NCBI GenBank assembly: GCA_037200965.1
Contig: JBBCGK010000001.1
Location: 480,001-544,000, forward strand
Reading direction: 5' to 3'
Source of the DNA: a bacterium
GTDB taxonomy: Bacteria > Patescibacteriota > Minisyncoccia > Phycocordibacterales > Phycocordibacteraceae
DNA: 64,000 bases
In this document: one piece after another, positions 1 through 64,000 of the stretch
How positions within the stretch are numbered: position 1 is the stretch's first letter
Layout of the letters: every line of letters begins with the position of its first letter
Program-made: the position numbers and the translations under genes
Notes under the pieces: generated by a model
What the model was told of the DNA's origin: nothing
What the model saw: only the letters and a program-made list of their open reading frames with translations
The model's database searches: none

Positions 1-350
1 AACGCAAGCTCATTACGGGCGGCACCGCGAAGACCGTGTATACCGTCACCGGGACGCTCTACGAAAAGAAGATGCCGCCGCTTCCCAAGGCGAGCGTCAA
101 GCACAAAGTCCCTTCGGGCTATTGGAAGATCGTCGCCGTCGAGACGGACGACGGGATCGACGCCGTGGCGTTCGTCATGCCGCAGGATACACCCAAAGCC
201 GCCGATTATTGCGAAACGCGCACCACCATCGGCGACGTTGAGACGCGCTCGGGCCTCAAGTTCTTCCTCGATCTCAACGAGACCGACCGCACGCAGCTTG
301 AGGAGAGCGAGGCGAAGACCGGCCTCTATGAGGATTTGGGCTGCGAGTAG
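1..350 (+). CDS. 5'-partial CDS, C-terminal part of a putative DNA/RNA non-specific endonuclease-like protein
   Basis: The frame is open from the window edge through GTG at 36 to the stop at 350. The ...VPSGYWKIVAV...AVAFVMPQDT... pattern resembles the C-terminal region of the Endonuclease_NS family; this is a weak match made by eye. Confidence 0.35.
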   Translation, partial: RKLITGGTAKTVYTVTGTLYEKKMPPLPKASVKHKVPSGYWKIVAVETDDGIDAVAFVMPQDTPKAADYCETRTTIGDVETRSGLKFFLDLNETDRTQLEESEAKTGLYEDLGCE

Positions 351-372
351 CACGAGCGCGGGAAGATACGGC

Positions 373-660
373 ATGCGCAAGGCATTCATACTGACGCTGG
401 TGGCGTTCTCCGCACTTGCGGCAACCCCACTCATCGCGCGGACCACGGATGCGGAAGTCCGGGGACAAATGATCCGCGAGTCCATCGCAAGCTATCCCGG
501 CAACTGCCCGTGTCCGTACAGCACGATGCGAAACGGGCGCTCCTGCGGCGGGCGAAGCGCGTACAGTCGGCCCGGCGGATATGCTCCGCTGTGCTACCCG
601 TCTGACGTTTCGGACGATATGGTGCGCGGCTATCGAAGCACGCATGGGCTCGGGAACTGA
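373..660 (+). CDS. small secreted Cys-rich protein (hypothetical)
   Basis: ATG at 373 opens with a hydrophobic signal-like N-terminus (MRKAFILTLVAFSALAATPLIA) followed by several Cys; there is no family match. Confidence 0.35.
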   Translation: MRKAFILTLVAFSALAATPLIARTTDAEVRGQMIRESIASYPGNCPCPYSTMRNGRSCGGRSAYSRPGGYAPLCYPSDVSDDMVRGYRSTHGLGN

Positions 661-856
661 TCGATCCGATTGATATCTGGCGAAGCGCGCAAACGCTCAT
701 CTCGCTCTATGGCGATGAGGCGGAACAGTTCGCGCTTCGCCGCGCCGCTACCCTGCTCGGCGAAGGAGACCGGGAGGGCCATGCGGCAATGGCAAGCGTT
801 GCGGAAGCGGTGAAGAAGCTGCGGCAGGAGCGGCCCGAAAGCGGCGATGCCGTCCA

Positions 857-1330
857 CTAGTCGGCGTCCGGCAGCTTATCGGAAGCCTCGGCAAACTCCC
901 GCACCAGCGCGACGATGTGCTTGCGCCGGGCGGGCGACTTGACCTGCGCGAACGCTCTCGCAAGCGCCCGCCCGTCGGCGCTCGAAAGCAGCGGCATTTC
1001 TTCCGCGAACAGTGCCGAACGGGCTTTGTCGTATGCCTCGGAAACGAAGTATTCCCAGGGCAGATCAAGCACCACCATCATCCGCAACAGCGCTTCAAGC
1101 GGCAGCCGGTTGGTTCCCTTTTCATACTTCTGCATCTGTTGGAAACTAACGCCGAGGCGCTTTCCGAGAGCGAGTTGCGACAGGCCGCGCAGCGTCCGTG
1201 CGGCAAATATCTTTTGGCCGATAATCTTATTGATCTCTGACGAACTGTGCTTGCGCGGGGCCATTCTCAATCCCGTTATACTATCGATCTCGCAAATTCT
1301 ATGGCGCGAAAACCCCATTGTCGCGCGCAA
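857..1330 (-). CDS. XRE-family helix-turn-helix transcriptional regulator
   Basis: A 157-aa ORF with an HTH_3-like segment (IGQKIFAARTLRGLSQLALGKRLGVSFQQMQKYEKG). Confidence 0.6.
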   Translation of the reverse strand: MRATMGFSRHRICEIDSITGLRMAPRKHSSSEINKIIGQKIFAARTLRGLSQLALGKRLGVSFQQMQKYEKGTNRLPLEALLRMMVVLDLPWEYFVSEAYDKARSALFAEEMPLLSSADGRALARAFAQVKSPARRKHIVALVREFAEASDKLPDAD

Positions 1331-1340
1331 TCTCAGCCTG

Positions 1341-2384
1341 TTACGCCTCCTTCATCCACTCCCGGTGCATGCGCTCCCATTCCGGGCGCGGCGCTTCGAA
1401 CTCTTCCCGGAACCACGGCATATGCTCTGGCACGAAGACCGTCTCGCGCAGGAACGCGAGCGTCGATTTGACGGCGGGTTTTGCGGCATGCACGCGGTTA
1501 TATGAGATGTAGAGCTTGCCGGGAAGGCGAAACGCAAGCGGAAGGGCGACGAGGTCCGGGTCGCCAAGCGCGTGGTAGGTAGGTGCGAGCGCGATGCCCG
1601 CGCCAAAATGCAGGCACCGCTCGAAGAAGCTCGTCTGGTTGGTGAGGATCGACACGTTCTTGACGACGTTTCCGCCCGACCATGCGGCCCAGGATGCCGT
1701 GCGCGTCTGATACTGGGCGAGATCGAGCAACCGGTGCTCGCTAAGCGCTTCGCTCGTCTGCGGCGTCCCGTGTTTTTGCAGATAGGACTTCGACGCGAAC
1801 AGGGCGTAATGGACGGTCGCGAGCGGCCTCGACACCTGATCCGAATTTCCCGGATCGTAGAAGTGGATGCGGATGTCGAAGCTGTCGCTTCGGGGCGCGG
1901 TGATGTCCTGATCGGGCGATACCTTGAGCTCAATGTTCGGATGCCGTTCGAGGAAGCTCGGCATGAACTGCGCCAGCCAGAGGCTCGCAACCCCGTCCGC
2001 GACCAGGATGCGGCAGTCGCCTTGAACGCTGCCTCCGCTGTCCTTCGCGTCCCTGCGAAGGAGCGCAATGCATTTGCGCGCCTCAAACGCGTTCGGAAGC
2101 AGACGTTCGCCGAGGTCGGTGAGCGCGCAGCCGTCGGTGCCGCGTATGAATACGCGCCCGCCGATCCACTGTTCGAAGCTGCGCAGCCGCTTGCTCACGG
2201 TTGCCTGCGTTGATCCGAGCATCGCCGCGGCCCGCTTGATGCTGCCGCCCTCGGCGATTGCGAGAAAATAGCGGAGATCGTTCCACTGCTCGGGCGAGGG
2301 GTCATCACTATTGGAAAGTACCATCTTCCGTCCCTTGGCTTCCGGGCGGCGATAATCGAATGGCAATTTAAGCTCCGGCAACAA
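1341..2384 (-). CDS. LysR-family transcriptional regulator (the true start may be the internal Met near 2324)
   Basis: N-terminal LysR HTH (LRYFLAIAEGGSIKRAAAMLGSTQATVSKRLRSFEQWIGGRVFIR) followed by a substrate-binding-like body of about 300 aa. Confidence 0.65.
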   Translation of the reverse strand: MLPELKLPFDYRRPEAKGRKMVLSNSDDPSPEQWNDLRYFLAIAEGGSIKRAAAMLGSTQATVSKRLRSFEQWIGGRVFIRGTDGCALTDLGERLLPNAFEARKCIALLRRDAKDSGGSVQGDCRILVADGVASLWLAQFMPSFLERHPNIELKVSPDQDITAPRSDSFDIRIHFYDPGNSDQVSRPLATVHYALFASKSYLQKHGTPQTSEALSEHRLLDLAQYQTRTASWAAWSGGNVVKNVSILTNQTSFFERCLHFGAGIALAPTYHALGDPDLVALPLAFRLPGKLYISYNRVHAAKPAVKSTLAFLRETVFVPEHMPWFREEFEAPRPEWERMHREWMKEA

Positions 2385-2425
2385 AAAAATGCATAAGGCG
2401 CCAGGCGGCGCCGTGGAGTAATTCC

Positions 2426-3592
2426 TTGGAAAAGAACGATTTTAGCGCGATACGAAGCGGTACCTACGGGCCCGAACATGCCGCAGCGCATCCCGATGGG
2501 GGAAGCGTATGGCTGCGTCCGGCCGGGGTCGGGGATATTCCGTTTGTGCATAGCCTGACCGTCTCGGACATCTCCGCCGAAACGGCACCGGAGGAGGTTA
2601 TTCGGGCTGTTCACGCCCGCAATCCCGATGCCCTGTGGCTTATCGAGCGCCAAAGAGGCGGGGAGCCACCGGCCCCTATCGGCTATTTCGGCTTCCTGCC
2701 GCTCACCGATCCCGGTCTCGACGCGCTCAAGGAAGGCGCGCTCGACCGCAAGAGCCCGCCGCTTGAGCTTGTGGCCGAGGGCGGCACGCGTCCGGCGGCG
2801 GTGTACGTGTGGGGCGTCGTGGCGCATCGCCTAGTGCGGGTCACCGCGCCGCTCCTCACCCTCGCGCTTTCGCCTTACATCGACGTTCCCTTCTACACCG
2901 TCTCCCAGACCGAAGAGGGGCTGCGCTCGGCCCGTAGGCGCGGCTTCGTGCCGGTCGATGCGCGGATCGGCGACCGGGGCGGGCTCGTGCTGCTGCCGCT
3001 TGGCAGCCTTCTTGCGCCGCCGCCAAGCAAAGTCGCGCAGCTCGACGTGATCGTGGCCTCGAACGCCGAGCACCTCATGATGTGCGCCTATGTTCGCGGC
3101 GTGGTGTTCGGCGCGGAGCAGCTCGCCCCCTACCGCGAGGAATTCGACGGCAACGACTTCTGCGGCATCCAGCTTCTGGGGTTCGTGAACAACGAGCCTG
3201 CGGCAGTGCTTCGCATCCGTCACTTCGCGTCATTCGCGAAATTCGAGCGGTATGCCGTGCTCGAGCGCTTCCGCAAAACGCGGATCAAGTACGAAATCCT
3301 GGAGTTCGGAATCGAGCTGTGCCGCCGCAAGGGATACACGAAGCTCTACGCGCACTCGCAGGTGCGCCTCGTCCGCTTCTATGAGCGGTTCGGCTTTCGT
3401 CTGTGCGCCGCGCAGCGTCCGCTCGTCTTCGCGGATCACGAATACGTCGAGATCGAAGCCGACCTCGCGCCGCATCCCGAGGCGATCACGACCGCCACCG
3501 ATCCCTACGTGATCATCCGACCCGAAGGGGCGTGGGACAGGCGCGGCGTTCTTGACCAGTCAGCGGCACGGCCCGCGACTAATCCCGTCTAG
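2426..3592 (+). CDS. GNAT-type N-acetyltransferase domain protein, with the GNAT fold in the C-terminal half
   Basis: C-terminal motif-A-like RRKGYTKLYAHSQVRLVRFYERFGF; the N-terminal 200 aa are uncharacterised. Confidence 0.45.
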   Translation: MEKNDFSAIRSGTYGPEHAAAHPDGGSVWLRPAGVGDIPFVHSLTVSDISAETAPEEVIRAVHARNPDALWLIERQRGGEPPAPIGYFGFLPLTDPGLDALKEGALDRKSPPLELVAEGGTRPAAVYVWGVVAHRLVRVTAPLLTLALSPYIDVPFYTVSQTEEGLRSARRRGFVPVDARIGDRGGLVLLPLGSLLAPPPSKVAQLDVIVASNAEHLMMCAYVRGVVFGAEQLAPYREEFDGNDFCGIQLLGFVNNEPAAVLRIRHFASFAKFERYAVLERFRKTRIKYEILEFGIELCRRKGYTKLYAHSQVRLVRFYERFGFRLCAAQRPLVFADHEYVEIEADLAPHPEAITTATDPYVIIRPEGAWDRRGVLDQSAARPATNPV

Positions 3593-3594
3593 GA

Positions 3595-3831
3595 GTGCTC
3601 GACATGGCCGGAACGCTCGATTGCTTTGTCCGCCTTGTTGAACTCGACACCTGCGTGCGTGAGTTGGCACAGCGCAAGCGCGCGAATAATAGGATCAGCA
3701 TATCCGATCTTGATGACGTTCTCCTGGCGCTTGCTGAAGCTCGGGAAACGATCCAGGACGACGCGTATGACGAGATGGCGAGGCGGCGAGCGATAACAAC
3801 GGCGGACATAATGCAGTTCGCAAAAGATTAG
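3595..3831 (+). CDS. hypothetical small protein (78 aa)
   Basis: ORF immediately downstream of the GNAT gene; no recognisable motif. Confidence 0.3.
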   Translation: MLDMAGTLDCFVRLVELDTCVRELAQRKRANNRISISDLDDVLLALAEARETIQDDAYDEMARRRAITTADIMQFAKD

Positions 3832-4098
3832 CGAAAGCGCGCGGCTCTATTCAAAACGCGGCCTACGACAAGTTCGCAACTATTCGTCCGACAACACTCG
3901 CCCGATAACGGATCATTCGGCAACCAGAGGATAATGAGTATATCGCGGGAGCGAAGCATAGGAGACGATGCAGTGCATAGTCCGTCATAAATTCAACGGC
4001 GGCATCCTGATGGTAGCTGTATAACAGCGTGGTGCCGGAACTTCCCCTTGTAGCCAATACCGGGCTTCGTTACAAAGCTTCAAGGGGAGGCTATATGC

Positions 4099-5770
4099 AT
4101 GCTTAATCACACCTTTGGAGTGATCTCGCTGGGTCGTTTCCTCACTGCTATACGTCCTGCGCGTTATGCGGTCCGCTCTGCCAATCGAACACGCTTCGGC
4201 CAAGGGCTGGTCTCGGTCCGCACCCTAGTCGTCGCTGCGTGCGTTGCAATGAGTTGGCTAGCCGCATTGCCGCAAGCCGCCATCGCGAGCAGCGTCTTGA
4301 TGAGCGTGCCAGGCGAAAGCGACGTAAACTCGGCGGGTGCCTTCACATATTCACTTCCTATTGCAGTTCCGCCCGGGACTGCCCGCATCGTACCGCGACT
4401 GTCGCTTGATTATTCCAGTCAAAGCGGCAATGGCCTCCAAGGCCTCGGCTGGTCGCTTTCCGGATTGCCGGCAATAGGAAGATGCGCGCGCACGGTGGCG
4501 CAAGACGGCGTGCATGGCAGTGTCAATTACGACGGCAGCGACAAATTCTGCTTGGAAGGCCAGCGCCTAGTCGCCCTAAGCGGCGTCTATGGCGCGAACA
4601 ATACGGAATATCGTACCGAAATAGAGAGTTTCACCAAAATTATTTCATACGGAACGGCGGGTAACGGGCCAGCCTCGTTCAAAGCGTGGACCAAGTCCGG
4701 TCAAATCCTGGAATTCGGAAACACGGCGGATTCCCGTATCGAAGCGGTCGGCAAGACAACGGTGCGCGCGTGGGCCGTCAATAAGGTTTCCGATGCCAAA
4801 GGAAACTACGTCACGGTCGAATACACCGACGACCAAACTAACGGAGAGGCGTATCCGGTTCGGATTGATTATACCGGCAATCCCAACGCAACGCCGGTGG
4901 TTATGCCGTACAATTCCGTGCAGTTCACATACACAACGCGCGCAGATATCACGATTGCCTATCAGGCCGGTTCGCAGCAGAAGATCACAAAACTTCTCAC
5001 CAATATTAAGACTTATCAAGCCGCGAATTTGGTTTCCGACTATCGCCTTGCCTATCAAGCCGGCTCATCGCTCGCACATTCGCGTCTAACGTCCATCACG
5101 TTATGTGATGGGTCGGGTACGCCGGTATGCCTTGCCCCCACGACCTTTGGCTGGCAGGGTGGCAGCGGTAGCCTGCCGACAATGACCGGGACCGCATCCA
5201 CTATCATTCCGACGCAAAGCGGTGATTTCAACGTTGACGGATTAACAGACCCCTTTGTCAAAGCCCCGTATTTTGGAACTCAGAGCGGAACGTTCGTCGC
5301 GAGCGGCATGACTATAAGCTATACCGACCCCATATCGGGATTGCCGTGGTCGGGTCTAACGGCTTTCCCCAACACAATGGTCGGGTTTGTATTGGGTGAT
5401 ACCGACGGAGACGGGTATAGCGACGTCACCGCGATGCGGGGTATCGCACATGGCGCTTATGCCAGGTTGGTGGTTACGCGCAACGACCAGCTCGGAAATC
5501 TTGGTCAGATCGGCCTGATCGATCCGCTGCATGCTGGCGCCATATTCAGCGGCGACTTCAATGGAGACGCGCGCACGGACGTTTTCGTGACGGGTGTAGC
5601 TTCTTATAACAGTACGACGTATCTGAGCCTGGGGACCGGATCGTTCACCGCCATCAACATGAGTTCGGTATATGAACCCATCACGACCGCCGATTTTGAT
5701 GGTGACGGATGCACCGATTTCTTGGGATCGACTAGTTGCACAACCTCCTTTTTACGAACGATCCTGCAGG
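4099..5770 (+). CDS. 3'-truncated Tc-toxin/Rhs-type protein N-terminus (SpvB domain plus FG-GAP/VCBS beta-propeller repeats); coding terminates inside repeat R1, so it is likely a gene fragment
   Basis: Good SD (AGGGGAGG) 8 nt before ATG 4099. The SpvB signature is PRLSLDYSSQSGNGLQGLGWSLSGLP...DKFCLEGQRLV. FG-GAP-like DxDGDG repeats are present (DTDGDGYSD, DFNGDARTD, DFDGDGCTD). There are no RHS/YD repeats or C-terminal toxin: after 5735 the frame runs into the 36-bp repeat and then into antisense, Arg-rich sequence. Confidence 0.7.
5735..5770. repeat. 36-bp direct repeat R1 (GTTGCACAACCTCCTTTTTACGAACGATCCTGCAGG), distal to cas2
   Basis: Exact 36/36 identity with the copies at 7319, 8730 and 11669, read directly from the sequence. 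Confidence 0.97.
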
Positions 5771-5784
5771 TTTCCGTTAATCTT

Positions 5785-7125
5785 CTAAGTCTCTTGTTGA
5801 GACGCAACACAGCCCCACGCCGCTTTTACCGAGTCATAGATAAAGCCTACCGTCAGAACCTTGGATATAACCGTCGTGGTTGGCAACGCCGTGCCTTCTG
5901 CCACGAACGACGCCCCCCAGGTAATCGCCCGGGCCGTACCGTCGTCTTTGATCCTGAAGATGAGCGTCTGGAAGTTCGTGGGTGTACCGGAGAGATTTGT
6001 CGTCATCGACGTGATCGCGGTCGCAAGAGCAGTAATCGTCACGGCGTCGCACCCATCGCTATTCACTGTAGGGGTTGCCGAAGAAACAATCGTCGTTATG
6101 CGTGGAGTATTTCTCTTATTTGCAAGAGTCTGTGTACCATTGTTAGTCACGACACTGTCAGCGTTTGTGCCTGCAACCGAGATTCTCAAATCTCCTGTTC
6201 CAACGGTAAGCACTCCTGAGGTGTGCGTTGCAACCCAGTTACCGTTACTAATGTTCCAGGTAAAACCAGTAGCACTAAAGAGATCGGCCCATCCAAGCGC
6301 GGTCGTCCCAAGAGCGGCAATATCATTCGTGACCGGGGAAAGAGCGGAGGAGGTAAGTTGTATCGTTCCTGTTCCGTTGATAGCCAGACCAAGCGTATTG
6401 GTTGTAGGAAGGTAGAGGCGATTACCGGTAGCAGTTGAAGAGGTAGGAGCAAAGCCAGCCGCAGTTGCCAGCGATGCCAACGTCAAAGCTCCGGCGTCGG
6501 TCAAGGTTGCATTGGTGGATGTTGCTTGTGCGCCGCGCGAAGTACCATCGGACCGAAGTATAGATTCATCTGTGGCAAAAGTGGCGGCAGCGGTGACTAC
6601 ATTACTCGGTATATCGCTTGTAAGAGCGACGGTACCCGTGGACGCCGGAAGGGTAATGGTGTTAGTTCCAGCGATTGCCGTAGGGACGAGGGCGATGGTA
6701 CCGGAAGTTGAACCCGAGAAGGTTACACCCTGGGTACCGGAAATGATGCCAGTGGTGTCAGCAATAAGCACTGCCGAGTTCTGGATCAGCTTACCAGTGG
6801 TAGTGTCGAAGCGGGCCACGGCGTTATCAGTTGCTGAAGCCGGGCCTACAACATAGGTAGCAAGGGAAGCAGTCGTAGGAATAACATAGCCGCTTTGGAG
6901 CGCTATAGCGATCGTTCCGGAAGTAGTGATCGGTACGCCGGATACCGTAAGTCCTGTCGGTACCGTAGCGTCAACGGATGTAACCGTACCTCCTCCTCCG
7001 GGGAGGTCTATAAGAAGCCTGTGCGTCGTCGGGTCTGCATATAGACGCACAGGCGTCTTGCCGTCAGCGCTTGAAGCTGCTATCAGCGTTGGAACATCGT
7101 TCTGGTCTCGGTAAGCATCAGCCAT
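5785..7125 (-). CDS. S/T/G-rich fibre-like protein (possible phage tail-fibre / adhesin-like), 446 aa
   Basis: Long low-complexity T/S/G/A-rich body with a distinct C-terminal globular-looking region (FQTLIFRIKDDGTARAITWGASFV...). It ends 14 bp before R1, and its N-terminal motif SSADGKTPVRLYADPTTH is duplicated in the upstream fragment. Confidence 0.4.
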   Translation of the reverse strand: MADAYRDQNDVPTLIAASSADGKTPVRLYADPTTHRLLIDLPGGGGTVTSVDATVPTGLTVSGVPITTSGTIAIALQSGYVIPTTASLATYVVGPASATDNAVARFDTTTGKLIQNSAVLIADTTGIISGTQGVTFSGSTSGTIALVPTAIAGTNTITLPASTGTVALTSDIPSNVVTAAATFATDESILRSDGTSRGAQATSTNATLTDAGALTLASLATAAGFAPTSSTATGNRLYLPTTNTLGLAINGTGTIQLTSSALSPVTNDIAALGTTALGWADLFSATGFTWNISNGNWVATHTSGVLTVGTGDLRISVAGTNADSVVTNNGTQTLANKRNTPRITTIVSSATPTVNSDGCDAVTITALATAITSMTTNLSGTPTNFQTLIFRIKDDGTARAITWGASFVAEGTALPTTTVISKVLTVGFIYDSVKAAWGCVASQQET

Positions 7126-7127
7126 AA

Positions 7128-7325
7128 TCAGGTACTTTGTACGAGTAATTCCCCGGCACTATTGGCGTAGAGCACCACAGGCGTCTTGCCGTCAGCGCTT
7201 GAGACAGCCATGAGTGCAGGAACAAAGTTTGCGTCCCGCAGATCGTCTACCGGCCCAAAGTCCGACCCGGTAGTGTCGTCGTCCGCCATAAGCGCATGTG
7301 TTGAAGGGTCAGCAACGAGTTGCAC
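7128..7325 (-). pseudogene. out-of-frame duplicated N-terminal fragment of the fibre-like gene; its GTG start lies inside repeat R2
   Basis: GTG at 7325..7323 sits 2 nt after the AAGGAGG of the repeat (minus sense). The encoded ...ADPSTHALMADDDTT...SSADGKTPVVLYAN repeats the N-terminal motif of 5785..7125. A stop at 7130..7128 then puts it in a different frame from the ATG at 7125. Confidence 0.4.
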
Positions 7326-7354
7326 AACCTCCTTTTTACGAACGATCCTGCAGG
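7319..7354. repeat. 36-bp direct repeat R2
   Basis: Exact copy of the 36-mer. Confidence 0.97.
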
Positions 7355-7451
7355 AGTATGAGTACTGATACCGTCCAATCTGCCATTGAATATGCGCGAC
7401 ACTCGCCGTCGTGACGACGTTGAGTTAAGTCAATGGCGATTTATGTTACTG

Positions 7452-7973
7452 TCACCGGACCGGCACGAACCCTTCGGGAAGAAACTGCGTCGGGTCCTTC
7501 CACGGTTCAATAGCAACTGCTTTGGGGTATTTGCTTATCATGTAAGCATCGGTGCAATACACCAAACTTTCGGGATCATCGTCCGAAGGCTCAAGGCCTG
7601 AAAATTCAACCATCACAGATTTCTGGTTGGTAATTTTTCCAAAGGTGTCAATGAACCGCTTGATTTTGTCAAACTCACGCACAAAATCGTCGGGCTCAAA
7701 TAGATAGGAATACACTACTACTGTATTCTCGCCGACGATCCGTTCGGAACCGTCCTCATTTTTCACGCGGAAACGCCCAGCGGCGAGCGGCAATTGGGTT
7801 ACACCGCCATTGATCCGCACCATAATTTCCATGGCGCTATCGACCCATTTGTCAAAATTTTCAACAGGCTTCTGATCGCGATCTTGGTTAGGCAAATAAA
7901 CTGCAAACCGTTGTACCGATTCAGATGTATCGGCACCTAGCGCGGTCTTGAGGTCAAAATCTACGAGCGCCAT
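7452..7973 (-). CDS. hypothetical protein (173 aa), upstream partner of the PRTase-domain gene
   Basis: Clean ORF with balanced composition and no recognisable motif; it is co-oriented with, and 86 bp downstream of, the PRTase gene. Confidence 0.45.
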   Translation of the reverse strand: MALVDFDLKTALGADTSESVQRFAVYLPNQDRDQKPVENFDKWVDSAMEIMVRINGGVTQLPLAAGRFRVKNEDGSERIVGENTVVVYSYLFEPDDFVREFDKIKRFIDTFGKITNQKSVMVEFSGLEPSDDDPESLVYCTDAYMISKYPKAVAIEPWKDPTQFLPEGFVPVR

Positions 7974-8059
7974 GATCGCTTCCTATTAGCCATCAATGAA
8001 AAGGCCCCATAGCCGGGGCCTTAAAGTAGGCAAAATGCCAAATTGCAACGCTGATGCCG

Positions 8060-8716
8060 CTACCGCGGTCTTGAAGGTCTCCGAATTCCGAGCACCGTTT
8101 TAGGGTCCCGCTTGATCTTTAGAAACCGTCCAAATCCCGAACGAGCGTCTTCAGGTTTCTCCGCTTGTTGGGAAGCTGAACGAATCGCTGTCACTATCTC
8201 GTTAGCAGCTTCTGATATGGGCGGCAAATTTTGCCGGTTATAGTCGCCTGGCGGGATTCCCGCGTGCTTCTTTTTCATATGATTTTCTCCTGTTTCTTCA
8301 CAGGGTTGCGACCCATCGGTCTCAGCCCCGTGTTGATCGGGAGAAAGCCCTTCAAGAATCGGGCCGCGTACGTCGGTTTCCCAGGTTAAGGCTTCGACGC
8401 GAATATCCTGGCCACGGTCCGTCCTTATGCTTTCGCGATGGGGACCATACCCACATAGTACCACAGCGGCATGCGTAGTCGCGCCCGAAATCTCGTGGAC
8501 TATATCCGCAGCAGCGCCAATACCAGCGCCCGTTACTATCAAGTCATAGACCATCAAGATGCGATCACCGGAAAGCGGTTTGTCTGCCGTTATTGCTACG
8601 CCCTTCGCCCAACGCGTCTCGCGATAGATGCAGGCGGGCAATCCGGTTTCGGCGACGAGGGACGAGAGCATCGAAATCGCGCCGACCGGCCCCATCTCTT
8701 TTTCGATAAAGCACAA
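8060..8716 (-). CDS. phosphoribosyltransferase (PRTase type I) domain protein; start at TTG 8716 or ATG 8695
   Basis: PRPP-binding-loop-like DRILMVYDLIVTGAGIGAAADIV. Such PRTase-domain proteins occur as effectors in some anti-phage systems; that point is from general knowledge, not from a search. Confidence 0.55.
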   Translation of the reverse strand: MCFIEKEMGPVGAISMLSSLVAETGLPACIYRETRWAKGVAITADKPLSGDRILMVYDLIVTGAGIGAAADIVHEISGATTHAAVVLCGYGPHRESIRTDRGQDIRVEALTWETDVRGPILEGLSPDQHGAETDGSQPCEETGENHMKKKHAGIPPGDYNRQNLPPISEAANEIVTAIRSASQQAEKPEDARSGFGRFLKIKRDPKTVLGIRRPSRPR

Positions 8717-8729
8717 TCGCGTAATGCCG

Positions 8730-8765
8730 GTTGCACAACCTCCTTTTTACGAACGATCCTGCAGG
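8730..8765. repeat. 36-bp direct repeat R3
   Basis: Exact copy of the 36-mer. Confidence 0.97.
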
Positions 8766-9363
8766 AAACCATGAGAGAACCCGAGTTGATCTCGGTGGCC
8801 ACGATCTTCAAAGGCGACAACTCGTTAAATTCCTCATAGTTCAGGTCAGCGAACCGAATTCGATCAGGCACTCCATCGTGATCACGACCATTTGCGGCAT
8901 ATAATTCCCGCATACGTTCTCGAAGAACTGTGTTGATGAATTCACGAATGGGCGTTGTGGTGAAAAAGCCTAAGTGCCGCCATATGCGCAGCATTCCAAA
9001 CGTAACTAGGGGAGCTGTTAAAAAAGACAATAATACACCCCCCAACGCCGTAGCGGACAATGCCCATCGAAGTCCCTGGCGGAGGCGAACAAATCTACGC
9101 CAATCATCAGCCCCCAATAACGTTACGGGGGTCAAGTTATGTAGGCTGAGAATATTTTGATCCCTAATGTCGGGATTCATCAAAGTCGAAGCACTGTATC
9201 CCGCCGCGACTAGCGTTGCCACGATCGCGCCAGCTGACGCCCCGGCTACACCTACGAAGGCGAGCCCATTCTTCGCGGCACCCTCCAAAGCACCAATATG
9301 CGCTATGCCCTTAGCACCGCCACCTTCGAATATGCCAAAGGCTGGCCTCTTAGCGTCCATCAC
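8766..9363 (-). CDS. patatin-like phospholipase, 3'-truncated at repeat R3 (lacks the region that would carry the catalytic Asp)
   Basis: GGGAKG oxyanion motif and GASAG (GxSxG) serine motif near the N-terminus. The ORF reads straight into the repeat (…SGSLMVS|CRIVRKKEVVQ) before any DG[A/G] Asp motif and then continues as Arg-rich antisense of the PRTase gene. Confidence 0.6.
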
Positions 9364-9496
9364 TGTATGTATCCTTTCGCAAATCAGGTCGGGGCCTGCA
9401 CAAACGACAGAACATCGGACAGGCTGGTGAAATAATGAGATACCAGCCTTCGCACATTGCTGTTCCGCATACAGATACAGCAGTTGCTAGTTCAAA

Positions 9497-11068
9497 TCAG
9501 TTCAGTTGCTCCCGCACCAACGAAAGATCGTTGAACAACGTTCTCGTAAGATTCGGGATTTTTTCCAGTTTGTCTGCTTGTATTAACTTCGCCATAAAAC
9601 GAATGCTTCCCTCCACTCGCTCGTCATAGAATATTTCGTGCAGAAACTTCCGCCCCTGCCGCAAATCCGTAGCATCAAACAGAAATTCCAGCTTGGCTTC
9701 GTTATCGACCATAGCAACTGCACGCCAAAAGAATCGAGGAAAATTCGCTGTCAGGAGGCTCTTGCGGACTATCTTGCTTAGGGAGGAGCGCGAAACAATC
9801 TCGCGTTTCAGATCGCTTGGGCCATTCAAAAATATGTCCCACTCGAAACGAGCCATATCACTATTGCTCGATAATTTTTTAAGCATCTCTAAAATATGAT
9901 CAAATGCCAGGATAGCATCGTACACGTCGTCAAATCGGACGCGAATTTTGCTATAGAGCGGCACGAGACACAAATCCGCGCGAGCACGGGTTATCTTCGT
10001 CCCACGCTTTCGAGACCAAGTTGTCGTTATGATGTTAGATGGGCCGCTCAGCTTGATCTCAGAGTATGGGCCGATGCCGTCGTCATGCGCATACAGTTTG
10101 GTTATGCGCGTCGCCCGTAGAAGAAAACCCGTGCGAGGTTCGGGTACTATGGGACCAGTTGTGGGCCCAAGGCCGCTGAGTGCGACCGCGTGAAATGCTC
10201 GTTTGCTTTTCTTGGAGCGTTCTAAGTTGAAGTCAAAACTCAGAATGATCGGAATATTGCCCCTCAAGAATGCATTTGCTGCGGCTTGGATATTGGCTCG
10301 CTCGGGCGTCATAAACAAATCCGCTTCGAGACCGACATTGCGCAAAACGCCAGCCATTTGATCGATATCCAAGCCGTCGTTCGGGAGAGCTAGGCCAGCT
10401 GTTGGCAGCGAAGCAAACGCTCGTTTGGTTATTTCAATAGGTGATAAGATTGGATTGTCATACAAATTCGCCGTGCCATGCAGTGTAGTCCACAGAGCGC
10501 TGGTAGCGCATGCGCCAACCTCTCGGTCTTGTTCTTGAAAAGGCAGCGCACGTACAGGCAGATCTATGCCGAAAAGATTTGGTACATATCCGCGCTCAGT
10601 GAGGAAGCGACTCGATGGATTACTCCCAACCGGCGCCAAACACGTTCGCCCAATGATGGTTTCGGGAAGAGGTTTGACAACTACAAAGCCGTGATATCCC
10701 AAGACGTCGAACCTACACTCACCGCGGCCCGAAACGAAAAGCGCTTCGACCATATCTTTATCGAACGGTTGCCGAAAAAAGTGAATTCGTGAACATTCTT
10801 TCGGATAGTTCGCGTGGCATCTCGCGTAGTATCCTGTATGATCTTCGGCGAAATGCTTGTCGATGTAGTCGCGCTCAAATACAAGAGTTTCGATTTTCGC
10901 GGCTTCACAGTAACGAGCTAGAAAAATGACCTGGGGCTTTTGTGCAATTTGCTCCAGTCTAGGTTTAAATGCTCCGGCAACAAAAAGCGCTACCAAGTTC
11001 TCTCGATTGTACTTGAGTACTTGGTAGCGCTCGCCCATGTGATCTAACTGAATATCCGCGTACGTCAC
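9497..11068 (-). CDS. hypothetical 523-aa protein with a possible papain-fold / peptidase-C39-like Cys-His domain
   Basis: Candidate catalytic Cys in EVGACATSALWTTLHG and downstream His/Asp in AFHAVALSGLG / YAHDDGIGPY. This is pattern recognition only. Its start overlaps the end of 11065..11529 by 4 nt. Confidence 0.3.
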   Translation of the reverse strand: MTYADIQLDHMGERYQVLKYNRENLVALFVAGAFKPRLEQIAQKPQVIFLARYCEAAKIETLVFERDYIDKHFAEDHTGYYARCHANYPKECSRIHFFRQPFDKDMVEALFVSGRGECRFDVLGYHGFVVVKPLPETIIGRTCLAPVGSNPSSRFLTERGYVPNLFGIDLPVRALPFQEQDREVGACATSALWTTLHGTANLYDNPILSPIEITKRAFASLPTAGLALPNDGLDIDQMAGVLRNVGLEADLFMTPERANIQAAANAFLRGNIPIILSFDFNLERSKKSKRAFHAVALSGLGPTTGPIVPEPRTGFLLRATRITKLYAHDDGIGPYSEIKLSGPSNIITTTWSRKRGTKITRARADLCLVPLYSKIRVRFDDVYDAILAFDHILEMLKKLSSNSDMARFEWDIFLNGPSDLKREIVSRSSLSKIVRKSLLTANFPRFFWRAVAMVDNEAKLEFLFDATDLRQGRKFLHEIFYDERVEGSIRFMAKLIQADKLEKIPNLTRTLFNDLSLVREQLN

Positions 11069-11529
11069 ACTGTGAACGGGATACGCCGACGGTCAGGAGA
11101 AATCTGGTTGGCTTGTTCTCGACTTTCAATTGCCTTGAGCATTGGCGAAAGACGCTTAGCGACTTGCGCAGTAAGATCAGTTCTGGAGGCCGTCGCCTTG
11201 GACTTGGGCCGTGCAGAACTCTTCGTCTTTTTGTGACGCATAGCGCAACCTCCAATTTCGGTGAGCAGGATGTTGCCCTCAGTTCCAGCCCGGCGGGTAT
11301 AAACTCCAACACGGGGATCAAAATCAAGCTCATGGACTTGACTTCCTGGAACGGGGCCGCCTAGGGCTCCCCTGTAACGAATCAGCCCTGTTCTTAACGT
11401 ACCACGAGCGCCTTCGTATCCCCAATATTTTGTATGTGGATAATCCACCAACACAAGTTCTTTGAATGGTGAGGCTGGCCGTTGCCTTTCCTCAGTGGCG
11501 TCGCCGTCCGTTGACCCAATCGCCTGCAT
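11065..11529 (-). CDS. hypothetical protein (154 aa), first gene of the R4-R3 segment, translationally coupled to the 523-aa gene
   Basis: ORF overlapping the downstream gene by 4 nt (ATGA-type overlap); no recognisable motif. Confidence 0.45.
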   Translation of the reverse strand: MQAIGSTDGDATEERQRPASPFKELVLVDYPHTKYWGYEGARGTLRTGLIRYRGALGGPVPGSQVHELDFDPRVGVYTRRAGTEGNILLTEIGGCAMRHKKTKSSARPKSKATASRTDLTAQVAKRLSPMLKAIESREQANQISPDRRRIPFTV

Positions 11530-11668
11530 AACAATTTAATGCCTTCCTTCTGGCAGCAGACCACTAGGAGCGGCAGACGGCCGTTCATTATCAGCGTGGA
11601 TCATTGGCTGGACCGAGCCCCAATCGGTGACTGATTCGTACGGCTAAAGACCGCTCGGGTCAACTAAG

Positions 11669-11704
11669 GTTGCACAACCTCCTTTTTACGAACGATCCTG
11701 CAGG
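11669..11704. repeat. 36-bp direct repeat R4, 32 bp from the cas2 stop codon
   Basis: Exact copy of the 36-mer; the cas2 stop codon is at 11737..11739. Confidence 0.97.
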
Positions 11705-11736
11705 AGTCCGTGTATATTGAGCGGTAACGCGAATTA

Positions 11737-12033
11737 CTAGACAATCTCAAAGGACTTGATCTTATAATACTCCCCGATAACGGCATCGGCAGTTGAATTA
11801 AGTGCGCATGATTTGCAGGAAGAAAATAGATGCAGCCGATCCCGTTTTCCCGTGAATAGCGATCGCATCTTCATTTCAAATTCCCGGCGCTCCTTAAAGG
11901 AAAGGCGTCCGACGTAGAGAGTCTGTTGAAGTGCGGATAAACCATAGTCCTTTGATAACTTTTCCGCGCGGATCTGGCGCTGCCGATTGGCGGTTCTCCA
12001 GGCGACTATTGCAAGGAAGCATGGATCATTCAT
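11737..12033 (-). CDS. cas2: CRISPR-associated endoribonuclease Cas2
   Basis: A 98-aa ORF overlapping cas1 by 4 nt. It has the Cas2-like pattern ...LYVGRLSFKERRE... (compare E. coli Cas2 GVYVGDVSAKIRE) and a hydrophobic N-terminal strand. Confidence 0.7.
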   Translation of the reverse strand: MNDPCFLAIVAWRTANRQRQIRAEKLSKDYGLSALQQTLYVGRLSFKERREFEMKMRSLFTGKRDRLHLFSSCKSCALNSTADAVIGEYYKIKSFEIV

Positions 12034-13085
12034 GGTGCCGCATATTCAAACGGCACATATAAGGGCGCTTTTTCAAGAAATACCCGGCTTAAGAGCTCGC
12101 TCTGTTCCGTAATGGTATTGCGGAGCGTACGGCGTTTCCCGTGATGGAGGACTTTCGACTCGAGGCGCTTAAGCACCGCCTCAACCACCTTGCTCTTTCC
12201 TTGCGCAGAAAGCCGATATTCGATCTTGCTTACCTGCTCGAAATCGCCGCGCTTGCCAAGTTCCTGAGAAATGAAGAGCGGCATGACTGCAGCGTCGACG
12301 ACGGGGACCCGAAACTCTTCGACCAGATCGAGGACGAGCGCGGGCTTGCCGTAACGCTCGGAATGATAAAGTCCGAGATACGGGTCGAGACCGATATAAA
12401 GGCACGCCCGCTCGACTTCGTTATAGAGGATGCCGTATCCGTAATTAAGAGCGCTGTTGAACTTGTCCCTGCCTTGCGGTATCCGGCCCGGGAACTTAAA
12501 AAGCGATTTCATGCCTTGCCAATAGCGCTCTGCAATGGATCCTTCAAGGCCAAGCAGTTCCTCGTTCACCCGGTTGCTCGGAAGCAGCTTCGCTATCGAC
12601 TCAAAAACCGCCTCCGCCTGCATCCGCTCCTTCGCATTCTCCGCACCGTATCGGTCGGCAAGATGGCGCATAAAGCGGATTTGGTTGCGGCACTTACCGA
12701 CAACGAAGGTACGCGCAAGTTCGAAGGATTTAGCCGGATCGGAGGAAGTCGTAAGCTGTGCGCGGCGCAATGTCGCGAGCCCCTTCGGGTCGCTTGAGAA
12801 AATGCGCCCGACGGGTTTCCCAAATGCGCCGAGATAGACGATATCGACTTCGTGCTCGAGCGCGAGTTGCACCGCATGCATGGAAATGGAGGACGGACGG
12901 AGTATGACGATCTTAGCAAGCCGCCGGACCGGATACTCCTTCTTAACCCGGAGAAGCTTTACCGCAGTTCCCCGCTTGCGACGCCTGCCACCCCCAAGCG
13001 GCTTTCGCGGAACCGGGAGACTGACCGTAATACGCTCGCCCGTCGCGCCGATGAAGCTGCCATAGGTATCTATCAGCAAATCCAT
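12030..13085 (-). CDS. cas1: CRISPR-associated integrase Cas1
   Basis: Hallmark NALNYGYGILYNEVERACLYIGLDPYLGLYHSERYGKPALVLDLVEEFRVPVVD (Cas1 catalytic region with conserved H/E/D), 351 aa. Confidence 0.85.
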   Translation of the reverse strand: MDLLIDTYGSFIGATGERITVSLPVPRKPLGGGRRRKRGTAVKLLRVKKEYPVRRLAKIVILRPSSISMHAVQLALEHEVDIVYLGAFGKPVGRIFSSDPKGLATLRRAQLTTSSDPAKSFELARTFVVGKCRNQIRFMRHLADRYGAENAKERMQAEAVFESIAKLLPSNRVNEELLGLEGSIAERYWQGMKSLFKFPGRIPQGRDKFNSALNYGYGILYNEVERACLYIGLDPYLGLYHSERYGKPALVLDLVEEFRVPVVDAAVMPLFISQELGKRGDFEQVSKIEYRLSAQGKSKVVEAVLKRLESKVLHHGKRRTLRNTITEQSELLSRVFLEKAPLYVPFEYAAP

Positions 13086-13140
13086 GGGGCGTATATACTA
13101 CCGCCTTGACCTAGTGTCAAGGATCACGCAACGCCCTCGC

Positions 13141-14571
13141 TTACCCAAGCCTCGGAAACAGATTCTCCGGTTTCTTATTTTCCGTAACCGCCTCTTTTAT
13201 TTTCTCGCTCGTCGACGGCATGAAAGGACTGAGGAAACGGGCAATCCAATAGAGCTCGGCGGCGAGCCCGGCAATGATCGCTCTTCCCTTTTCCGGATCG
13301 TTCTTCACGAGCTTGAACGGCTCTTCGGCCGTGATGCGTTCGTCGGCAGCTTGTATGCGCGCGAATATGTAATCGAGCGCCTGATCGAAACGGAAAGCTG
13401 CGAACGCATCAATATATTCTTTCGGAAACGCTTCCGACGGGGCAGGACGCGCGACCGGCTCCGGAAGGTGCGTCTCGGCAAGCTTCATCACACGCGCGAC
13501 GAGGTTCCCGAGGCCGTTCGTAAGATTCGCGGTATACCACTCATCAAGCCGCTCCCACGTGACATCGGAATCTTCAACCGGATGCACGTGCCGAAGCAGC
13601 ATGTAGCGGGTGGCGTCCGTACCGTATTTCGCAACAAGCTCGCCCGGGCTTATGACATTCCCGAGACTCTTGCTCATCCGCTGCCCGCCGGAATTTATGA
13701 ATCCGTGATAGAAGACCTGATCGGTGTTCTTAATGCCGGCCGAAAAGAGCATCGCCTGCCACATAAGCGACTGGAATCGCACCTGATCCTTCCCTGCCGT
13801 CTGGAGCGTTTGTCCTTCCTCCCAGAACTTCTTGAAATTGCCGTCCGCGTCTCCGGGCCATCCGAGCGCCGAGATGTAGTTCGTAAGAGCGTCGAACCAG
13901 ACGTACATAACCTGCGTATCGTCTCCCGGAACCGGAACCCCCCACGAAAGCCGCGCTTTCTCGCGCGAGATACTGAAATCCTCGAGCCCTCCTTTCACGA
14001 AGCTGAGCGCCTCCTCCCTCCTCCACTCAGGAATTACGACATCCGGACGGGCGAGGTACTCGATCAGGCGGTCCTGATACTTTGAATATCTAAAGAAATG
14101 ATTTTCTTCCGAAATCTCCTGGAGCTCGAGATTTGGGTGGAGCACGCAATGCCCGTCGGCCAGCTCCTTTTCCGTCTTGTACGCTTCGCATCCGACGCAA
14201 TACCAGCCAACATAGGCCTTCTTATATATATCCCCCGCTGCCTCGCACCGCTTCCACATCTCCTCGGCAGCCCTGATATGCTCGGGGCTCGTCGTCCGCA
14301 TGAACCCGTCGTTAGTGAGTGCGAGCGTCTCCCTAAGCGAGCGTACCCGTCCCGCATAGTCGTCGACGTAGGCCTGCACATCCTGTCCTACTTTTTCGGC
14401 TGACTGGAATATCTTTTGCCCGTGCTCGTCGGTTCCAGTCGAGAAAAATACTTCTTCGCCAGAAAGCCGCCAGAAACGCGCAAGCGCGTCGGCCTGCACA
14501 AGCTCGAGCGCGAAGCCGATATGCTGATCGGCATTCACGTACGGAATCGTTGTCGTTACGTATCTCGCCAT
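13141..14571 (-). CDS. metG: methionyl-tRNA synthetase, short form without a C-terminal tRNA-binding domain
   Basis: Class I HIGH-like PYVNADQHIGF, Zn-knuckle CVGCEAY...GHC, KMSKS (RMSKSLGNVISP); 476 aa. Confidence 0.85.
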   Translation of the reverse strand: MARYVTTTIPYVNADQHIGFALELVQADALARFWRLSGEEVFFSTGTDEHGQKIFQSAEKVGQDVQAYVDDYAGRVRSLRETLALTNDGFMRTTSPEHIRAAEEMWKRCEAAGDIYKKAYVGWYCVGCEAYKTEKELADGHCVLHPNLELQEISEENHFFRYSKYQDRLIEYLARPDVVIPEWRREEALSFVKGGLEDFSISREKARLSWGVPVPGDDTQVMYVWFDALTNYISALGWPGDADGNFKKFWEEGQTLQTAGKDQVRFQSLMWQAMLFSAGIKNTDQVFYHGFINSGGQRMSKSLGNVISPGELVAKYGTDATRYMLLRHVHPVEDSDVTWERLDEWYTANLTNGLGNLVARVMKLAETHLPEPVARPAPSEAFPKEYIDAFAAFRFDQALDYIFARIQAADERITAEEPFKLVKNDPEKGRAIIAGLAAELYWIARFLSPFMPSTSEKIKEAVTENKKPENLFPRLG

Positions 14572-15621
14572 TTATGCCGCAAGGCGCGCGCGCTCCCTGC
14601 GCGCCTTGTCAATGTCGCTCACGAACTCCTGGAGAATCGCCGCGAGCGGGACCGAGAGGAAAACCCCGAGGAACCCGGCGAGTTCCCCGCCCGCGATAAG
14701 GGCGACGATGACGAGGAGCGGCGGCACGCCGATGATCTTCTTCACCACGAGCGGGTAGATGAGGTTCGCCTCGAACTGGTTCACGACGACGAAGAGCCCG
14801 GCGACAATGAACGCAAGGGGCGTCCCGCCGAATGTCCAGGCGACGACGATCGCCGGAACCGCCGCGATGAAGGAGCCGAAGACCGGGATGATTTCGCACA
14901 TCGCCGTGAAGATGCCAAGAAGCAGAGCATAGGGAACGCCGAGAATGAGGAGGCCGAGATAGACGAGAATGCCTGCGAGAAGCGACATGAGAAGCTGTCC
15001 CTGCATCCAGAGGCCGATCTTCTGCTGCGAACGCCGCCAGAGGCCGACGACATACTGCTCCTTCGAGACCGGCGTGATGAGGCGTATGAAATCCTCGACG
15101 CCCGACTCCTGCACGGAGAAATAAAACGAGAGGACGATAACGAGGAAGAGCGAGAACGCGCCGCCGAAGAACGCGGCAAGAAGATTGATCGCGCCTTGGG
15201 AACCGGCCGCAAGCCCGTCGCGAAGCGCGAGCAGCTCGCCAAGCACGTTGCCTCCCCCGCCCTGGTCGGTGAGCGAAGCGGGAAGATTCACGCTCTCAAG
15301 ATAGTGCGGGACGCTTGAGAAGAAGCCGCCCGCCTCGTCGAGTATCGGCGGGAAGAAGAAAAACAGCACGATGAACACCGCGCCGAACACGATGAGATAC
15401 ATGGCAAGGACCGCCAACACGCGCGGGAAGCGGTACCGCATAAAGAAATGCACGCCGGGGCGTATCGCCGAGGCGAGGACGACGGCGGTAATGAGGAGAA
15501 GCACGAGGCCCTTGAGCGTCCAGAGGGCATAGGCGCCCGCGGCGATAACGAGCGCCATGAGCATCGTTCCCGGGGTGATGGTGATCGAGAACTGCTTATC
15601 CATGGCGGAATAGTAACACAA
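14572..15621 (-). CDS. AI-2E family transporter (PerM/YhhT-like, UPF0118)
   Basis: Polytopic membrane protein of ~340 aa with typical AI-2E topology and sequence feel. Confidence 0.6.
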   Translation of the reverse strand: MCYYSAMDKQFSITITPGTMLMALVIAAGAYALWTLKGLVLLLITAVVLASAIRPGVHFFMRYRFPRVLAVLAMYLIVFGAVFIVLFFFFPPILDEAGGFFSSVPHYLESVNLPASLTDQGGGGNVLGELLALRDGLAAGSQGAINLLAAFFGGAFSLFLVIVLSFYFSVQESGVEDFIRLITPVSKEQYVVGLWRRSQQKIGLWMQGQLLMSLLAGILVYLGLLILGVPYALLLGIFTAMCEIIPVFGSFIAAVPAIVVAWTFGGTPLAFIVAGLFVVVNQFEANLIYPLVVKKIIGVPPLLVIVALIAGGELAGFLGVFLSVPLAAILQEFVSDIDKARRERARLAA

Positions 15622-15668
15622 AGGGCGCTCCGAATGGAGCGCCCTGAGTTTCCGTTTCCGGCACTCCT

Positions 15669-16190
15669 TCAGCGTGCCGCAGCGCCAAGCTGCTCGTCGG
15701 GGAGCCTGTCGTCGGGCGACATGAAGAGCGCAACCACCCCAAGGACGACAGACAGAAATCCGAATCCCGGATTAGCTCCGAGGCCTGCGGAGAGGAGCAC
15801 GAGCGCGGGCATGGTGAGCGAAATCGTCGTCGCCCCCAAGTGGAGGACCGGGTGTTCGATCGCGTTCACGCTGCGCGGATAGCCGAAGTCCGAGACGTAA
15901 AGCAGAAGAAGCAGTGTGGCTGCGGTACTCGCGACGCCGATCACCCAAGAACCGCCGAGGAAAAGCATGACGGTGCCCGCGGCCGCAAAGACTGCCGAAG
16001 GCGCCGCAATGGTTGCCTGCATTTTATTCATCTTTTGCAGGATGCCCATGCCGACCGCAAGCAAGAATACAATACCCATCACCCTATTCTGCTGGGCGAG
16101 CACATTGACATGAAACAGGGAGCTGGTGACGTAAAAGTACAAAGGACCGGTTGCCATGAGGGCAGCCGCGAATATCTTGTTCATGAGCAA
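15669..16190 (-). CDS. hypothetical integral membrane protein
   Basis: A 173-aa ORF with several hydrophobic helices. Confidence 0.4.
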   Translation of the reverse strand: MLMNKIFAAALMATGPLYFYVTSSLFHVNVLAQQNRVMGIVFLLAVGMGILQKMNKMQATIAAPSAVFAAAGTVMLFLGGSWVIGVASTAATLLLLLYVSDFGYPRSVNAIEHPVLHLGATTISLTMPALVLLSAGLGANPGFGFLSVVLGVVALFMSPDDRLPDEQLGAAAR

Positions 16191-16276
16191 TCTCCCGATT
16201 TGGCACGCAGGATGCGGGCCGAGCCTCTGAGCAGCAGAGTAGCGCTGCTTGTAGAAAGTGCAAGAGGTTCTTCTGC

Positions 16277-17674
16277 TTATGAAAGCGTTGCCCTTAGTCT
16301 CTCGGCAACCTGCCCGACCGTAAGGCGCTCCTGCGCTCCGGTATCCCGGTCGCGAAGCGTCACGGTGTCCTTAAGTTCCGGCATCTCCCCGAGCGTATCG
16401 AAGTCGATTGTCACGCACCAGGGCGTTCCGATCTCGTCCTGCCTCCGGTAGCGCTTGCCGATGTTGCCGTTATCGTCCCAGGCGATTGCCGGATGGATCT
16501 TCTTAAGGGCCGCGCGCACTTCCCTCGCCTTTTCGACGAGTTCCGGCTTGTTTTTGAGGAGCGGAAAGACCGCCGCTTTCACCGGCGCGACCTTCGGCGA
16601 GAGCGCGAGACGTATCCGCTTTTCTCCGCCAAGTTCGTCCTCCTGATACGCATCGAGAAGAATCGCGAAGAACAGGCGCCCGACACCTCCCGAGGATTCT
16701 ATGATGTGCGGGATGAAGCGGGTGCCGCTTTCTTCGTCGAAGTAATCGAGCGACTTCCCGCTTCCTTTCGAGTGCTGCGTAAGGTCGTAATCGCCGCGCG
16801 CGTGAATACCCTCGAGCTCGTCGAACCCCCACGGGAAACGATATTCGATATCCCACGCGTCTTTCGCATAGAACACGAGATTCTCATGCCGTTTCCAGCG
16901 AAGATTGTCCGCGTCAAATCCCAGTTCGAGGATCGCATTCCATCGGTACTCCCTGAGTTTCTCGTACTCGGACATCTCCTGCTCCGGACGCGTAAAATAC
17001 TGCATTTCCATCTGTTCGAACTCGCGCCCGCGAAAGAGAAACTGCCGCGGCGATATTTCGTTCCGGAACGCCTTGCCGATCTGCGCGATGCCAAACGGCA
17101 ATTTCATGGGGTTCGAGTCGAGCACGTTCTTGTAGTCCACGTAAATGCCCTGGCATGTCTCTCCGCGAAGATATGCCGGGGCGCTGCCCTGTTCGGTGAA
17201 GTCGCCGAGATTCGACTTCACGAGCAGATTGAACTTTCGCGCCAGAGAGAAATCGTGGCTCCCGCACTTCTCGCACGCGATTTCCGCCCGGTGCGCGTCG
17301 AAGAGCTTGTTTATCTCGTCCTCGCTCATCTTCTCGTCAGCCACGATTCCTATCGATTCGAGCGCCTTATCAACCCGTATGCGCGTATTGCACACCTTGC
17401 ACTCCGCCATCGGGTCTGAGAAGCCTTTCGTATGGCCGCTCGCTTCCCAGACGCGCGGATTCATGAAGATCGCCGCATCGAGGCCGACGATATCGTCCCG
17501 ATCGTATACCATCTTTCTCCACCACTGCGCTTTCAGGTTGTTTTCGAGTTCGACGCCGAGAGGGCCGAAATCGTAGACCCCGGCGAAACCGCCGTAGATT
17601 TCGGAGCTCGGATACACGAACCCCCGGCGCTTCGCGAGCGACACGATCTTCTCCATCTTGTCCGCAGCCTCCAT
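16277..17674 (-). CDS. glyQS: glycyl-tRNA synthetase (dimeric alpha2 type)
   Basis: 465 aa with the class II GlyRS pattern (…RRGFVYPSSEIYGGFAGVYDFGPLG…) and a C-terminal anticodon-binding domain. Confidence 0.85.
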   Translation of the reverse strand: MEAADKMEKIVSLAKRRGFVYPSSEIYGGFAGVYDFGPLGVELENNLKAQWWRKMVYDRDDIVGLDAAIFMNPRVWEASGHTKGFSDPMAECKVCNTRIRVDKALESIGIVADEKMSEDEINKLFDAHRAEIACEKCGSHDFSLARKFNLLVKSNLGDFTEQGSAPAYLRGETCQGIYVDYKNVLDSNPMKLPFGIAQIGKAFRNEISPRQFLFRGREFEQMEMQYFTRPEQEMSEYEKLREYRWNAILELGFDADNLRWKRHENLVFYAKDAWDIEYRFPWGFDELEGIHARGDYDLTQHSKGSGKSLDYFDEESGTRFIPHIIESSGGVGRLFFAILLDAYQEDELGGEKRIRLALSPKVAPVKAAVFPLLKNKPELVEKAREVRAALKKIHPAIAWDDNGNIGKRYRRQDEIGTPWCVTIDFDTLGEMPELKDTVTLRDRDTGAQERLTVGQVAERLRATLS

Positions 17675-17702
17675 ATCGAATCCGTTATAGCAAAGCCGCG
17701 GA

Positions 17703-19577
17703 TTATTGCACGTCCGACGTGTCCGGACGGTACGCCGGATCGCGGTCCATTTGCGTCGTGACGACGCTTCCCTGTCCCGTGACCGTCACCTGCGCGAAAC
17801 GGTCGACGCCCGTGATCGTCGGCGCGTTTACCAAGACCGGACTTCCCCCGCGCTGGTTGACGCTTGGCGTGAAGCCGATCTGGAACATCGCCTGAGCCGA
17901 GGCGCCTGCGGCTATGTCGCCCGCGCTCCAGGTAACGGTGCGGGACGACGGGTTATAGGAAACGGAACCGTCGGCGGGAGAGGTCGCGCCGGTGAAGCGT
18001 ACATAGGGCGGCAGCGTCGCCGAGACGCTCGCGCCCGCAAGCGCGTTCGCGCTGTTCTTCACGTTCCAGACGATCGTGTAGGTAGTCTCGCTGTTGGCCA
18101 CGGGCGGAAAGGGTCCCATGTTGAGGAACGGCCCGGCCGTGTAGAGCCCGTAGGAATCGAGCGTGAGCGCGGTCACGAGCCGTATGGTGCTCACCATCGT
18201 CGACGACACGCTTTCGGGAACCGAGGATTCCCCGACGCGCGTTCCGGCGACCGAAGTAGTGAGCGTGAGCGTCGGGTTGCGGAGATTTCCTTCCGAAAGC
18301 GTCGAGAAGCTGAACGAGCCGATACCGGATTCTCCCGGAGAAAGCGAAGAGAGCGAAGGATCGGTCTGGCCGTTGAAGACGATCGTGTTGTCGGCGGAGC
18401 GGAAGAAGCCGCGGTCGACGCGCACGCTCCCGGGATCGAGCGCGGCGCCCGAAAGCGCTATCTCGATGCTCGCGTTCGTGATCGCGGTCGACAGCGCGTT
18501 CTTCCAGGACACGCGGCCCTGTATCGGAGCTCCGGCGGACGCGGTGCTCTGGGTCGATGTGCTGCCGTTAAGCGTAAGCGTGGTCGCAAGAAACGGCGCC
18601 GCTATCTTCACCGTCGCGTCCTGCGTCATATAGGCGAGCGAGAGCGCCTGCGCGTTCGTCGGGCTTCCGGTACCGACCGTAAAGCGGAAAATGCGGGTAT
18701 CTCCCTGCCCTCCCGCGAGCATGCCGGTGATCTTGATTTCCTTCGTGTCCCCCGGCTGAAGGGTCCCGAGCGGGAATGTATTGCCTTCCGGAGCGATGCT
18801 GGTCGAGGAAACGCTGAAGCCGAACGGATAGGCGGCTTGGAGAAGCACACCCGAAACGGGAGTCGTCGCGTTCGAGCGCACGGTCACATTGAGCGTGATG
18901 GGCTTCCCTGATACCGCTTCCGAGAGCGTCGCAACCGAAACCGAGATCGGCGCCGTCGAGATGGCGAGGCTGTACGATGACTGCTTTATGAACGTCGCGT
19001 TCGAATTCTGCGCGCCGTACGAAAGCGTGACGGGCAGCGCTACCTGGTCGCCCCCTTTCCCGAAGATGACCGCCTTGACCGAGCGCGTAACGGAAGCGCC
19101 CGGGGCGAGCGCGCCCAGGTTCTCGCTGTAGCGCGGGAGCGGCGTAAGCACGTTGTCCGCGGAGCGCGTCCCTTCGGGAAAATCGATCGTGAGGATGGCG
19201 TTCGTAACCGCGACCGGGTTCCTGTTCGTGACGGTGACCGAAAGCGGAACCGTGTCTCCCCCGGCGACCGATGTGGGACCCTGGAGCGCTATCGCGATGT
19301 TATCGGCCGAGACGCTGCGGCTTCCGGAAAGGAACAGATATGCGGCGGCACCCGCAGCGACGATGAAAAAGACCAGGGCGAAGATGAAGAATTTGGTCGC
19401 GAAGCGCATAGGCCGGTGCGTATCTCTTATGACTTCGGGCGCATCTTCCCACGCGTGCGGCAGATCGCGCGCATCCCGGCCGCGAAAGTCCGGGCGCGGC
19501 GCCTCGATATCCATCTGGGGCGCATAGAGCTTCTTGCGGGCGCGCTCGAGGCTGCTTTCATCTTCTTCAGGGGGCAT
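17703..19577 (-). CDS. membrane-anchored cell-surface protein with DUF11/CARDB-like repeat domains
   Basis: Charged cytoplasmic N-terminus, a single TM helix (FFIFALVFFIVAAGAAAYLFL), then a long S/T-rich extracellular region with repeated ...VTVTNRNPVAVTNA... type units. Confidence 0.45.
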   Translation of the reverse strand: MPPEEDESSLERARKKLYAPQMDIEAPRPDFRGRDARDLPHAWEDAPEVIRDTHRPMRFATKFFIFALVFFIVAAGAAAYLFLSGSRSVSADNIAIALQGPTSVAGGDTVPLSVTVTNRNPVAVTNAILTIDFPEGTRSADNVLTPLPRYSENLGALAPGASVTRSVKAVIFGKGGDQVALPVTLSYGAQNSNATFIKQSSYSLAISTAPISVSVATLSEAVSGKPITLNVTVRSNATTPVSGVLLQAAYPFGFSVSSTSIAPEGNTFPLGTLQPGDTKEIKITGMLAGGQGDTRIFRFTVGTGSPTNAQALSLAYMTQDATVKIAAPFLATTLTLNGSTSTQSTASAGAPIQGRVSWKNALSTAITNASIEIALSGAALDPGSVRVDRGFFRSADNTIVFNGQTDPSLSSLSPGESGIGSFSFSTLSEGNLRNPTLTLTTSVAGTRVGESSVPESVSSTMVSTIRLVTALTLDSYGLYTAGPFLNMGPFPPVANSETTYTIVWNVKNSANALAGASVSATLPPYVRFTGATSPADGSVSYNPSSRTVTWSAGDIAAGASAQAMFQIGFTPSVNQRGGSPVLVNAPTITGVDRFAQVTVTGQGSVVTTQMDRDPAYRPDTSDVQ

Positions 19578-19612
19578 ACGGTATGAGTATAGCGCATGCG
19601 TCCATAAGGTAC

Positions 19613-20167
19613 TTATGTAATATTTTCAAAGCTGGCAGCCCTGTTTTCAACCGGAAATGGAACCGTTGGAATTTCCTTCCCAAGAAAGGGGGCGAGCGTA
19701 TCCCATCCGTCGCCTCCGGCTATATTCATGATAAGAGAATCGCCGGACCGGTCTTTGAAATACGCATCGAGTTCTGCCTGGTATCTCCAATAGTCTTCGG
19801 CCCACGCTTTCCGGTCCACGGTCAGCCAGTCGTGCTTGTAATCCGGATCCCGCTGGTTTCGGATGACGTGTTTCTCCCTGCTATCAAGCCAGCCTTCGAG
19901 ATCACGGATAGTGAGGATAAACTTGCTTCCCGGATATTGTTCGTCCAGTTCCCTGAAATAATATTTGCCGTTGAAATCAGAAAAGAAATTATAGTCTTCC
20001 AAAGACTCGAAGAAACGCCGGTTTCGGCTCTTCTCTTCCTCAATAACATCGCACAGCCTCCTGTCCTCGTACAACCAGTGAAGAGACCGGAAACCCAGCA
20101 CCTCGCATGCGCGGGTAAGAGAGGTTGTGCCGGATTTATTGAAACCTATATTGAAAACCTTATTCAT
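19613..20167 (-). CDS. sulfotransferase-family protein
   Basis: N-terminal IGFNKSGTTSL (PAPS-binding PSB-loop-like); 184 aa. Confidence 0.5.
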   Translation of the reverse strand: MNKVFNIGFNKSGTTSLTRACEVLGFRSLHWLYEDRRLCDVIEEEKSRNRRFFESLEDYNFFSDFNGKYYFRELDEQYPGSKFILTIRDLEGWLDSREKHVIRNQRDPDYKHDWLTVDRKAWAEDYWRYQAELDAYFKDRSGDSLIMNIAGGDGWDTLAPFLGKEIPTVPFPVENRAASFENIT

Positions 20168-20713
20168 AACCCCGATGCCGTAAGGCCCCGGTTGATGCGG
20201 GACACAACGGAACTGCGATTGGCGCTAATGGCTGCCAGTTCCGCGGAGCCGAATGCGCCGGGTGCTTCGGCTCCCGCATCGAGCCCGAGCGCCCGAAGTA
20301 TGCGGAGTGCCGCAAGACACTCCGCAGCATCATGCTCGCTTTCGGGACGCGATGCGAGCGCTTCAAGAAAACCCGAGAAGACCGCGTAGAGAGCGGGGTC
20401 GGCCGACTCCCCCGCGACGAGACGGAGGATAAGGCCGGAAACGCGGGCCGCCCTAAGGCGCGCGCCGTGCGGCATGGCCTGGAAGCGGTTTTGGGACAGG
20501 ACCGCGCCCGACAACCGCCAGGCATCCTTTCCGCGAACGAGTATGACTTCGCTTTCCGAAAGAGTTTGGAGCGCGGCGGCAAGCTTCGCACCCGGCTTTC
20601 TGAGTCCCTGGGCACGGGCGCGCACGAGGCCGAGGTCGGTCGTAAGGAGGGTAACGAGGGCGCTGTCTTCGGAGAGCGGAGCGCGCGCGAGCACGATAGC
20701 GGATGTCCCGTAC

Positions 20714-24085
<3,372 letters not shown>

Positions 24086-24119
24086 AGTCCCCTATCGTAT
24101 CATGCGGGGTTTTTTGCTT

Positions 24120-24827
24120 CTAATCCGTGACTTTCTGGGCCAGACAAATGATCGTCTTAACTTTTATTACCGCACTTTTAAACTCATAAGATGGTGCTAA
24201 GTTGCAGAACGGATGATTGATCTCTTCAAACGAGAGAATATCGAAGCCGCCCCTTACTAGGGCTTCTTGCATTTCGCTATCTGCCTTCGCAAGATTATGG
24301 ACAGTCGTATAAACCGTTTCATCTCCGAGGCGCAAAGGAATCTCGGTGTTATAAAGAACAGGATCGCTTAGTTCGAAAGTATTGAATGTTGCTAAGAAGT
24401 ATCCTCCGTTCGCAAGAACGCGCGCGACCTCCGCAATCGGGCTCTGTACATTTTTAAAATGATGGAGTACGAAATTCGCGAAAACCACTTGAAAATATCC
24501 GTCTTCAAACGGTATCGCCTCCCCGCCCGCTTCAATAAAGTTGATATCTGAGGCGGCCTCACGCGCACGGCTTATCATTTCTGCGCTCGAATCAATACCG
24601 ATGACTTCCGCCGCGCCCATGTCTCGAAAGAGAATCGCGTACCTCCCATCGCCGCACCCGAAGTCCAAGATGCGCTTACCAGAGACGCCTATTTCGTTGA
24701 GAATCTCGAGCGAACGCTTGTCCGTAACATTGAAGGAATTCTTCGCTTTGTAGTAGGAATCCGTGACTGTCTTTGAGTACTCCATATTCCAATATGGAAA
24801 GCATAACAACGCATAGAAGCATTGCAA
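24120..24827 (-). CDS. class I SAM-dependent methyltransferase
   Basis: Motif I LDFGCGDGRYAILF; 235 aa. Confidence 0.65.
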   Translation of the reverse strand: MQCFYALLCFPYWNMEYSKTVTDSYYKAKNSFNVTDKRSLEILNEIGVSGKRILDFGCGDGRYAILFRDMGAAEVIGIDSSAEMISRAREAASDINFIEAGGEAIPFEDGYFQVVFANFVLHHFKNVQSPIAEVARVLANGGYFLATFNTFELSDPVLYNTEIPLRLGDETVYTTVHNLAKADSEMQEALVRGGFDILSFEEINHPFCNLAPSYEFKSAVIKVKTIICLAQKVTD

Positions 24828-24856
24828 AATGAACCTTTGGTAGTAGAGTAAATTAC

Positions 24857-25210
24857 GTGAAAATTCTCCTGAATGAGCTCGTATTCATGGTTGCCACGGC
24901 GTCTATGAAAAAGAAAGAACGTCTCCTCAGCCGTTTGAAATCGACATCGAAATCGAGCTCTGTTCGGACCTGCCCGGCACAAGCGACGATGTACGAGACA
25001 CTATTTCATTGGTTCGACCTGAAGGAAGAGATTAAAACTATCGTCGAGGAGAAGAGCTTTAATCTCGTAGAGCGGTTGGCAAGCGAAATCATGGATCTTG
25101 TGCTTGCGCACAAACAAGCATGCTCGGTTCAAGTTTCCGTCAAGAAGCCCCAGGCATGGAAAGGCAGCGGCTATCCGAGCGTTACGCTCAGGAAGGTAAA
25201 AGGAATATAA
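24857..25210 (+). CDS. folB: dihydroneopterin aldolase (FolB) with an apparent compensated double frameshift
   Basis: Frame A gives the N-terminus (KILLNELVF) and C-terminus (FNLVERLASEIMDLVL…KKPQAWKGSG) typical of FolB. The conserved middle (…HGCHGVYEKERTSPQPFEIDIEIEL…SDDVRDTISL) is only readable in a +2 frame between about 24886 and 25010. Confidence 0.55.
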   Translation: MKILLNELVFMVATASMKKKERLLSRLKSTSKSSSVRTCPAQATMYETLFHWFDLKEEIKTIVEEKSFNLVERLASEIMDLVLAHKQACSVQVSVKKPQAWKGSGYPSVTLRKVKGI

Positions 25211-25791
25211 TGAACTACAAAACTCTGGTGGCGCAGATTGCGGGCCTGGATTGGACTCAGGCTGTGCCGCAGGACATCATTATTTTGTCGAAATATACTG
25301 CAGTCGAATTCGCAAGCAGCCTGCGAGAAGCGATGAGACTTTATCCAGATGACAGCCGTCTTAAGGAAATGGCAGACGGGGAGCTGAAAACGGACAATAT
25401 GTCGTTCGATGATTATTCCGGCCCCGGCGATCATTGGGAGTATCTGGCACATTTCATTAATACATTTGGCATCGTTCCATCGAATCCTGGGATAGAAGAA
25501 TCGGCGCGGCGCTATACGGGATCGGTCGAAGCATTATCCCCTTCCGATAGAGCCATGACGGTCTTCTCTCGGGAGGAAGAGCTTACGCTTATTTTCCGGA
25601 AGATAATCGATGCGCATGATTGGAACGCTCTCGGATTTGGATTTTACAGACACTACCTCGAATCGCATATCCTTTTCGATTCCGGAGAAGGCGGGCATCA
25701 CCACCTGACCGAACACTTCCCGTTGCACGAGAACGTGCTTGAAGCGTTTTACCGAAGTCGATTGGAACTTTATTCTGCTCTCTTTAAATAA
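25210..25791 (+). CDS. conserved hypothetical protein, paralog A (GHHHL motif family)
   Basis: ATG at 25210 overlaps the folB stop. It is about 60% identical by eye to 54326..54967, sharing FSREEELT…DSGEGGHHHLTEHFPLHE. Confidence 0.5.
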   Translation: MNYKTLVAQIAGLDWTQAVPQDIIILSKYTAVEFASSLREAMRLYPDDSRLKEMADGELKTDNMSFDDYSGPGDHWEYLAHFINTFGIVPSNPGIEESARRYTGSVEALSPSDRAMTVFSREEELTLIFRKIIDAHDWNALGFGFYRHYLESHILFDSGEGGHHHLTEHFPLHENVLEAFYRSRLELYSALFK

Positions 25792-25794
25792 AAG

Positions 25795-26688
25795 TTATTT
25801 GCTTACAGTAATCTGCTCCGGACTCTCGATAACGATCTCGGCCTTGCCCTGGTATTCCCTGATCTCGCCCGTGAGGACGAGGGTTTTGCCCTGATATTGT
25901 TTAATGTTGGCGAACTCGCGCGCCGCGGAAGCGAATATGACCGCACTGAAGGGGCACGTCTTATAAGAAGAGCAGTAGTCGAAGAAGATCGTGCCGCTTT
26001 TTGAGGTATAGACCTTCGCGATGCGGCCGGTGACGGCGGCGTATTCCCCGATATGGTTCTTCGCCTGCGCATAATCGTACGTACCCCGTATTTCTCTCGG
26101 ATTTGAAGTACTGGCCGCGGAAACGACCGGTATCGCGCCGCCCTTATTAGCCGCGATGATCTTCTTCAAAAGCCCGAGGTACTGATCATGCACGTAGCCG
26201 TTCGTGCCGATCTCGAGCAGCTCGTCGTTCGCGTTCGTCGCGCTTGCCGTCCAGTTATAGCTGCCCGACGCATATCCCGCGTCCGTCACGATTGCCTTGA
26301 TGTGCATGATGCCGTCTTCGTGCGCCTGCGTCGCGATCAATATTCCGGCCGCAACGAGCTTTTTGATAACTCCCTGTTCGAAACTTTCGCCCGCTTGCCC
26401 TCGATCGACGATTCCCTCGACGATCAACCCCCGCTTCTTCGCGCGCACGAGCGCGTCGGCGATGTCGTCTTTGGTGAACGTATAGATGGCGAAATAGACA
26501 TATTCGGTTGCTTGGTCGATAAGCGAGATAATCTCCTTGTCGTTCTTATGCGCGTCGAGGCTATAGACCACGCGGAACTGATGCTCGGTGTACGCTTTCG
26601 CGACGAAGGCGCAGATGAGCGCAAGACAAACAGCGCTGATGAGAAGAGTTTTGTGGCGAAGAAGGTATGTGCGAAAGCCGGATGCCAT
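25795..26688 (-). CDS. phospholipase-D-like (HKD, Nuc-type) nuclease with N-terminal TM anchor and C-terminal OB-fold domain
   Basis: HKD motif HIKAIVTD…GSYNWT, an N-terminal hydrophobic anchor, and a C-terminal OB-like segment. Confidence 0.55.
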   Translation of the reverse strand: MASGFRTYLLRHKTLLISAVCLALICAFVAKAYTEHQFRVVYSLDAHKNDKEIISLIDQATEYVYFAIYTFTKDDIADALVRAKKRGLIVEGIVDRGQAGESFEQGVIKKLVAAGILIATQAHEDGIMHIKAIVTDAGYASGSYNWTASATNANDELLEIGTNGYVHDQYLGLLKKIIAANKGGAIPVVSAASTSNPREIRGTYDYAQAKNHIGEYAAVTGRIAKVYTSKSGTIFFDYCSSYKTCPFSAVIFASAAREFANIKQYQGKTLVLTGEIREYQGKAEIVIESPEQITVSK

Positions 26689-26780
26689 CCGGAGTTTCTA
26701 GCAAAAGCTGCTTAAGATATTTTTAAAATGACAGCGTGCGGTCTATAGGTTCTCTTGCGCTGCAAATCTACATTCCTCGC

Positions 26781-26810
26781 AAAAAGAGACCCGCGCCTTT
26801 GGCGCGGGTC
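26781..26810 (-). terminator. rho-independent terminator (10-bp perfect stem GACCCGCGCC/GGCGCGGGTC, 3-nt loop, U-run on minus strand)
   Basis: Hairpin at 26788..26810 followed on the minus strand by TCTTTTT; it is downstream of the gene at 26913..27245. Confidence 0.55.
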
Positions 26811-26912
26811 TAAAGACTTTCCGATCTCGACGGCTGCCCCGACAACGAGATACGCTTCTAATTGATTGCCTTCCGTACGGACAAGTTCTCGATTCTTTCG
26901 GGGCCGGTGACG

Positions 26913-27245
26913 TTATCGACGGCGCAGCAGCCTAAGAAACCAGACGTTGAACTTAATCGAACAAAGCACTCCGGGAATTAACAACGCCCCCCAGGCAAAA
27001 TCCGCCAGAGATACGGGGCGCCGCAGAGCCAACCAATCGCCGGATAGAGACCATTCCGGATGCCTTGTATGGGCGATAATTAAGAACCCGAGCGCGAGGA
27101 CGAACACCGAAACCAAGGAAATAAAGAATGTTGATCGTCCGCGATTCTCGAGCATCGCTTCAAGCAAGGCAGTGAAGCACAGTGCGACAGTCGTTACCGC
27201 ACCCGTCACGAGTTGCGGCCAGTGCGCATACAGCCAACCAGACAT
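26913..27245 (-). CDS. hypothetical small membrane protein
   Basis: 110 aa, three hydrophobic segments. Confidence 0.35.
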   Translation of the reverse strand: MSGWLYAHWPQLVTGAVTTVALCFTALLEAMLENRGRSTFFISLVSVFVLALGFLIIAHTRHPEWSLSGDWLALRRPVSLADFAWGALLIPGVLCSIKFNVWFLRLLRRR

Positions 27246-27507
27246 TTGCGAGACTCCTTTTTGAATTTAGGCCTTGCGAACAAGGCTTTGGTTAGAGAGG
27301 CTGGGGTGGCAGGCTTTTGTTTGGCGAAAGCCAGAAACCTTAACCGCCGAAGCGGTCGTAGGGATAAACCCTAGCGTGTGTATGCCCCGTTCTTCATCAG
27401 TGACACGCAGCCTGATGAGTACTTACCGCTACTATACCTCAGGAGATCGTCGAGTCAATCTCTCAATCGCGCAGCATTCCCTTTTACAAAACTGGCCCTC
27501 CAAGCGG

Positions 27508-29154
27508 CTACATCCGCTCCGGCGCCTTGATGCCAAGAAGCCAGAGTCCCCGTTCCATGGTTTTCTCAAATACCCGCGCGACCTCGAGCTTGTACGCTTC
27601 GTGCTCGCCGCCGATGATTTGCTCCTTCGCGTAGAATGCGTTCCATGCAGATGCAAGCTCGGTGAGGTACGTTACAACCTGATTCGGAGCAAGCGCGGAG
27701 GCAGCACGGGTGACGATAGACGGGAAGCGCATGAGCAGCCGCTCGATGACGTACGGCTCCGCCGGGGCATCGCCCGTTGCAGCTGTGCCCACCTTCGCGA
27801 TGATGGATTTCGCGCGCACCAGCGCGTATTGGAGATACGGCCCCGAATCCCCCTCAAGCGACAGCGACTTCTCTTTGTCGAAAATGATGTCGGAGCCCGG
27901 CACCTGACGCAATATCATGTATTTGATTGCGCCTACAGCAACCTCGTTCGCGACAAACGGATCCTCATTCTTCTCAAATACTTTCTCGGTAACGTCCCGC
28001 AGAAAGGCATCCGCGGTTATGACATTACCCTCGCGCGATGACATCTTTCCCGCCGTAAGGCGGAGGAATCCTGTCGCTACATGCACCATCTTGCGCGCAA
28101 GCTCCGGAGCTATTTCGGAAAGCGCCGCGAGCACGGTCTTGAAGCGTCCGGTCTGCTCATTGCCCGTAAGGATGATGACCTTGTCGGAAGGCCACCGCTC
28201 TTCCTTGAGGAAAGCGAAGCCGATATCCTTCGCTTCATACGTTGGAGTATCATGCGAGGTGATGAAAACCATCGTGTGAACTCCCTTATTCTCCCCGTTG
28301 TAGATTATGGCTCCATCACTCTCTTCGAAGATTCCTTTCTTGAGACCTTCATGTACGATCTTAATGCCAAGCTGCGTTGTATCGCTATCAAAAAACTCAA
28401 AATCGAAGCGTGTCCCCAGAAGCTGCCAGATGCGGCGGAATTCTTTCATCGAAACTTCCCTCCCCTTGCGCCAGAGCTCCATGAGTTCGCGGTCGGTACC
28501 CGCATAGATTGCTTGATTGAGGGCGTCTATCTCCGCTTGCGCCCGTGGCTCGTCCTCATAAGCGCGCGACCCTTCGATATATGCCTCGCCTATCTCTTTT
28601 GCCGTCGTCGGCTCGGTAATACCCCGCTTACGCAGTCCCCAGAGCGCCTTCGCGACATTCGGGCCGACATCGCCGCCGAAGGTATCGCGCGCCACCGTCG
28701 CGCCCGCGTTCTCGATAAGGCGCGAGAGCGACTCGCCGACCACCGTGCCGACGAGATGCCCTAAGTGCATCTCTTTAAAAGGATTCGGTACAGAATATTC
28801 GATGATGACGCGCTTCCCTATTTCTTCGACTCCCTTCCCCCATCTATCCCCGGCTGCGAGCGCTCTATACACCGCTTCGGTGACCGCGCCACGAGAGAGT
28901 GTGACGTTCACGAATCCCGGTCCCGCGACTTCGACGCGGGAAGCATCGGAACCCAGTGCCGCGCGAAGCGCCTCCGCGATCTCTTCCGCGATTTCCTTCG
29001 GATTCTTCCCGAACTTCTTGGCCGCCGCCATCGCGGCGTTCACGGCGAAATCGCCGTGCGAAAGATCCGCGGGCCACTCGACCGCGAATGCGGTCTCCAC
29101 CGTTCCGAGTTCCGCAAGCTTGTCCGCCACCGCCTTCCGTATCCGTTCTTCCAT
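27508..29154 (-). CDS. argS: arginyl-tRNA synthetase
   Basis: 548 aa with an N-terminal Arg-tRNA-binding-like domain, HIGH-like PNPFKEMHLGHL, and a DALR-type C-terminus. Confidence 0.85.
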   Translation of the reverse strand: MEERIRKAVADKLAELGTVETAFAVEWPADLSHGDFAVNAAMAAAKKFGKNPKEIAEEIAEALRAALGSDASRVEVAGPGFVNVTLSRGAVTEAVYRALAAGDRWGKGVEEIGKRVIIEYSVPNPFKEMHLGHLVGTVVGESLSRLIENAGATVARDTFGGDVGPNVAKALWGLRKRGITEPTTAKEIGEAYIEGSRAYEDEPRAQAEIDALNQAIYAGTDRELMELWRKGREVSMKEFRRIWQLLGTRFDFEFFDSDTTQLGIKIVHEGLKKGIFEESDGAIIYNGENKGVHTMVFITSHDTPTYEAKDIGFAFLKEERWPSDKVIILTGNEQTGRFKTVLAALSEIAPELARKMVHVATGFLRLTAGKMSSREGNVITADAFLRDVTEKVFEKNEDPFVANEVAVGAIKYMILRQVPGSDIIFDKEKSLSLEGDSGPYLQYALVRAKSIIAKVGTAATGDAPAEPYVIERLLMRFPSIVTRAASALAPNQVVTYLTELASAWNAFYAKEQIIGGEHEAYKLEVARVFEKTMERGLWLLGIKAPERM

Positions 29155-29224
29155 TGAGCCGAGTCTAGCAGAAAACCCCGCCGACGCGAGCGCGCAGGCG
29201 GGGTTTCCATAAGCACGCGCGGAA

Positions 29225-29737
29225 TTATCTGTCCTTATCGGCTTTCGCGTGCATGAAGAAGTTCATGACCGGCCACTTGTCGAGGCGATACCACGGCCAG
29301 CGCGGCCCGTCCTTCGCTTCGCCGATCGACCAATCGCGCACGGTGTCGGCGTTCACTTCAAACGCACCGTCGAGCATGCCGCTGAAGCTGACATAGTCAC
29401 CATCCGAGATCGCGCCAAGCGAAGAGCCGGAGCTGTCCGCTTCCACAAAATCAGTGTCGGCGTCGGTATCGATCCGCCAGGTGAGTGAGGTGCCGTTCAC
29501 GGCCGTAACGGCAGTGATAACATCGTCCGAGATATCGGTGACTTTCGCCCCGCGGACAAGCGTCGAGCCGTTGCCGGAAATCGAGATTGAGACGGTGGTC
29601 TTATCGATGGCCGGTATCTTGAGGTTATTGTCGGAGTTATCGTCGTGCGCAAGCGCGAAGGCCGGAAGAACGGCGAAGGCGAGTCCGGCAGCAATCGTCC
29701 CTGTCGTTCGTAAAAACGCGAGTTCGGTACGTCTCAT
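29225..29737 (-). CDS. secreted hypothetical protein (possible Tat/Sec signal)
   Basis: Internal start MRRTELAFLRTTGTIAAGLAFAVLPAFALA, then an Asp/Ser-rich body; the upstream part of the 260-aa ORF looks non-coding. Confidence 0.4.
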   Translation of the reverse strand: MRRTELAFLRTTGTIAAGLAFAVLPAFALAHDDNSDNNLKIPAIDKTTVSISISGNGSTLVRGAKVTDISDDVITAVTAVNGTSLTWRIDTDADTDFVEADSSGSSLGAISDGDYVSFSGMLDGAFEVNADTVRDWSIGEAKDGPRWPWYRLDKWPVMNFFMHAKADKDR

Positions 29738-29861
29738 GGAGGTTAAGTTTAGGGTGGGTAAGGCTATGGAGATCATAGCCGAACGCCCCGCCTGCGTTAC
29801 GCAATTCGCGGGGCGCGGCTGCGTAACAGCATACTCAGAGGAGATGAAGGGCGGATGAAAT

Positions 29862-31142
29862 CTACGGGAACGATTCTGGAATCGGGCGCAAAAGCGCGAG
29901 CGCCCGGATTTCTCCCCGCACGCGGGCGACGGTCGCCTCGTCGCGCTTGGCAAGGACCTCAAGCATGAGTTCCGCGACGCGTTTCGAGTCTGTTGCATCA
30001 AACCCACGCGTCGTGATTGCGGGCGTGCCGAAGCGGATGCCGGACGGGTCCATGGGCTTCCTGGAGTCGTCGGCGATCATATTCTTATTAAGCGTCATGC
30101 CCGCAGCATCGAGAAGTTTCTCCGCTTCCCCTCCCGAGAGGCCGAGGGAACCGGACACATCCGCCAGAAGGAGATGGTTATCAGTACCGCCCGCGATGAG
30201 GCGCATACCGCCCGACGTGAAAACCTCCGCCATCGCTTTCGCGTTGTCGACCACCTGCTTCGCGTAGGTCTTGAACGAGGGCCGGAGCGCCTCGCCAAAC
30301 GCGACCGCTTTCGCCGCGATCTGATGCATGTGCGGGCCGCCTTGAAGGCCCGGGAACACGGCCTTGTCGATTTTTTTGGCGAGCACCTCGTCTTCGCGCG
30401 TGAGGATGAGCCCGCCGCGCGGTCCCCGCAGCGTCTTGTGCGTCGTGGTCGTCATGAGGTCGAAACCGTAATCAAAGGGATTTTTTGCCGCGCCTCCGGC
30501 GATAAGCCCCGCGATATGCGACACGTCGGCGACCGCGACGGCGCCGACCTCCTTCGCCGCATCCGCGATCTTTTGCCAGTCGAGCTCGCGCGGGTACGCG
30601 GAGAACCCGGCAAGAATCACTTTCGGACGTTCCTTCTTCGCGGTCTCAAGAAGCGCGCCGTAGTCTATCTCGCCGGTGTCGGCGTTTTTCATGCCGTACC
30701 GTACGAAATTGAATATCTTCGAGATATAGGTCACGGGGCTCCCGTGCGTGAGATGTCCGCCGTGCGAGAGATCCATCCCGAGTATCGTGTCGCCCGGCTC
30801 CATAAGCGCCATGTACGCGGCGATGTTCGCGTTCGCCCCCCCGAGCGGCTGCACGTTCGCGAAGCCCGCGCCAAAGAGCTTCTTCGCCCGATCGATCGCG
30901 AGAAGCTCGATTTTATCCGTGAACTCCTGGCCGCCGTAGTAGCGCCTGCCGGGGTACCCTTCCGAGTATTTGTTGGTAAGTGCGCTTGCCATCGCCTCGC
31001 GGACGGCGCGGGAGACGTAATTCTCCGAAGGGATGAGCTCGAGGCTCTCTGTCTGCCGTTCTTCCTCAGCCAGAAGAATTGCCGCGACTGCGGTATCTTC
31101 CTTCTCGATGGTATGAAAATGCATCCTGCCATCTTGGCACAA
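29862..31142 (-). CDS. glyA: serine hydroxymethyltransferase
   Basis: LELIPSENYVS…, PLP-lysine region …TTTHKTLRGPRGG…; about 420 aa. Confidence 0.85.
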   Translation of the reverse strand: MCQDGRMHFHTIEKEDTAVAAILLAEEERQTESLELIPSENYVSRAVREAMASALTNKYSEGYPGRRYYGGQEFTDKIELLAIDRAKKLFGAGFANVQPLGGANANIAAYMALMEPGDTILGMDLSHGGHLTHGSPVTYISKIFNFVRYGMKNADTGEIDYGALLETAKKERPKVILAGFSAYPRELDWQKIADAAKEVGAVAVADVSHIAGLIAGGAAKNPFDYGFDLMTTTTHKTLRGPRGGLILTREDEVLAKKIDKAVFPGLQGGPHMHQIAAKAVAFGEALRPSFKTYAKQVVDNAKAMAEVFTSGGMRLIAGGTDNHLLLADVSGSLGLSGGEAEKLLDAAGMTLNKNMIADDSRKPMDPSGIRFGTPAITTRGFDATDSKRVAELMLEVLAKRDEATVARVRGEIRALALLRPIPESFP

Positions 31143-31199
31143 AAGACCACGATATCAAGAAATGGAAACATTTCTTCCTTTGCTATACTTCGTACGCAT

Positions 31200-32099
31200 A
31201 TGAGCGCTATCACCCTCACGCGCATCCACTCTCCGAAGTCCACCGCGGACATGCTCCGGCAGATCGTTTTCCGCGGGGTGTATGATAGGCGCGGAAGCTC
31301 CGTACGGCCTTATGAGGACGCGCGCTTCTCCATCACGACGGTTTACCCACAAAGCTCGCCCGGAGGGTCGCCGGAAATCAAGATCGGGAAAAGACGCGAA
31401 CCCCTTTTTACCCCGCAGCCGACCATCTACGAGAATCAGACGAAGATTCTGGAGGAGGTGGATTCGTTCCTGCTCGGGCACGACGTGCGTATGAGCGAAC
31501 TGCGCGGCGCCGTCGAGTATTCGTGGGAAGGCCGGGGGGACTTCCATATCCTTCCGCCCGTCATCGAAAAGCACACCTTTCACCTCCGGGACGGATACCT
31601 TGATCTGGGGAAGTTATTGAAACGCTTCAAGGGCCTCCACGTTAAAGACGCCCGCGGAAAACTCCACCGCCTCTCGGACCGCTATCTGCGCTCGTTTTAT
31701 ATAGACGAGGTGAGCAAGATCGAACACCTCGACGTATTCAACTCGAACGTTCCGATCATCAACTACGGACTCGGGCATAACGGCGCTTTCAGCTTCTATA
31801 TCGTCTGCGACGGCGCGCACCGGCTTGACCTTATCCTCGAAAAAATAAAGAAGCCCATGAACGTGCTCCTGGTCGAGCACCTGGAAAAGGACGCGCATCT
31901 CTACCCCTATTACGCCTTTCCCGTCCCGTTCCGGCCGTCGCTCCGGCTCTCAAGCAAGCTCTCCGAAAAGATGTACCACCGCCTGGAGCGCGACAAGATT
32001 CACATGTTCAACGATTTCATCAAGAAAACCCTCCACTACGACTGGGAAGCGGGCGGACTTAAGGTAAGTAAGCTCAGGAGCAACGCGGAAATCTTCTGA
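31200..32099 (+). CDS. hypothetical protein, possible ParB/sulfiredoxin-like domain
   Basis: ATG at 31200; …NYGLGHNGAFSFYIVCDGAHRLDLI… resembles the DGxHR motif of ParB-like nuclease domains (tentative). Confidence 0.35.
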   Translation: MSAITLTRIHSPKSTADMLRQIVFRGVYDRRGSSVRPYEDARFSITTVYPQSSPGGSPEIKIGKRREPLFTPQPTIYENQTKILEEVDSFLLGHDVRMSELRGAVEYSWEGRGDFHILPPVIEKHTFHLRDGYLDLGKLLKRFKGLHVKDARGKLHRLSDRYLRSFYIDEVSKIEHLDVFNSNVPIINYGLGHNGAFSFYIVCDGAHRLDLILEKIKKPMNVLLVEHLEKDAHLYPYYAFPVPFRPSLRLSSKLSEKMYHRLERDKIHMFNDFIKKTLHYDWEAGGLKVSKLRSNAEIF

Positions 32100-32106
32100 C
32101 TACCCT

Positions 32107-33000
32107 ATGCGTATGAACCCCTCCGATATCACCTCTCTCACACGCGCGCTTGAACTTTCGATATCGACGGCTCCTCCCCAAAAGCAGCATGCGGTTACGG
32201 CATCGGTCGCCTATTCCCGAAGCGGAGCTTCGTATCCGGCCGGAACCGTATCGTCGCAGACGCACATCCTCGACCTCCCTTCCGAACTCGCCGCGCTCGT
32301 CCGCGCTACGCATCACGGGGACTATCCGATCACCGAGGTGCACACGATGGCAGTCGATCCTGCGACGCCCGTCTCGCCGCTTGCGCTCAAAGCCCTCGCC
32401 GACCACACCGCGCGCACGGGTACCGCCATACGCTACGCGGTATTCGATATGGACGGAAACATTCTCTTCTCGGTCGACGACGCGCGCAATGCTCTCCCCT
32501 TTTACCGGATGCCCGAGCACTTGCTCTCAGCCGCAACAGATCCTACGCGGATCGTTGCGCTTCCCCAGGCGCGCGAAGTCGCAGGAGAGAGCATCGAGTC
32601 CCAGCTCCGCCGCTTGTCGCTTGCCGGAACCACGCTCAATTTCCCGACGCGAGACGGCGCGTCGGGCTATGGTGCCGCCGTGCGCACCAAGGACGGCACC
32701 TTCTACTACGGCGGCCAGTACTCGAGCTTCGATAAACGCCTTGGCATACATGCGGAAGTCGCCGTGCTCGTAAACGCGCTTATGAGCGGCGCAAGCGACA
32801 TCACGCACCTGGGCATCATCTCTTCGAAAGCAACCGATACGCCCTGTAACCCTTGCGGTTGCTGCCGCCAGTTCATCAGCGAATTAGCGCGGGCCCGCAC
32901 GTTCGAGCCGCAAATATGGTGTTTCGCCTCCGCCACCGAACAGGCCAACTCTTATGCCATCGACGAGTTGCTTCCCTCCGTATGGACAAATCGCCGATGA
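32107..33000 (+). CDS. cytidine/deoxycytidylate-deaminase-fold protein
   Basis: Zinc-binding HAEVAVL … PCNPCGCCRQF in the C-terminal half; 297 aa. Confidence 0.5.
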   Translation: MRMNPSDITSLTRALELSISTAPPQKQHAVTASVAYSRSGASYPAGTVSSQTHILDLPSELAALVRATHHGDYPITEVHTMAVDPATPVSPLALKALADHTARTGTAIRYAVFDMDGNILFSVDDARNALPFYRMPEHLLSAATDPTRIVALPQAREVAGESIESQLRRLSLAGTTLNFPTRDGASGYGAAVRTKDGTFYYGGQYSSFDKRLGIHAEVAVLVNALMSGASDITHLGIISSKATDTPCNPCGCCRQFISELARARTFEPQIWCFASATEQANSYAIDELLPSVWTNRR

Positions 33001-35396
33001 CAAGCGCAAGACCGCAATTCCCCATCGTCGACGCGCTGCTTTTCGCGCCGCCCGAGTCGGCGAACGGCCGGATCGGCATCTGCACGAATACGAGCGCGCC
33101 GGGCCAGATCTATAACGACGTCGAGGAGAACAACCGCTTGGCGGTATCGATACTCGGGCCCCTGATCGTAAGCCGCGACGGGACGGAGCGCATGATCCTC
33201 AACTCGCTCGCGCACCCCACCCTTTCCTATCTCATACTTTTTTCCGAGGAGTCGCTTACGTTTTCGCCAAGCACCAACTTGCTGCTTGCGCTCATGCACG
33301 GCCTCGACGAGAGCCGCAGCGGCAACTACATCAGGGACGGACAGGCCGTATCCGCGCACTATCCCAATCTCTCAAAAGACATCCTCCGTCTCTTCGGGGA
33401 AACCATCGTCGTGCTCCCGCTCTATATGTCGCAGAACAAGGAGAGCGCCGCGGTCGTTGCCGAGTATCTTGCCTGGCTTGGTCCGCGCATTCCGGAAGAT
33501 GTCTCGTCGTTCCTTAGGGAAGCGAACGCGAAGGAGAAAAAGTATTTCGACGCGCTTAACAAGCTTATCGGGCTCCTGAGAAAGATTCCGGAAAAGGAAA
33601 AGCCTCCGGTCATGCTCGACCCGAAGGACTTCCAGCATCTTCAGCCTCCCACGGTCACGATCCCGAACGAGCGGATACGCGCTACGGTGCCGTTTCGCGT
33701 AACGCTCGAAGGCGGGCTGCTCCGGCTTGACCTACGGCTTGGCGAACGGACGTACTTCATCCGCGACGAAAACGATTTCCGCATCGAGTATTCGCTGATG
33801 AAGTACCTCGGCGAGAGAAAGTCGGAGTTTACGCCGCTTGAGCAGTTACTTATCGGCGCCGAACTGAACCGGGCGAACGTGGAACGCACGAGCGGCCTCG
33901 CCGCGGAACCGTTCACGGAACCGAACGACATACGGGGAACCGAGGAAATCCTGCTCGAACCGAACGTGGCGCTCATCCCCGACCAGGAGTACTACTACAA
34001 AATCGGCCTTAAGGGCGAGCAGGTTTCGGTGATGTGCATGGCGTTCGATATCTGCGAGGAAGTGTTCGAGCTCCGCTCGAAAGAAGCGGGCGGCATATTC
34101 AAGTGGCTGAGCGAAAAAGACCGGTTCCAGAAATACGAAATGGACATGCTCCATCGAATGGATGTCGGCGGCCAGATCGGACGTGCCGCGATCGCGGCGC
34201 GCTTCGGTTATTCGTTCATCCAGGACTTCTCGAGCATTTTCAAGCTCAATACCGAAACGCTTCCGCTTATCCTCGCCGAAGGCGACTCGTTCCTCGATGT
34301 ACACCGGTCGCTTCTTCTCAAGACCTATACCGAAGGCATTACGGAGCCGCACGGCGACGAACGGAAAGGGCTCTCCCGCACCGCCGTCGTACTTGCCGTC
34401 TACCGGGACGGCGCGACCGCGCTCGCGCAGATGCCGGGTATTTATAAGCAAGGCGACCAGTCGACGGAAGAGATGCGCGACGCGTACGCGAAGCAGCTGC
34501 TCCGGCTTGATCACGACGGCGACTATAGCTACGGGGAGCGCACGCGCGTACATTTCGGTTTCGACCAGCTGGAAACCGCGAAAAAAGCGCTCGCGGACAA
34601 CCCGGGACGCGCGACCATCGTGCAGCGCTTTGATCCGACCGAGGATATGGGCAGGTCGCGTAACCCGGATACGGGCCGGACCGAATACACGCACGATCCC
34701 TGCCTTACGCACGACATCTTTTTCGTCCAAAACGGAAAGCTGCATTCGTTCCACGTCGCCCGGGCCCATAACCTTCCGAACGCGTACCCGGAGAACATTT
34801 TCGGTCTTCATGATGCGTATGTCCGCCCCGTCCGCGACAGCCTTGCCCTCGCCTCCGGAGACCTGTACATGCTGTCGAGTCGGGGAAACATCCTCCTCCT
34901 TACCGAGGAGCAGCGCGTGCGGAAGATCATCGCGGAACCGTCGAAACCGATGGGCGCGGTCGATAGCGTAAGCGGCCCGTTTCTTATCGGACCGAACGTG
35001 CGTTCCCCGGCCGTTCCCCAAGGAGGAATTTCTTATACGACTATCAAGCTCGAAGAAAACACTTCCTGCTCCCATCCTTTCCTCGATCGCTTCGCTTCGT
35101 TTGAAGGCATCGATACCATCGAACGGGCTATTTCCTATCTCGAAACTAAGGGCGGGGCGCACAACAACCCCATCCTCACCACATACCAGGCCGGAAAGTC
35201 GGACCCGCAGGAGGACCATCTTGTCTTCTTCCAGGCGAACGTGTTCGGAAAGCGCCTGCAGGCGACCGCCGTATTCGCGAACCACGCGCCGGAACCCGTG
35301 GACCGTGCGCTTATTTTCGCGCTTGCCACGCGCTTCGCAGGCCGGCTCAAGGTCGGGCTCGGAAATGCCGCCATTTTCTATGTCAACGCAGGCTGA
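32997..35396 (+). CDS. large (799 aa) protein with a C-terminal thymidylate-synthase / dCMP-hydroxymethylase-fold domain
   Basis: ATG at 32997 overlaps the upstream stop (ATGA). The C-terminus has DQLETAKKALADNPGRATIVQRFDPTE (compare TS DQ…NPDSRRIIVSAWNP) and HDPCLTHDIFFVQNGKLHSFHVARAHNLPNAYPENIFGLHDAY (compare PCH…NG.LS…QRS.D…PFNI). The N-terminal 500 aa are unknown. Confidence 0.5.
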   Translation: MTSARPQFPIVDALLFAPPESANGRIGICTNTSAPGQIYNDVEENNRLAVSILGPLIVSRDGTERMILNSLAHPTLSYLILFSEESLTFSPSTNLLLALMHGLDESRSGNYIRDGQAVSAHYPNLSKDILRLFGETIVVLPLYMSQNKESAAVVAEYLAWLGPRIPEDVSSFLREANAKEKKYFDALNKLIGLLRKIPEKEKPPVMLDPKDFQHLQPPTVTIPNERIRATVPFRVTLEGGLLRLDLRLGERTYFIRDENDFRIEYSLMKYLGERKSEFTPLEQLLIGAELNRANVERTSGLAAEPFTEPNDIRGTEEILLEPNVALIPDQEYYYKIGLKGEQVSVMCMAFDICEEVFELRSKEAGGIFKWLSEKDRFQKYEMDMLHRMDVGGQIGRAAIAARFGYSFIQDFSSIFKLNTETLPLILAEGDSFLDVHRSLLLKTYTEGITEPHGDERKGLSRTAVVLAVYRDGATALAQMPGIYKQGDQSTEEMRDAYAKQLLRLDHDGDYSYGERTRVHFGFDQLETAKKALADNPGRATIVQRFDPTEDMGRSRNPDTGRTEYTHDPCLTHDIFFVQNGKLHSFHVARAHNLPNAYPENIFGLHDAYVRPVRDSLALASGDLYMLSSRGNILLLTEEQRVRKIIAEPSKPMGAVDSVSGPFLIGPNVRSPAVPQGGISYTTIKLEENTSCSHPFLDRFASFEGIDTIERAISYLETKGGAHNNPILTTYQAGKSDPQEDHLVFFQANVFGKRLQATAVFANHAPEPVDRALIFALATRFAGRLKVGLGNAAIFYVNAG

Positions 35397-36057
35397 CCGA
35401 TTCAAAGACGTGCGCGTCGTCGGATTCGATCTCGACCAGACGCTGTATCCGAAATCGCCGGATATCGATACGATGATCCAAAAGTACCTGTATGAAAAGA
35501 TAGCCGAGCACCGCGGCATCGCCCTTATCGACGCAGAGCTGCTGTTTAAAGAGCTGTACCGGGACGGTTCGGGACTGTCGGGGCGGCAGACCCTCGAATC
35601 GCTCGGGCTTTCCGAGGCGTCGAACCTGGTGCAAGAGGCCCTCGAGCGCGCCGACATCGCCGCGGTGCTGCGTCCGGATCAGACAGTGAACCGATTCCTT
35701 GCCGAGCTGCGCGTTTCCTGTGATGGAATGGATCTGATTACCGGCTCGAACCTGTCTCAAACACAAAAGAAGCTCGCGGCTCTCGGGCTTTCTCCCGAAA
35801 GCTTCACCCACTGCCTTACCGAAGACCAGGCGAGCAAATCGGACGGTGCGGCATACCGGCTGTGGCTTTCCCTCTATCCGCACCTTCCGCCGCGGCACTT
35901 TCTCTATATCGGGGACCGGGTGCAAAGCGACCACGTGGTCCCGGCGGCGCTTGGCATACGCACCGCACTCGTTAATGTGCGAGCTGTCGACGCGCAAATC
36001 AGCGTCCCCCAGCTTCCGAGTTTGCTTGATCTGCGGGGCCTGCTCCCGGCACGATAG
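35380..36057 (+). CDS. HAD-superfamily hydrolase/phosphatase
   Basis: Motif I VVGFDLDQTLY immediately after the start; about 225 aa. Confidence 0.6.
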   Translation: MSTQADRFKDVRVVGFDLDQTLYPKSPDIDTMIQKYLYEKIAEHRGIALIDAELLFKELYRDGSGLSGRQTLESLGLSEASNLVQEALERADIAAVLRPDQTVNRFLAELRVSCDGMDLITGSNLSQTQKKLAALGLSPESFTHCLTEDQASKSDGAAYRLWLSLYPHLPPRHFLYIGDRVQSDHVVPAALGIRTALVNVRAVDAQISVPQLPSLLDLRGLLPAR

Positions 36058-36070
36058 CTATAATAAAAAC

Positions 36071-36098
36071 AGGCGCCGTTTAGGGCGCCTGTTTTTAT
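36071..36098 (+). terminator. rho-independent terminator (AGGCGCC…GGCGCCT hairpin plus T-run)
   Basis: aggcgccgtttagggcgcctgttttta directly after the HAD gene. Confidence 0.5.
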
Positions 36099-36105
36099 AT
36101 TCAAA

Positions 36106-37022
36106 GGGTAATCCCTAATTCCTGCCACCAAACCCAGTGCCCTGAACGAGCGTGAGCAGACGCTCCTCCTGCTCGGCAAGCGTCTTCGTGCGGCGGTTGA
36201 ACTTCCAGGCGATCTCTCCGACGAAGAGGTACAGATGCGTACGGCGCATGCCGCCGATGCATCCGAGACGACGCTTCAAGAGCCCCCAGAAGCCCTCGAT
36301 GTTGTTCGTATGCACGTCGCCGCGTACGAGCTCTCCGCCGTCATGATCCACGTACTCGTGACGGTACCCCCGCTTCTTGAGGCCGCGGTATGTTTTGAAG
36401 CCGTCGGTATACACGTACGCTCCCTCCGGCACCAGCCGCTCGATCGTGCTGAAGATGGTCCTCCAATCAAGCTTCTTGGGGAGTATGGCGACATATACCT
36501 GTCCGGAGGTCCGCGAAAAGAGCCCGAAGATGGGAAGCTTGTCGGTCCCGTGACCGCGCTTCGTTTCCAGACGCCGGATGTGGAGACGTTTGTTCTTGCG
36601 CTGGCCGCCGATGTACGTTTCGTCCATCTCGATTGGACCGGGAAGCACGGCTGGCTGGTCAGCCGTCATGACCGTACGGAGATGGAGTGCCATGCGCTCC
36701 ACGCGCGAATGCGGTATTCCCGTCTCCTCAACGATACGTTTGATCGTCCGCTCCCTGAGGAAGACACGTATGCACTTCCGCCACTCGGCTTCCGTGCTGC
36801 GGATGCCCTCAACTGGAGCTGCGTGCCCGCTCCACTCGCGTCTGCACCGCCTGCACTTCAGTTTGTTCCTGCGGAGTTTCCAGGCACGGCGGAAGGCGCA
36901 ATACGGACATACAGGAGCGGGCATATATGGTGGCACTATTAGGTATTGCACCACTGTGCCCGTCAGAGAGCCTCACGCAAGGATATTTCAAAGATATGTG
37001 GTGGCAGAGTTAGGGATTACCC
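36106..37022 (-). mobile_element. IS1595-family insertion sequence, 917 bp, with perfect 13-bp terminal inverted repeats (GGGTAATCCCTAA) and 7-bp flanking duplication ATTCAAA
   Basis: IRs at 36106..36118 and 37010..37022 seen directly; ATTCAAA flanks both ends (36099..36105 and 37023..37029); a single transposase ORF lies inside. Confidence 0.75.
36115..36954 (-). CDS. IS1595-family (ISXO2-like) DDE transposase
   Basis: N-terminal Zn-finger-like CPYC…CRRC, DETYIGG…, NIEGFWGLLKR motif; 279 aa. Confidence 0.8.
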   Translation of the reverse strand: MVQYLIVPPYMPAPVCPYCAFRRAWKLRRNKLKCRRCRREWSGHAAPVEGIRSTEAEWRKCIRVFLRERTIKRIVEETGIPHSRVERMALHLRTVMTADQPAVLPGPIEMDETYIGGQRKNKRLHIRRLETKRGHGTDKLPIFGLFSRTSGQVYVAILPKKLDWRTIFSTIERLVPEGAYVYTDGFKTYRGLKKRGYRHEYVDHDGGELVRGDVHTNNIEGFWGLLKRRLGCIGGMRRTHLYLFVGEIAWKFNRRTKTLAEQEERLLTLVQGTGFGGRN

Positions 37023-37032
37023 ATTCAAAAAC

Positions 37033-37452
37033 TTATTTGACCTCCACGCCCATCGAACGGGCAGTTCCCTCAACAAGGCGGTCGGCAGCTTCAAGCGAAC
37101 CGGCGTTGAGGTCCGGCATCTTCTCCTCGGAGATAGCGCGCACCTGGGCCTTCGAGAGCGTGCCTGCTTTCTCAAGCGGAGTCTTCCCGGAACCCTTCTC
37201 GATACCGAGCGCCTTGAGGATAAGGCGGGACGCGGGCGGGGTCTTTAGGATAAAGGTGAAGCTGCGGTCGTCGAAGACCGAGAGTTCGACCGGGATGATA
37301 ATACCCATCTTCTCGCGGGTAGCTTCGTTGAACTTCGAGACGAAGTCGCCGATGTTGACGCCCGCCGGGCCAAGCGCGGTACCGACCGGAGGAGCGGGCG
37401 TCGCCTTCCCGCCCGGGATCTGGAGCTTTATCTTCTTTACGAGCTTTGCCAT
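37033..37452 (-). CDS. rplK: 50S ribosomal protein L11
   Basis: [43 protein letters not shown]…. Confidence 0.9.
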
Positions 37453-37470
37453 ACGTATGGAGACTCTACG

Positions 37471-38043
37471 CTAGAGCTTCCTGATCTGCAAGAAATCGAG
37501 CTCGACCGGCGTCTCGCGGCCGAACATGGCGACCAGAACCTTGACCTTGCCGCGGTCCTCGTCGATCTCCCCCACCTTGCCCTCGAGGTCCTTGAACGGC
37601 CCGTCGTTTATGACGACCGGATCGTCTTTCACGAGGTCGATCTTGTGCTTCGCGACCTCAGCATTCATGCGCTTCATGAGGACGGCGACTTCCGCCTCGT
37701 CCATCGGGACAGGGGTTACGCCCGAGCCCACGAACCCGGTCACGCGAGGGGTGTTGCGCACCACGAACCACGAGTCATCGTCGACGAGCATCCGCACGAG
37801 AATATACCCCGGATAAATCTTTTCCTCTTCGGTCACGCGCTTCCCAGCTTTCACGCGGATCTTCTTCTCGGTCGGGACGACGACGTCGAATATCTTCTCC
37901 TCCATGCCGAGGGACTCAATGCGCTGCTTGAGGTTGCGCTCCACGGCGTTCTCGTATCCGGCGTACGTGTGGATCGCGTACCAGCGGGCGTCTTCCTTGC
38001 CGAGCCTGGTCTGGTCGGTGATATGGGTGCTGTTGGGTTCCAT
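37471..38043 (-). CDS. nusG: transcription termination/antitermination factor NusG
   Basis: NGN domain WYAIHTYAGYENAV… and C-terminal KOW (…GPFKDLEGKVGEIDEDRGKVKVLV…). Confidence 0.85.
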   Translation of the reverse strand: MEPNSTHITDQTRLGKEDARWYAIHTYAGYENAVERNLKQRIESLGMEEKIFDVVVPTEKKIRVKAGKRVTEEEKIYPGYILVRMLVDDDSWFVVRNTPRVTGFVGSGVTPVPMDEAEVAVLMKRMNAEVAKHKIDLVKDDPVVINDGPFKDLEGKVGEIDEDRGKVKVLVAMFGRETPVELDFLQIRKL

Positions 38044-38054
38044 GGCCGGGGAAG

Positions 38055-38240
38055 TTATGCGCCGACGTAGTAGCTCACGACGGTCGTGAAGACGTAGTCG
38101 AGGGCGCCGATAAGAAGCGCGGTTATAAGCGAAATGAAGAGTACGAGGAGCGTGTGCTCAATCGCTTCCTTTCGTGAAGGCCAGGTAACGTGCGAGAGTT
38201 CTGCGCGCACGTGCGTGAGATACGAGAAAAGTGAAGTCAT
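38055..38240 (-). CDS. secE: preprotein translocase subunit SecE
   Basis: 61 aa with a single TM helix, positioned immediately upstream of nusG as in the conserved secE-nusG-rplK arrangement. Confidence 0.6.
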   Translation of the reverse strand: MTSLFSYLTHVRAELSHVTWPSRKEAIEHTLLVLFISLITALLIGALDYVFTTVVSYYVGA

Positions 38241-38327
38241 AGGGTGGTGGGTAAAAGCGGATTCGCCAATTAAAAAACCCCTGCGGGGTCGGTACGTTTC
38301 CCATGATAGTACGGGCCGGAAATCGAG

Positions 38328-39371
38328 TCAAGCAGCTGTACGCGTCCAGTACCTCTGGCACTCCTCGGCCGTTAATGAGGAGAGTATATACCGGAGCGGC
38401 GGCACCTGTCCCAGGGACTCGTGCGGACGCCGGGCGTTGTACCAGAGCAGCCAGTCGACCAGCTTCAGGTTGAATGCCGCGACGTCGTCCCGCAGGAGCG
38501 GCCGATTGAGCATGATGCAGTCCTCCGAGATCGTCCGGTTGAACCGCTCGACGAACGCGTTCATCTTCGGGCTGCGGGGAAACGTATTGAAGTGGGTGAG
38601 GCCGAGGGCGCGGCACCCCGCCTCGAAGTTCTTGGCGAACTCCGGGCCGTTGTCGGTCTGGAGCTCCGTGATGTCGAAGGGGCACACCGCGATGACGCGC
38701 GCGAGGAAATCGGCGGCGGACGCGGAGGAGTGGACGGTATACGCGCCGGCGAAGGCGAACTTCTTCTCGACATCGATGGCGGTCAGGACGTACCGCTTCA
38801 CGCCGTCGATGAAGCGGACGACGGTGTCGAGCTCCATGCCCCGCTTGTGCCGCCTGCGCAGCTTCGTGCGCTTCGATACGGGCTTCTCCCGATACGTGCC
38901 GCTTCGCGCATAGTATGAGAGCGGCTTGTGCGGGAGCAGCAGCCCTCTCCTCTTGAGGTCCGCGACGACCCTCCCGACATACGATTCGGATACCCGGTAC
39001 CCGTCCTCCCGCAGCAGGGCTGCGAGCTTCGCCTTGCCGAGCCTCGGATGCTCCGCGCGCTCCTTCAGGATGAACGTCTCGACCTCGGGGAGGACGATGC
39101 GTCTCCTCCGATTCTTCGGTGCCGTCGACTTGGGATCGAGCGCGTCGAGTCTCCCGTGCGCGCGGTCGAGCTTCGCCTGCCAACGGAAGAGCGTGCGGCG
39201 AGAGACGCTGAAGGCGTCCCTGGCCGCACGCTCCCCGTGCGTTTTCCAGAAGTCCAGCACCTTGACCCGATGCCGCACCTCGTCGTTGTTCCTCATATGC
39301 AGGAAGCGTATGCTCCGCTCGCGCATATACAACCAGCCCTCGGTATCCTTCAGTATGTTGAATTGACGCAT
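38328..39371 (-). CDS. IS481-family transposase (HTH + rve/DDE integrase core)
   Basis: …ELQTDNGPEF… DDE core; 347 aa. Confidence 0.75.
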   Translation of the reverse strand: MRQFNILKDTEGWLYMRERSIRFLHMRNNDEVRHRVKVLDFWKTHGERAARDAFSVSRRTLFRWQAKLDRAHGRLDALDPKSTAPKNRRRRIVLPEVETFILKERAEHPRLGKAKLAALLREDGYRVSESYVGRVVADLKRRGLLLPHKPLSYYARSGTYREKPVSKRTKLRRRHKRGMELDTVVRFIDGVKRYVLTAIDVEKKFAFAGAYTVHSSASAADFLARVIAVCPFDITELQTDNGPEFAKNFEAGCRALGLTHFNTFPRSPKMNAFVERFNRTISEDCIMLNRPLLRDDVAAFNLKLVDWLLWYNARRPHESLGQVPPLRYILSSLTAEECQRYWTRTAA

Positions 39372-39398
39372 CGCTCCTCAGTTAGGAGGAGTGCCATA
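38354..39398 (-). mobile_element. IS481-family-like insertion sequence (~1.05 kb) with imperfect ~27-bp terminal inverted repeats (TGGCACTCCTC… core)
   Basis: Left end tggcactcctcggccgttaatgaggag at 38356; right end is the reverse complement tggcactcctcctaactgaggag ending at 39396. It contains a single HTH+rve ORF. Confidence 0.55.
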
Positions 39399-39491
39399 TG
39401 TATCTGAACTTGTGCAGCGGTGTGCAAGTATAAAAAAGACCTCCGCAACCTTAACGGTGCGGAGGTTTGAAGTGTCGAGGAGTCGTGGCGA

Positions 39492-39884
39492 TCAGGCCGC
39501 GATGCGATCGCAAGTTCGCGCTTGGCGGAGTACTGCCGCCCGGCGCGCGATTTCTGCGTCGCTGAGTGAGCTGGGATGGCGTGCCACAGCGAGCTCGGCC
39601 CTGAAGCCCTCCAGCTCGTCGATGCCGGAAGCCTGCGCGTTCCTGAGCGCTTCGGCGACCGTATACGCACCGTCCCGAACCAGGGTCTTGAGGCGCGCTT
39701 TGATGCCATCCTTCACGGTGGCGAGATCGCGCTCGAGGTCGCGGACCAGGCCCACGAAACCGGCGGCGCGCGCCTGGCTGATGCCCTGTTCGAGGGTGAT
39801 TTCGCGGCCGCGCACGCGACGGCGGATGTCTCCTTCCGTTACGAGCTTCGCGCGCTGACGGAGGACTTTGGCGGTGATATCCAT
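39492..39884 (-). CDS. hypothetical protein (130 aa) in a high-GC pocket next to the IS
   Basis: ATG with a GGGG SD 7 nt upstream; helical-looking sequence with no motif. Several overlapping alternative ORFs exist on both strands. Confidence 0.35.
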   Translation of the reverse strand: MDITAKVLRQRAKLVTEGDIRRRVRGREITLEQGISQARAAGFVGLVRDLERDLATVKDGIKARLKTLVRDGAYTVAEALRNAQASGIDELEGFRAELAVARHPSSLSDAEIARRAAVLRQARTCDRIAA

Positions 39885-40034
39885 GGCATACCCCTTTTTG
39901 CATAGGAACGGCCCAATGCCGGTTCCTGACTAGAATGTAGCATAGTAGTATACGTCTGTCAAGCGAGGTTTCTTAAAATACGAGAAAACGCCGTATATAC
40001 GGCGTTTCTGTCCCTTACACCGGGATCAGTATGG

Positions 40035-40835
40035 CTATCTGATTTCGTAGGTGATGGAAACGGTCGAGGTAGTCTCATTCTCCCCTGTCGGAAGCGAAGG
40101 CGCTGCGGCCATATCCATGGCCTTGCCGCCAAACGCGCTTTGCGAGTACATAGGATACGGCTGGCCGCCGGTTTCTTCGTAGAAGTTCACGACGCGGCCG
40201 AGGCGGACCCCGAGTTCCTTGGCGAGCGCCTGCGCTTTTTCCTTCGCGTCCGCGATCGCTTCCGCGCGTGCCGCGGCCTTCACGCTGCCGTCCTCGTCGA
40301 CGGTGAAATTGGGGCCGCTGATGTTCTGAACGCCAAGGGTTCCGAGCTCCTGGAGCACGTCACCAGCCTTCGCGGTGTCGCGCACCGTCACTTGGATAGT
40401 CTGCGATACGTCATAGCCCGTGATCGTTGCCGTGTTGTTCGGACAGAAGACCCCCGGAGGACAGGTCGGATACGTGTATTGCGGGGATACGCTGTACGCA
40501 AGCGTCTTCACGTCCTTGTCCTCGATGCCGGAATCCTTAAGCGCAGCAAGCGCGTCGTTGCTCTTTTTGGTCGCGGCAGTCTGCGCGTCACCGACCGACT
40601 TCGCGGTCTCGGTCACGGTGTACGTGATCTTGGCCACGTCCGGCACCGCGTTCGCGGTTCCCTGTCCGCTTACGGTAATAGTGTCGGTTGCGGGCGCGCT
40701 CGGGTGGTTAAGGTCGCGGATCACCGAAAGCGATTCCACGAGAAGGAAGAGTGCGAGCATGGCGAGCGCAAACGCTCCCACCTGCACGATGCGGTGCGGC
40801 GGTTCGATGCGCAGGGTCTTTTCGTTTTCGTTCAT
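40035..40835 (-). CDS. SIMPL-domain (DUF541, YggE-like) protein with N-terminal TM anchor
   Basis: N-terminal TM, then the SIMPL-like ITVSGQGTA… layout; 266 aa. Confidence 0.6.
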   Translation of the reverse strand: MNENEKTLRIEPPHRIVQVGAFALAMLALFLLVESLSVIRDLNHPSAPATDTITVSGQGTANAVPDVAKITYTVTETAKSVGDAQTAATKKSNDALAALKDSGIEDKDVKTLAYSVSPQYTYPTCPPGVFCPNNTATITGYDVSQTIQVTVRDTAKAGDVLQELGTLGVQNISGPNFTVDEDGSVKAAARAEAIADAKEKAQALAKELGVRLGRVVNFYEETGGQPYPMYSQSAFGGKAMDMAAAPSLPTGENETTSTVSITYEIR

Positions 40836-40882
40836 ATAGTAAATCGGTTAACGGGTAAGTGCGGACAGTATAGCAGAATCTC

Positions 40883-41578
40883 TCAGGCAAAGCGCCGCTT
40901 GCGTCCTTCCCCTTTTTGAAGGTTTACATACTTTCGGTATTCGCAGCCGATGCCTTCCCAATTTTCTGCCGAGAGGTGTACCGGCTTTCCGTTGAAACTA
41001 AGAAGCGGCATAGCCTCATGACCTTCCTGCGCAAGCGCCGCGGCCGTCTCCTCCGGCGGCCTATCCGGAGCGAGGCGAAGCATCGTGGGCCTTGACCCGG
41101 GACCTATGGGAAACGGCTTATACAGGTCGACGAGTTCGGGATGCTGGTATGCGATGTCGATCAGCACTTCGGTCCACAGGAACGAGTGATTGAATCCCCA
41201 TGCGGAAAGTATCTCCGGCAGAAGCTCCGCTACGCCGCGGTGTTCGCTCCTCCTCAGGATTTCTGCGCAGTCCCGGATACGGTTCGGCAGATAGGCACAG
41301 AGAAGCTTCTCGCGCGTCGGATACCTGCTGTTAAGAATAGTACTTATCGGAAACACGTACGGAACGCCGTACTTCGGGCGCGGATGCGCGAGCAATCGTT
41401 CATGCACTTCCTCGTTCTCTTTGACATCGAACGAAAGAAGCCCGGTCGAGCGAAGCGTCTCGGGCCGCGCGACAAGGCGCGCGAAGAACAGATTCATAAG
41501 CAAAAGAGAGAAATCCCCGGCAAGCGGGGCGAGCATACGATGATACTCGACGGTCTGCCGGTCGAGTTCGCGGTACAC
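40883..41578 (-). CDS. hypothetical protein (231 aa)
   Basis: ORF with balanced composition and no motif. Confidence 0.4.
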   Translation of the reverse strand: MYRELDRQTVEYHRMLAPLAGDFSLLLMNLFFARLVARPETLRSTGLLSFDVKENEEVHERLLAHPRPKYGVPYVFPISTILNSRYPTREKLLCAYLPNRIRDCAEILRRSEHRGVAELLPEILSAWGFNHSFLWTEVLIDIAYQHPELVDLYKPFPIGPGSRPTMLRLAPDRPPEETAAALAQEGHEAMPLLSFNGKPVHLSAENWEGIGCEYRKYVNLQKGEGRKRRFA

Positions 41579-42072
41579 GTTACAAAAGCGTTACGCCGCA
41601 AGAACCGGATCGTCGAGCTACGTTAAATTCCGTGTTGGTCAAAATACGCAAAAAAGCTTGAGGTATCGAGCCCTTTTGCCTGTTTTGAACGCGAATATAC
41701 AAACACTTGTTTAATTGGCGGGAAAAACGTATTTTTCAAGAACCTCTCCGGGAGCAACGGACCTGTTCCGGCTCGTATGTACGGGCTGGAATTTTCGCAT
41801 TTAAAGGAATACCGCTTTCTCCGGTACGGAAAGATACCAACACGAATGGTTACTTAACTCCGGATCGTCCGTGTACGGCGCGGCAAGACCGCGCGATTTC
41901 TTGTCCCAAATACGCATGCGCTCTCCCGCAAATGCGATGACGGGATCAAGAAGCGCCCGCGAAATGGAATCGTGCGAAACGGCTGGTTCAGGCCGCTTCG
42001 CATGATTCTCCCAATGCTTATACAAACCCTTGAGTTCTTCTGGAATTTCGTAGAGCTCCATGAGCTCCTGCC

Positions 42073-42753
42073 CTATGGCTTCGATACCTGGAGCGTCGAG
42101 AGCATCTTGAGGAGCGCGGCATGCGCCGGAAGCTCCGAGACTACAAGCTTCGGGTCGGACCAGTCAAGCACCTCCTTATCAAGAGCCTCGAACCGGAGCA
42201 CGTCGGTTGCGCGCGGGAGATAGTAGAGGGTGTGCACGTACGCTTCGAAACGCTCGACCGTAACCGAATAAAACGTTTTCCCGCCTACGACGACCGGCTT
42301 GAATTCCTTCATCGACTCCGCCATGTTCCCGGAAGATTCGTATTGCGTGTTCGCGATCATCACATCCTCCGCGCTTTTCCCTTCCGGAACCGGATATTCC
42401 CGGATCACGATCGTCTCCGTGCTTGAGGCGACGAACGCGGCGCGAAGCGTCGGCTCCGCCCCGATCGCGTTCTCGTCCGCCGCAAAGCCCGCGGGAAGCG
42501 CGTACGCGATTCCCTCCTCGCCCATCTCAATATTCGGAAACGCGCAGGGGGCGAAGACGCACCCGGGACCCGAGCGCCCCACCGCCGTGCCATCGGGACA
42601 TATCTTCGCCTCAAGCGTACAGGCGGTCGCGCCGGGCGCCATAGGCTCTCCGCGATGCTCGACCGCGTTCCTGTAAAGGAATCCGGCGACGCCGATAAGG
42701 ACGAGGAGCGCGACGCACGCGAGAAGCTGTTTCATATCCTTCCAGTCTATCAT
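42073..42753 (-). CDS. secreted hypothetical protein (signal peptide, Cys-containing)
   Basis: MKQLLACVALLVLIGVAGF signal-like N-terminus. Confidence 0.45.
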   Translation of the reverse strand: MIDWKDMKQLLACVALLVLIGVAGFLYRNAVEHRGEPMAPGATACTLEAKICPDGTAVGRSGPGCVFAPCAFPNIEMGEEGIAYALPAGFAADENAIGAEPTLRAAFVASSTETIVIREYPVPEGKSAEDVMIANTQYESSGNMAESMKEFKPVVVGGKTFYSVTVERFEAYVHTLYYLPRATDVLRFEALDKEVLDWSDPKLVVSELPAHAALLKMLSTLQVSKP

Positions 42754-43175
42754 TTCGGCCGTTTGAGCTCGTCCCGTATCTCCCGCAGCAGGATTACCTG
42801 CTCGCTCTCAACCGGCTTCGCAGCCTGTTCCTCCTGCTTCTTCTTATACGTCAGGCGGTTCAGGAGCTTCACGACCAGGAAGAGCGCGAACGCGATCAGT
42901 ATGAAATTGAGCACGGCTTGCAGGAAGAGCCCGTACTGTATCTCGGCACTTCCGCCAAGCGGAAAAGAAAGCTTCGAGAAGTCGAAACCGCCGAGCAAGA
43001 GGCCGACGGGAGGCGTAAGGATGTTCGTCGCAAGCGTGGTCGTGATCTGGTTGAACGCCGCACCGATCACGACGCCAACCGCGAGATCAAGGGCGTTCCC
43101 CCGCACGGCAAAGGTTTCAAATTCCTTGAAGAAGGATTTCATGCGGGTAGTATATTCTTTCGTGAGGCCAAACAA
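42750..43175 (-). CDS. mscL: large-conductance mechanosensitive channel MscL
   Basis: FKEFETFAVRGNALDLAVGVVIGAAFNQI… canonical MscL N-terminus. Confidence 0.85.
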   Translation of the reverse strand: MFGLTKEYTTRMKSFFKEFETFAVRGNALDLAVGVVIGAAFNQITTTLATNILTPPVGLLLGGFDFSKLSFPLGGSAEIQYGLFLQAVLNFILIAFALFLVVKLLNRLTYKKKQEEQAAKPVESEQVILLREIRDELKRPK

Positions 43176-43221
43176 AAGCGGGGCCGCGGCGGCGTGTTAT
43201 TCCAAAGTGAGCCAGCGTTTA

Positions 43222-43851
43222 CTAGCTAAGCATTTTTTCCTGCCCATTGTCTATAATCAGAACTTCCCCGTCTCTCATAACCATCGATTCATAAGGGAGA
43301 TGTTTCATCCTTTCTAGAGCCTCTTTCTGTAAAGGAAGGTACTTCTCCATATCCCAGTGCGGCCATATAAAATAGGGTATAAGACCGAGGCCTTCCCACA
43401 CTATCTCCGGTGCTTTGCCCGGATCATCCATAAGCTCAATAAGACGCAGCGAAGGCCCGGCCACGACTGCTCCGGCACTCCAACCTCCATAGGCAATACC
43501 TTCTGCAAGAAGGGTCCTGATGATTTCGTCGAAGCCACTTGTCTTCATGGCATATCGTAATGAGAAAGAGTTTCCTCCGGCGCACCAGATAAGATTACAT
43601 GTTCTTAGTTTCGTAATCAGCTCTGCAGTTTTGCCTGTATACTCGCGTAAGTCGATGTTCACCGGCTCGAAATCCAATGAACTAAAAGTATCGTTCAGGG
43701 CACCAATCCGTTCCATTGCGAGGTCTTCAGGGTATGGATCCTGTGCATTATTAATAAGAGCAACCTTCGCCACTTCGCCAGGAGATACCGCAAGAAGTTC
43801 TCGGAGCTGGTCAGATCTTGGAACTCCTTCGGAGGACAGAAATAGTTTCAT
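43222..43851 (-). CDS. peptidase S51 (dipeptidase E-like) family protein
   Basis: …IWCAGGNSFSL… and …GWSAGAVVAG… (S51 nucleophile region). Confidence 0.55.
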   Translation of the reverse strand: MKLFLSSEGVPRSDQLRELLAVSPGEVAKVALINNAQDPYPEDLAMERIGALNDTFSSLDFEPVNIDLREYTGKTAELITKLRTCNLIWCAGGNSFSLRYAMKTSGFDEIIRTLLAEGIAYGGWSAGAVVAGPSLRLIELMDDPGKAPEIVWEGLGLIPYFIWPHWDMEKYLPLQKEALERMKHLPYESMVMRDGEVLIIDNGQEKMLS

Positions 43852-43854
43852 ATC

Positions 43855-44955
43855 TTAACCGCATTCCTCCACAAACTTCTCAAGTACTTGTTGGAAAAGC
43901 GCGAGACTTTTTAGATCAACCCATTCGTCCGGCCCATGCGCTCCGTTACCTTCTGGTCTTGTCACGACGACTGGAATGCCCGTGTGTGCGAAAAATCGCG
44001 CATCACAGGTTGACGGATATACGCTCGTTTTTACTGATCGCCCCGTCTTCTCTTCGATTATCTTTAAAAGTTTCTGCGGTAGCGGGTGCGCAAGATTTGC
44101 CTGGTACGGCTCAATACTTCTTTTGATAATCACCTCGGACACGCCTTCAAGGCCCTCGGCGGTCTTCTTGAGCTCGTCAAAATCGAAATGCTCGGTGAAA
44201 CGAAGATTAAAGCTTGCAAACGCATGGTCTGGGATGACGTTCGAACTGGTGTTCTTTGTGCTGATCGATATCGGGACGAGCGTAGTCTCGTGCGTTTCTT
44301 TCTCCTGCATTCCAGGGTACTTCTTTTCCAGAGCGACGAGCAGCTTCGCCATAAGTTGTATGGCATTCTTGCCTTCCCATGGCCGCGATACGTGCCCGGC
44401 TTTAGTGTTTATCGTTACATCGAGCCATCCCACCCCCTTGCCGCCTTCCGCGACTTCAAACGCGTTGCCGCCATCGGGAACGATGGCGATCTCGGGCTTC
44501 AGAGGATGCTCGACCAGGATACGGCCTACGCCGTCTTTCCCGCCAACTTCCTCATCACTTGTTATGAGCACGCCGACGCTCGGCACAGAACCATCTGTAC
44601 GCGCGGTTTTCATAGCTTTTTGGAAAACAAGGAGAGAAGCGATGAGCGGACCTTTCATGTCGAAGGAGCCGCGACCGTACAAACGGCCGTTCGCTATTCG
44701 CGGCGCGAACTGTGGCTCCTCAGCCGGAACCACATCTATGTGGCCGACAAAAAGAATTCTCGGATTTGGTATTCCGCTTGGAGTTAAGAGGAGACTGGGC
44801 GCAGATGGATGTGGAAAACGCGTTACAGAAACGCTACTACCGAATTCCTTCTCGATCGAACCGATACACGCCTCGATTTCCTTTGCTTCCGTCTTTATGG
44901 TCTTGAACTTTAGCAAGCTGAGAGCGAGCTTTTCGAGTGCTGCAATCTCTTCCAT
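43855..44955 (-). CDS. M20-family metallopeptidase (ArgE/DapE-like)
   Basis: …FVGHIDVVPA…GRGSFDMKG… metal-binding motifs; 366 aa. Confidence 0.7.
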   Translation of the reverse strand: MEEIAALEKLALSLLKFKTIKTEAKEIEACIGSIEKEFGSSVSVTRFPHPSAPSLLLTPSGIPNPRILFVGHIDVVPAEEPQFAPRIANGRLYGRGSFDMKGPLIASLLVFQKAMKTARTDGSVPSVGVLITSDEEVGGKDGVGRILVEHPLKPEIAIVPDGGNAFEVAEGGKGVGWLDVTINTKAGHVSRPWEGKNAIQLMAKLLVALEKKYPGMQEKETHETTLVPISISTKNTSSNVIPDHAFASFNLRFTEHFDFDELKKTAEGLEGVSEVIIKRSIEPYQANLAHPLPQKLLKIIEEKTGRSVKTSVYPSTCDARFFAHTGIPVVVTRPEGNGAHGPDEWVDLKSLALFQQVLEKFVEECG

Positions 44956-45026
44956 GTGCGCTCAGTATAGCCTGCTGCATAGGTAAAAAGAAAAGCCGCC
45001 TCCAACGGCTCCCCGTTGTGGCGGTC

Positions 45027-45413
45027 TTAAACCGCGATTGTTGGTGTACCCCAGATCTTGTCGAGCACCCATTCGGGCAGATATGCGGAGCGATTGAACG
45101 TCTTCGCCACCCAAGCGATGGCTTCGTAGCAACTGCCATCGACCTCGTCATGGCCATATCGGTACGCCACCTCAAATTGAGACGACTTGCAGTTCCGCCA
45201 TTCGCAACGATATCTGTCGCTGATATTGTGGTCTGAGAAACGAACTCGCATCACTTGGCTGCCGGGCTGCTCTTCATCCCAAATCTCCACGTATTCTGAC
45301 TCGGAAATCCGGGAAACATCCCATGCGGCAACGAGTCCGATGGTCTCACAAACGCTGAGCACTATCTTGGCGCGTTTGCATAGGTGCTCGGGACGTAGTC
45401 TCTCGAAGTACAT
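45027..45413 (-). CDS. hypothetical protein (128 aa)
   Basis: ORF with no motif. Confidence 0.4.
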   Translation of the reverse strand: MYFERLRPEHLCKRAKIVLSVCETIGLVAAWDVSRISESEYVEIWDEEQPGSQVMRVRFSDHNISDRYRCEWRNCKSSQFEVAYRYGHDEVDGSCYEAIAWVAKTFNRSAYLPEWVLDKIWGTPTIAV

Positions 45414-45479
45414 TCGCGCCTCCTTTCAAGTCTGCGCAGCACGAACTACCCTACCATACGTATACACTGATGTCAATCA

Positions 45480-46523
45480 ATGCGTAAGCTACTCTCAACC
45501 TCTAACTGCCCGCATATGATACCACGTATGTATACCCACCTAACGTTCGAGGAACGAGAATGCATTGGTCTTATGCGTGCAGCCTACTTCTGGCCAGTCG
45601 AAATCGCACGCGAGCTCAATCGCGATCCTAAAACCATCAGACGAGAGCTCAGACGCTCGAAACCGTTGTTTGAAGGATACCGACCAAGCCGGGCACACAA
45701 AGATGCACGAAAGAAAAAGAAAATCCCGAGACGCGGGAAGAAGCTCAACTACGCGCCTCTTCAGCGTGTCGTGTATGCAAAGCTCCGGCTTCGCTGGAGC
45801 CCGGAGCAGATTGCGCAGTACTTGAAACAGCACTACGCTACAGATACTCGTATGCAAGTCTCCCACGAATCCATCTACACCTATATCTATGTGCTCCCGC
45901 GCGGGAGCCTCCGCAAGGAGCTTACGTCGTACCTGCGCCAGGGCGCCGAAGGGCGCAGGCGCAGGTATCGGGTGCACGACAGGCGAGGAAAGATACCCAA
46001 TATGGTGAGTATTCACGAGCGCCCCAAAGAAACGGAAGACCGCTCAGTACCTGGACACTGGGAGAGCGACCTCATTATCGGCAAAGGACATCAATCAGCC
46101 ATTGCGACCTTGGTGGAACGCACCACGCGCATGACCATTCTGGTGCCGCTCAGAGAAAAGACCGCTCCTGCGGTGCGCATGGCACTTACGAAAACCGTGA
46201 AGAGCTTGCCCCGCGAAGCCTTCCGATCAATCACCCATGATCGCGGCAGCGAGATGGCTGAGCACGAACTCTTCACCAAAGAGACCAGGGTGCAGGTGTA
46301 TTTCGCTGATCCACAAAGCCCGTGGCAGCGTGGTACAAACGAAAATACCAATGGCCTTATTCGTCAGTATTTCCCCAAGGGAACGGACTTCCGGCGGGTG
46401 CCAACTAAGTATTTGAAGCAAGCGCAGAAGCAGCTCAATACTCGGCCCAGAAAAGCTATCGGCTTCAAAACACCTGAAGAAGCATTTGCGCTATTATTAA
46501 AGAAGCGGGCATTTAGAGTTTGA
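45480..46523 (+). CDS. IS30-family transposase
   Basis: …HWESDLIIG… and …NENTNGLIRQYFPKGTDF… IS30 DDE signatures. Confidence 0.8.
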   Translation: MRKLLSTSNCPHMIPRMYTHLTFEERECIGLMRAAYFWPVEIARELNRDPKTIRRELRRSKPLFEGYRPSRAHKDARKKKKIPRRGKKLNYAPLQRVVYAKLRLRWSPEQIAQYLKQHYATDTRMQVSHESIYTYIYVLPRGSLRKELTSYLRQGAEGRRRRYRVHDRRGKIPNMVSIHERPKETEDRSVPGHWESDLIIGKGHQSAIATLVERTTRMTILVPLREKTAPAVRMALTKTVKSLPREAFRSITHDRGSEMAEHELFTKETRVQVYFADPQSPWQRGTNENTNGLIRQYFPKGTDFRRVPTKYLKQAQKQLNTRPRKAIGFKTPEEAFALLLKKRAFRV

Positions 46524-46532
46524 ATTCAAGTA

Positions 46533-47450
46533 ATGGTTCAATACCTTGGCACCACTAAGCCAAGTCGCATGCCATACACCACCAACCCCCGTATGCCCCG
46601 CATCCGCCGCGAAGCGGCGGATCTCTTCCGCCAAGGCTGGAGCGCGCGCAAGATCGGGCGGCATCTCGGGTACCATCACACCGCCGTCATGAAATGGGTG
46701 CGAAGGGCCGAACGCATCGGATACCACCCGATACCGACGCGCTCGTCGCGTCCGAAGCGCCATCCCCGGCAGCTCTCAGACGAACTCCGCTGGAAGATCT
46801 TCCATACCCGGCTCAAGTCGAAGCGAAGCGCGGAAGTCATTCAGCGCATACTGGAGGAGGAAGGGGTGGTGATTTCACTCTCCACCATCAAGCGAACGCT
46901 TGACCGCATGGGCCTCCTCAAGAAGAGGAGCCCGTACAAGCGATACCACCCACAGGTCGACCGCCCCCTGCCGGAGAAACCCGGTTCCCTCGTCCAGATC
47001 GACACCATTCACACCATGCTCGATTTGAAGAAGCGGATGTATACCTTCACCCTCATCGACGTGCATTCCCGCACCGCGTACGCGAAGACCTATGCGCGCA
47101 TGGATGCCGCGACCGCCGTGCGCTTCGTCGAGGAGGCGCAGCGGAGAGCGTCCTTCCGCTTCGAAATGCTCCAGAGCGACCATGGTCCCGAGTTCGGGGC
47201 GTGGTTCGTCGAGCGCATCCGGAGGAAGCACCGGTATTCCCGCATCGGGAAACCCAACGACAATGCGCATATCGAGCGATTCAACCGCACGCTTCAGGAG
47301 GAGTGCCTCGACCATGCGCGCAGAAGTCCGGAAGCGTTCAATGCGGCTCTGAAGAAATACATCCCCTGGTACAACCGGGAGCGGCACCATTTCGGCCTGA
47401 ATCTCCTGACCCCGGCACAAGTACTCAAGGAGGTGGTGCCAAGGTGTTGA
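46533..47450 (+). CDS. IS481-family transposase (second, non-identical copy), 10 bp after the IS30 transposase gene
   Basis: HTH then rve core …LQSDHGPEFGAWF…NDNAHIERFNRTLQEE…. Confidence 0.75.
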   Translation: MVQYLGTTKPSRMPYTTNPRMPRIRREAADLFRQGWSARKIGRHLGYHHTAVMKWVRRAERIGYHPIPTRSSRPKRHPRQLSDELRWKIFHTRLKSKRSAEVIQRILEEEGVVISLSTIKRTLDRMGLLKKRSPYKRYHPQVDRPLPEKPGSLVQIDTIHTMLDLKKRMYTFTLIDVHSRTAYAKTYARMDAATAVRFVEEAQRRASFRFEMLQSDHGPEFGAWFVERIRRKHRYSRIGKPNDNAHIERFNRTLQEECLDHARRSPEAFNAALKKYIPWYNRERHHFGLNLLTPAQVLKEVVPRC

Positions 47451-47460
47451 TTAGAAGACG

Positions 47461-48645
47461 TCAATGCGGATGGAGGGAGGTTTGTGCAGGCCTTTCTTTC
47501 GGAGCGATGAGATACACCGCTATCAGCGTCGTGATCGGCACCGCAAGCACGAGGCCGATCGAGCCGATGAGGATGCGCACGATCTCGCTCGCAAATACTT
47601 CCCCGTTGAGGATATAACCTACCGACGCCTCCGCGTTCCGGAACAAGAGGAGGAGCGGGAGCGCCGCTCCCACGTACGCGATCGCGAGCGTATTCACCAG
47701 GGCCCCGATATGCTCGCGCCCGATGCGGATCGCCTTGCGGTATAGTTCGCGCTTCGTGAGATGGCGGCCCGCGCTCATGAGTTCCTCGACCGAAACCGCC
47801 TGCCCTATCGCAATATCGTAGAGGACGCCGAGAAGCCCGACCAGGATGCCGCCAAGAAGCACTCCCACGAGATCGATGGTGCCGTTGAACTGGAAATGGA
47901 GATAGGTGCTGTCTTCGCTGTTGTATCCCGAAAGCTGCGCCGCGTGTACGACATACGAGGCCGCGAGGCCCGTAATGATAACGGTCGCCACCATCCCGAG
48001 GACCGCCGCGGTCGTGGTACGGTTCCATCCGTGCGTTATGTACGAACCGACGATGATGATAAGGGAAGCGACGCCTATGGCGACAAGGACGGGAGAATAC
48101 CCCGCGATGATGCCGGGCAGGAGAAGATAGAAAATGAGCGCGAGGCTTCCCGCAAGGCTCAGGAGCCCCCGCACGCCCTGTATCCCGCCGAAGGCGAACA
48201 CGAGAAGGAGAAATATCGCGGCGAGCGCGAGAAGAATATCGAGCCGGTACGGATCGGCTACCGAATAAAAGTCGCTGCCTTCCGAGGTATGCGTATGCCG
48301 GAGATAGAAGACGTCGCCAACGGAAAGCTGCGCGAAGTCGTTGTCGAACGTATATACCGCGCCCTCATCGGGACCGCCGAGCACTGTCGCCGAGAGCGTT
48401 TGCACGTGCGACGGTGCGCTCGTGCCGGGCGGGGTGATAACGCGGGGATTCGAGATTTCGAGCACCACCGCTTTTTCGAGGACTTCGGTATCCGGCTGCG
48501 GGGTTTGTGCTCGCGTAAGAATCGGTATTGTGACTACACTAAACAGCAATAGTGCCCCACAGAACCAATATATGTTTCGCATAACCTGACTTTCGCGTGA
48601 TTCCATTTTTTTATTAAAAGCAGCTAGGAACCCTCGTGCGGCCAC
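47461..48645 (-). CDS. YibE/F-like polytopic membrane protein
   Basis: N-terminal extracytoplasmic segment followed by many TM helices in YibE/F-like organisation. Confidence 0.45.
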   Translation of the reverse strand: MAARGFLAAFNKKMESRESQVMRNIYWFCGALLLFSVVTIPILTRAQTPQPDTEVLEKAVVLEISNPRVITPPGTSAPSHVQTLSATVLGGPDEGAVYTFDNDFAQLSVGDVFYLRHTHTSEGSDFYSVADPYRLDILLALAAIFLLLVFAFGGIQGVRGLLSLAGSLALIFYLLLPGIIAGYSPVLVAIGVASLIIIVGSYITHGWNRTTTAAVLGMVATVIITGLAASYVVHAAQLSGYNSEDSTYLHFQFNGTIDLVGVLLGGILVGLLGVLYDIAIGQAVSVEELMSAGRHLTKRELYRKAIRIGREHIGALVNTLAIAYVGAALPLLLLFRNAEASVGYILNGEVFASEIVRILIGSIGLVLAVPITTLIAVYLIAPKERPAQTSLHPH

Positions 48646-49508
48646 TGCCCTCGCGCAACCATATTAACTGAGGTGATATGGGATTGTGAGCATAAAATGC
48701 CAACGATTGCCTCCGCAACGGCAATAGGCGGCATGGCCGGAAGACCGGACTGAGAATAATCATAACCGTAACTTTTACCCATCATCGAAACAGTGTCTTG
48801 TACGACTTTCGAGTCGTACATTCCGGTATCGACGATTCCCGGACGGATATCGGTGATAAAGACTTTCTCCTTATCGAGTTCAATCATCGCCGCATTGGCG
48901 AAGCGGCTGATAGCTCCCTTGGCAGCCATATGCATACTCCCCGAAATGACCGAGCGGACGGCACTCATAGAAGAAACGATGCAGACGCGGGTTTCTTCCT
49001 GCTTTCTGAAACGCGGCAGAAGAAGGCGCATGAGAGTTACCGTTGCTTTCAATACCGAAAGCTCCGCCTCTACCAGTTCATCCGAGAGGTTACCGATAGC
49101 AAGATAGGGGTTGTCGTCCTTCAACTTGACTGTACCGGCTCCGAGTCCAACCGATTGCACCCAATACAGCGGCAAATCGTTAGGGATAGAATCGGCCAGA
49201 GTTTGAAGCGATCGCAGGTCGTTTAGATCAACCGAAGAATATTCCACTGACGCTCCGGGAACTTCTTGCTCAATCCATTCTTTAACTATTTTAAGATTGT
49301 TCTCCGTGCGGGCGATCATATGCACAACCGCTCCGGCTCTGACGCACTCAAGTGCGGCAGCCGCGCCGATATTCCCTTTATACTCTTGGCCGTCTGCCCA
49401 GATCGGCGTATGAGTCGGTTTGCCGGTAACGATATCTGTAAACACGGTCGCGAGCGGCTTAATACCTACGCCAGTTATCAGAACACGCTTCCCTCCTAAG
49501 CGATTCAT
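48624..49508 (-). CDS. SDR-like Rossmann-fold oxidoreductase
   Basis: N-terminal GKRVLITGVGIKPLA (dinucleotide-binding-like); 294 aa. Confidence 0.45.
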   Translation of the reverse strand: MNRLGGKRVLITGVGIKPLATVFTDIVTGKPTHTPIWADGQEYKGNIGAAAALECVRAGAVVHMIARTENNLKIVKEWIEQEVPGASVEYSSVDLNDLRSLQTLADSIPNDLPLYWVQSVGLGAGTVKLKDDNPYLAIGNLSDELVEAELSVLKATVTLMRLLLPRFRKQEETRVCIVSSMSAVRSVISGSMHMAAKGAISRFANAAMIELDKEKVFITDIRPGIVDTGMYDSKVVQDTVSMMGKSYGYDYSQSGLPAMPPIAVAEAIVGILCSQSHITSVNMVARGQWPHEGS

Positions 49509-49577
49509 AAGAAAAGTATAGCCCGATTCTTGCCAGACGGCAGGCTGAGGCGGCTACCCTGCCGCCTCACGGAAGGC

Positions 49578-50324
49578 CTACACGCCCGCGAAGTGAATCG
49601 CCGCGAACATCACGAGCATCCCGAGCACCGTCATGAAACTCGTGAAGAGGCGCGGATGGCGGTGATGGCTTTCGGGAAGAAGCTCGCTCGCGCCGATATA
49701 GAGGAAGAAGCCCGAGAAAAGAGCGAGGATAAGCGCCAGGTACTGCTCCGGGACGCTAAAGAAGAGCGTCGAGCCGATACCCAGAAGAGGCGCGAGCGCG
49801 TCGGCGGTAAGCCAGCGACGGGCGATGTGATGCTTCCCCGTTCCCACCATGCTCAGGTTCACCGTATTAACGCCGTCGGAGAAGTCGTGGACGAGAACTG
49901 CAACCGCGACGATGGCGCCAAGTGCCGCGGATACCTGAAACGCAAGCCCGATCGCAACGCCGTCGAGGAAGCTATGCACTGTGAGACTCCCTGCGCCAAG
50001 GTGCCCCCGATGCCCGTGTCCGCCGTGCCCCTCCTCTTCCTTCACGCCGATCATAAAGATCCGGTCGAGGATCATAAAGGCCGCAAAGCCGAATACCGCA
50101 ACCGCAGTGATGGCACCGGTTTCGTAATACTGCCCGCCGAGCTCGAGGGCCTCAGGCAGAAGGTCGATGAGCGCGACCGCGATCACTGCCCCGGCGCTGA
50201 AACCGAGGATGAGATGTATTTTGTTTTGGAACCTGAGCGCGAGTGAGCCGCCGATGTAGGTAGCGAGCCCTGCTGCGATGCCGATGATGAGTAGGGTCAT
50301 AAAAAGAGGTAAGGTTAAGCGCAC
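49578..50324 (-). CDS. ZIP-family zinc/metal transporter (ZupT-like)
   Basis: Multiple TM helices plus a His-rich loop (HGGHGHRGH) and the HDFSDGV motif. Confidence 0.7.
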   Translation of the reverse strand: MRLTLPLFMTLLIIGIAAGLATYIGGSLALRFQNKIHLILGFSAGAVIAVALIDLLPEALELGGQYYETGAITAVAVFGFAAFMILDRIFMIGVKEEEGHGGHGHRGHLGAGSLTVHSFLDGVAIGLAFQVSAALGAIVAVAVLVHDFSDGVNTVNLSMVGTGKHHIARRWLTADALAPLLGIGSTLFFSVPEQYLALILALFSGFFLYIGASELLPESHHRHPRLFTSFMTVLGMLVMFAAIHFAGV

Positions 50325-50767
50325 GCGTTACAGGTCCCGAAAAGCTCGAACGCGTGGTCAGAGAGGCGCGCGAAGCCTTTGGCGCTCCTTGGCACCTTTC
50401 CTTCCACACCCGGCACGGGGCACGGGATCGCCTCAAGCACTCCGCATCCTTCGCAGACGAGATGGTGGTGATGCTCTCCGCTTCGGGCGAGCTCGTAGTC
50501 CTGATGCCCGTGCCGCAGATCCGCAAGCCGGATAAGACCGGCGGTGCGAAGCGCTTCGAGCGCGCGGTATATCGTCACCGTGTCCATTTGTTCCTTCGCC
50601 CCGAGCTTTTTTCGAAGCGCCGGAATACCGAGCGGCTCCTTCGCCGCACCGAGCGCTTTCAAAAGCGCCAATCTTCCTGGTGTTGCTTTAAGGTTCGCAC
50701 TTCGGAGCATTTCCGCGTATTCGTTCTCTTGTTTCTTTTGCACAAAACCAGCGTATAGCAAACGCAA
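50315..50767 (-). CDS. Fur-family regulator, probably Zur
   Basis: …ATPGRLALLKAL… DNA-binding helix and HHHHLVCEGCG metal site; overlaps the downstream ZIP gene by 10 nt. Confidence 0.75.
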   Translation of the reverse strand: MRLLYAGFVQKKQENEYAEMLRSANLKATPGRLALLKALGAAKEPLGIPALRKKLGAKEQMDTVTIYRALEALRTAGLIRLADLRHGHQDYELARSGEHHHHLVCEGCGVLEAIPCPVPGVEGKVPRSAKGFARLSDHAFELFGTCNACA

Positions 50768-50780
50768 GTATATTGCAAGT
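50764..50780. promoter_or_regulatory. candidate Fur/Zur operator: imperfect palindrome GCAAGTATATTGCAAGT just upstream of the zur-zip operon
   Basis: AT-rich partial dyad seen by eye immediately 5' of the regulator gene; not compared with a Zur-box matrix. Confidence 0.25.
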
Positions 50781-50791
50781 ACAAACTCAGA

Positions 50792-51757
50792 TTAATAGAA
50801 AATCGTCAGGGTTTTATGGTGCGGTTTGGTGAACACGGTTGCCTGAGCTTTAACCCAGAAAATCCAGTCAAATTCCCGCGTGGTTATGGCGCGACCCATG
50901 CTCCGCATCGCCGCGACGATTTGCTCGCATGCCACGATCGTGTTCGCGCGTATCTCGATTTCCTTGAGCGATCCGGCGGGAATAAGACGTTCCTCAATTA
51001 TGTCACTTGCGAGCTCTTCGTCGTAGACGATTACCCCGAGCGCCTCCAGAAGCTGCGGAAGCTTATAGTCGGCAAAGATTGTAAGATTCTCAAGGTTCTT
51101 GAATTTGAACAAAGGATGTTCTACGCCCGAGAAATAGAGATCGGAAGGAAAAATCTGCGCGCGTTTAAGGAAAAGTACGGGTTTCCCATGACGTTCGGCA
51201 ACGTCCCGGAACGTCGGAAAATGTTCAAGGAGCAAAGTAACGAGCTTGTCGACATCCTGTCCGGCTTGTTCGAGAAGATTGAGGACGCTGCCGTCGAAAC
51301 GATCCCTGAGTATACCGAAGTTTTCACGGATTATCTTATGTCGTTCATCCATGAGAAGGAACTTGTTGCGTCCCGGGAACAGGGCTGCAAAGTCCTCTTT
51401 TGAGATATCGGCAAGAGAGGAGGCATCAAGGAGCCGCGGATTTTTCTTAAATGCGTCTTTCACCGCCCGGGAGAAGGCGTAATAACCGCCGCGCCATTCC
51501 CCGTCGATCAGGTACTCCCACCGCGTCTGCCCTTTCGGGCCCCAGAAGCATCCTTGAGCGCTGTCGAGGAAGAAATAATAGTAAGCAGTCTCTTCCGGGG
51601 TGCCAGAGAGCTGCAAATCGTTATTCCAGGGCGGCACCGGCTCATTGAGAAGCGCTTTCGCCGTATTTTCGACTTCGGAGGGAATGACGGATACGTGTTT
51701 GCTCGACTCGATGACGGGCCGTATGGATTCGAGGATCTTCGCGCGCGTCGTCTGCAT
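50792..51757 (-). CDS. conserved hypothetical protein (321 aa), tentatively DUF2419/queuosine-salvage-like
   Basis: Clean ORF; the family assignment is an unverified recollection. Confidence 0.3.
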   Translation of the reverse strand: MQTTRAKILESIRPVIESSKHVSVIPSEVENTAKALLNEPVPPWNNDLQLSGTPEETAYYYFFLDSAQGCFWGPKGQTRWEYLIDGEWRGGYYAFSRAVKDAFKKNPRLLDASSLADISKEDFAALFPGRNKFLLMDERHKIIRENFGILRDRFDGSVLNLLEQAGQDVDKLVTLLLEHFPTFRDVAERHGKPVLFLKRAQIFPSDLYFSGVEHPLFKFKNLENLTIFADYKLPQLLEALGVIVYDEELASDIIEERLIPAGSLKEIEIRANTIVACEQIVAAMRSMGRAITTREFDWIFWVKAQATVFTKPHHKTLTIFY

Positions 51758-51767
51758 ATCCCCTATC

Positions 51768-52394
51768 CTACCGCAGGATGAAAAGCCAGGAAATCATGTT
51801 TCCATATTCTTTTATCTTCGCCCCGGTCTGTCGTTGCTCGTCTCGCTCAACGCGGAAACCCGCACTTAGGATGAGGCGCTTCATTTCCTCAAGAGAAACG
51901 AGATTTATTTGTTCGTGCCAATCGTTTAAGAACACAATGTCACACGCCTCCTGGTCTTCGGGAGAAGCGATGGAAGTATCGAAAAGACAGATGTTGGTAA
52001 AGAGATAGAAAACGCCGCCGTCTTCAAGAAGTTGTTTGGCCGAAGAGAGTGCTGCCGGAAGCAGGCTCTTTGGCATGTGCGGGAACGCGTAGAAAGAGAA
52101 AATGGTGTCAAACTTCTGATCCGGCGCGTAGTCCGTGATGCTTGCACACTTGAAAACGATATCGCTTGGTTGCGCGGCGGCAAGCGCAATCTGATCGGCG
52201 GAATTGTCGATAGCTGTAATCGCGGCTTCTGGAAATTCTGCCGCGACACGTTTGGTGAGCTTCCCGTCCCCGCAACCGATATCGAGCATTCGGGACGGCT
52301 GAGCTTTGTACAGAAGAGTAACAAGAAGTGTCTCGTCCGCGTCGTTAAAATCTCCTTTTAAGTCTTTATAGGTGTTGGCGTCAAATTCCTTCAT
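51768..52394 (-). CDS. class I SAM-dependent methyltransferase
   Basis: Motif I MLDIGCGDGKLTKRV. Confidence 0.6.
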   Translation of the reverse strand: MKEFDANTYKDLKGDFNDADETLLVTLLYKAQPSRMLDIGCGDGKLTKRVAAEFPEAAITAIDNSADQIALAAAQPSDIVFKCASITDYAPDQKFDTIFSFYAFPHMPKSLLPAALSSAKQLLEDGGVFYLFTNICLFDTSIASPEDQEACDIVFLNDWHEQINLVSLEEMKRLILSAGFRVERDEQRQTGAKIKEYGNMISWLFILR

Positions 52395-52399
52395 AACTG

Positions 52400-52471
52400 G
52401 GCGGCTAGAGAGAATCGAACTCTCGACGCGGGTACCACAAACCCGAGTTTTACCACTAAACTATAGCCGCC
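52400..52471 (-). tRNA. tRNA-His (GTG) with genome-encoded G-1 and 8-bp acceptor stem
   Basis: Manual fold: G-1 + GCGGCTA / TAGCCGC + C73, anticodon arm CGGGT-TTGTGGT-ACCCG, T-arm GAGAG-TTCGATT-CTCTC. Confidence 0.8.
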
Positions 52472-52956
52472 ATGAATTGCTCTCGCGGCTCTTCGTAATG
52501 ATGTACGAGGAAGTGGCAGTTATGGCACAGCCACGCGAGATTACTCAACTTATTGTTTTTCCGGTTCTTGTCAATGTGGTGCACAGCAAGCACCCGGATA
52601 TCTGTAGTTTTGCACAAACGGCATAATTTAGGAACCTTGTGACGACTGAGTACTGAACGGTAGGAATGCAGCCCTGTTGTAAAGTTTGAATGCTTGTTGC
52701 CGACATAAAGTTGATTGCGCCAGCGTGTTTGGCAACTTTTGCCACAGAAAAATAGTTTGCTCTTAGACCCTTTGAGTTGCTTTGGTTTCTTGTAGGAATC
52801 TTTCCCGCAGATAAAACATGGCATTTCCTTTCCTTTGCGCATTCCTGCGTACTGACAGGTCGGAGAGCAGTACTTGCCATAACCTTTTTTTATCCAATAA
52901 GGTTTTGCGTTGAAGTTTTTACCGCAGAATGTGCAAGTGACGAGTGCCATTCTCAT
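52456..52956 (-). CDS. HNH endonuclease-domain protein
   Basis: Multiple CxxC pairs and HHIDKNRKNNKLSNLAWLCHNCH; the 3' end overlaps the tRNA-His gene by ~16 nt. Confidence 0.55.
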   Translation of the reverse strand: MRMALVTCTFCGKNFNAKPYWIKKGYGKYCSPTCQYAGMRKGKEMPCFICGKDSYKKPKQLKGSKSKLFFCGKSCQTRWRNQLYVGNKHSNFTTGLHSYRSVLSRHKVPKLCRLCKTTDIRVLAVHHIDKNRKNNKLSNLAWLCHNCHFLVHHYEEPREQFMAAIV

Positions 52957-53010
52957 ATTTTATCGACCAAAACTGAAAGGTAAACAGGAGGAATTGTGGA
53001 TATTATAAAT

Positions 53011-53580
53011 TTAACGATAGCTCGGCGACTCTTCGGCTATGCCGGACTTGAAATTCGCAAGGCGCGCGAGCGCGAAGAGGAGCGAGGAGAGACGGTTGAG
53101 ATACGCGCGGGTGTTCGGGGAAAGCGCGCGGAGGCCCAGCTCGTGCACTCCGACCGCGCGGCGCTCCGCACGCCTTGCAAGGGTGCGCGCGACGTCAAGG
53201 AGCGCGGAAAGCTCGGTGCCGCCCGCAATCGAGAAACGCGTGATCGGAGGGATTTCTTTCTCGATCGTGTTGATGATGTTCTCGAGGCTCGTCACTTTCC
53301 CCTTCCCTGTTTTCTTCGGTGCCCCCGCCATTTCCGCCTGGATGATGAAGAGGGTCCCCTGTACGTCGCGGAGGATCGCGGAGATGGTGAGTTTCTTCTT
53401 CCCTATCGTTACGCCCGAATCCTGCACGCTCTTCGCGCGCACCTTGCAGAGCCCAAGGTATGAGTTGAGCTCGTCTAAAGTACCAAGCGCCTCCGGAAGC
53501 TCCGAAGACTTCGAAATACGCTGCTGGTCGCAGCCGAACGTCTTGGTGGTCCCACCATCCCCTTTGCCGGTATAGAGCAT
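53011..53580 (-). CDS. PduO-type ATP:cob(I)alamin adenosyltransferase-like protein
   Basis: MLYTGKGDGGTT… N-terminus and …GTLDELNSYLG… typical of Cob_adeno_trans. Confidence 0.7.
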   Translation of the reverse strand: MLYTGKGDGGTTKTFGCDQQRISKSSELPEALGTLDELNSYLGLCKVRAKSVQDSGVTIGKKKLTISAILRDVQGTLFIIQAEMAGAPKKTGKGKVTSLENIINTIEKEIPPITRFSIAGGTELSALLDVARTLARRAERRAVGVHELGLRALSPNTRAYLNRLSSLLFALARLANFKSGIAEESPSYR

Positions 53581-53606
53581 AGAGTAAGTTATGGCATTAT
53601 ATCAGT

Positions 53607-54200
53607 ATGCGGACACGGGGATTCACCCTCATCGAGCTCCTGGTTGTCATTGCCATCATCGGCATCCTTTCTTCGGTCGTGGTCGTCTCTCTTAATGCCG
53701 CGCGAGCGAAGGCCCGCGATGCCAAGCGCATCTCTGACATCCATCAGATCCAGAAAGCGGTTGAGATATATAACGCGACCGTCGGCTTGCCTCCTGCCCC
53801 GGCGGCATACGGACGAGGCAATTCCTCACCGGGGAATTTCGACACCTGGTGGGACCTCTCGACGAACGATCCGTCCAACTTCATGAGCTTCCTCAAAAGC
53901 TCCGGCGTGATGCCGCAGGTCTCGGTCGACCCGGTGAACGATCCGGCGAGTTTCAACGGAGTCGCCGGAGCCGCAGGACACCGCTACTTCTATTTCTTCG
54001 TGCCCGCGAATTACCTATACCAGGGCGGGGCGTGCCGCAATAATGCCGCGACCTATATGCTCGGCATTACCGACCTTGAGACGGACGCTTCGCGCCCGTC
54101 GACGAAGTTCAGCGGAGGCGGGTGCTCCTGTCTCTGGAACAACGCGCAGAACTTCTTCGACGCGAGCTTTGATTACGTCGTGTGCGGGAGCGTGAGCTAG
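53607..54200 (+). CDS. type IV pilin / pseudopilin-like protein (prepilin N-terminal methylation motif)
   Basis: MRTRGFTLIELLVVIAIIGIL (class III signal, G|FTLIE). Confidence 0.75.
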   Translation: MRTRGFTLIELLVVIAIIGILSSVVVVSLNAARAKARDAKRISDIHQIQKAVEIYNATVGLPPAPAAYGRGNSSPGNFDTWWDLSTNDPSNFMSFLKSSGVMPQVSVDPVNDPASFNGVAGAAGHRYFYFFVPANYLYQGGACRNNAATYMLGITDLETDASRPSTKFSGGGCSCLWNNAQNFFDASFDYVVCGSVS

Positions 54201-54216
54201 GGATACGAACAAAATG

Positions 54217-54244
54217 AAAAACCGCCTTCGGGCGGTTTTTCATT
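54217..54244 (+). terminator. rho-independent terminator (ACCGCC-TTCG-GGCGGT plus T-run)
   Basis: aaaaaccgccttcgggcggtttttcatttt directly after the pilin gene. Confidence 0.6.
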
Positions 54245-54325
54245 TTAGTGCCCAGGTTGACCTCTTTTCCGAACTGCCTCAAATCTACAAGGCAGTACAG
54301 GAAAGCATGGTCGGAATAGAGCGTC

Positions 54326-54967
54326 TTAGGTTCTTGAAGTCCCTTTATCGAATAGCGACTGATACATCTTTAGGCGCTCCTGATAGAACTTCTCAAGTAT
54401 CTCCGGATGGAGCGGGAAATGCTGAGTAAGGTGATGATGCCCGCCGTCGCCTGAATCAAAGAAAATGTGCTGTTTGAGGTAATAGAGATAGAAGCCGTAG
54501 CCGAGCTTCTCCCAGTCATGCGCAGCGACCACCTTCTCGAATATGGAGGTAAGTTCTTCCTCGCGAGAGAAGACTGTCATCGCTCGGTCTGCTGGAGACA
54601 ATGTTTCGACTGCATGAACGTACTCTTGTGATGCTGCCTCAACTTCAGGCTTTGATGAGGCAATACTGTACTTCTTTACGAAGTGGTCGAGGAACTGCCA
54701 GTGGTCTCCCTTTGAGACGTAATCATCAAAAGTCATGTTGTCGGTCTCTAGTTCTCCACTGACCATCTCCATCATCCGACTGTCTTCAGGATAAAGTTCG
54801 ACACCGGCACGAAGGCTGCTGGCAAACTCTTTTGCAGTCGCAAGCGAGAGGAGAATGATGTCGCGCGGGTCAGCGTCCTGCCACGGAAGTCCGGCAATCT
54901 GCTTAACGAGTTCCTTGTGACGATAGACACCTTCAGGAGCTGGCATGGTTTCTGACATGAACACCAC
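54326..54967 (-). CDS. conserved hypothetical protein, paralog B of 25210..25791
   Basis: Shares …FSREEELTSIF…DSGDGGHHHLTQHFPLHPEILE… with paralog A. Confidence 0.5.
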   Translation of the reverse strand: MVFMSETMPAPEGVYRHKELVKQIAGLPWQDADPRDIILLSLATAKEFASSLRAGVELYPEDSRMMEMVSGELETDNMTFDDYVSKGDHWQFLDHFVKKYSIASSKPEVEAASQEYVHAVETLSPADRAMTVFSREEELTSIFEKVVAAHDWEKLGYGFYLYYLKQHIFFDSGDGGHHHLTQHFPLHPEILEKFYQERLKMYQSLFDKGTSRT

Positions 54968-55080
54968 TATATCTTGAAGTCAACGAGTTCGGAACGGGTC
55001 AAAACGGTTTCGTTTTTTACGAACCTAAAAATCAGAAACGACTGGGTGTTTGCTCAGTCGTTTCTGTTATCTGTCCTATC

Positions 55081-55167
55081 TGGTGCCCAGGAGAGGACTC
55101 GAACCTCCAAGCCCTTGCGGGCGCTACCACCTCAAGGTAGTACGTCTACCAATTTCGCCACCTGGGC
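55081..55167 (-). tRNA. tRNA-Leu (GAG), type II with long variable arm, CCA encoded
   Basis: Manual fold: GCCCAGG acceptor, anticodon loop TTGAGGT, long variable arm, T-arm GGTTCGAGTCC, 3' …CCTGGGCACCA. Confidence 0.8.
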
Positions 55168-55195
55168 AGATGAGCACCTGAGGACTATATCGCAA

Positions 55196-55699
55196 TTACG
55201 ACGCGGCTTCCACCTTCTCTTCGGCAACTGCCTCCGCCGGTGCTTCAACAGGCGTCTCCGCTACTTCCGCAACAGGGCTCTCTTCAGGCTCGCTCGAGGT
55301 GGAAACGTTCATCATGCGGGCGTTTCTCAGCTGCCGCTTCACTTCGCGCGCGACCTTCTCGCGGATGAAGTAGAGCTTCGCGCGGCGCACCTTGGAGCGG
55401 CGCTTGATCTCGATCTTCTCGATATTCGGCGAGTAGAGCGGAAAGATCTTCTCGACGCCGATGCCCGAGAGCACGGCGCGGACCGTGAAACTCGCTCCGG
55501 CTTCGGTGCCGTGCTTCACCGCAAGCACGAGGCCCTCGAACGCCTGCTGGCGCGTGCTCTTGGTGGTCTTTTCTTTCTTGTCGGCGCCCTTGGCCTTCTT
55601 GATCTCGATGATGTTCTGCATGACGCGCACGGTGTCGCCCGGGCGTATCCCGAGACCCGCGCGGTCCTTTACGTTGACCGGAGAAATTACCTGCTGCAT
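55196..55699 (-). CDS. rplS: 50S ribosomal protein L19 with a C-terminal Ala/Glu-rich extension
   Basis: …RPGDTVRVMQNIIE…FTVRAVLSGIGVEKIFPLYSPNIEKIEIKRRSKVRRAKLYFIR…. Confidence 0.85.
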   Translation of the reverse strand: MQQVISPVNVKDRAGLGIRPGDTVRVMQNIIEIKKAKGADKKEKTTKSTRQQAFEGLVLAVKHGTEAGASFTVRAVLSGIGVEKIFPLYSPNIEKIEIKRRSKVRRAKLYFIREKVAREVKRQLRNARMMNVSTSSEPEESPVAEVAETPVEAPAEAVAEEKVEAAS

Positions 55700-55757
55700 A
55701 TGGGCGACACTGTACCACTCGGCCTATAAAAAAGCAAAACCGCGGCCTTGTATCTGC

Positions 55758-56486
55758 TTAAAACGGCCCGGCCGAGGGAAACGCAGCAAAGGCCGGCTTT
55801 AAGTCCTTAGGAATCGGCGCGACGACCTCCTTACGGCTGCCGGAAGGGAGCGGAAAGTCGAGGCTATAGGCATGGAGGGCAAGGCGCGAGGTGCCAAGAT
55901 CGCAGGGGTGATTTGGCGCGTAGAGGGGGTCGCAGACGACGGGATGGTGGATGGCCTTCAAATGCACGCGTATCTGGTGAGTACGTCCGGTCTCGGGGTT
56001 CACCTTAAGAAGCGAGTGCCCTTCGGCTTCCGCAAGCACTTCGTAGCGGGTGAGCGCTTCGCGCATGATGCCTTTCGCTTTCGGCTGCGCGGAGCGGAGC
56101 CGAAAGTCCTTCCTTGAGCGGCCGATGGCAAAATCGATGATCCCCTTCTTTTCTTTAGGCACGCCATAGACGAAGGCGAGATAGGTCTTTTTGATCTCCC
56201 GGTCCTGGAATGCCTTCTTAAGAAACGCGTGCGCCTCTTGCGTTTTTGCGAGAAGCAGCACTCCGGAGGTATCGGTATCGAGCCGGTGCACGATGCCGGG
56301 GCGCGCGAGCTCCGTACCGTCCGGCAGCCGCTGCGTCTCCCCCACCCCGGCCGATTCCGGATACCGCTTCGCGAACCAGTCCGCGACTGTTTCCTCGGCG
56401 GTTCTTCCGTCGCCATGCGTCATTATGCCCGCGGGCTTTGTTATCGCGACGAGGTCGCTGTCTTCGTAGAGGACCGGGAATTCCAT
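55758..56486 (-). CDS. RluA-family pseudouridine synthase
   Basis: Catalytic HRLDTDTSGVLLLAKT motif. Confidence 0.8.
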   Translation of the reverse strand: MEFPVLYEDSDLVAITKPAGIMTHGDGRTAEETVADWFAKRYPESAGVGETQRLPDGTELARPGIVHRLDTDTSGVLLLAKTQEAHAFLKKAFQDREIKKTYLAFVYGVPKEKKGIIDFAIGRSRKDFRLRSAQPKAKGIMREALTRYEVLAEAEGHSLLKVNPETGRTHQIRVHLKAIHHPVVCDPLYAPNHPCDLGTSRLALHAYSLDFPLPSGSRKEVVAPIPKDLKPAFAAFPSAGPF

Positions 56487-56518
56487 ATATGCACCCTAGC
56501 CCGGATGCGCTACGCGCG

Positions 56519-57247
56519 CTAGCGCCCGTGCCTGCGCTCGCGGGAAGCAAAGTCCGCAAAAATCCGCTCGAGCTCCTTGCGCGAGAAGTCGGGCCAGAGC
56601 GTGTCGGTGAAGGCGAGCTCGGCATACGCCGACTCCCAAAGGAGGAAATTGGAAAGCCGCTTCTCTCCCCCGGTCCGGATGATAAGGTCGGGCTCGGGAA
56701 TGCCCCGCGTCCAGAGCGCATCTGTAAGGGCGACTTCGGTGATCTCCTTGGCGCCTCCCGCCATAAGGCCATTCGCCGCCTGGAGGATGTCGGGGCGGCC
56801 TCCGTAGGAAACCGCAAGCGCGATCGTACCCTCCGCACCTCCCGCCGTCTTGGCTTCAAGCTCGTTCATCATTTCCTGGAGCTTTCCGGAGAACCGGCCG
56901 CGTTCGCCAAGAAAGCGCATTCGTACCCCGTCTGAAAGGAGCTGCGGAAGGCGCTCTTCGATCTTCGAGAATGCATGCTCGAAAAGTCCGAGTAGGTCCG
57001 CGACTTCGGCCTCCGCGCGGTTCCGGTTCTCGGTCGAGAACGTATAGAAAATGTAGTGCGCAGCGCCCCACGCGTCGCGAAGCGGGCGGTAGTCGTCAAG
57101 AAGGCGAAGGAGCACCTCTTCGCCGGCTTGGTGGCCGCGGGCGCTCGACAACCCTTTCGCTTTCGCCCACCGGCGATTGCCATCCATGATGATGCCGATC
57201 GACTTCGGTCCCGCCTGCTCAATCATACGCAATCTCGAAGGAATCAT
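56519..57247 (-). CDS. uppS: isoprenyl transferase (undecaprenyl-diphosphate synthase)
   Basis: …IGIIMDGNRRWAK… and the C-terminal …RFSNFLLWESAYAEL… motif. The start was chosen at the internal Met; the ORF extends to 57337. Confidence 0.8.
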   Translation of the reverse strand: MIPSRLRMIEQAGPKSIGIIMDGNRRWAKAKGLSSARGHQAGEEVLLRLLDDYRPLRDAWGAAHYIFYTFSTENRNRAEAEVADLLGLFEHAFSKIEERLPQLLSDGVRMRFLGERGRFSGKLQEMMNELEAKTAGGAEGTIALAVSYGGRPDILQAANGLMAGGAKEITEVALTDALWTRGIPEPDLIIRTGGEKRLSNFLLWESAYAELAFTDTLWPDFSRKELERIFADFASRERRHGR

Positions 57248-57497
57248 ACTGCCCCGACGGCGCGGTCTTCGAAACCTGTATGTCGCGCACGTCGGAAAGG
57301 AACGACCCGCGCCGCACGCGCGCGAGAAGCCCCGCAAGAGCGTCCGGCGGGCCCTCCGCGATAACGCGCACCGTACCGTCCGTGAGGTTCTTAACCTCTC
57401 CCGTAACGCCGATGCGGCGGGCGAAGCGCGCGACGAAGTCGCGATACATCACCATCTGCACGCGGCCGGAGACGATTGCTTCGAAACGTTCGTTCAT
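57219..57497 (-). CDS. acylphosphatase
   Basis: …IVSGRVQMVMYRDFV… and …GEVKNLTDGTVRVIAEG… acylphosphatase signatures; 92 aa. Confidence 0.65.
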   Translation of the reverse strand: MNERFEAIVSGRVQMVMYRDFVARFARRIGVTGEVKNLTDGTVRVIAEGPPDALAGLLARVRRGSFLSDVRDIQVSKTAPSGQYDSFEIAYD

Positions 57498-57539
57498 AAG
57501 GATGCTAACTATAGAAAGAAGCGTCGGGTTTCAAAGGAG

Positions 57540-57815
57540 TCAATCAAACTTCTTCTCCAGCCGCTTATAAAGCGAGCCGCAGACGAGCAGGATGCCGATC
57601 CCTATAAAGAGCGGAATCAGCGGATGCTCCCGCAACAAGGGCACCTCGTCGAGGATCTGCTCGAAGCCATAGAGCGTCGTGACGACGCCGAAGGTCCCGA
57701 GGAGCGAGAACGCAAGCGGATAGCGGCCAAATACGGTCCGGTTGTGCCGCCGCATATACTCGTCGAGCTTGCGCGTCGTCCGCTCGATTTCTTCAAGAGG
57801 GTCGGTAACGGCCAT
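57540..57815 (-). CDS. hypothetical small membrane protein
   Basis: 91 aa with two hydrophobic helices. Confidence 0.35.
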   Translation of the reverse strand: MAVTDPLEEIERTTRKLDEYMRRHNRTVFGRYPLAFSLLGTFGVVTTLYGFEQILDEVPLLREHPLIPLFIGIGILLVCGSLYKRLEKKFD

Positions 57816-57891
57816 GCAGCAGGAAGTGTAGCACCCGGGGGCCCGCCTGAGTGGTTTGAAAACTCCCCGGTCTCGCGTATGCTCTTTGCAA

Positions 57892-57964
57892 GGGCGATTA
57901 GCTCAGTTGGTAGAGCAACTCATTTACACTGAGAAGGTCACAGGTTCGAGTCCTGTATCGCCCA
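57892..57964 (+). tRNA. tRNA-Val (TAC)
   Basis: GGGCGATTAGCTCAGTTGGTAGAGC…anticodon loop TTTACAC…GGTTCGAGTCC…ATCGCCCA; CCA not encoded. Confidence 0.85.
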
Positions 57965-57993
57965 CAATACGCATGCTGACGCGTTCTTAAAAG

Positions 57994-58076
57994 TGGGCAC
58001 GGAGAGATTTGAACTCTCAAGGGGTCGCCCCCATACGGTTCTGAGCCGTACGCGTATACCGTTCCGCCACGTGCCC
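57994..58076 (-). tRNA. tRNA-Leu (CAG), type II
   Basis: Manual fold on the minus strand: GGGCACG acceptor, anticodon loop CTCAGAA, long variable arm, T-arm GAGAGTTCAAATCTCTC. Confidence 0.7.
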
Positions 58077-58079
58077 GTG

Positions 58080-58151
58080 TGCCCCCGCCTGGAATCGAAC
58101 CAAGATCAAGAGCTTAGAAGTCTCCTGCACGATCCATTGTGCTACGGGGGC
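58080..58151 (-). tRNA. tRNA-Arg (TCT), short D-loop, one A:G mismatch at the base of the anticodon stem
   Basis: GCCCCCG acceptor, anticodon loop CTTCTAA, T-arm CTTGGTTCGATTCCAGG; 3 nt from tRNA-Leu(CAG). Confidence 0.55.
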
Positions 58152-58207
58152 GATGCTTAACACCTCTACCCTATCCCGCTCACTTGCGCGGGTCAACGAA
58201 CTCCGTC

Positions 58208-58534
58208 TTATTTCGCGCCCGTGCCAGGGGGCACGACGCGATCCGGCACCATGAACGCAAACGTTTCTTCCGTTCCGACGGCAAAGAGCATGCCGTTCGA
58301 TTCAAGCCCCTTGATGGTCCGGGGTTCGAGGTTCGTGACGAAGGCGAGCTGGCGGCCGACCAGAGCTTCCGGTTCCGGCACGTACGCCGAGATCCCGGAG
58401 ACGATCTGCCGCGGCACCGCTTCGCCAAGGTCGACCATGAGCCGCAGGAGCTTGTCGGTCTCGGGAACGCGTTCGGCGCTTCTGACCGTGCCTATCTTCA
58501 CCTCTATGTTCTTGAACTCGTCGATGGAAATCAT
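58208..58534 (-). CDS. stand-alone tRNA-binding protein (Trbp111/CsaA-like, MetRS-C-terminal-type OB fold)
   Basis: …EVKIGTVRSAERVPETDKLLRLMVDLGE…QIVSGI… typical EMAP/Trbp111 fold; 108 aa. Confidence 0.65.
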   Translation of the reverse strand: MISIDEFKNIEVKIGTVRSAERVPETDKLLRLMVDLGEAVPRQIVSGISAYVPEPEALVGRQLAFVTNLEPRTIKGLESNGMLFAVGTEETFAFMVPDRVVPPGTGAK

Positions 58535-58944
58535 GCGTGCTTCTCTTTAGAAAGGTAACTGGTAAGGATGAGGGCGGCGGCGGAAGAATCGATGTCGGGA
58601 TGCGCCGAAGGCGCGCGGGACTTTTGCATTTTCTCCGGGGCCCGGCGCGCCTCGGCGCTCGTAAGCCCTTCCCACTCATAGAATACCGGGAGGCCCGCGC
58701 GTTCGGAAAGCACTTCGCCAAGCGCGCGGGCGCCGACCGCCACGGCGTTATCCCTGCCGTGGTAATCCTTGGAGTCGCCGATCACGATCGCGCCGACGCC
58801 TTCTTTTGCGGCAAGCGCGAGCAGGTCGCCGACAAGCCTTGGCGTGTTCGGGAGTATGGAATGCGGGAATCCCATCGAGCCGTTCTCGTCAGAGAGAGCG
58901 AGTCCGATTTTCTTCGTACCGTAATCGATGCCGAGATAGCGCAT
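58531..58944 (-). CDS. ruvX: Holliday-junction resolvase-like RuvX (YqgF)
   Basis: MRYLGIDYGTKKIGLALSDENG…. Confidence 0.85.
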   Translation of the reverse strand: MRYLGIDYGTKKIGLALSDENGSMGFPHSILPNTPRLVGDLLALAAKEGVGAIVIGDSKDYHGRDNAVAVGARALGEVLSERAGLPVFYEWEGLTSAEARRAPEKMQKSRAPSAHPDIDSSAAALILTSYLSKEKHA

Positions 58945-58978
58945 ACCGCCATCCTACACCACGGCAAAACATGCTATA

Positions 58979-59263
58979 GTGCCGCGCATGTATCCCGCAT
59001 ACCACACCTTCGGCGCCATGCCCTTCTTCCACAGCCTCGCATTCCTCTTCCTGCTTCCGGTATTCGCCGTACTTGCGGCCTGGGTCGTCATTATAAAAGG
59101 CTTCGCGCTCTGGCATGCCGCCCGAAACAGTCAGAAGCTGTGGTTCGTGGAGCTTCTCGTCGTTAACACCCTCGGTATTCTCGAGGTGCTGTATCTCGTT
59201 TTCTGGCGAAAGGATAAGAACGCTTCCGCTGCTGTACCCTCATCAGCGGAGAAAGCAGAATAA
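58979..59263 (+). CDS. hypothetical small membrane protein
   Basis: 94 aa, two to three TM helices. Confidence 0.3.
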   Translation: MPRMYPAYHTFGAMPFFHSLAFLFLLPVFAVLAAWVVIIKGFALWHAARNSQKLWFVELLVVNTLGILEVLYLVFWRKDKNASAAVPSSAEKAE

Positions 59264-59266
59264 CAG

Positions 59267-59354
59267 GGATGGGTGGCCGAGAGGTCTAAGGCATCGGTCT
59301 TGAAAACCGACACACCGCAAGGTGTCGTGAGTTCGAATCTCACCCCATCCGCCA
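59267..59354 (+). tRNA. tRNA-Ser (TGA), type II, CCA encoded
   Basis: GGATGGGTGGCCGAGAGGTCTAAGGC…anticodon loop CTTGAAA…long variable arm…GTTCGAATCTCACCCCATCCGCCA. Confidence 0.85.
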
Positions 59355-59357
59355 AAC

Positions 59358-59996
59358 ATGAAACCGCTCACTGGAGCGGTTTTAGTGTGTACCCAATATG
59401 CGGGTTCGGACCTTTGCTATACTTTGCCTGTGAAATGGCAAGATGCGATTCTGCATCAAAAATTTCATGACCGTAACCCCGCTGAAGTTGCCAAAGAGCT
59501 CATCGGTAAGCTTTTGGTGAGAAGAATCGATGGAGAATATCTCGTCGGAATGATTTCTGAAACCGAAGCCTATCTCCCATCAGGTGATGCCGCCGCTCAT
59601 AATTTCAAAGGCCAGACAAAGCGCAATGCAAGTCTATACAAGGAAGGTGGGCACGCCTACGTCCACAGCATGAGACAGTATTGCCTTCTCGATGCGGTGA
59701 CGCAGGGTCGAGACGTGCCCGGTTCCGTACTTATCCGCGCCATAGAACCGATTGAGGGCGTTCAAGGGCTTGTGAATGGTCCTGGAAAGGTATGTCGCGA
59801 ATTCAAGATAGCGAAAACTCTGGATGGAGTCGATATGACGAATCCAGAAAGCGAATTATTCATAGCTGAAGACGAAAAGGACGTTCTTCATAAAATCAAT
59901 ATCTCTTCGAGAGTCGGCATCTCGAAAGCAAAAGATATGCCGTTGAGGTTTTATGTCTCCGCGGTCTCTGCTAAGAGTTTGGGTACGAAGAAGTAA
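59358..59996 (+). CDS. DNA-3-methyladenine glycosylase (Mpg/AAG family); start uncertain
   Basis: …NPAEVAKELIGKLLVRR…ISETEAYLPSGDAAAHNFKGQTKRNASLY…GHAYVH…VLIRAIEP… matches the AAG-family pattern. Confidence 0.6.
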   Translation: MKPLTGAVLVCTQYAGSDLCYTLPVKWQDAILHQKFHDRNPAEVAKELIGKLLVRRIDGEYLVGMISETEAYLPSGDAAAHNFKGQTKRNASLYKEGGHAYVHSMRQYCLLDAVTQGRDVPGSVLIRAIEPIEGVQGLVNGPGKVCREFKIAKTLDGVDMTNPESELFIAEDEKDVLHKINISSRVGISKAKDMPLRFYVSAVSAKSLGTKK

Positions 59997-60045
59997 TTGG
60001 GAGAAACCGCCCAATAAGTTCTAATCTCGTCCACTATCCTCCGCA

Positions 60046-60843
60046 CTATCTTTTAAGCAGTTGCTTCGCGTGTTTGACTACAGCTTCTTTCCACGCGCGC
60101 TCATCGGTGGTATCGATTTCAGCAAAGACCGGAAATGACAGCTTCCTTCGGGTCCAAGTCCCGCCTCCCTCGTTTTTCCACGCGTAGTGGAGCGGCGTAC
60201 GCCGCCACATCTCGCGTATTTTCACTATCGCTCCTTTCGGCCGGTCGCTTCCCTTCCAGGAAGAGGAAGCGCCTCCGAAAAAGTCGTTCGGACTGCCGCT
60301 ATGCTGCGCAAGAATCATGCGGCCAAGCATCGTATCGATGTCTGCATACGTACGAACAAATACAAGGCGCGCGTCAACATCTTTTGCGTTCTTAATAAAG
60401 TTCGCGCGCTTCTCCATATCCAAAAAGTCGGAGTCGAGTATCGCATTCCCTCCCCGGCCCACGACTTCGAGCGCCGCGTTTTCGCCGATTACGCGCACGC
60501 GCCGGTACGATTCCTTTTGCTTGCGGAGCGCCACGCGTATCGCGTCGGCTTCGACGACGGTGCCGCCGATATGCCGCGCGAATTCGCGGGCGACCGAACT
60601 CTTGCCCGAGCCGACAAGGCCGACAAGCGCCACCATGACTGGCTTTTTCGTTTTACGTTTGGAAATCCGAAGCGACGAGATAAACGTGTCCTGCACCCCG
60701 CGTTCCTTTTTACCCAGGATTTCTTTTTGTTGTTTCATAAAGATAAGTATAGGGGATGGTGGGGCGTGGATTAACCGTTGACTTCCCCGCAGTGGCTGAT
60801 ACAGTGCCTCCCCATGGCCCCAAACGTACGGGCCTGTGTACAT
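60046..60843 (-). CDS. P-loop NTPase / predicted kinase (AAA_33 / zeta-toxin-like fold)
   Basis: Walker A VALVGLVGSGKSSVA; the true start is probably an internal Met. Confidence 0.45.
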   Translation of the reverse strand: MYTGPYVWGHGEALYQPLRGSQRLIHAPPSPILIFMKQQKEILGKKERGVQDTFISSLRISKRKTKKPVMVALVGLVGSGKSSVAREFARHIGGTVVEADAIRVALRKQKESYRRVRVIGENAALEVVGRGGNAILDSDFLDMEKRANFIKNAKDVDARLVFVRTYADIDTMLGRMILAQHSGSPNDFFGGASSSWKGSDRPKGAIVKIREMWRRTPLHYAWKNEGGGTWTRRKLSFPVFAEIDTTDERAWKEAVVKHAKQLLKR

Positions 60844-60878
60844 GCTTCATCACCAACCACCAACCTTTGGGGAATTGA

Positions 60879-61421
60879 ATGGTTCAAATCACCACCGTCC
60901 TTAGCAGGAACACCGCCGATCCGCGGATTGTCTGCTGGACTCGCGCATCCACGATCGAACATTTCGCCGCGCTCTTGGTCAATGACCGGAGCGTTCGGGT
61001 CGAACCGATGACTACTGTCAAGAAGGAGATGCTCGAGCTTCCTCTCTTGATCGACTCGGGCAAGGCTGTCAGGACCTTCGAGACAGGTCCGGGAGACATG
61101 CGTTCGTTCGTGCATCTCATCGAAATCCTCGCGCCGTATCGGCCCGAGCTTGTGCGCGACGGCCGCTGGCGCGCAGCCGCGACAAGGGCGGGCGTTCCCC
61201 CGCTCGAACTCGCCGACGCCGCGAAAGCGGCGCTCGAAAGCGTCGCGGACGATCATCTGAAGCTCGTCGCGGTCGCTCTCGGAATCGTCGAGACGGGCGA
61301 GCTGCATGACGCGAAGCTCCGGACCTACACGCTTCACGAATTCTTCGGCGCTCTGTGGAAGGCCGTCGCTGGCGACGGATCAATTGACCAGCACCTGCCG
61401 GCAGTGGCCGCGTCAGGATAA
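60879..61421 (+). CDS. hypothetical protein (180 aa) in a high-GC pocket; an equally long antisense ORF (60771..61337) exists
   Basis: The plus-strand ORF has the more protein-like composition; no motif. Strand choice is uncertain. Confidence 0.3.
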   Translation: MVQITTVLSRNTADPRIVCWTRASTIEHFAALLVNDRSVRVEPMTTVKKEMLELPLLIDSGKAVRTFETGPGDMRSFVHLIEILAPYRPELVRDGRWRAAATRAGVPPLELADAAKAALESVADDHLKLVAVALGIVETGELHDAKLRTYTLHEFFGALWKAVAGDGSIDQHLPAVAASG

Positions 61422-61543
61422 TCGGGTATTGGTGGTTATGGGCTCGGGGGCGCGGCTTCGGTCGCGCCTTTGGCTTTTTATGCAGTTCACATCCGGGCCC
61501 GAGCGGCCGTATGCGGGGCCGGACCGGTGCTATAGTTACGCAT

Positions 61544-62017
61544 ATGGCGCAGAATTTTGCCTTCGAGTGGCAAGGCAAGGAGTACGAATACGACGAGAAG
61601 ACCGCCGACTGGTACTGGGCTCTTGGCATCCTCGCGACCGCGGCGGTGCTCGCCTGCATATTGCTTGGCGATTTTCTCCTTGCCGTCCTCATTATCGCGG
61701 CCGCGATCGCGATCGCGCTCCAGTCCGCAAAGCGCTCCGTGATACACCGCTTCAGGCTCGACGCGGAGGGCCTCTCCATCAACGGCGACCTCTATACGTT
61801 CCACAATATGCAGTCCTTTTCTATTCTTGAATATATCGACGAGACGCTTCCTCCTTCCCTTTCGATCAAGACTTCGAGCCTCCTCACGCCCCACCTCATC
61901 ATCCCGCTCGTCGGCGTCGATCCCGTGAGCGTCTACGAATACCTCAATATCCATGTCGAGCACGTGTACCACCCCGAGACCCTCATGGAACGCGTGGTGG
62001 AATTTTTGCGTCTCTAG
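61544..62017 (+). CDS. hypothetical membrane protein
   Basis: MAQNFAFEWQGKEYEYDEKTADWYWALGILATAAVLACILLG… two TM helices, then a soluble domain. Confidence 0.4.
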   Translation: MAQNFAFEWQGKEYEYDEKTADWYWALGILATAAVLACILLGDFLLAVLIIAAAIAIALQSAKRSVIHRFRLDAEGLSINGDLYTFHNMQSFSILEYIDETLPPSLSIKTSSLLTPHLIIPLVGVDPVSVYEYLNIHVEHVYHPETLMERVVEFLRL

Positions 62018-62048
62018 TGTACAGTCAAGCAGTTAGCGGTGCGGCATT

Positions 62049-62120
62049 GCTCCCGTCGTTCAATGGATAGGACGCAACCTTGCGGAGGTTGTGATGTAGG
62101 TTCGATTCCTACCGGGAGCA
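62049..62120 (+). tRNA. tRNA-Arg (GCG)
   Basis: GCTCCCG acceptor, D-arm GTTCAATGGATAGGAC, anticodon arm CAACC-TTGCGGA-GGTTG, T-arm GTAGGTTCGATTCCTAC. Confidence 0.7.
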
Positions 62121-62213
62121 CACATTCACGTTAACTCCAGCGGGCAAGCGCTTCTTTGATAAGCTTTTGCGTTGTATGGAAGGGGCGCGTATCATCGGTT
62201 TGTTCCGTCTTCC

Positions 62214-62285
62214 GCTCTCGTCGTTCAATGGATAGGACAGCTCCCTCCGAAGGAGCAGATATAGGTTCGATTCCTATCGAGAGCA
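62214..62285 (+). tRNA. tRNA-Arg (CCG), paralogous to the upstream tRNA-Arg
   Basis: GCTCTCG acceptor, anticodon arm GCTCC-CTCCGAA-GGAGC, T-arm ATAGGTTCGATTCCTAT. Confidence 0.75.
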
Positions 62286-62388
62286 CAGCGGTTAGAGACC
62301 AAAACAATGTCCGTGAGGCGCCGCAAACGGTGCGATATCGCGCGGGATGTTTGCACGCAAAAAACGGAACGAGATTCCGGCTTTTGCG

Positions 62389-62631
62389 CTATCCGGCATA
62401 GAAGTGAGTCCGCAAGTCGTCCTCTGAAATGTAGTGCGATGCCTGTCGGAAGATTCCGACCACCGCTCCCGTCTTGAGCTCCTTGTGATCCGGGATGAGG
62501 AGCGCTTGCCGGTGCCCGTTTCGTTCGCGTACAAGCGTTATGTGGCTCCCGCGTTGACGCTCTATCTCGAACCCAAACTGCGCGAGTATCTTGACTACTT
62601 CCTGTCCCGAGAGACGCCTCGGCTTAGGCAT
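62389..62631 (-). CDS. hicA: HicA-family mRNA-interferase toxin
   Basis: …LSGQEVVKILAQFGFEIERQRGSHITL… YcfA/HicA fold; 80 aa. Confidence 0.7.
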   Translation of the reverse strand: MPKPRRLSGQEVVKILAQFGFEIERQRGSHITLVRERNGHRQALLIPDHKELKTGAVVGIFRQASHYISEDDLRTHFYAG

Positions 62632-62851
62632 GCGCGAGCGCCGGAAGCTCGAAATTCACGAGCACCGAAGGAGTAGCGGCAAAGCCGAGCTCGGAAAGGT
62701 CCTCACCCTCCAAGAACAGGCCGACTGCTTCGCGGATATTGGCCATAAGCTCGTCAAGGGTGTCACCTTGAGTAACAATAGGCACGGACACGCCTTCGGC
62801 GACGTAGCCCCCATCGCTCTCGGACACCTGAAATTGCAGGATGTTTTTCAT
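62624..62851 (-). CDS. hicB: HicB-family antitoxin
   Basis: 75-aa ORF overlapping hicA by 8 nt, with the HicB-like motif …YVAEGVSVPIVTQGDTLDEL…. Confidence 0.6.
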   Translation of the reverse strand: MKNILQFQVSESDGGYVAEGVSVPIVTQGDTLDELMANIREAVGLFLEGEDLSELGFAATPSVLVNFELPALAHA

Positions 62852-62996
62852 AGGAGTATTATACCACCCGCCTGATTTTCGAGTGAGATTTGCCCATCTG
62901 TCATAACAAGCCTGTTACGCCAGTGCTCCGGCGGCGAAACTCGCCAAAAGACTTCTGTCACGACAACATTCACGGCCGAGTTGGAGCACAAAAAAC

Positions 62997-63030
62997 ACAA
63001 AGCCTGCATGCGCGGGCCTTTTGTTGTTTG
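62997..63030 (-). terminator. probable rho-independent terminator downstream of rpsT
   Basis: On the minus strand, a GCCCGCGCATGCAGGC hairpin (one wobble) followed by TTTGTGTTTTTT. Confidence 0.4.
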
Positions 63031-63038
63031 TGAAAAAC

Positions 63039-63305
63039 TTACTTCCCTATCCTCCGGATCGCCTTCACGAGACGGCTCTTCTTGCGGGATGCGGCATTGG
63101 CCTTGATGACGCCGCTCTTGGCCGCCTTGTCGATCGCCTCCTGCGCCTTTGCGAGGAGTTTTTCCGCGTCGACTGCCTTGCCCGCGGCGATGAGCTTCTT
63201 CACTTCCTTGGTCGCGTCGCCAAGCGCGCGCTTGCGGCGCACGTTGAACAGATGCCGCTTTTTGGAAACGCGCTGCGCTTTCTTCGCCGATTTGGTGATT
63301 GCCAT
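63039..63305 (-). CDS. rpsT: 30S ribosomal protein S20
   Basis: MAITKSAKKAQRVSKKRHLFNVRRKRALGDATKEVKK…. Confidence 0.85.
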   Translation of the reverse strand: MAITKSAKKAQRVSKKRHLFNVRRKRALGDATKEVKKLIAAGKAVDAEKLLAKAQEAIDKAAKSGVIKANAASRKKSRLVKAIRRIGK

Positions 63306-63360
63306 TGCCCGATACTATGCCACCCGCCTTGTTTTAGCAAGCAAATGGTACGATACGGGC

Positions 63361-63915
63361 ATGATTCGCCAGATACGCGGCACGGTGCTCTCGATCGAGC
63401 AGGAAGGGGTGGTGGTCGAGGTGGGAGGGGGGTTCGGCGTGTTCGTCCGCACCGCTTCGCCCGAAGTTTTCTCGACTGGCGCCGAAGCGGCGCTTTCAAC
63501 CCACCTTGCCGTGAAGCAGGACGGGCTCGAACTCTACGGATTCCCCGATCCGGCCGACCTCGCGTTCTTCGAGCTTCTCCTGCAGGTCTCGGGAGTCGGC
63601 CCGAAAACCGCGCTTTCGATCCTGAAGCGCGCGCCGAGAGAAGCGCTTGAAAACGCGATCGCCAAGCGCGATATTCCGTATCTCACGAGAGTCGTCGGTC
63701 TCGGGAAAAAGGCGGCGGAAAAGCTTGCCGTGGAGCTATCAGAGAAAATGAAAAGGGGGGCGGGCGAAGCGGGGGCGGACGCCGAAGTGTTCGACATGCT
63801 GGTGGCACTCGGCTACACCGAGCGAGAAGCCCGCAAAGCGCTTACGGGAGTCCCCGCGGAAGTGCTCGGTACCGACGCCCGCTTCAAAGCGGCGCTCGCC
63901 TCTAATACCCGCTAG
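63361..63915 (+). CDS. ruvA: Holliday junction DNA helicase RuvA
   Basis: MIRQIRGTVLSIEQEGVVVEVGGGFGVFV… OB domain, then HhH …LLQVSGVGPKTALSIL… and a C-terminal domain. Confidence 0.8.
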   Translation: MIRQIRGTVLSIEQEGVVVEVGGGFGVFVRTASPEVFSTGAEAALSTHLAVKQDGLELYGFPDPADLAFFELLLQVSGVGPKTALSILKRAPREALENAIAKRDIPYLTRVVGLGKKAAEKLAVELSEKMKRGAGEAGADAEVFDMLVALGYTEREARKALTGVPAEVLGTDARFKAALASNTR

Positions 63916-63917
63916 CG

Positions 63918-64000
63918 ATGAAGAATTTTCTCTCCTCGCTTCTCCCCCGCTCCGCGTACCGGGAACTCGTAAAGCCCTACCACTACGCCTTCGCGCTCGG
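63918..64000 (+). CDS. 3'-partial CDS continuing beyond the window
   Basis: ATG at 63918 directly after the ruvA stop; only 27 codons are visible. Confidence 0.3.
   Translation, partial: MKNFLSSLLPRSAYRELVKPYHYAFAL

What the first reader, a model, noticed from the sequence alone, without database searches (positions are those of the whole stretch)
31200..36057. Cluster of nucleotide-modifying folds: ParB-like, cytidine-deaminase-like, 799-aa protein with TS/dCMP-hydroxymethylase fold, HAD phosphatase
Four co-directional, partly overlapping genes encode:
- a ParB/Srx-like protein;
- a CDA-fold zinc deaminase (HAE…PCxxC);
- a large protein whose C-terminus matches thymidylate synthase / dCMP hydroxymethylase motifs, including the PC(H) nucleophile region and the NP..R…NP segment;
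- a HAD phosphatase.
Together this resembles pathways that make modified pyrimidines, as in phage DNA hypermodification or nucleotide salvage, rather than canonical thyA. The 500-aa N-terminal extension is uncharacterised.
Basis: partly seen in the sequence, partly recalled or inferred. Interest (0 to 1): 0.55.

Follow-up and report, generated by a model that had tools for sequence, protein, structure and literature searches.

The report
Noncanonical thymidylate-synthase-like four-gene operon
A tightly packed operon in a tiny symbiotic (CPR) bacterium joins a cytosine deaminase, an unusual five-part relative of thymidylate synthase, a phosphatase and a ParB-like protein. It is one version of a widespread enzyme set for which I found no published description, and its product is still unknown: either the DNA building block thymidylate made in a new way, or a modified uracil nucleotide.

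Summary
The four genes are real, co-directional and overlapping. They form a fixed cassette (ParB-CE, tandem cytidine-deaminase-like, about 800-aa TS-like, HAD) in 54 species-level genomes of CPR bacteria and DPANN archaea.

Neighbours point to thymidylate metabolism: dUTPase in 20 loci and SHMT in 15, plus FolD, Ndk and Tmk in a few.

The active site is not ThyA-like. Asp169 is an invariant Asn, His207 and Tyr209 are lost, and the folate helix is absent. The Asn169 signature held in every ParB-CE/HAD-linked TS-like protein that could be read from 83 further ParB-CE loci (28 of 28). One sister family next to ParB-CE keeps Asp169. Relatives in classical dCMP-deaminase/SHMT/FolD operons keep Asp169, His207 and Tyr209.

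Best reading (about 0.5): a non-canonical cytosine-to-thymidylate module. A modified uracil nucleotide or flavin-assisted chemistry cannot be excluded. The cassette is not viral and is not ordinary thyA. It is a new variant of a known kind.

The parts
31200..32099 (+). ParB-CE protein (299 aa): ParB/Srx-like core with the C203-D-G-x-H207-R208 motif and the conserved P236-Y-Y-A motif
32107..32556 (+). N-terminal degenerate half of the tandem CDA-like protein (residues about 1-150). It has 'SSE' in place of H/C-A-E and no zinc cysteines.
   Evidence: Alignment A3.
32569..33000 (+). Catalytic cytidine-deaminase domain (residues about 155-297): H215-A-E217 and C250-G-x-C253-R-Q. The ribose-binding N-x-E of CDD enzymes is replaced by G-Q-Y-S-S.
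   Evidence: 1ux1, E 9.5e-14.
32982..35396 (+). Multi-domain TS-like protein. It is 804 aa from the called start at 32982, or 799 aa from 32997.
33054..33596 (+). MtrA-like Rossmann-type domain (residues about 20-200). The cobalt-ligating His84 of MtrA is an invariant Phe89 here.
33639..33956 (+). Linker domain of unknown fold relationship (residues about 215-320): a beta-sheet plus two long helices
33984..34211 (+). Probable DUF4346 / 'PterinBD' domain (residues about 330-405)
   Evidence: Not detected in the window protein itself. Four divergent orthologues give PF14251 hits at E 5e-4 to 0.1 over the whole model at this position. Sister families give 4e-13 and 2e-7.
34254..34976 (+). Catalytic TS-fold domain (residues about 420-660). 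Equivalents to E. coli ThyA: Y512 (Y94), R544 (R126/127), C569 (C146; codon 34701-34703), R589 (R166), N592 (D169), N600 (N177).
   Evidence: Invariance.
35052..35393 (+). Degenerate second TS half (residues about 686-799). 'D-P-Q' replaces 'D-P-C'. Inferred to act as an intramolecular pseudo-dimer partner.
   Evidence: Internal hhalign of residues 505-650 against 686-799: E 5e-4, 97 columns aligned in register.
35380..36057 (+). HAD phosphatase (225 aa) with motifs D17-x-D19-x-T21, T121-G-S123, K153 and G178-D179-x4-D184
   Evidence: PF00702. Best NCBIfam hit is TIGR01993 pyrimidine 5'-nucleotidase, 3.7e-11 but below the cut-off. Closest solved structure is yeast SSM1/Sdt1, E 7e-4. Motif conservation.
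29862..31124 (-). Serine hydroxymethyltransferase (glyA), divergently transcribed 75 nt upstream of the operon. It is the likely source of methylene-tetrahydrofolate.
   Evidence: PF00464. SHMT is adjacent to the cassette in 15 of 54 loci, in three different arrangements.

Best explanation
**What it is.** The operon is a self-contained module that turns cytosine nucleosides or nucleotides into a C5-one-carbon-substituted uracil nucleotide, most probably thymidylate. It uses a non-canonical, archaeal-type thymidylate synthase.

**Proposed steps.**
1. The tandem cytidine-deaminase-like protein deaminates (deoxy)cytidine or its phosphate to the uracil form. The zinc site is shown; the substrate is inferred.
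2. The TS domain of the 800-aa protein binds a uracil 5'-nucleotide. Asn600 specifies uracil, and Arg461, Arg544 and Arg589 hold the phosphate. Cys569 attacks C6. Motifs and fold are shown; the chemistry is inferred.
3. The one-carbon unit comes from methylene-folate made by the neighbouring SHMT. The MtrA-like and DUF4346 domains present the cofactor, replacing the folate-binding helix that this TS clade lacks (inferred).
4. The cysteine-less C-terminal TS half replaces the second subunit of the usual homodimer (inferred).
5. The HAD phosphatase and the ParB-CE protein set the phosphorylation state of substrate or product. They could act as a pyrimidine nucleotidase or phosphotransferase and as an NTP-dependent kinase or NTPase. 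Their exact steps are unknown.
For: **Fold and motifs.**
- Searches give the TS fold and the motif map. One search shows that C569, R589 and N600 are invariant.

**Conservation and fusions.**
- The cassette is conserved in 47 of 54 loci across CPR bacteria and DPANN archaea, with median gaps of 1, -7 and -4 nt.
- Natural fusions exist: CDA+TS (P0245) and TS+HAD (P0247, seen on 4 contigs).

**Thymidylate-pathway neighbours.**
- dUTPase sits in 20 loci and SHMT in 15, the latter upstream divergent or directly downstream on the same strand.
- FolD sits in 4 loci, Ndk in 2 and Tmk in 1. No canonical dCMP deaminase appears in any locus.

**A homologue in a textbook TS operon.**
- An MtrA-TS-DUF4346 protein (P0286) lies in the order dUTPase, dCMP deaminase, TS, SHMT, FolD.

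**Family placement.**
- Relatives reach the TIGR03283 cut-off: P0280 at 190.8 bits and P0293 at 207.9 bits.

**Need for the product.**
- Parcubacteria lack de novo nucleotide synthesis and must interconvert salvaged nucleotides (PMC4508563).
Against: **The active site is not ThyA-like.**
- Asp169 is an invariant Asn592, His207 and Tyr209 are Asn631 and Leu633, and the W80/W83 folate helix is absent.
- From my own knowledge of L. casei TS Asp221 mutants, this aspartate is needed for folate-dependent dTMP formation.
- In phage TS homologues, D169N marks flavin-dependent C5-hydroxylases: all nine D169N variants tested gave the hydroxylated product (PMC13326640).

**The signature tracks ParB-CE/HAD linkage.**
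- It was present in all 28 such TS-like proteins that could be read.
- Relatives in classical TS contexts keep Asp169, His207 and Tyr209.

**Unexplained components.**
- A fused or adjacent phosphatase is hard to fit into a pathway whose product is a nucleotide.
- The ParB-CE role is unknown. A canonical Tmk next to the cassette in L005 argues against ParB-CE being simply the missing dTMP kinase.

**Distribution and untested points.**
- The family is rare, with 54 of 185,579 species genomes, so it is not the general TS of CPR bacteria.
- I could not check whether these genomes lack thyA or thyX.
Confidence: 0.5

Rival explanations
1. The module makes a modified uracil nucleotide, 5-hydroxymethyl- or 5-hydroxy-(d)UMP, for DNA or for a nucleoside-derived metabolite. 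In this reading the deaminase feeds (d)UMP and the TS-like enzyme installs the group. ParB-CE would phosphorylate the product or its hydroxymethyl group, as serine kinases of this fold phosphorylate a CH2OH. The HAD would remove a competing or terminal phosphate. This set resembles the hmU-phage enzyme set: deaminase, dUMP hydroxymethylase, hmdUMP kinase and dTMP nucleotidase.
For: - D169N is invariant. It is the experimentally validated signature of flavin-dependent 5-hydroxylating TS homologues.
- The position equivalent to Leu143 is polar (His566).
- The signature correlated completely with ParB-CE/HAD linkage in the 28 TS-like proteins that could be read.
- ParB-CE's nearest structures are small-molecule kinases.
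- ParB-CE and HAD are fused in P0497.
- The module also occurs in other bacterial lineages (Magnetococcales, soil and rhizosphere metagenomes), which I assume to be free-living organisms with ordinary TS genes.
Against: - No glycosyltransferase, dedicated DNA polymerase or nuclease-evasion genes accompany the cassette, and there is no viral link.
- The neighbours are housekeeping thymidylate genes, and SHMT and FolD imply a folate one-carbon donor.
- The fused domains are pterin-associated.
- Known hydroxymethylases keep Asp169.
- The Leu143 rule does not transfer to this clade: P0280 and P0302 have Asp and Glu there (P0280 scores above the TIGR03283 cut-off, P0302 just below).
- From my own knowledge, many CPR and DPANN organisms live in anoxic settings, where an O2-dependent hydroxylase is unlikely.
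Confidence: 0.27
2. These are ordinary salvage genes: a standard thymidylate synthase plus a standard dCMP or cytidine deaminase and a housekeeping nucleotidase. They lie together by chance or by lineage synteny.
For: - JGI annotates several orthologues as 'thymidylate synthase'.
- Part of the surrounding gene order (ArgRS, L11, NusG) is plain lineage synteny.
Against: - The window protein has no PF00303 hit and scores 45.6 bits against a 174.55 cut-off for TIGR03283.
- It has a five-domain, 800-aa architecture.
- The cassette order is conserved across two domains of life, and fusions exist.
- The ParB-CE partner is conserved even in sister families.
Confidence: 0.04
3. The cluster is a mobile or defence-related nucleotide-depletion island of phage origin.
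For: - An IS1595 transposase lies directly downstream.
- The cassette has a patchy, cross-domain distribution that suggests horizontal transfer.
- dCTP-deaminase partners occur in other versions of the module.
Against: - No PADLOC hit for any of the four proteins.
- No PHROG hit other than TS.
- Only one distant match in IMG/VR, at 22% identity.
- GC content is the same as in the flanks.
- In most loci the cassette lies between ArgRS/SHMT and L11/NusG.
Confidence: 0.03

Closest known systems
Methanogen-type thymidylate synthase (NCBIfam TIGR03283) and its MtrA / DUF4346 fusions
   Same: - Same compact TS fold, lacking the folate-binding helix of ThyA.
- Shared Y-x-Y-G-x-R, P-C, R-x-x-[D/N] and P-x-N motifs.
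- Fusion to MtrA-like and DUF4346 domains.
- P0286 of this class sits in a dUTPase, dCMP-deaminase, TS, SHMT, FolD operon.
   Different: - The window protein scores 45.6 bits against the 174.55 cut-off.
- It has Asn for Asp169 and lacks His207 and Tyr209.
- It carries an extra linker domain and a dead second TS half.
- It is always paired with ParB-CE and HAD.
Canonical ThyA (E. coli; PF00303)
   Different: - No Pfam hit.
- Asp169 is Asn.
- His207, Tyr209 and W80/W83 are absent.
- It is a single-chain pseudo-dimer rather than a homodimer (inferred).
- It has about 420 extra N-terminal residues.
Flavin-dependent dCMP 5-hydroxylases of phages (AfhB of HY126, RB69 gp48, DLP3 gp80; PDB 9iqc, 9iqu)
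   Different: - Those enzymes have Asp at position 177 (cytosine-specific); here it is Asn (uracil).
- They are small, about 220 aa, viral, and followed by glycosyltransferases.
- Flavin binding by the window protein was not tested.
Pyrimidine hydroxymethylases (T4 gp42 dCMP hydroxymethylase, MilA) and, from my own knowledge, the hmU pathway of Bacillus phages such as SPO1
   Different: - No sequence relationship for the partner enzymes.
- These are cellular, not viral, genomes.
- The hydroxymethylases keep Asp169.
MtrA, the corrinoid-binding subunit of methyl-H4MPT:coenzyme M methyltransferase
   Different: The cobalt ligand His84 is an invariant Phe89. This organism is not a methanogen and has no Mtr complex.
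ParB/Srx-fold enzymes: free serine kinases SerK and SbnI, sulfiredoxin, ParB CTPases
   Different: The extra N-terminal beta domain and the conserved PYYA motif are specific to PF24392. No activity is known for this family.
Homotetrameric and tandem cytidine deaminases (B. subtilis CDD, E. coli CDA)
   Same: The H-A-E and P-C-G-x-C-R-Q zinc site is present (E 9.5e-14). The two-domain layout has one dead half, as in E. coli CDA.
   Different: The order of the halves is reversed, with the dead half first. The ribose-binding Asn and Glu are replaced by Gln and Ser. The score is below the NCBIfam cut-off (50.6 against 113.65).

Membership tests
ThyA thymidylate synthase (PF00303 / TIGR03284) | Profile score above the curated cut-off | tested here: not met
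   The window protein has no PF00303 hit at E<=1. Only a few orthologues give weak hits.
ThyA thymidylate synthase (PF00303 / TIGR03284) | TS alpha/beta fold with the nucleophilic Cys in a P-C motif, plus Arg166 and Asn177 | tested here: met
ThyA thymidylate synthase (PF00303 / TIGR03284) | Asp169 contacting the pterin ring | tested here: not met
   Invariant Asn592.
ThyA thymidylate synthase (PF00303 / TIGR03284) | His207 and Tyr209 binding the deoxyribose 3'-OH, and the W80/W83 folate helix | tested here: not met
   N631 and L633 take the place of H207 and Y209. The helix segment is deleted.
ThyA thymidylate synthase (PF00303 / TIGR03284) | Catalysis of dUMP + CH2-THF to dTMP + DHF | not testable with these tools
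   Needs an enzyme assay or complementation.
Methanogen-type TS (TIGR03283) | Score above the equivalog cut-off of 174.55 bits | tested here: not met
   45.6 bits over residues 490-605. Relatives P0280 (190.8) and P0293 (207.9) do pass.
Flavin-dependent C5-hydroxylating TS homologues (AfhB type) | Asn at the position of Asp169 | tested here: met
   Asn592 is invariant. The rule comes from PMC13326640.
Flavin-dependent C5-hydroxylating TS homologues (AfhB type) | Asp at position 177 (dCMP substrate) | tested here: not met
   Asn600 is invariant.
Flavin-dependent C5-hydroxylating TS homologues (AfhB type) | Bound flavin and O2-dependent hydroxylation | not testable with these tools
   Needs a purified protein spectrum and product analysis.
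Cytidine deaminase (CDD; TIGR01354) | H/C-A-E and P-C-G-x-C-R-Q zinc and catalytic motifs | tested here: met
   H215, E217, C250 and C253 are invariant in 40 sequences. PDB profile hit to 1ux1 at E 9.5e-14.
Cytidine deaminase (CDD; TIGR01354) | Equivalog cut-off score and ribose-binding N-x-E | tested here: not met
   50.6 bits against 113.65. The motif is G-Q-Y-S-S.
MtrA (PF04208) | Rossmann-like MtrA fold | tested here: met
MtrA (PF04208) | His84 lower axial ligand of the cobamide | tested here: not met
   It aligns with the invariant Phe89.
DUF4346 / PterinBD (PF14251) | Profile match | tested here: inconclusive
   No hit in the window protein. Four orthologues give E 5e-4 to 0.1 at the same place. 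Sister families are significant.
ParB-CE (PF24392), ParB/Srx superfamily | Pfam score above the cut-off and a DGxHR-type motif | tested here: met
   30.3 bits against 23. D204-G-x-H207-R208 is invariant and is shared by 42 diverse family members.
ParB-CE (PF24392), ParB/Srx superfamily | ParB/Srx fold | tested here: inconclusive
HAD phosphatases, pyrimidine 5'-nucleotidase subfamily (TIGR01993) | Four HAD motifs with the DxD nucleophile and acid pair | tested here: met
   D17, D19, T21, T121, S123, K153, D179 and D184 are at least 95% conserved.
HAD phosphatases, pyrimidine 5'-nucleotidase subfamily (TIGR01993) | Equivalog cut-off | tested here: not met
   43.1 bits against 142.9.

The most novel reading that the evidence does not exclude
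The cassette is the CPR/DPANN version of a widespread enzyme system for which I found no description in the held paper library. The core is a TS-like protein with Asn in place of Asp169 (fused to MtrA-like and DUF4346 domains), an HAD-superfamily protein and a ParB-CE protein, fed by a cytosine or dCTP deaminase.

This system would carry out C5 chemistry on uracil nucleotides that neither ThyA nor ThyX performs. Two possibilities stand out:
- a third, flavin- or accessory-domain-assisted route to thymidylate that does not oxidise folate;
- the first cellular pathway to a 5-hydroxy- or 5-hydroxymethyl-uracil nucleotide.
Probability: 0.3. Interest if true: 0.85.

Novelty: new variant of a known kind. 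Interest (0 to 1): 0.63.

Why it matters
Thymidylate synthesis has so far been assigned to only two enzyme types, ThyA and ThyX, and both are drug targets.

**A distinct TS-fold lineage.**
- It has a different cofactor-facing residue, extra pterin/corrinoid-type domains and a built-in pseudo-partner.
- It has two conserved companions, HAD and ParB-CE.
- The companions recur from CPR bacteria and DPANN archaea to Magnetococcales and soil and rhizosphere metagenomes. One ParB-CE subgroup alone gives 379 metagenomic loci.

**If the product is dTMP.**
- It would define how a group of ultra-small symbionts makes the one DNA precursor they cannot obtain by reducing ribonucleotides.
- It would suggest a folate-sparing mechanism.

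**If the product is a modified uracil nucleotide.**
- It would be the first such pathway in cells rather than in viruses.

**In either case.**
- It gives a testable function to the ParB-CE family (PF24392) and to DUF4346.
- It shows that automatic 'thymidylate synthase' labels on these proteins are unsafe.

Tried and rejected
- **Sequence searches of the solved-structure library.** The family profile of the large protein found only MtrA, not TS. The ParB-like profile found nothing significant. Fold searches were needed for both.
- **Cobalamin binding by the MtrA-like domain.** Rejected in its known His-on form, because His84 is Phe89.
- **ParB-CE as the missing thymidylate kinase of Parcubacteria** (prompted by PMC4508563). 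Weakened by a canonical Tmk next to the cassette in L005 and by the ParB-CE/HAD fusion.
- **A catalytic cysteine in ParB-CE, Srx-like.** Rejected, because the residue is Asn in most family members.
- **Viral or defence origin.** Rejected.
- **thyA or thyX in the window or in the 55 loci.** None found, but this is uninformative for whole genomes.
- **The Leu143 rule for methyl versus hydroxymethyl products.** It does not transfer to this clade.
- **One HAD family across all versions of the module.** Not so. The soil version uses a different HAD subfamily with a D-x-G motif.
- **Literature.** Searches for DUF4346, PterinBD, ParB-CE and the gene combination found no description.
- **Regulatory signals.** The promoter and terminator scan was uninformative.

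Full report
**1. The observation**

The window is a roughly 58% GC stretch of a Parcubacteria/Kaiserbacteria-like CPR genome. The 804-aa product is identical to an NCBI MAG protein, and it is recorded on a contig of 960,259 bp. Gene calls on two public contigs of the same organism give four co-directional genes of 299, 297, 804 and 225 aa. They correspond to window coordinates 31200-32099, 32107-33000, 32982-35396 and 35380-36057. The first gap is 7 nt, and the next two junctions overlap by 19 and 17 nt.

SHMT is transcribed divergently 75 nt upstream, and ArgRS lies beyond it. An IS1595 transposase, then L11, NusG and SecE, lie downstream.

**2. The four proteins**

- **Deaminase.** It is a tandem protein. 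The C-terminal half has the cytidine-deaminase zinc site, H215-A-E217 and C250-G-x-C253-R-Q, invariant in 40 orthologues. Its profile hits B. subtilis CDD at E 9.5e-14. The N-terminal half is degenerate, and the ribose-binding N-x-E of CDD enzymes is replaced by G-Q-Y-S-S. It belongs to the cytidine-deaminase family, not the dCMP-deaminase family.
- **HAD protein.** It keeps all four phosphatase motifs. Its best, sub-threshold matches are pyrimidine 5'-nucleotidases: TIGR01993 at 3.7e-11 and yeast SSM1/Sdt1.

**3. The 800-aa protein**

It has no Pfam hit of its own. NCBIfam gives 'thymidylate synthase, methanogen type' over residues 490-605 (5.6e-12, 45.6 bits against a cut-off of 174.55) and a faint MtrA hit over residues 40-148.

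An alignment of 68 orthologues gave a model with pLDDT 86 and pTM 0.74.
- Foldseek against the PDB returns thymidylate synthases and the CMP hydroxymethylase MilA at E about 1e-9.

Further domain evidence:
- The cobalt-ligating His84 of MtrA (PMC4915002) aligns with an invariant Phe89.
- Residues about 330-405 give weak PF14251 (PterinBD-DUF4346) hits in four divergent orthologues, always at this position. Sister families give significant hits there.
- An internal profile comparison shows that residues 686-799 are a degenerate copy of the TS core, residues 512-630, with D-P-Q in place of D-P-C (E 5e-4, 97 columns). This points to an intramolecular pseudo-dimer.

The architecture is therefore: MtrA-like domain, linker, DUF4346-like domain, active TS domain, dead TS half.

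**4. The active site**

I aligned the protein to E. coli ThyA. The ungapped spacing from the P-C motif agrees with the alignment.

Equivalents that are present, all invariant:
- C146 = C569
- R166 = R589
- N177 = N600, which implies a uracil substrate rather than cytosine
- Y94 = Y512
- R126/127 = R544

Differences:
- D169 is an invariant Asn592.
- H207 and Y209 are Asn631 and Leu633.
- L143 is His566.
- The W80/W83 folate helix is missing, as it is in all methanogen-type TS proteins.

PMC13326640 reports that N177 against D sets uracil against cytosine specificity. It also reports that D169N is an experimentally validated marker of flavin-dependent 5-hydroxylating TS homologues.

**5. Conservation**

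A scan of one genome per GTDB species found 54 loci. They come from Paceibacteria-type CPR bacteria (Kaiser-, Zambryski-, Nomura-, Vogel- and Sungbacteria) and from DPANN archaea (Woese-, Nano- and Iainarchaeota).

- 47 of the 54 loci carry ParB-CE, CDA, TS and HAD. Almost all have the window's order; L045 has TS-HAD-ParB-CDA. Only one locus with enough flank lacks the first two genes, and one lacks HAD.
- Median gaps are 1, -7 and -4 nt.
- Natural fusions exist: CDA+TS (P0245, 1111 aa) and TS+HAD (P0247, 981 aa, on four contigs).
- The family is compact, with about eight full-length clusters at 50% identity among 1.84 billion representatives.
- It is essentially absent from viral contigs, from PHROGs apart from TS, and from PADLOC.

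**6. Neighbours**

Within 8 kb of the cassette, across the loci:
- dUTPase occurs in 20 loci.
- SHMT occurs in 15 loci, either upstream and divergent or directly downstream on the same strand (L030, L048).
- FolD occurs in 4 loci, Ndk in 2 archaeal loci and Tmk in 1.
- A canonical dCMP deaminase occurs in none.

A 519-aa MtrA-TS-DUF4346 relative (P0286) sits in the order dUTPase, nucleotidyltransferase, HIT, dCMP deaminase, TS, SHMT, FolD. This is the main evidence that the clade acts in folate-dependent thymidylate synthesis.

**7. A wider module**

- The sister 811-877-aa families lie next to ParB-CE (P0271) or next to ParB-CE plus an orthologous HAD (P0266; 33% identity to the window's HAD).
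- A search with those ParB-CE proteins found a larger PF24392 family in Micrarchaeota, Nitrospirae and Magnetococcales, including an HAD+ParB-CE fusion.
- Three of those loci were inspected (one of them from a Magnetococcales MAG). All three combine a TS-like protein, an HAD, ParB-CE and a dCTP deaminase.
- A metagenome scan with one ParB-CE subgroup found 379 loci. Of the 22 with at least 2.5 kb on both sides, 19 have the TS-like gene and 20 the HAD gene, in the order TS, HAD, ParB-CE.
- All 28 TS-like proteins from the 83 further ParB-CE loci that could be read have R-x-H-N (that is, D169N), Asn177, and S-H-S-I-S in place of the His207/Tyr209 motif.
- Relatives in classical contexts or above the TIGR03283 cut-off (P0286, P0280, P0302) keep Asp169, His207 and Tyr209.
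- The HAD of the soil version belongs to a different subfamily, with a D-x-G motif.
- The P0266/P0271/P0274 group keeps Asp169, so the D169N correlation is strong but not absolute.

**8. Interpretation**

The context argues for a cytosine-to-thymidylate module, with the CDA-like protein taking the place of dCMP deaminase. The accessory domains would supply cofactor binding that this truncated TS fold lacks.

The distinct active-site signature, and its tight link to ParB-CE and HAD, argue that the chemistry or the cofactor differs from ThyA. It could be flavin-assisted methylation, or it could give a hydroxymethyl or hydroxyl product.

The roles of HAD and ParB-CE are not established. I put about 0.5 on dTMP as the product, about 0.27 on a modified uracil nucleotide and the remainder on other options. 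Ordinary thyA salvage and phage or defence origins are effectively excluded.

I could not examine whole genomes for thyA or thyX, which is the most informative missing computation. No paper in the held library describes the family or the gene combination.

Noticed in passing
window 5735-5770, 7319-7354, 8730-8765, 11669-11704 (+): Four exact copies of the 36-nt repeat GTTGCACAACCTCCTTTTTACGAACGATCCTGCAGG lie 1.4-2.9 kb apart, where none is expected by chance. They bracket whole genes in a low-GC (0.51-0.52) stretch and end right beside cas2 and cas1. The length is that of a CRISPR repeat, but the 'spacers' are kilobase-sized and carry genes, like a cassette array. This is unexplained.
   Followed up: partly
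window 11737-13085 (-), and 9497-11529 (-): Cas1 (PF01867, 1e-63) and a weak Cas2 are present, with no ordinary CRISPR array anywhere in the window. The adjacent 523-aa and 154-aa ORFs have no Pfam hit.
   Followed up: partly
window 36115-36954 (-), 38328-39371 (-), 45480-47450 (+): Several transposase or integrase genes interrupt otherwise conserved synteny. An IS1595 element sits between the operon and L11/NusG, and an rve-type ORF follows SecE. In most related loci L11 and NusG follow the HAD gene within about 1-2.5 kb of its end.
   Followed up: no
window 1341-3592 and 4099-6219, 8596-9363: A LysR regulator and a GNAT protein lie in a 62% GC stretch. Nearby are an SpvB/FG-GAP protein (706 aa) and a patatin-like phospholipase. 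This is unusual cargo for a roughly 1-Mb CPR genome and suggests acquired DNA.
   Followed up: no
L062 5445-8185: In an archaeal contig, a 394-aa TS-like protein with Asp at position 177 (cytosine-type), which also has the dead C-terminal TS half, follows a single 519-aa MtrA+MtrH fusion protein. This links a corrinoid-type domain and a methyl-pterin-binding domain to a TS-like enzyme.
   Followed up: no
P0293 (786 aa, Abditibacteriota): This protein has two tandem TS-like domains, both with Asn at position 169, each followed by a DUF4346 domain. The second copy has lost the catalytic Cys (V-P-S). It is a real duplicated pseudo-dimer, parallel to the degenerate half in the window protein.
   Followed up: no
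L064 3689-9741: This is a compact bacterial operon: dUTPase, cytidylyltransferase-like, HIT, dCMP deaminase, MtrA-TS-DUF4346, SHMT, FolD. The nucleotidyltransferase and HIT pair occupies the place that ParB-CE and HAD take elsewhere.
   Followed up: no
L065-L147 (soil and rhizosphere metagenome loci): The HAD partner in the widespread TS, HAD, ParB-CE trio has motif I F-D-I-G-S-T. It lacks the second Asp of phosphatases, so it may not be a simple phosphatase.
   Followed up: partly
L060 1972-5786; L061 8861-11329; L066 8229-9485: Nucleotide-sugar genes lie next to sister TS-like genes in three loci. They include UDP-glucose 6-dehydrogenase overlapping the TS stop codon, and RmlA-, RmlB- and RmlD-like genes.
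   Followed up: no
window 52399-62286: A cluster of eight tRNA genes lies here, including two adjacent tRNA-Arg genes that are 80% identical to each other.
   Followed up: no
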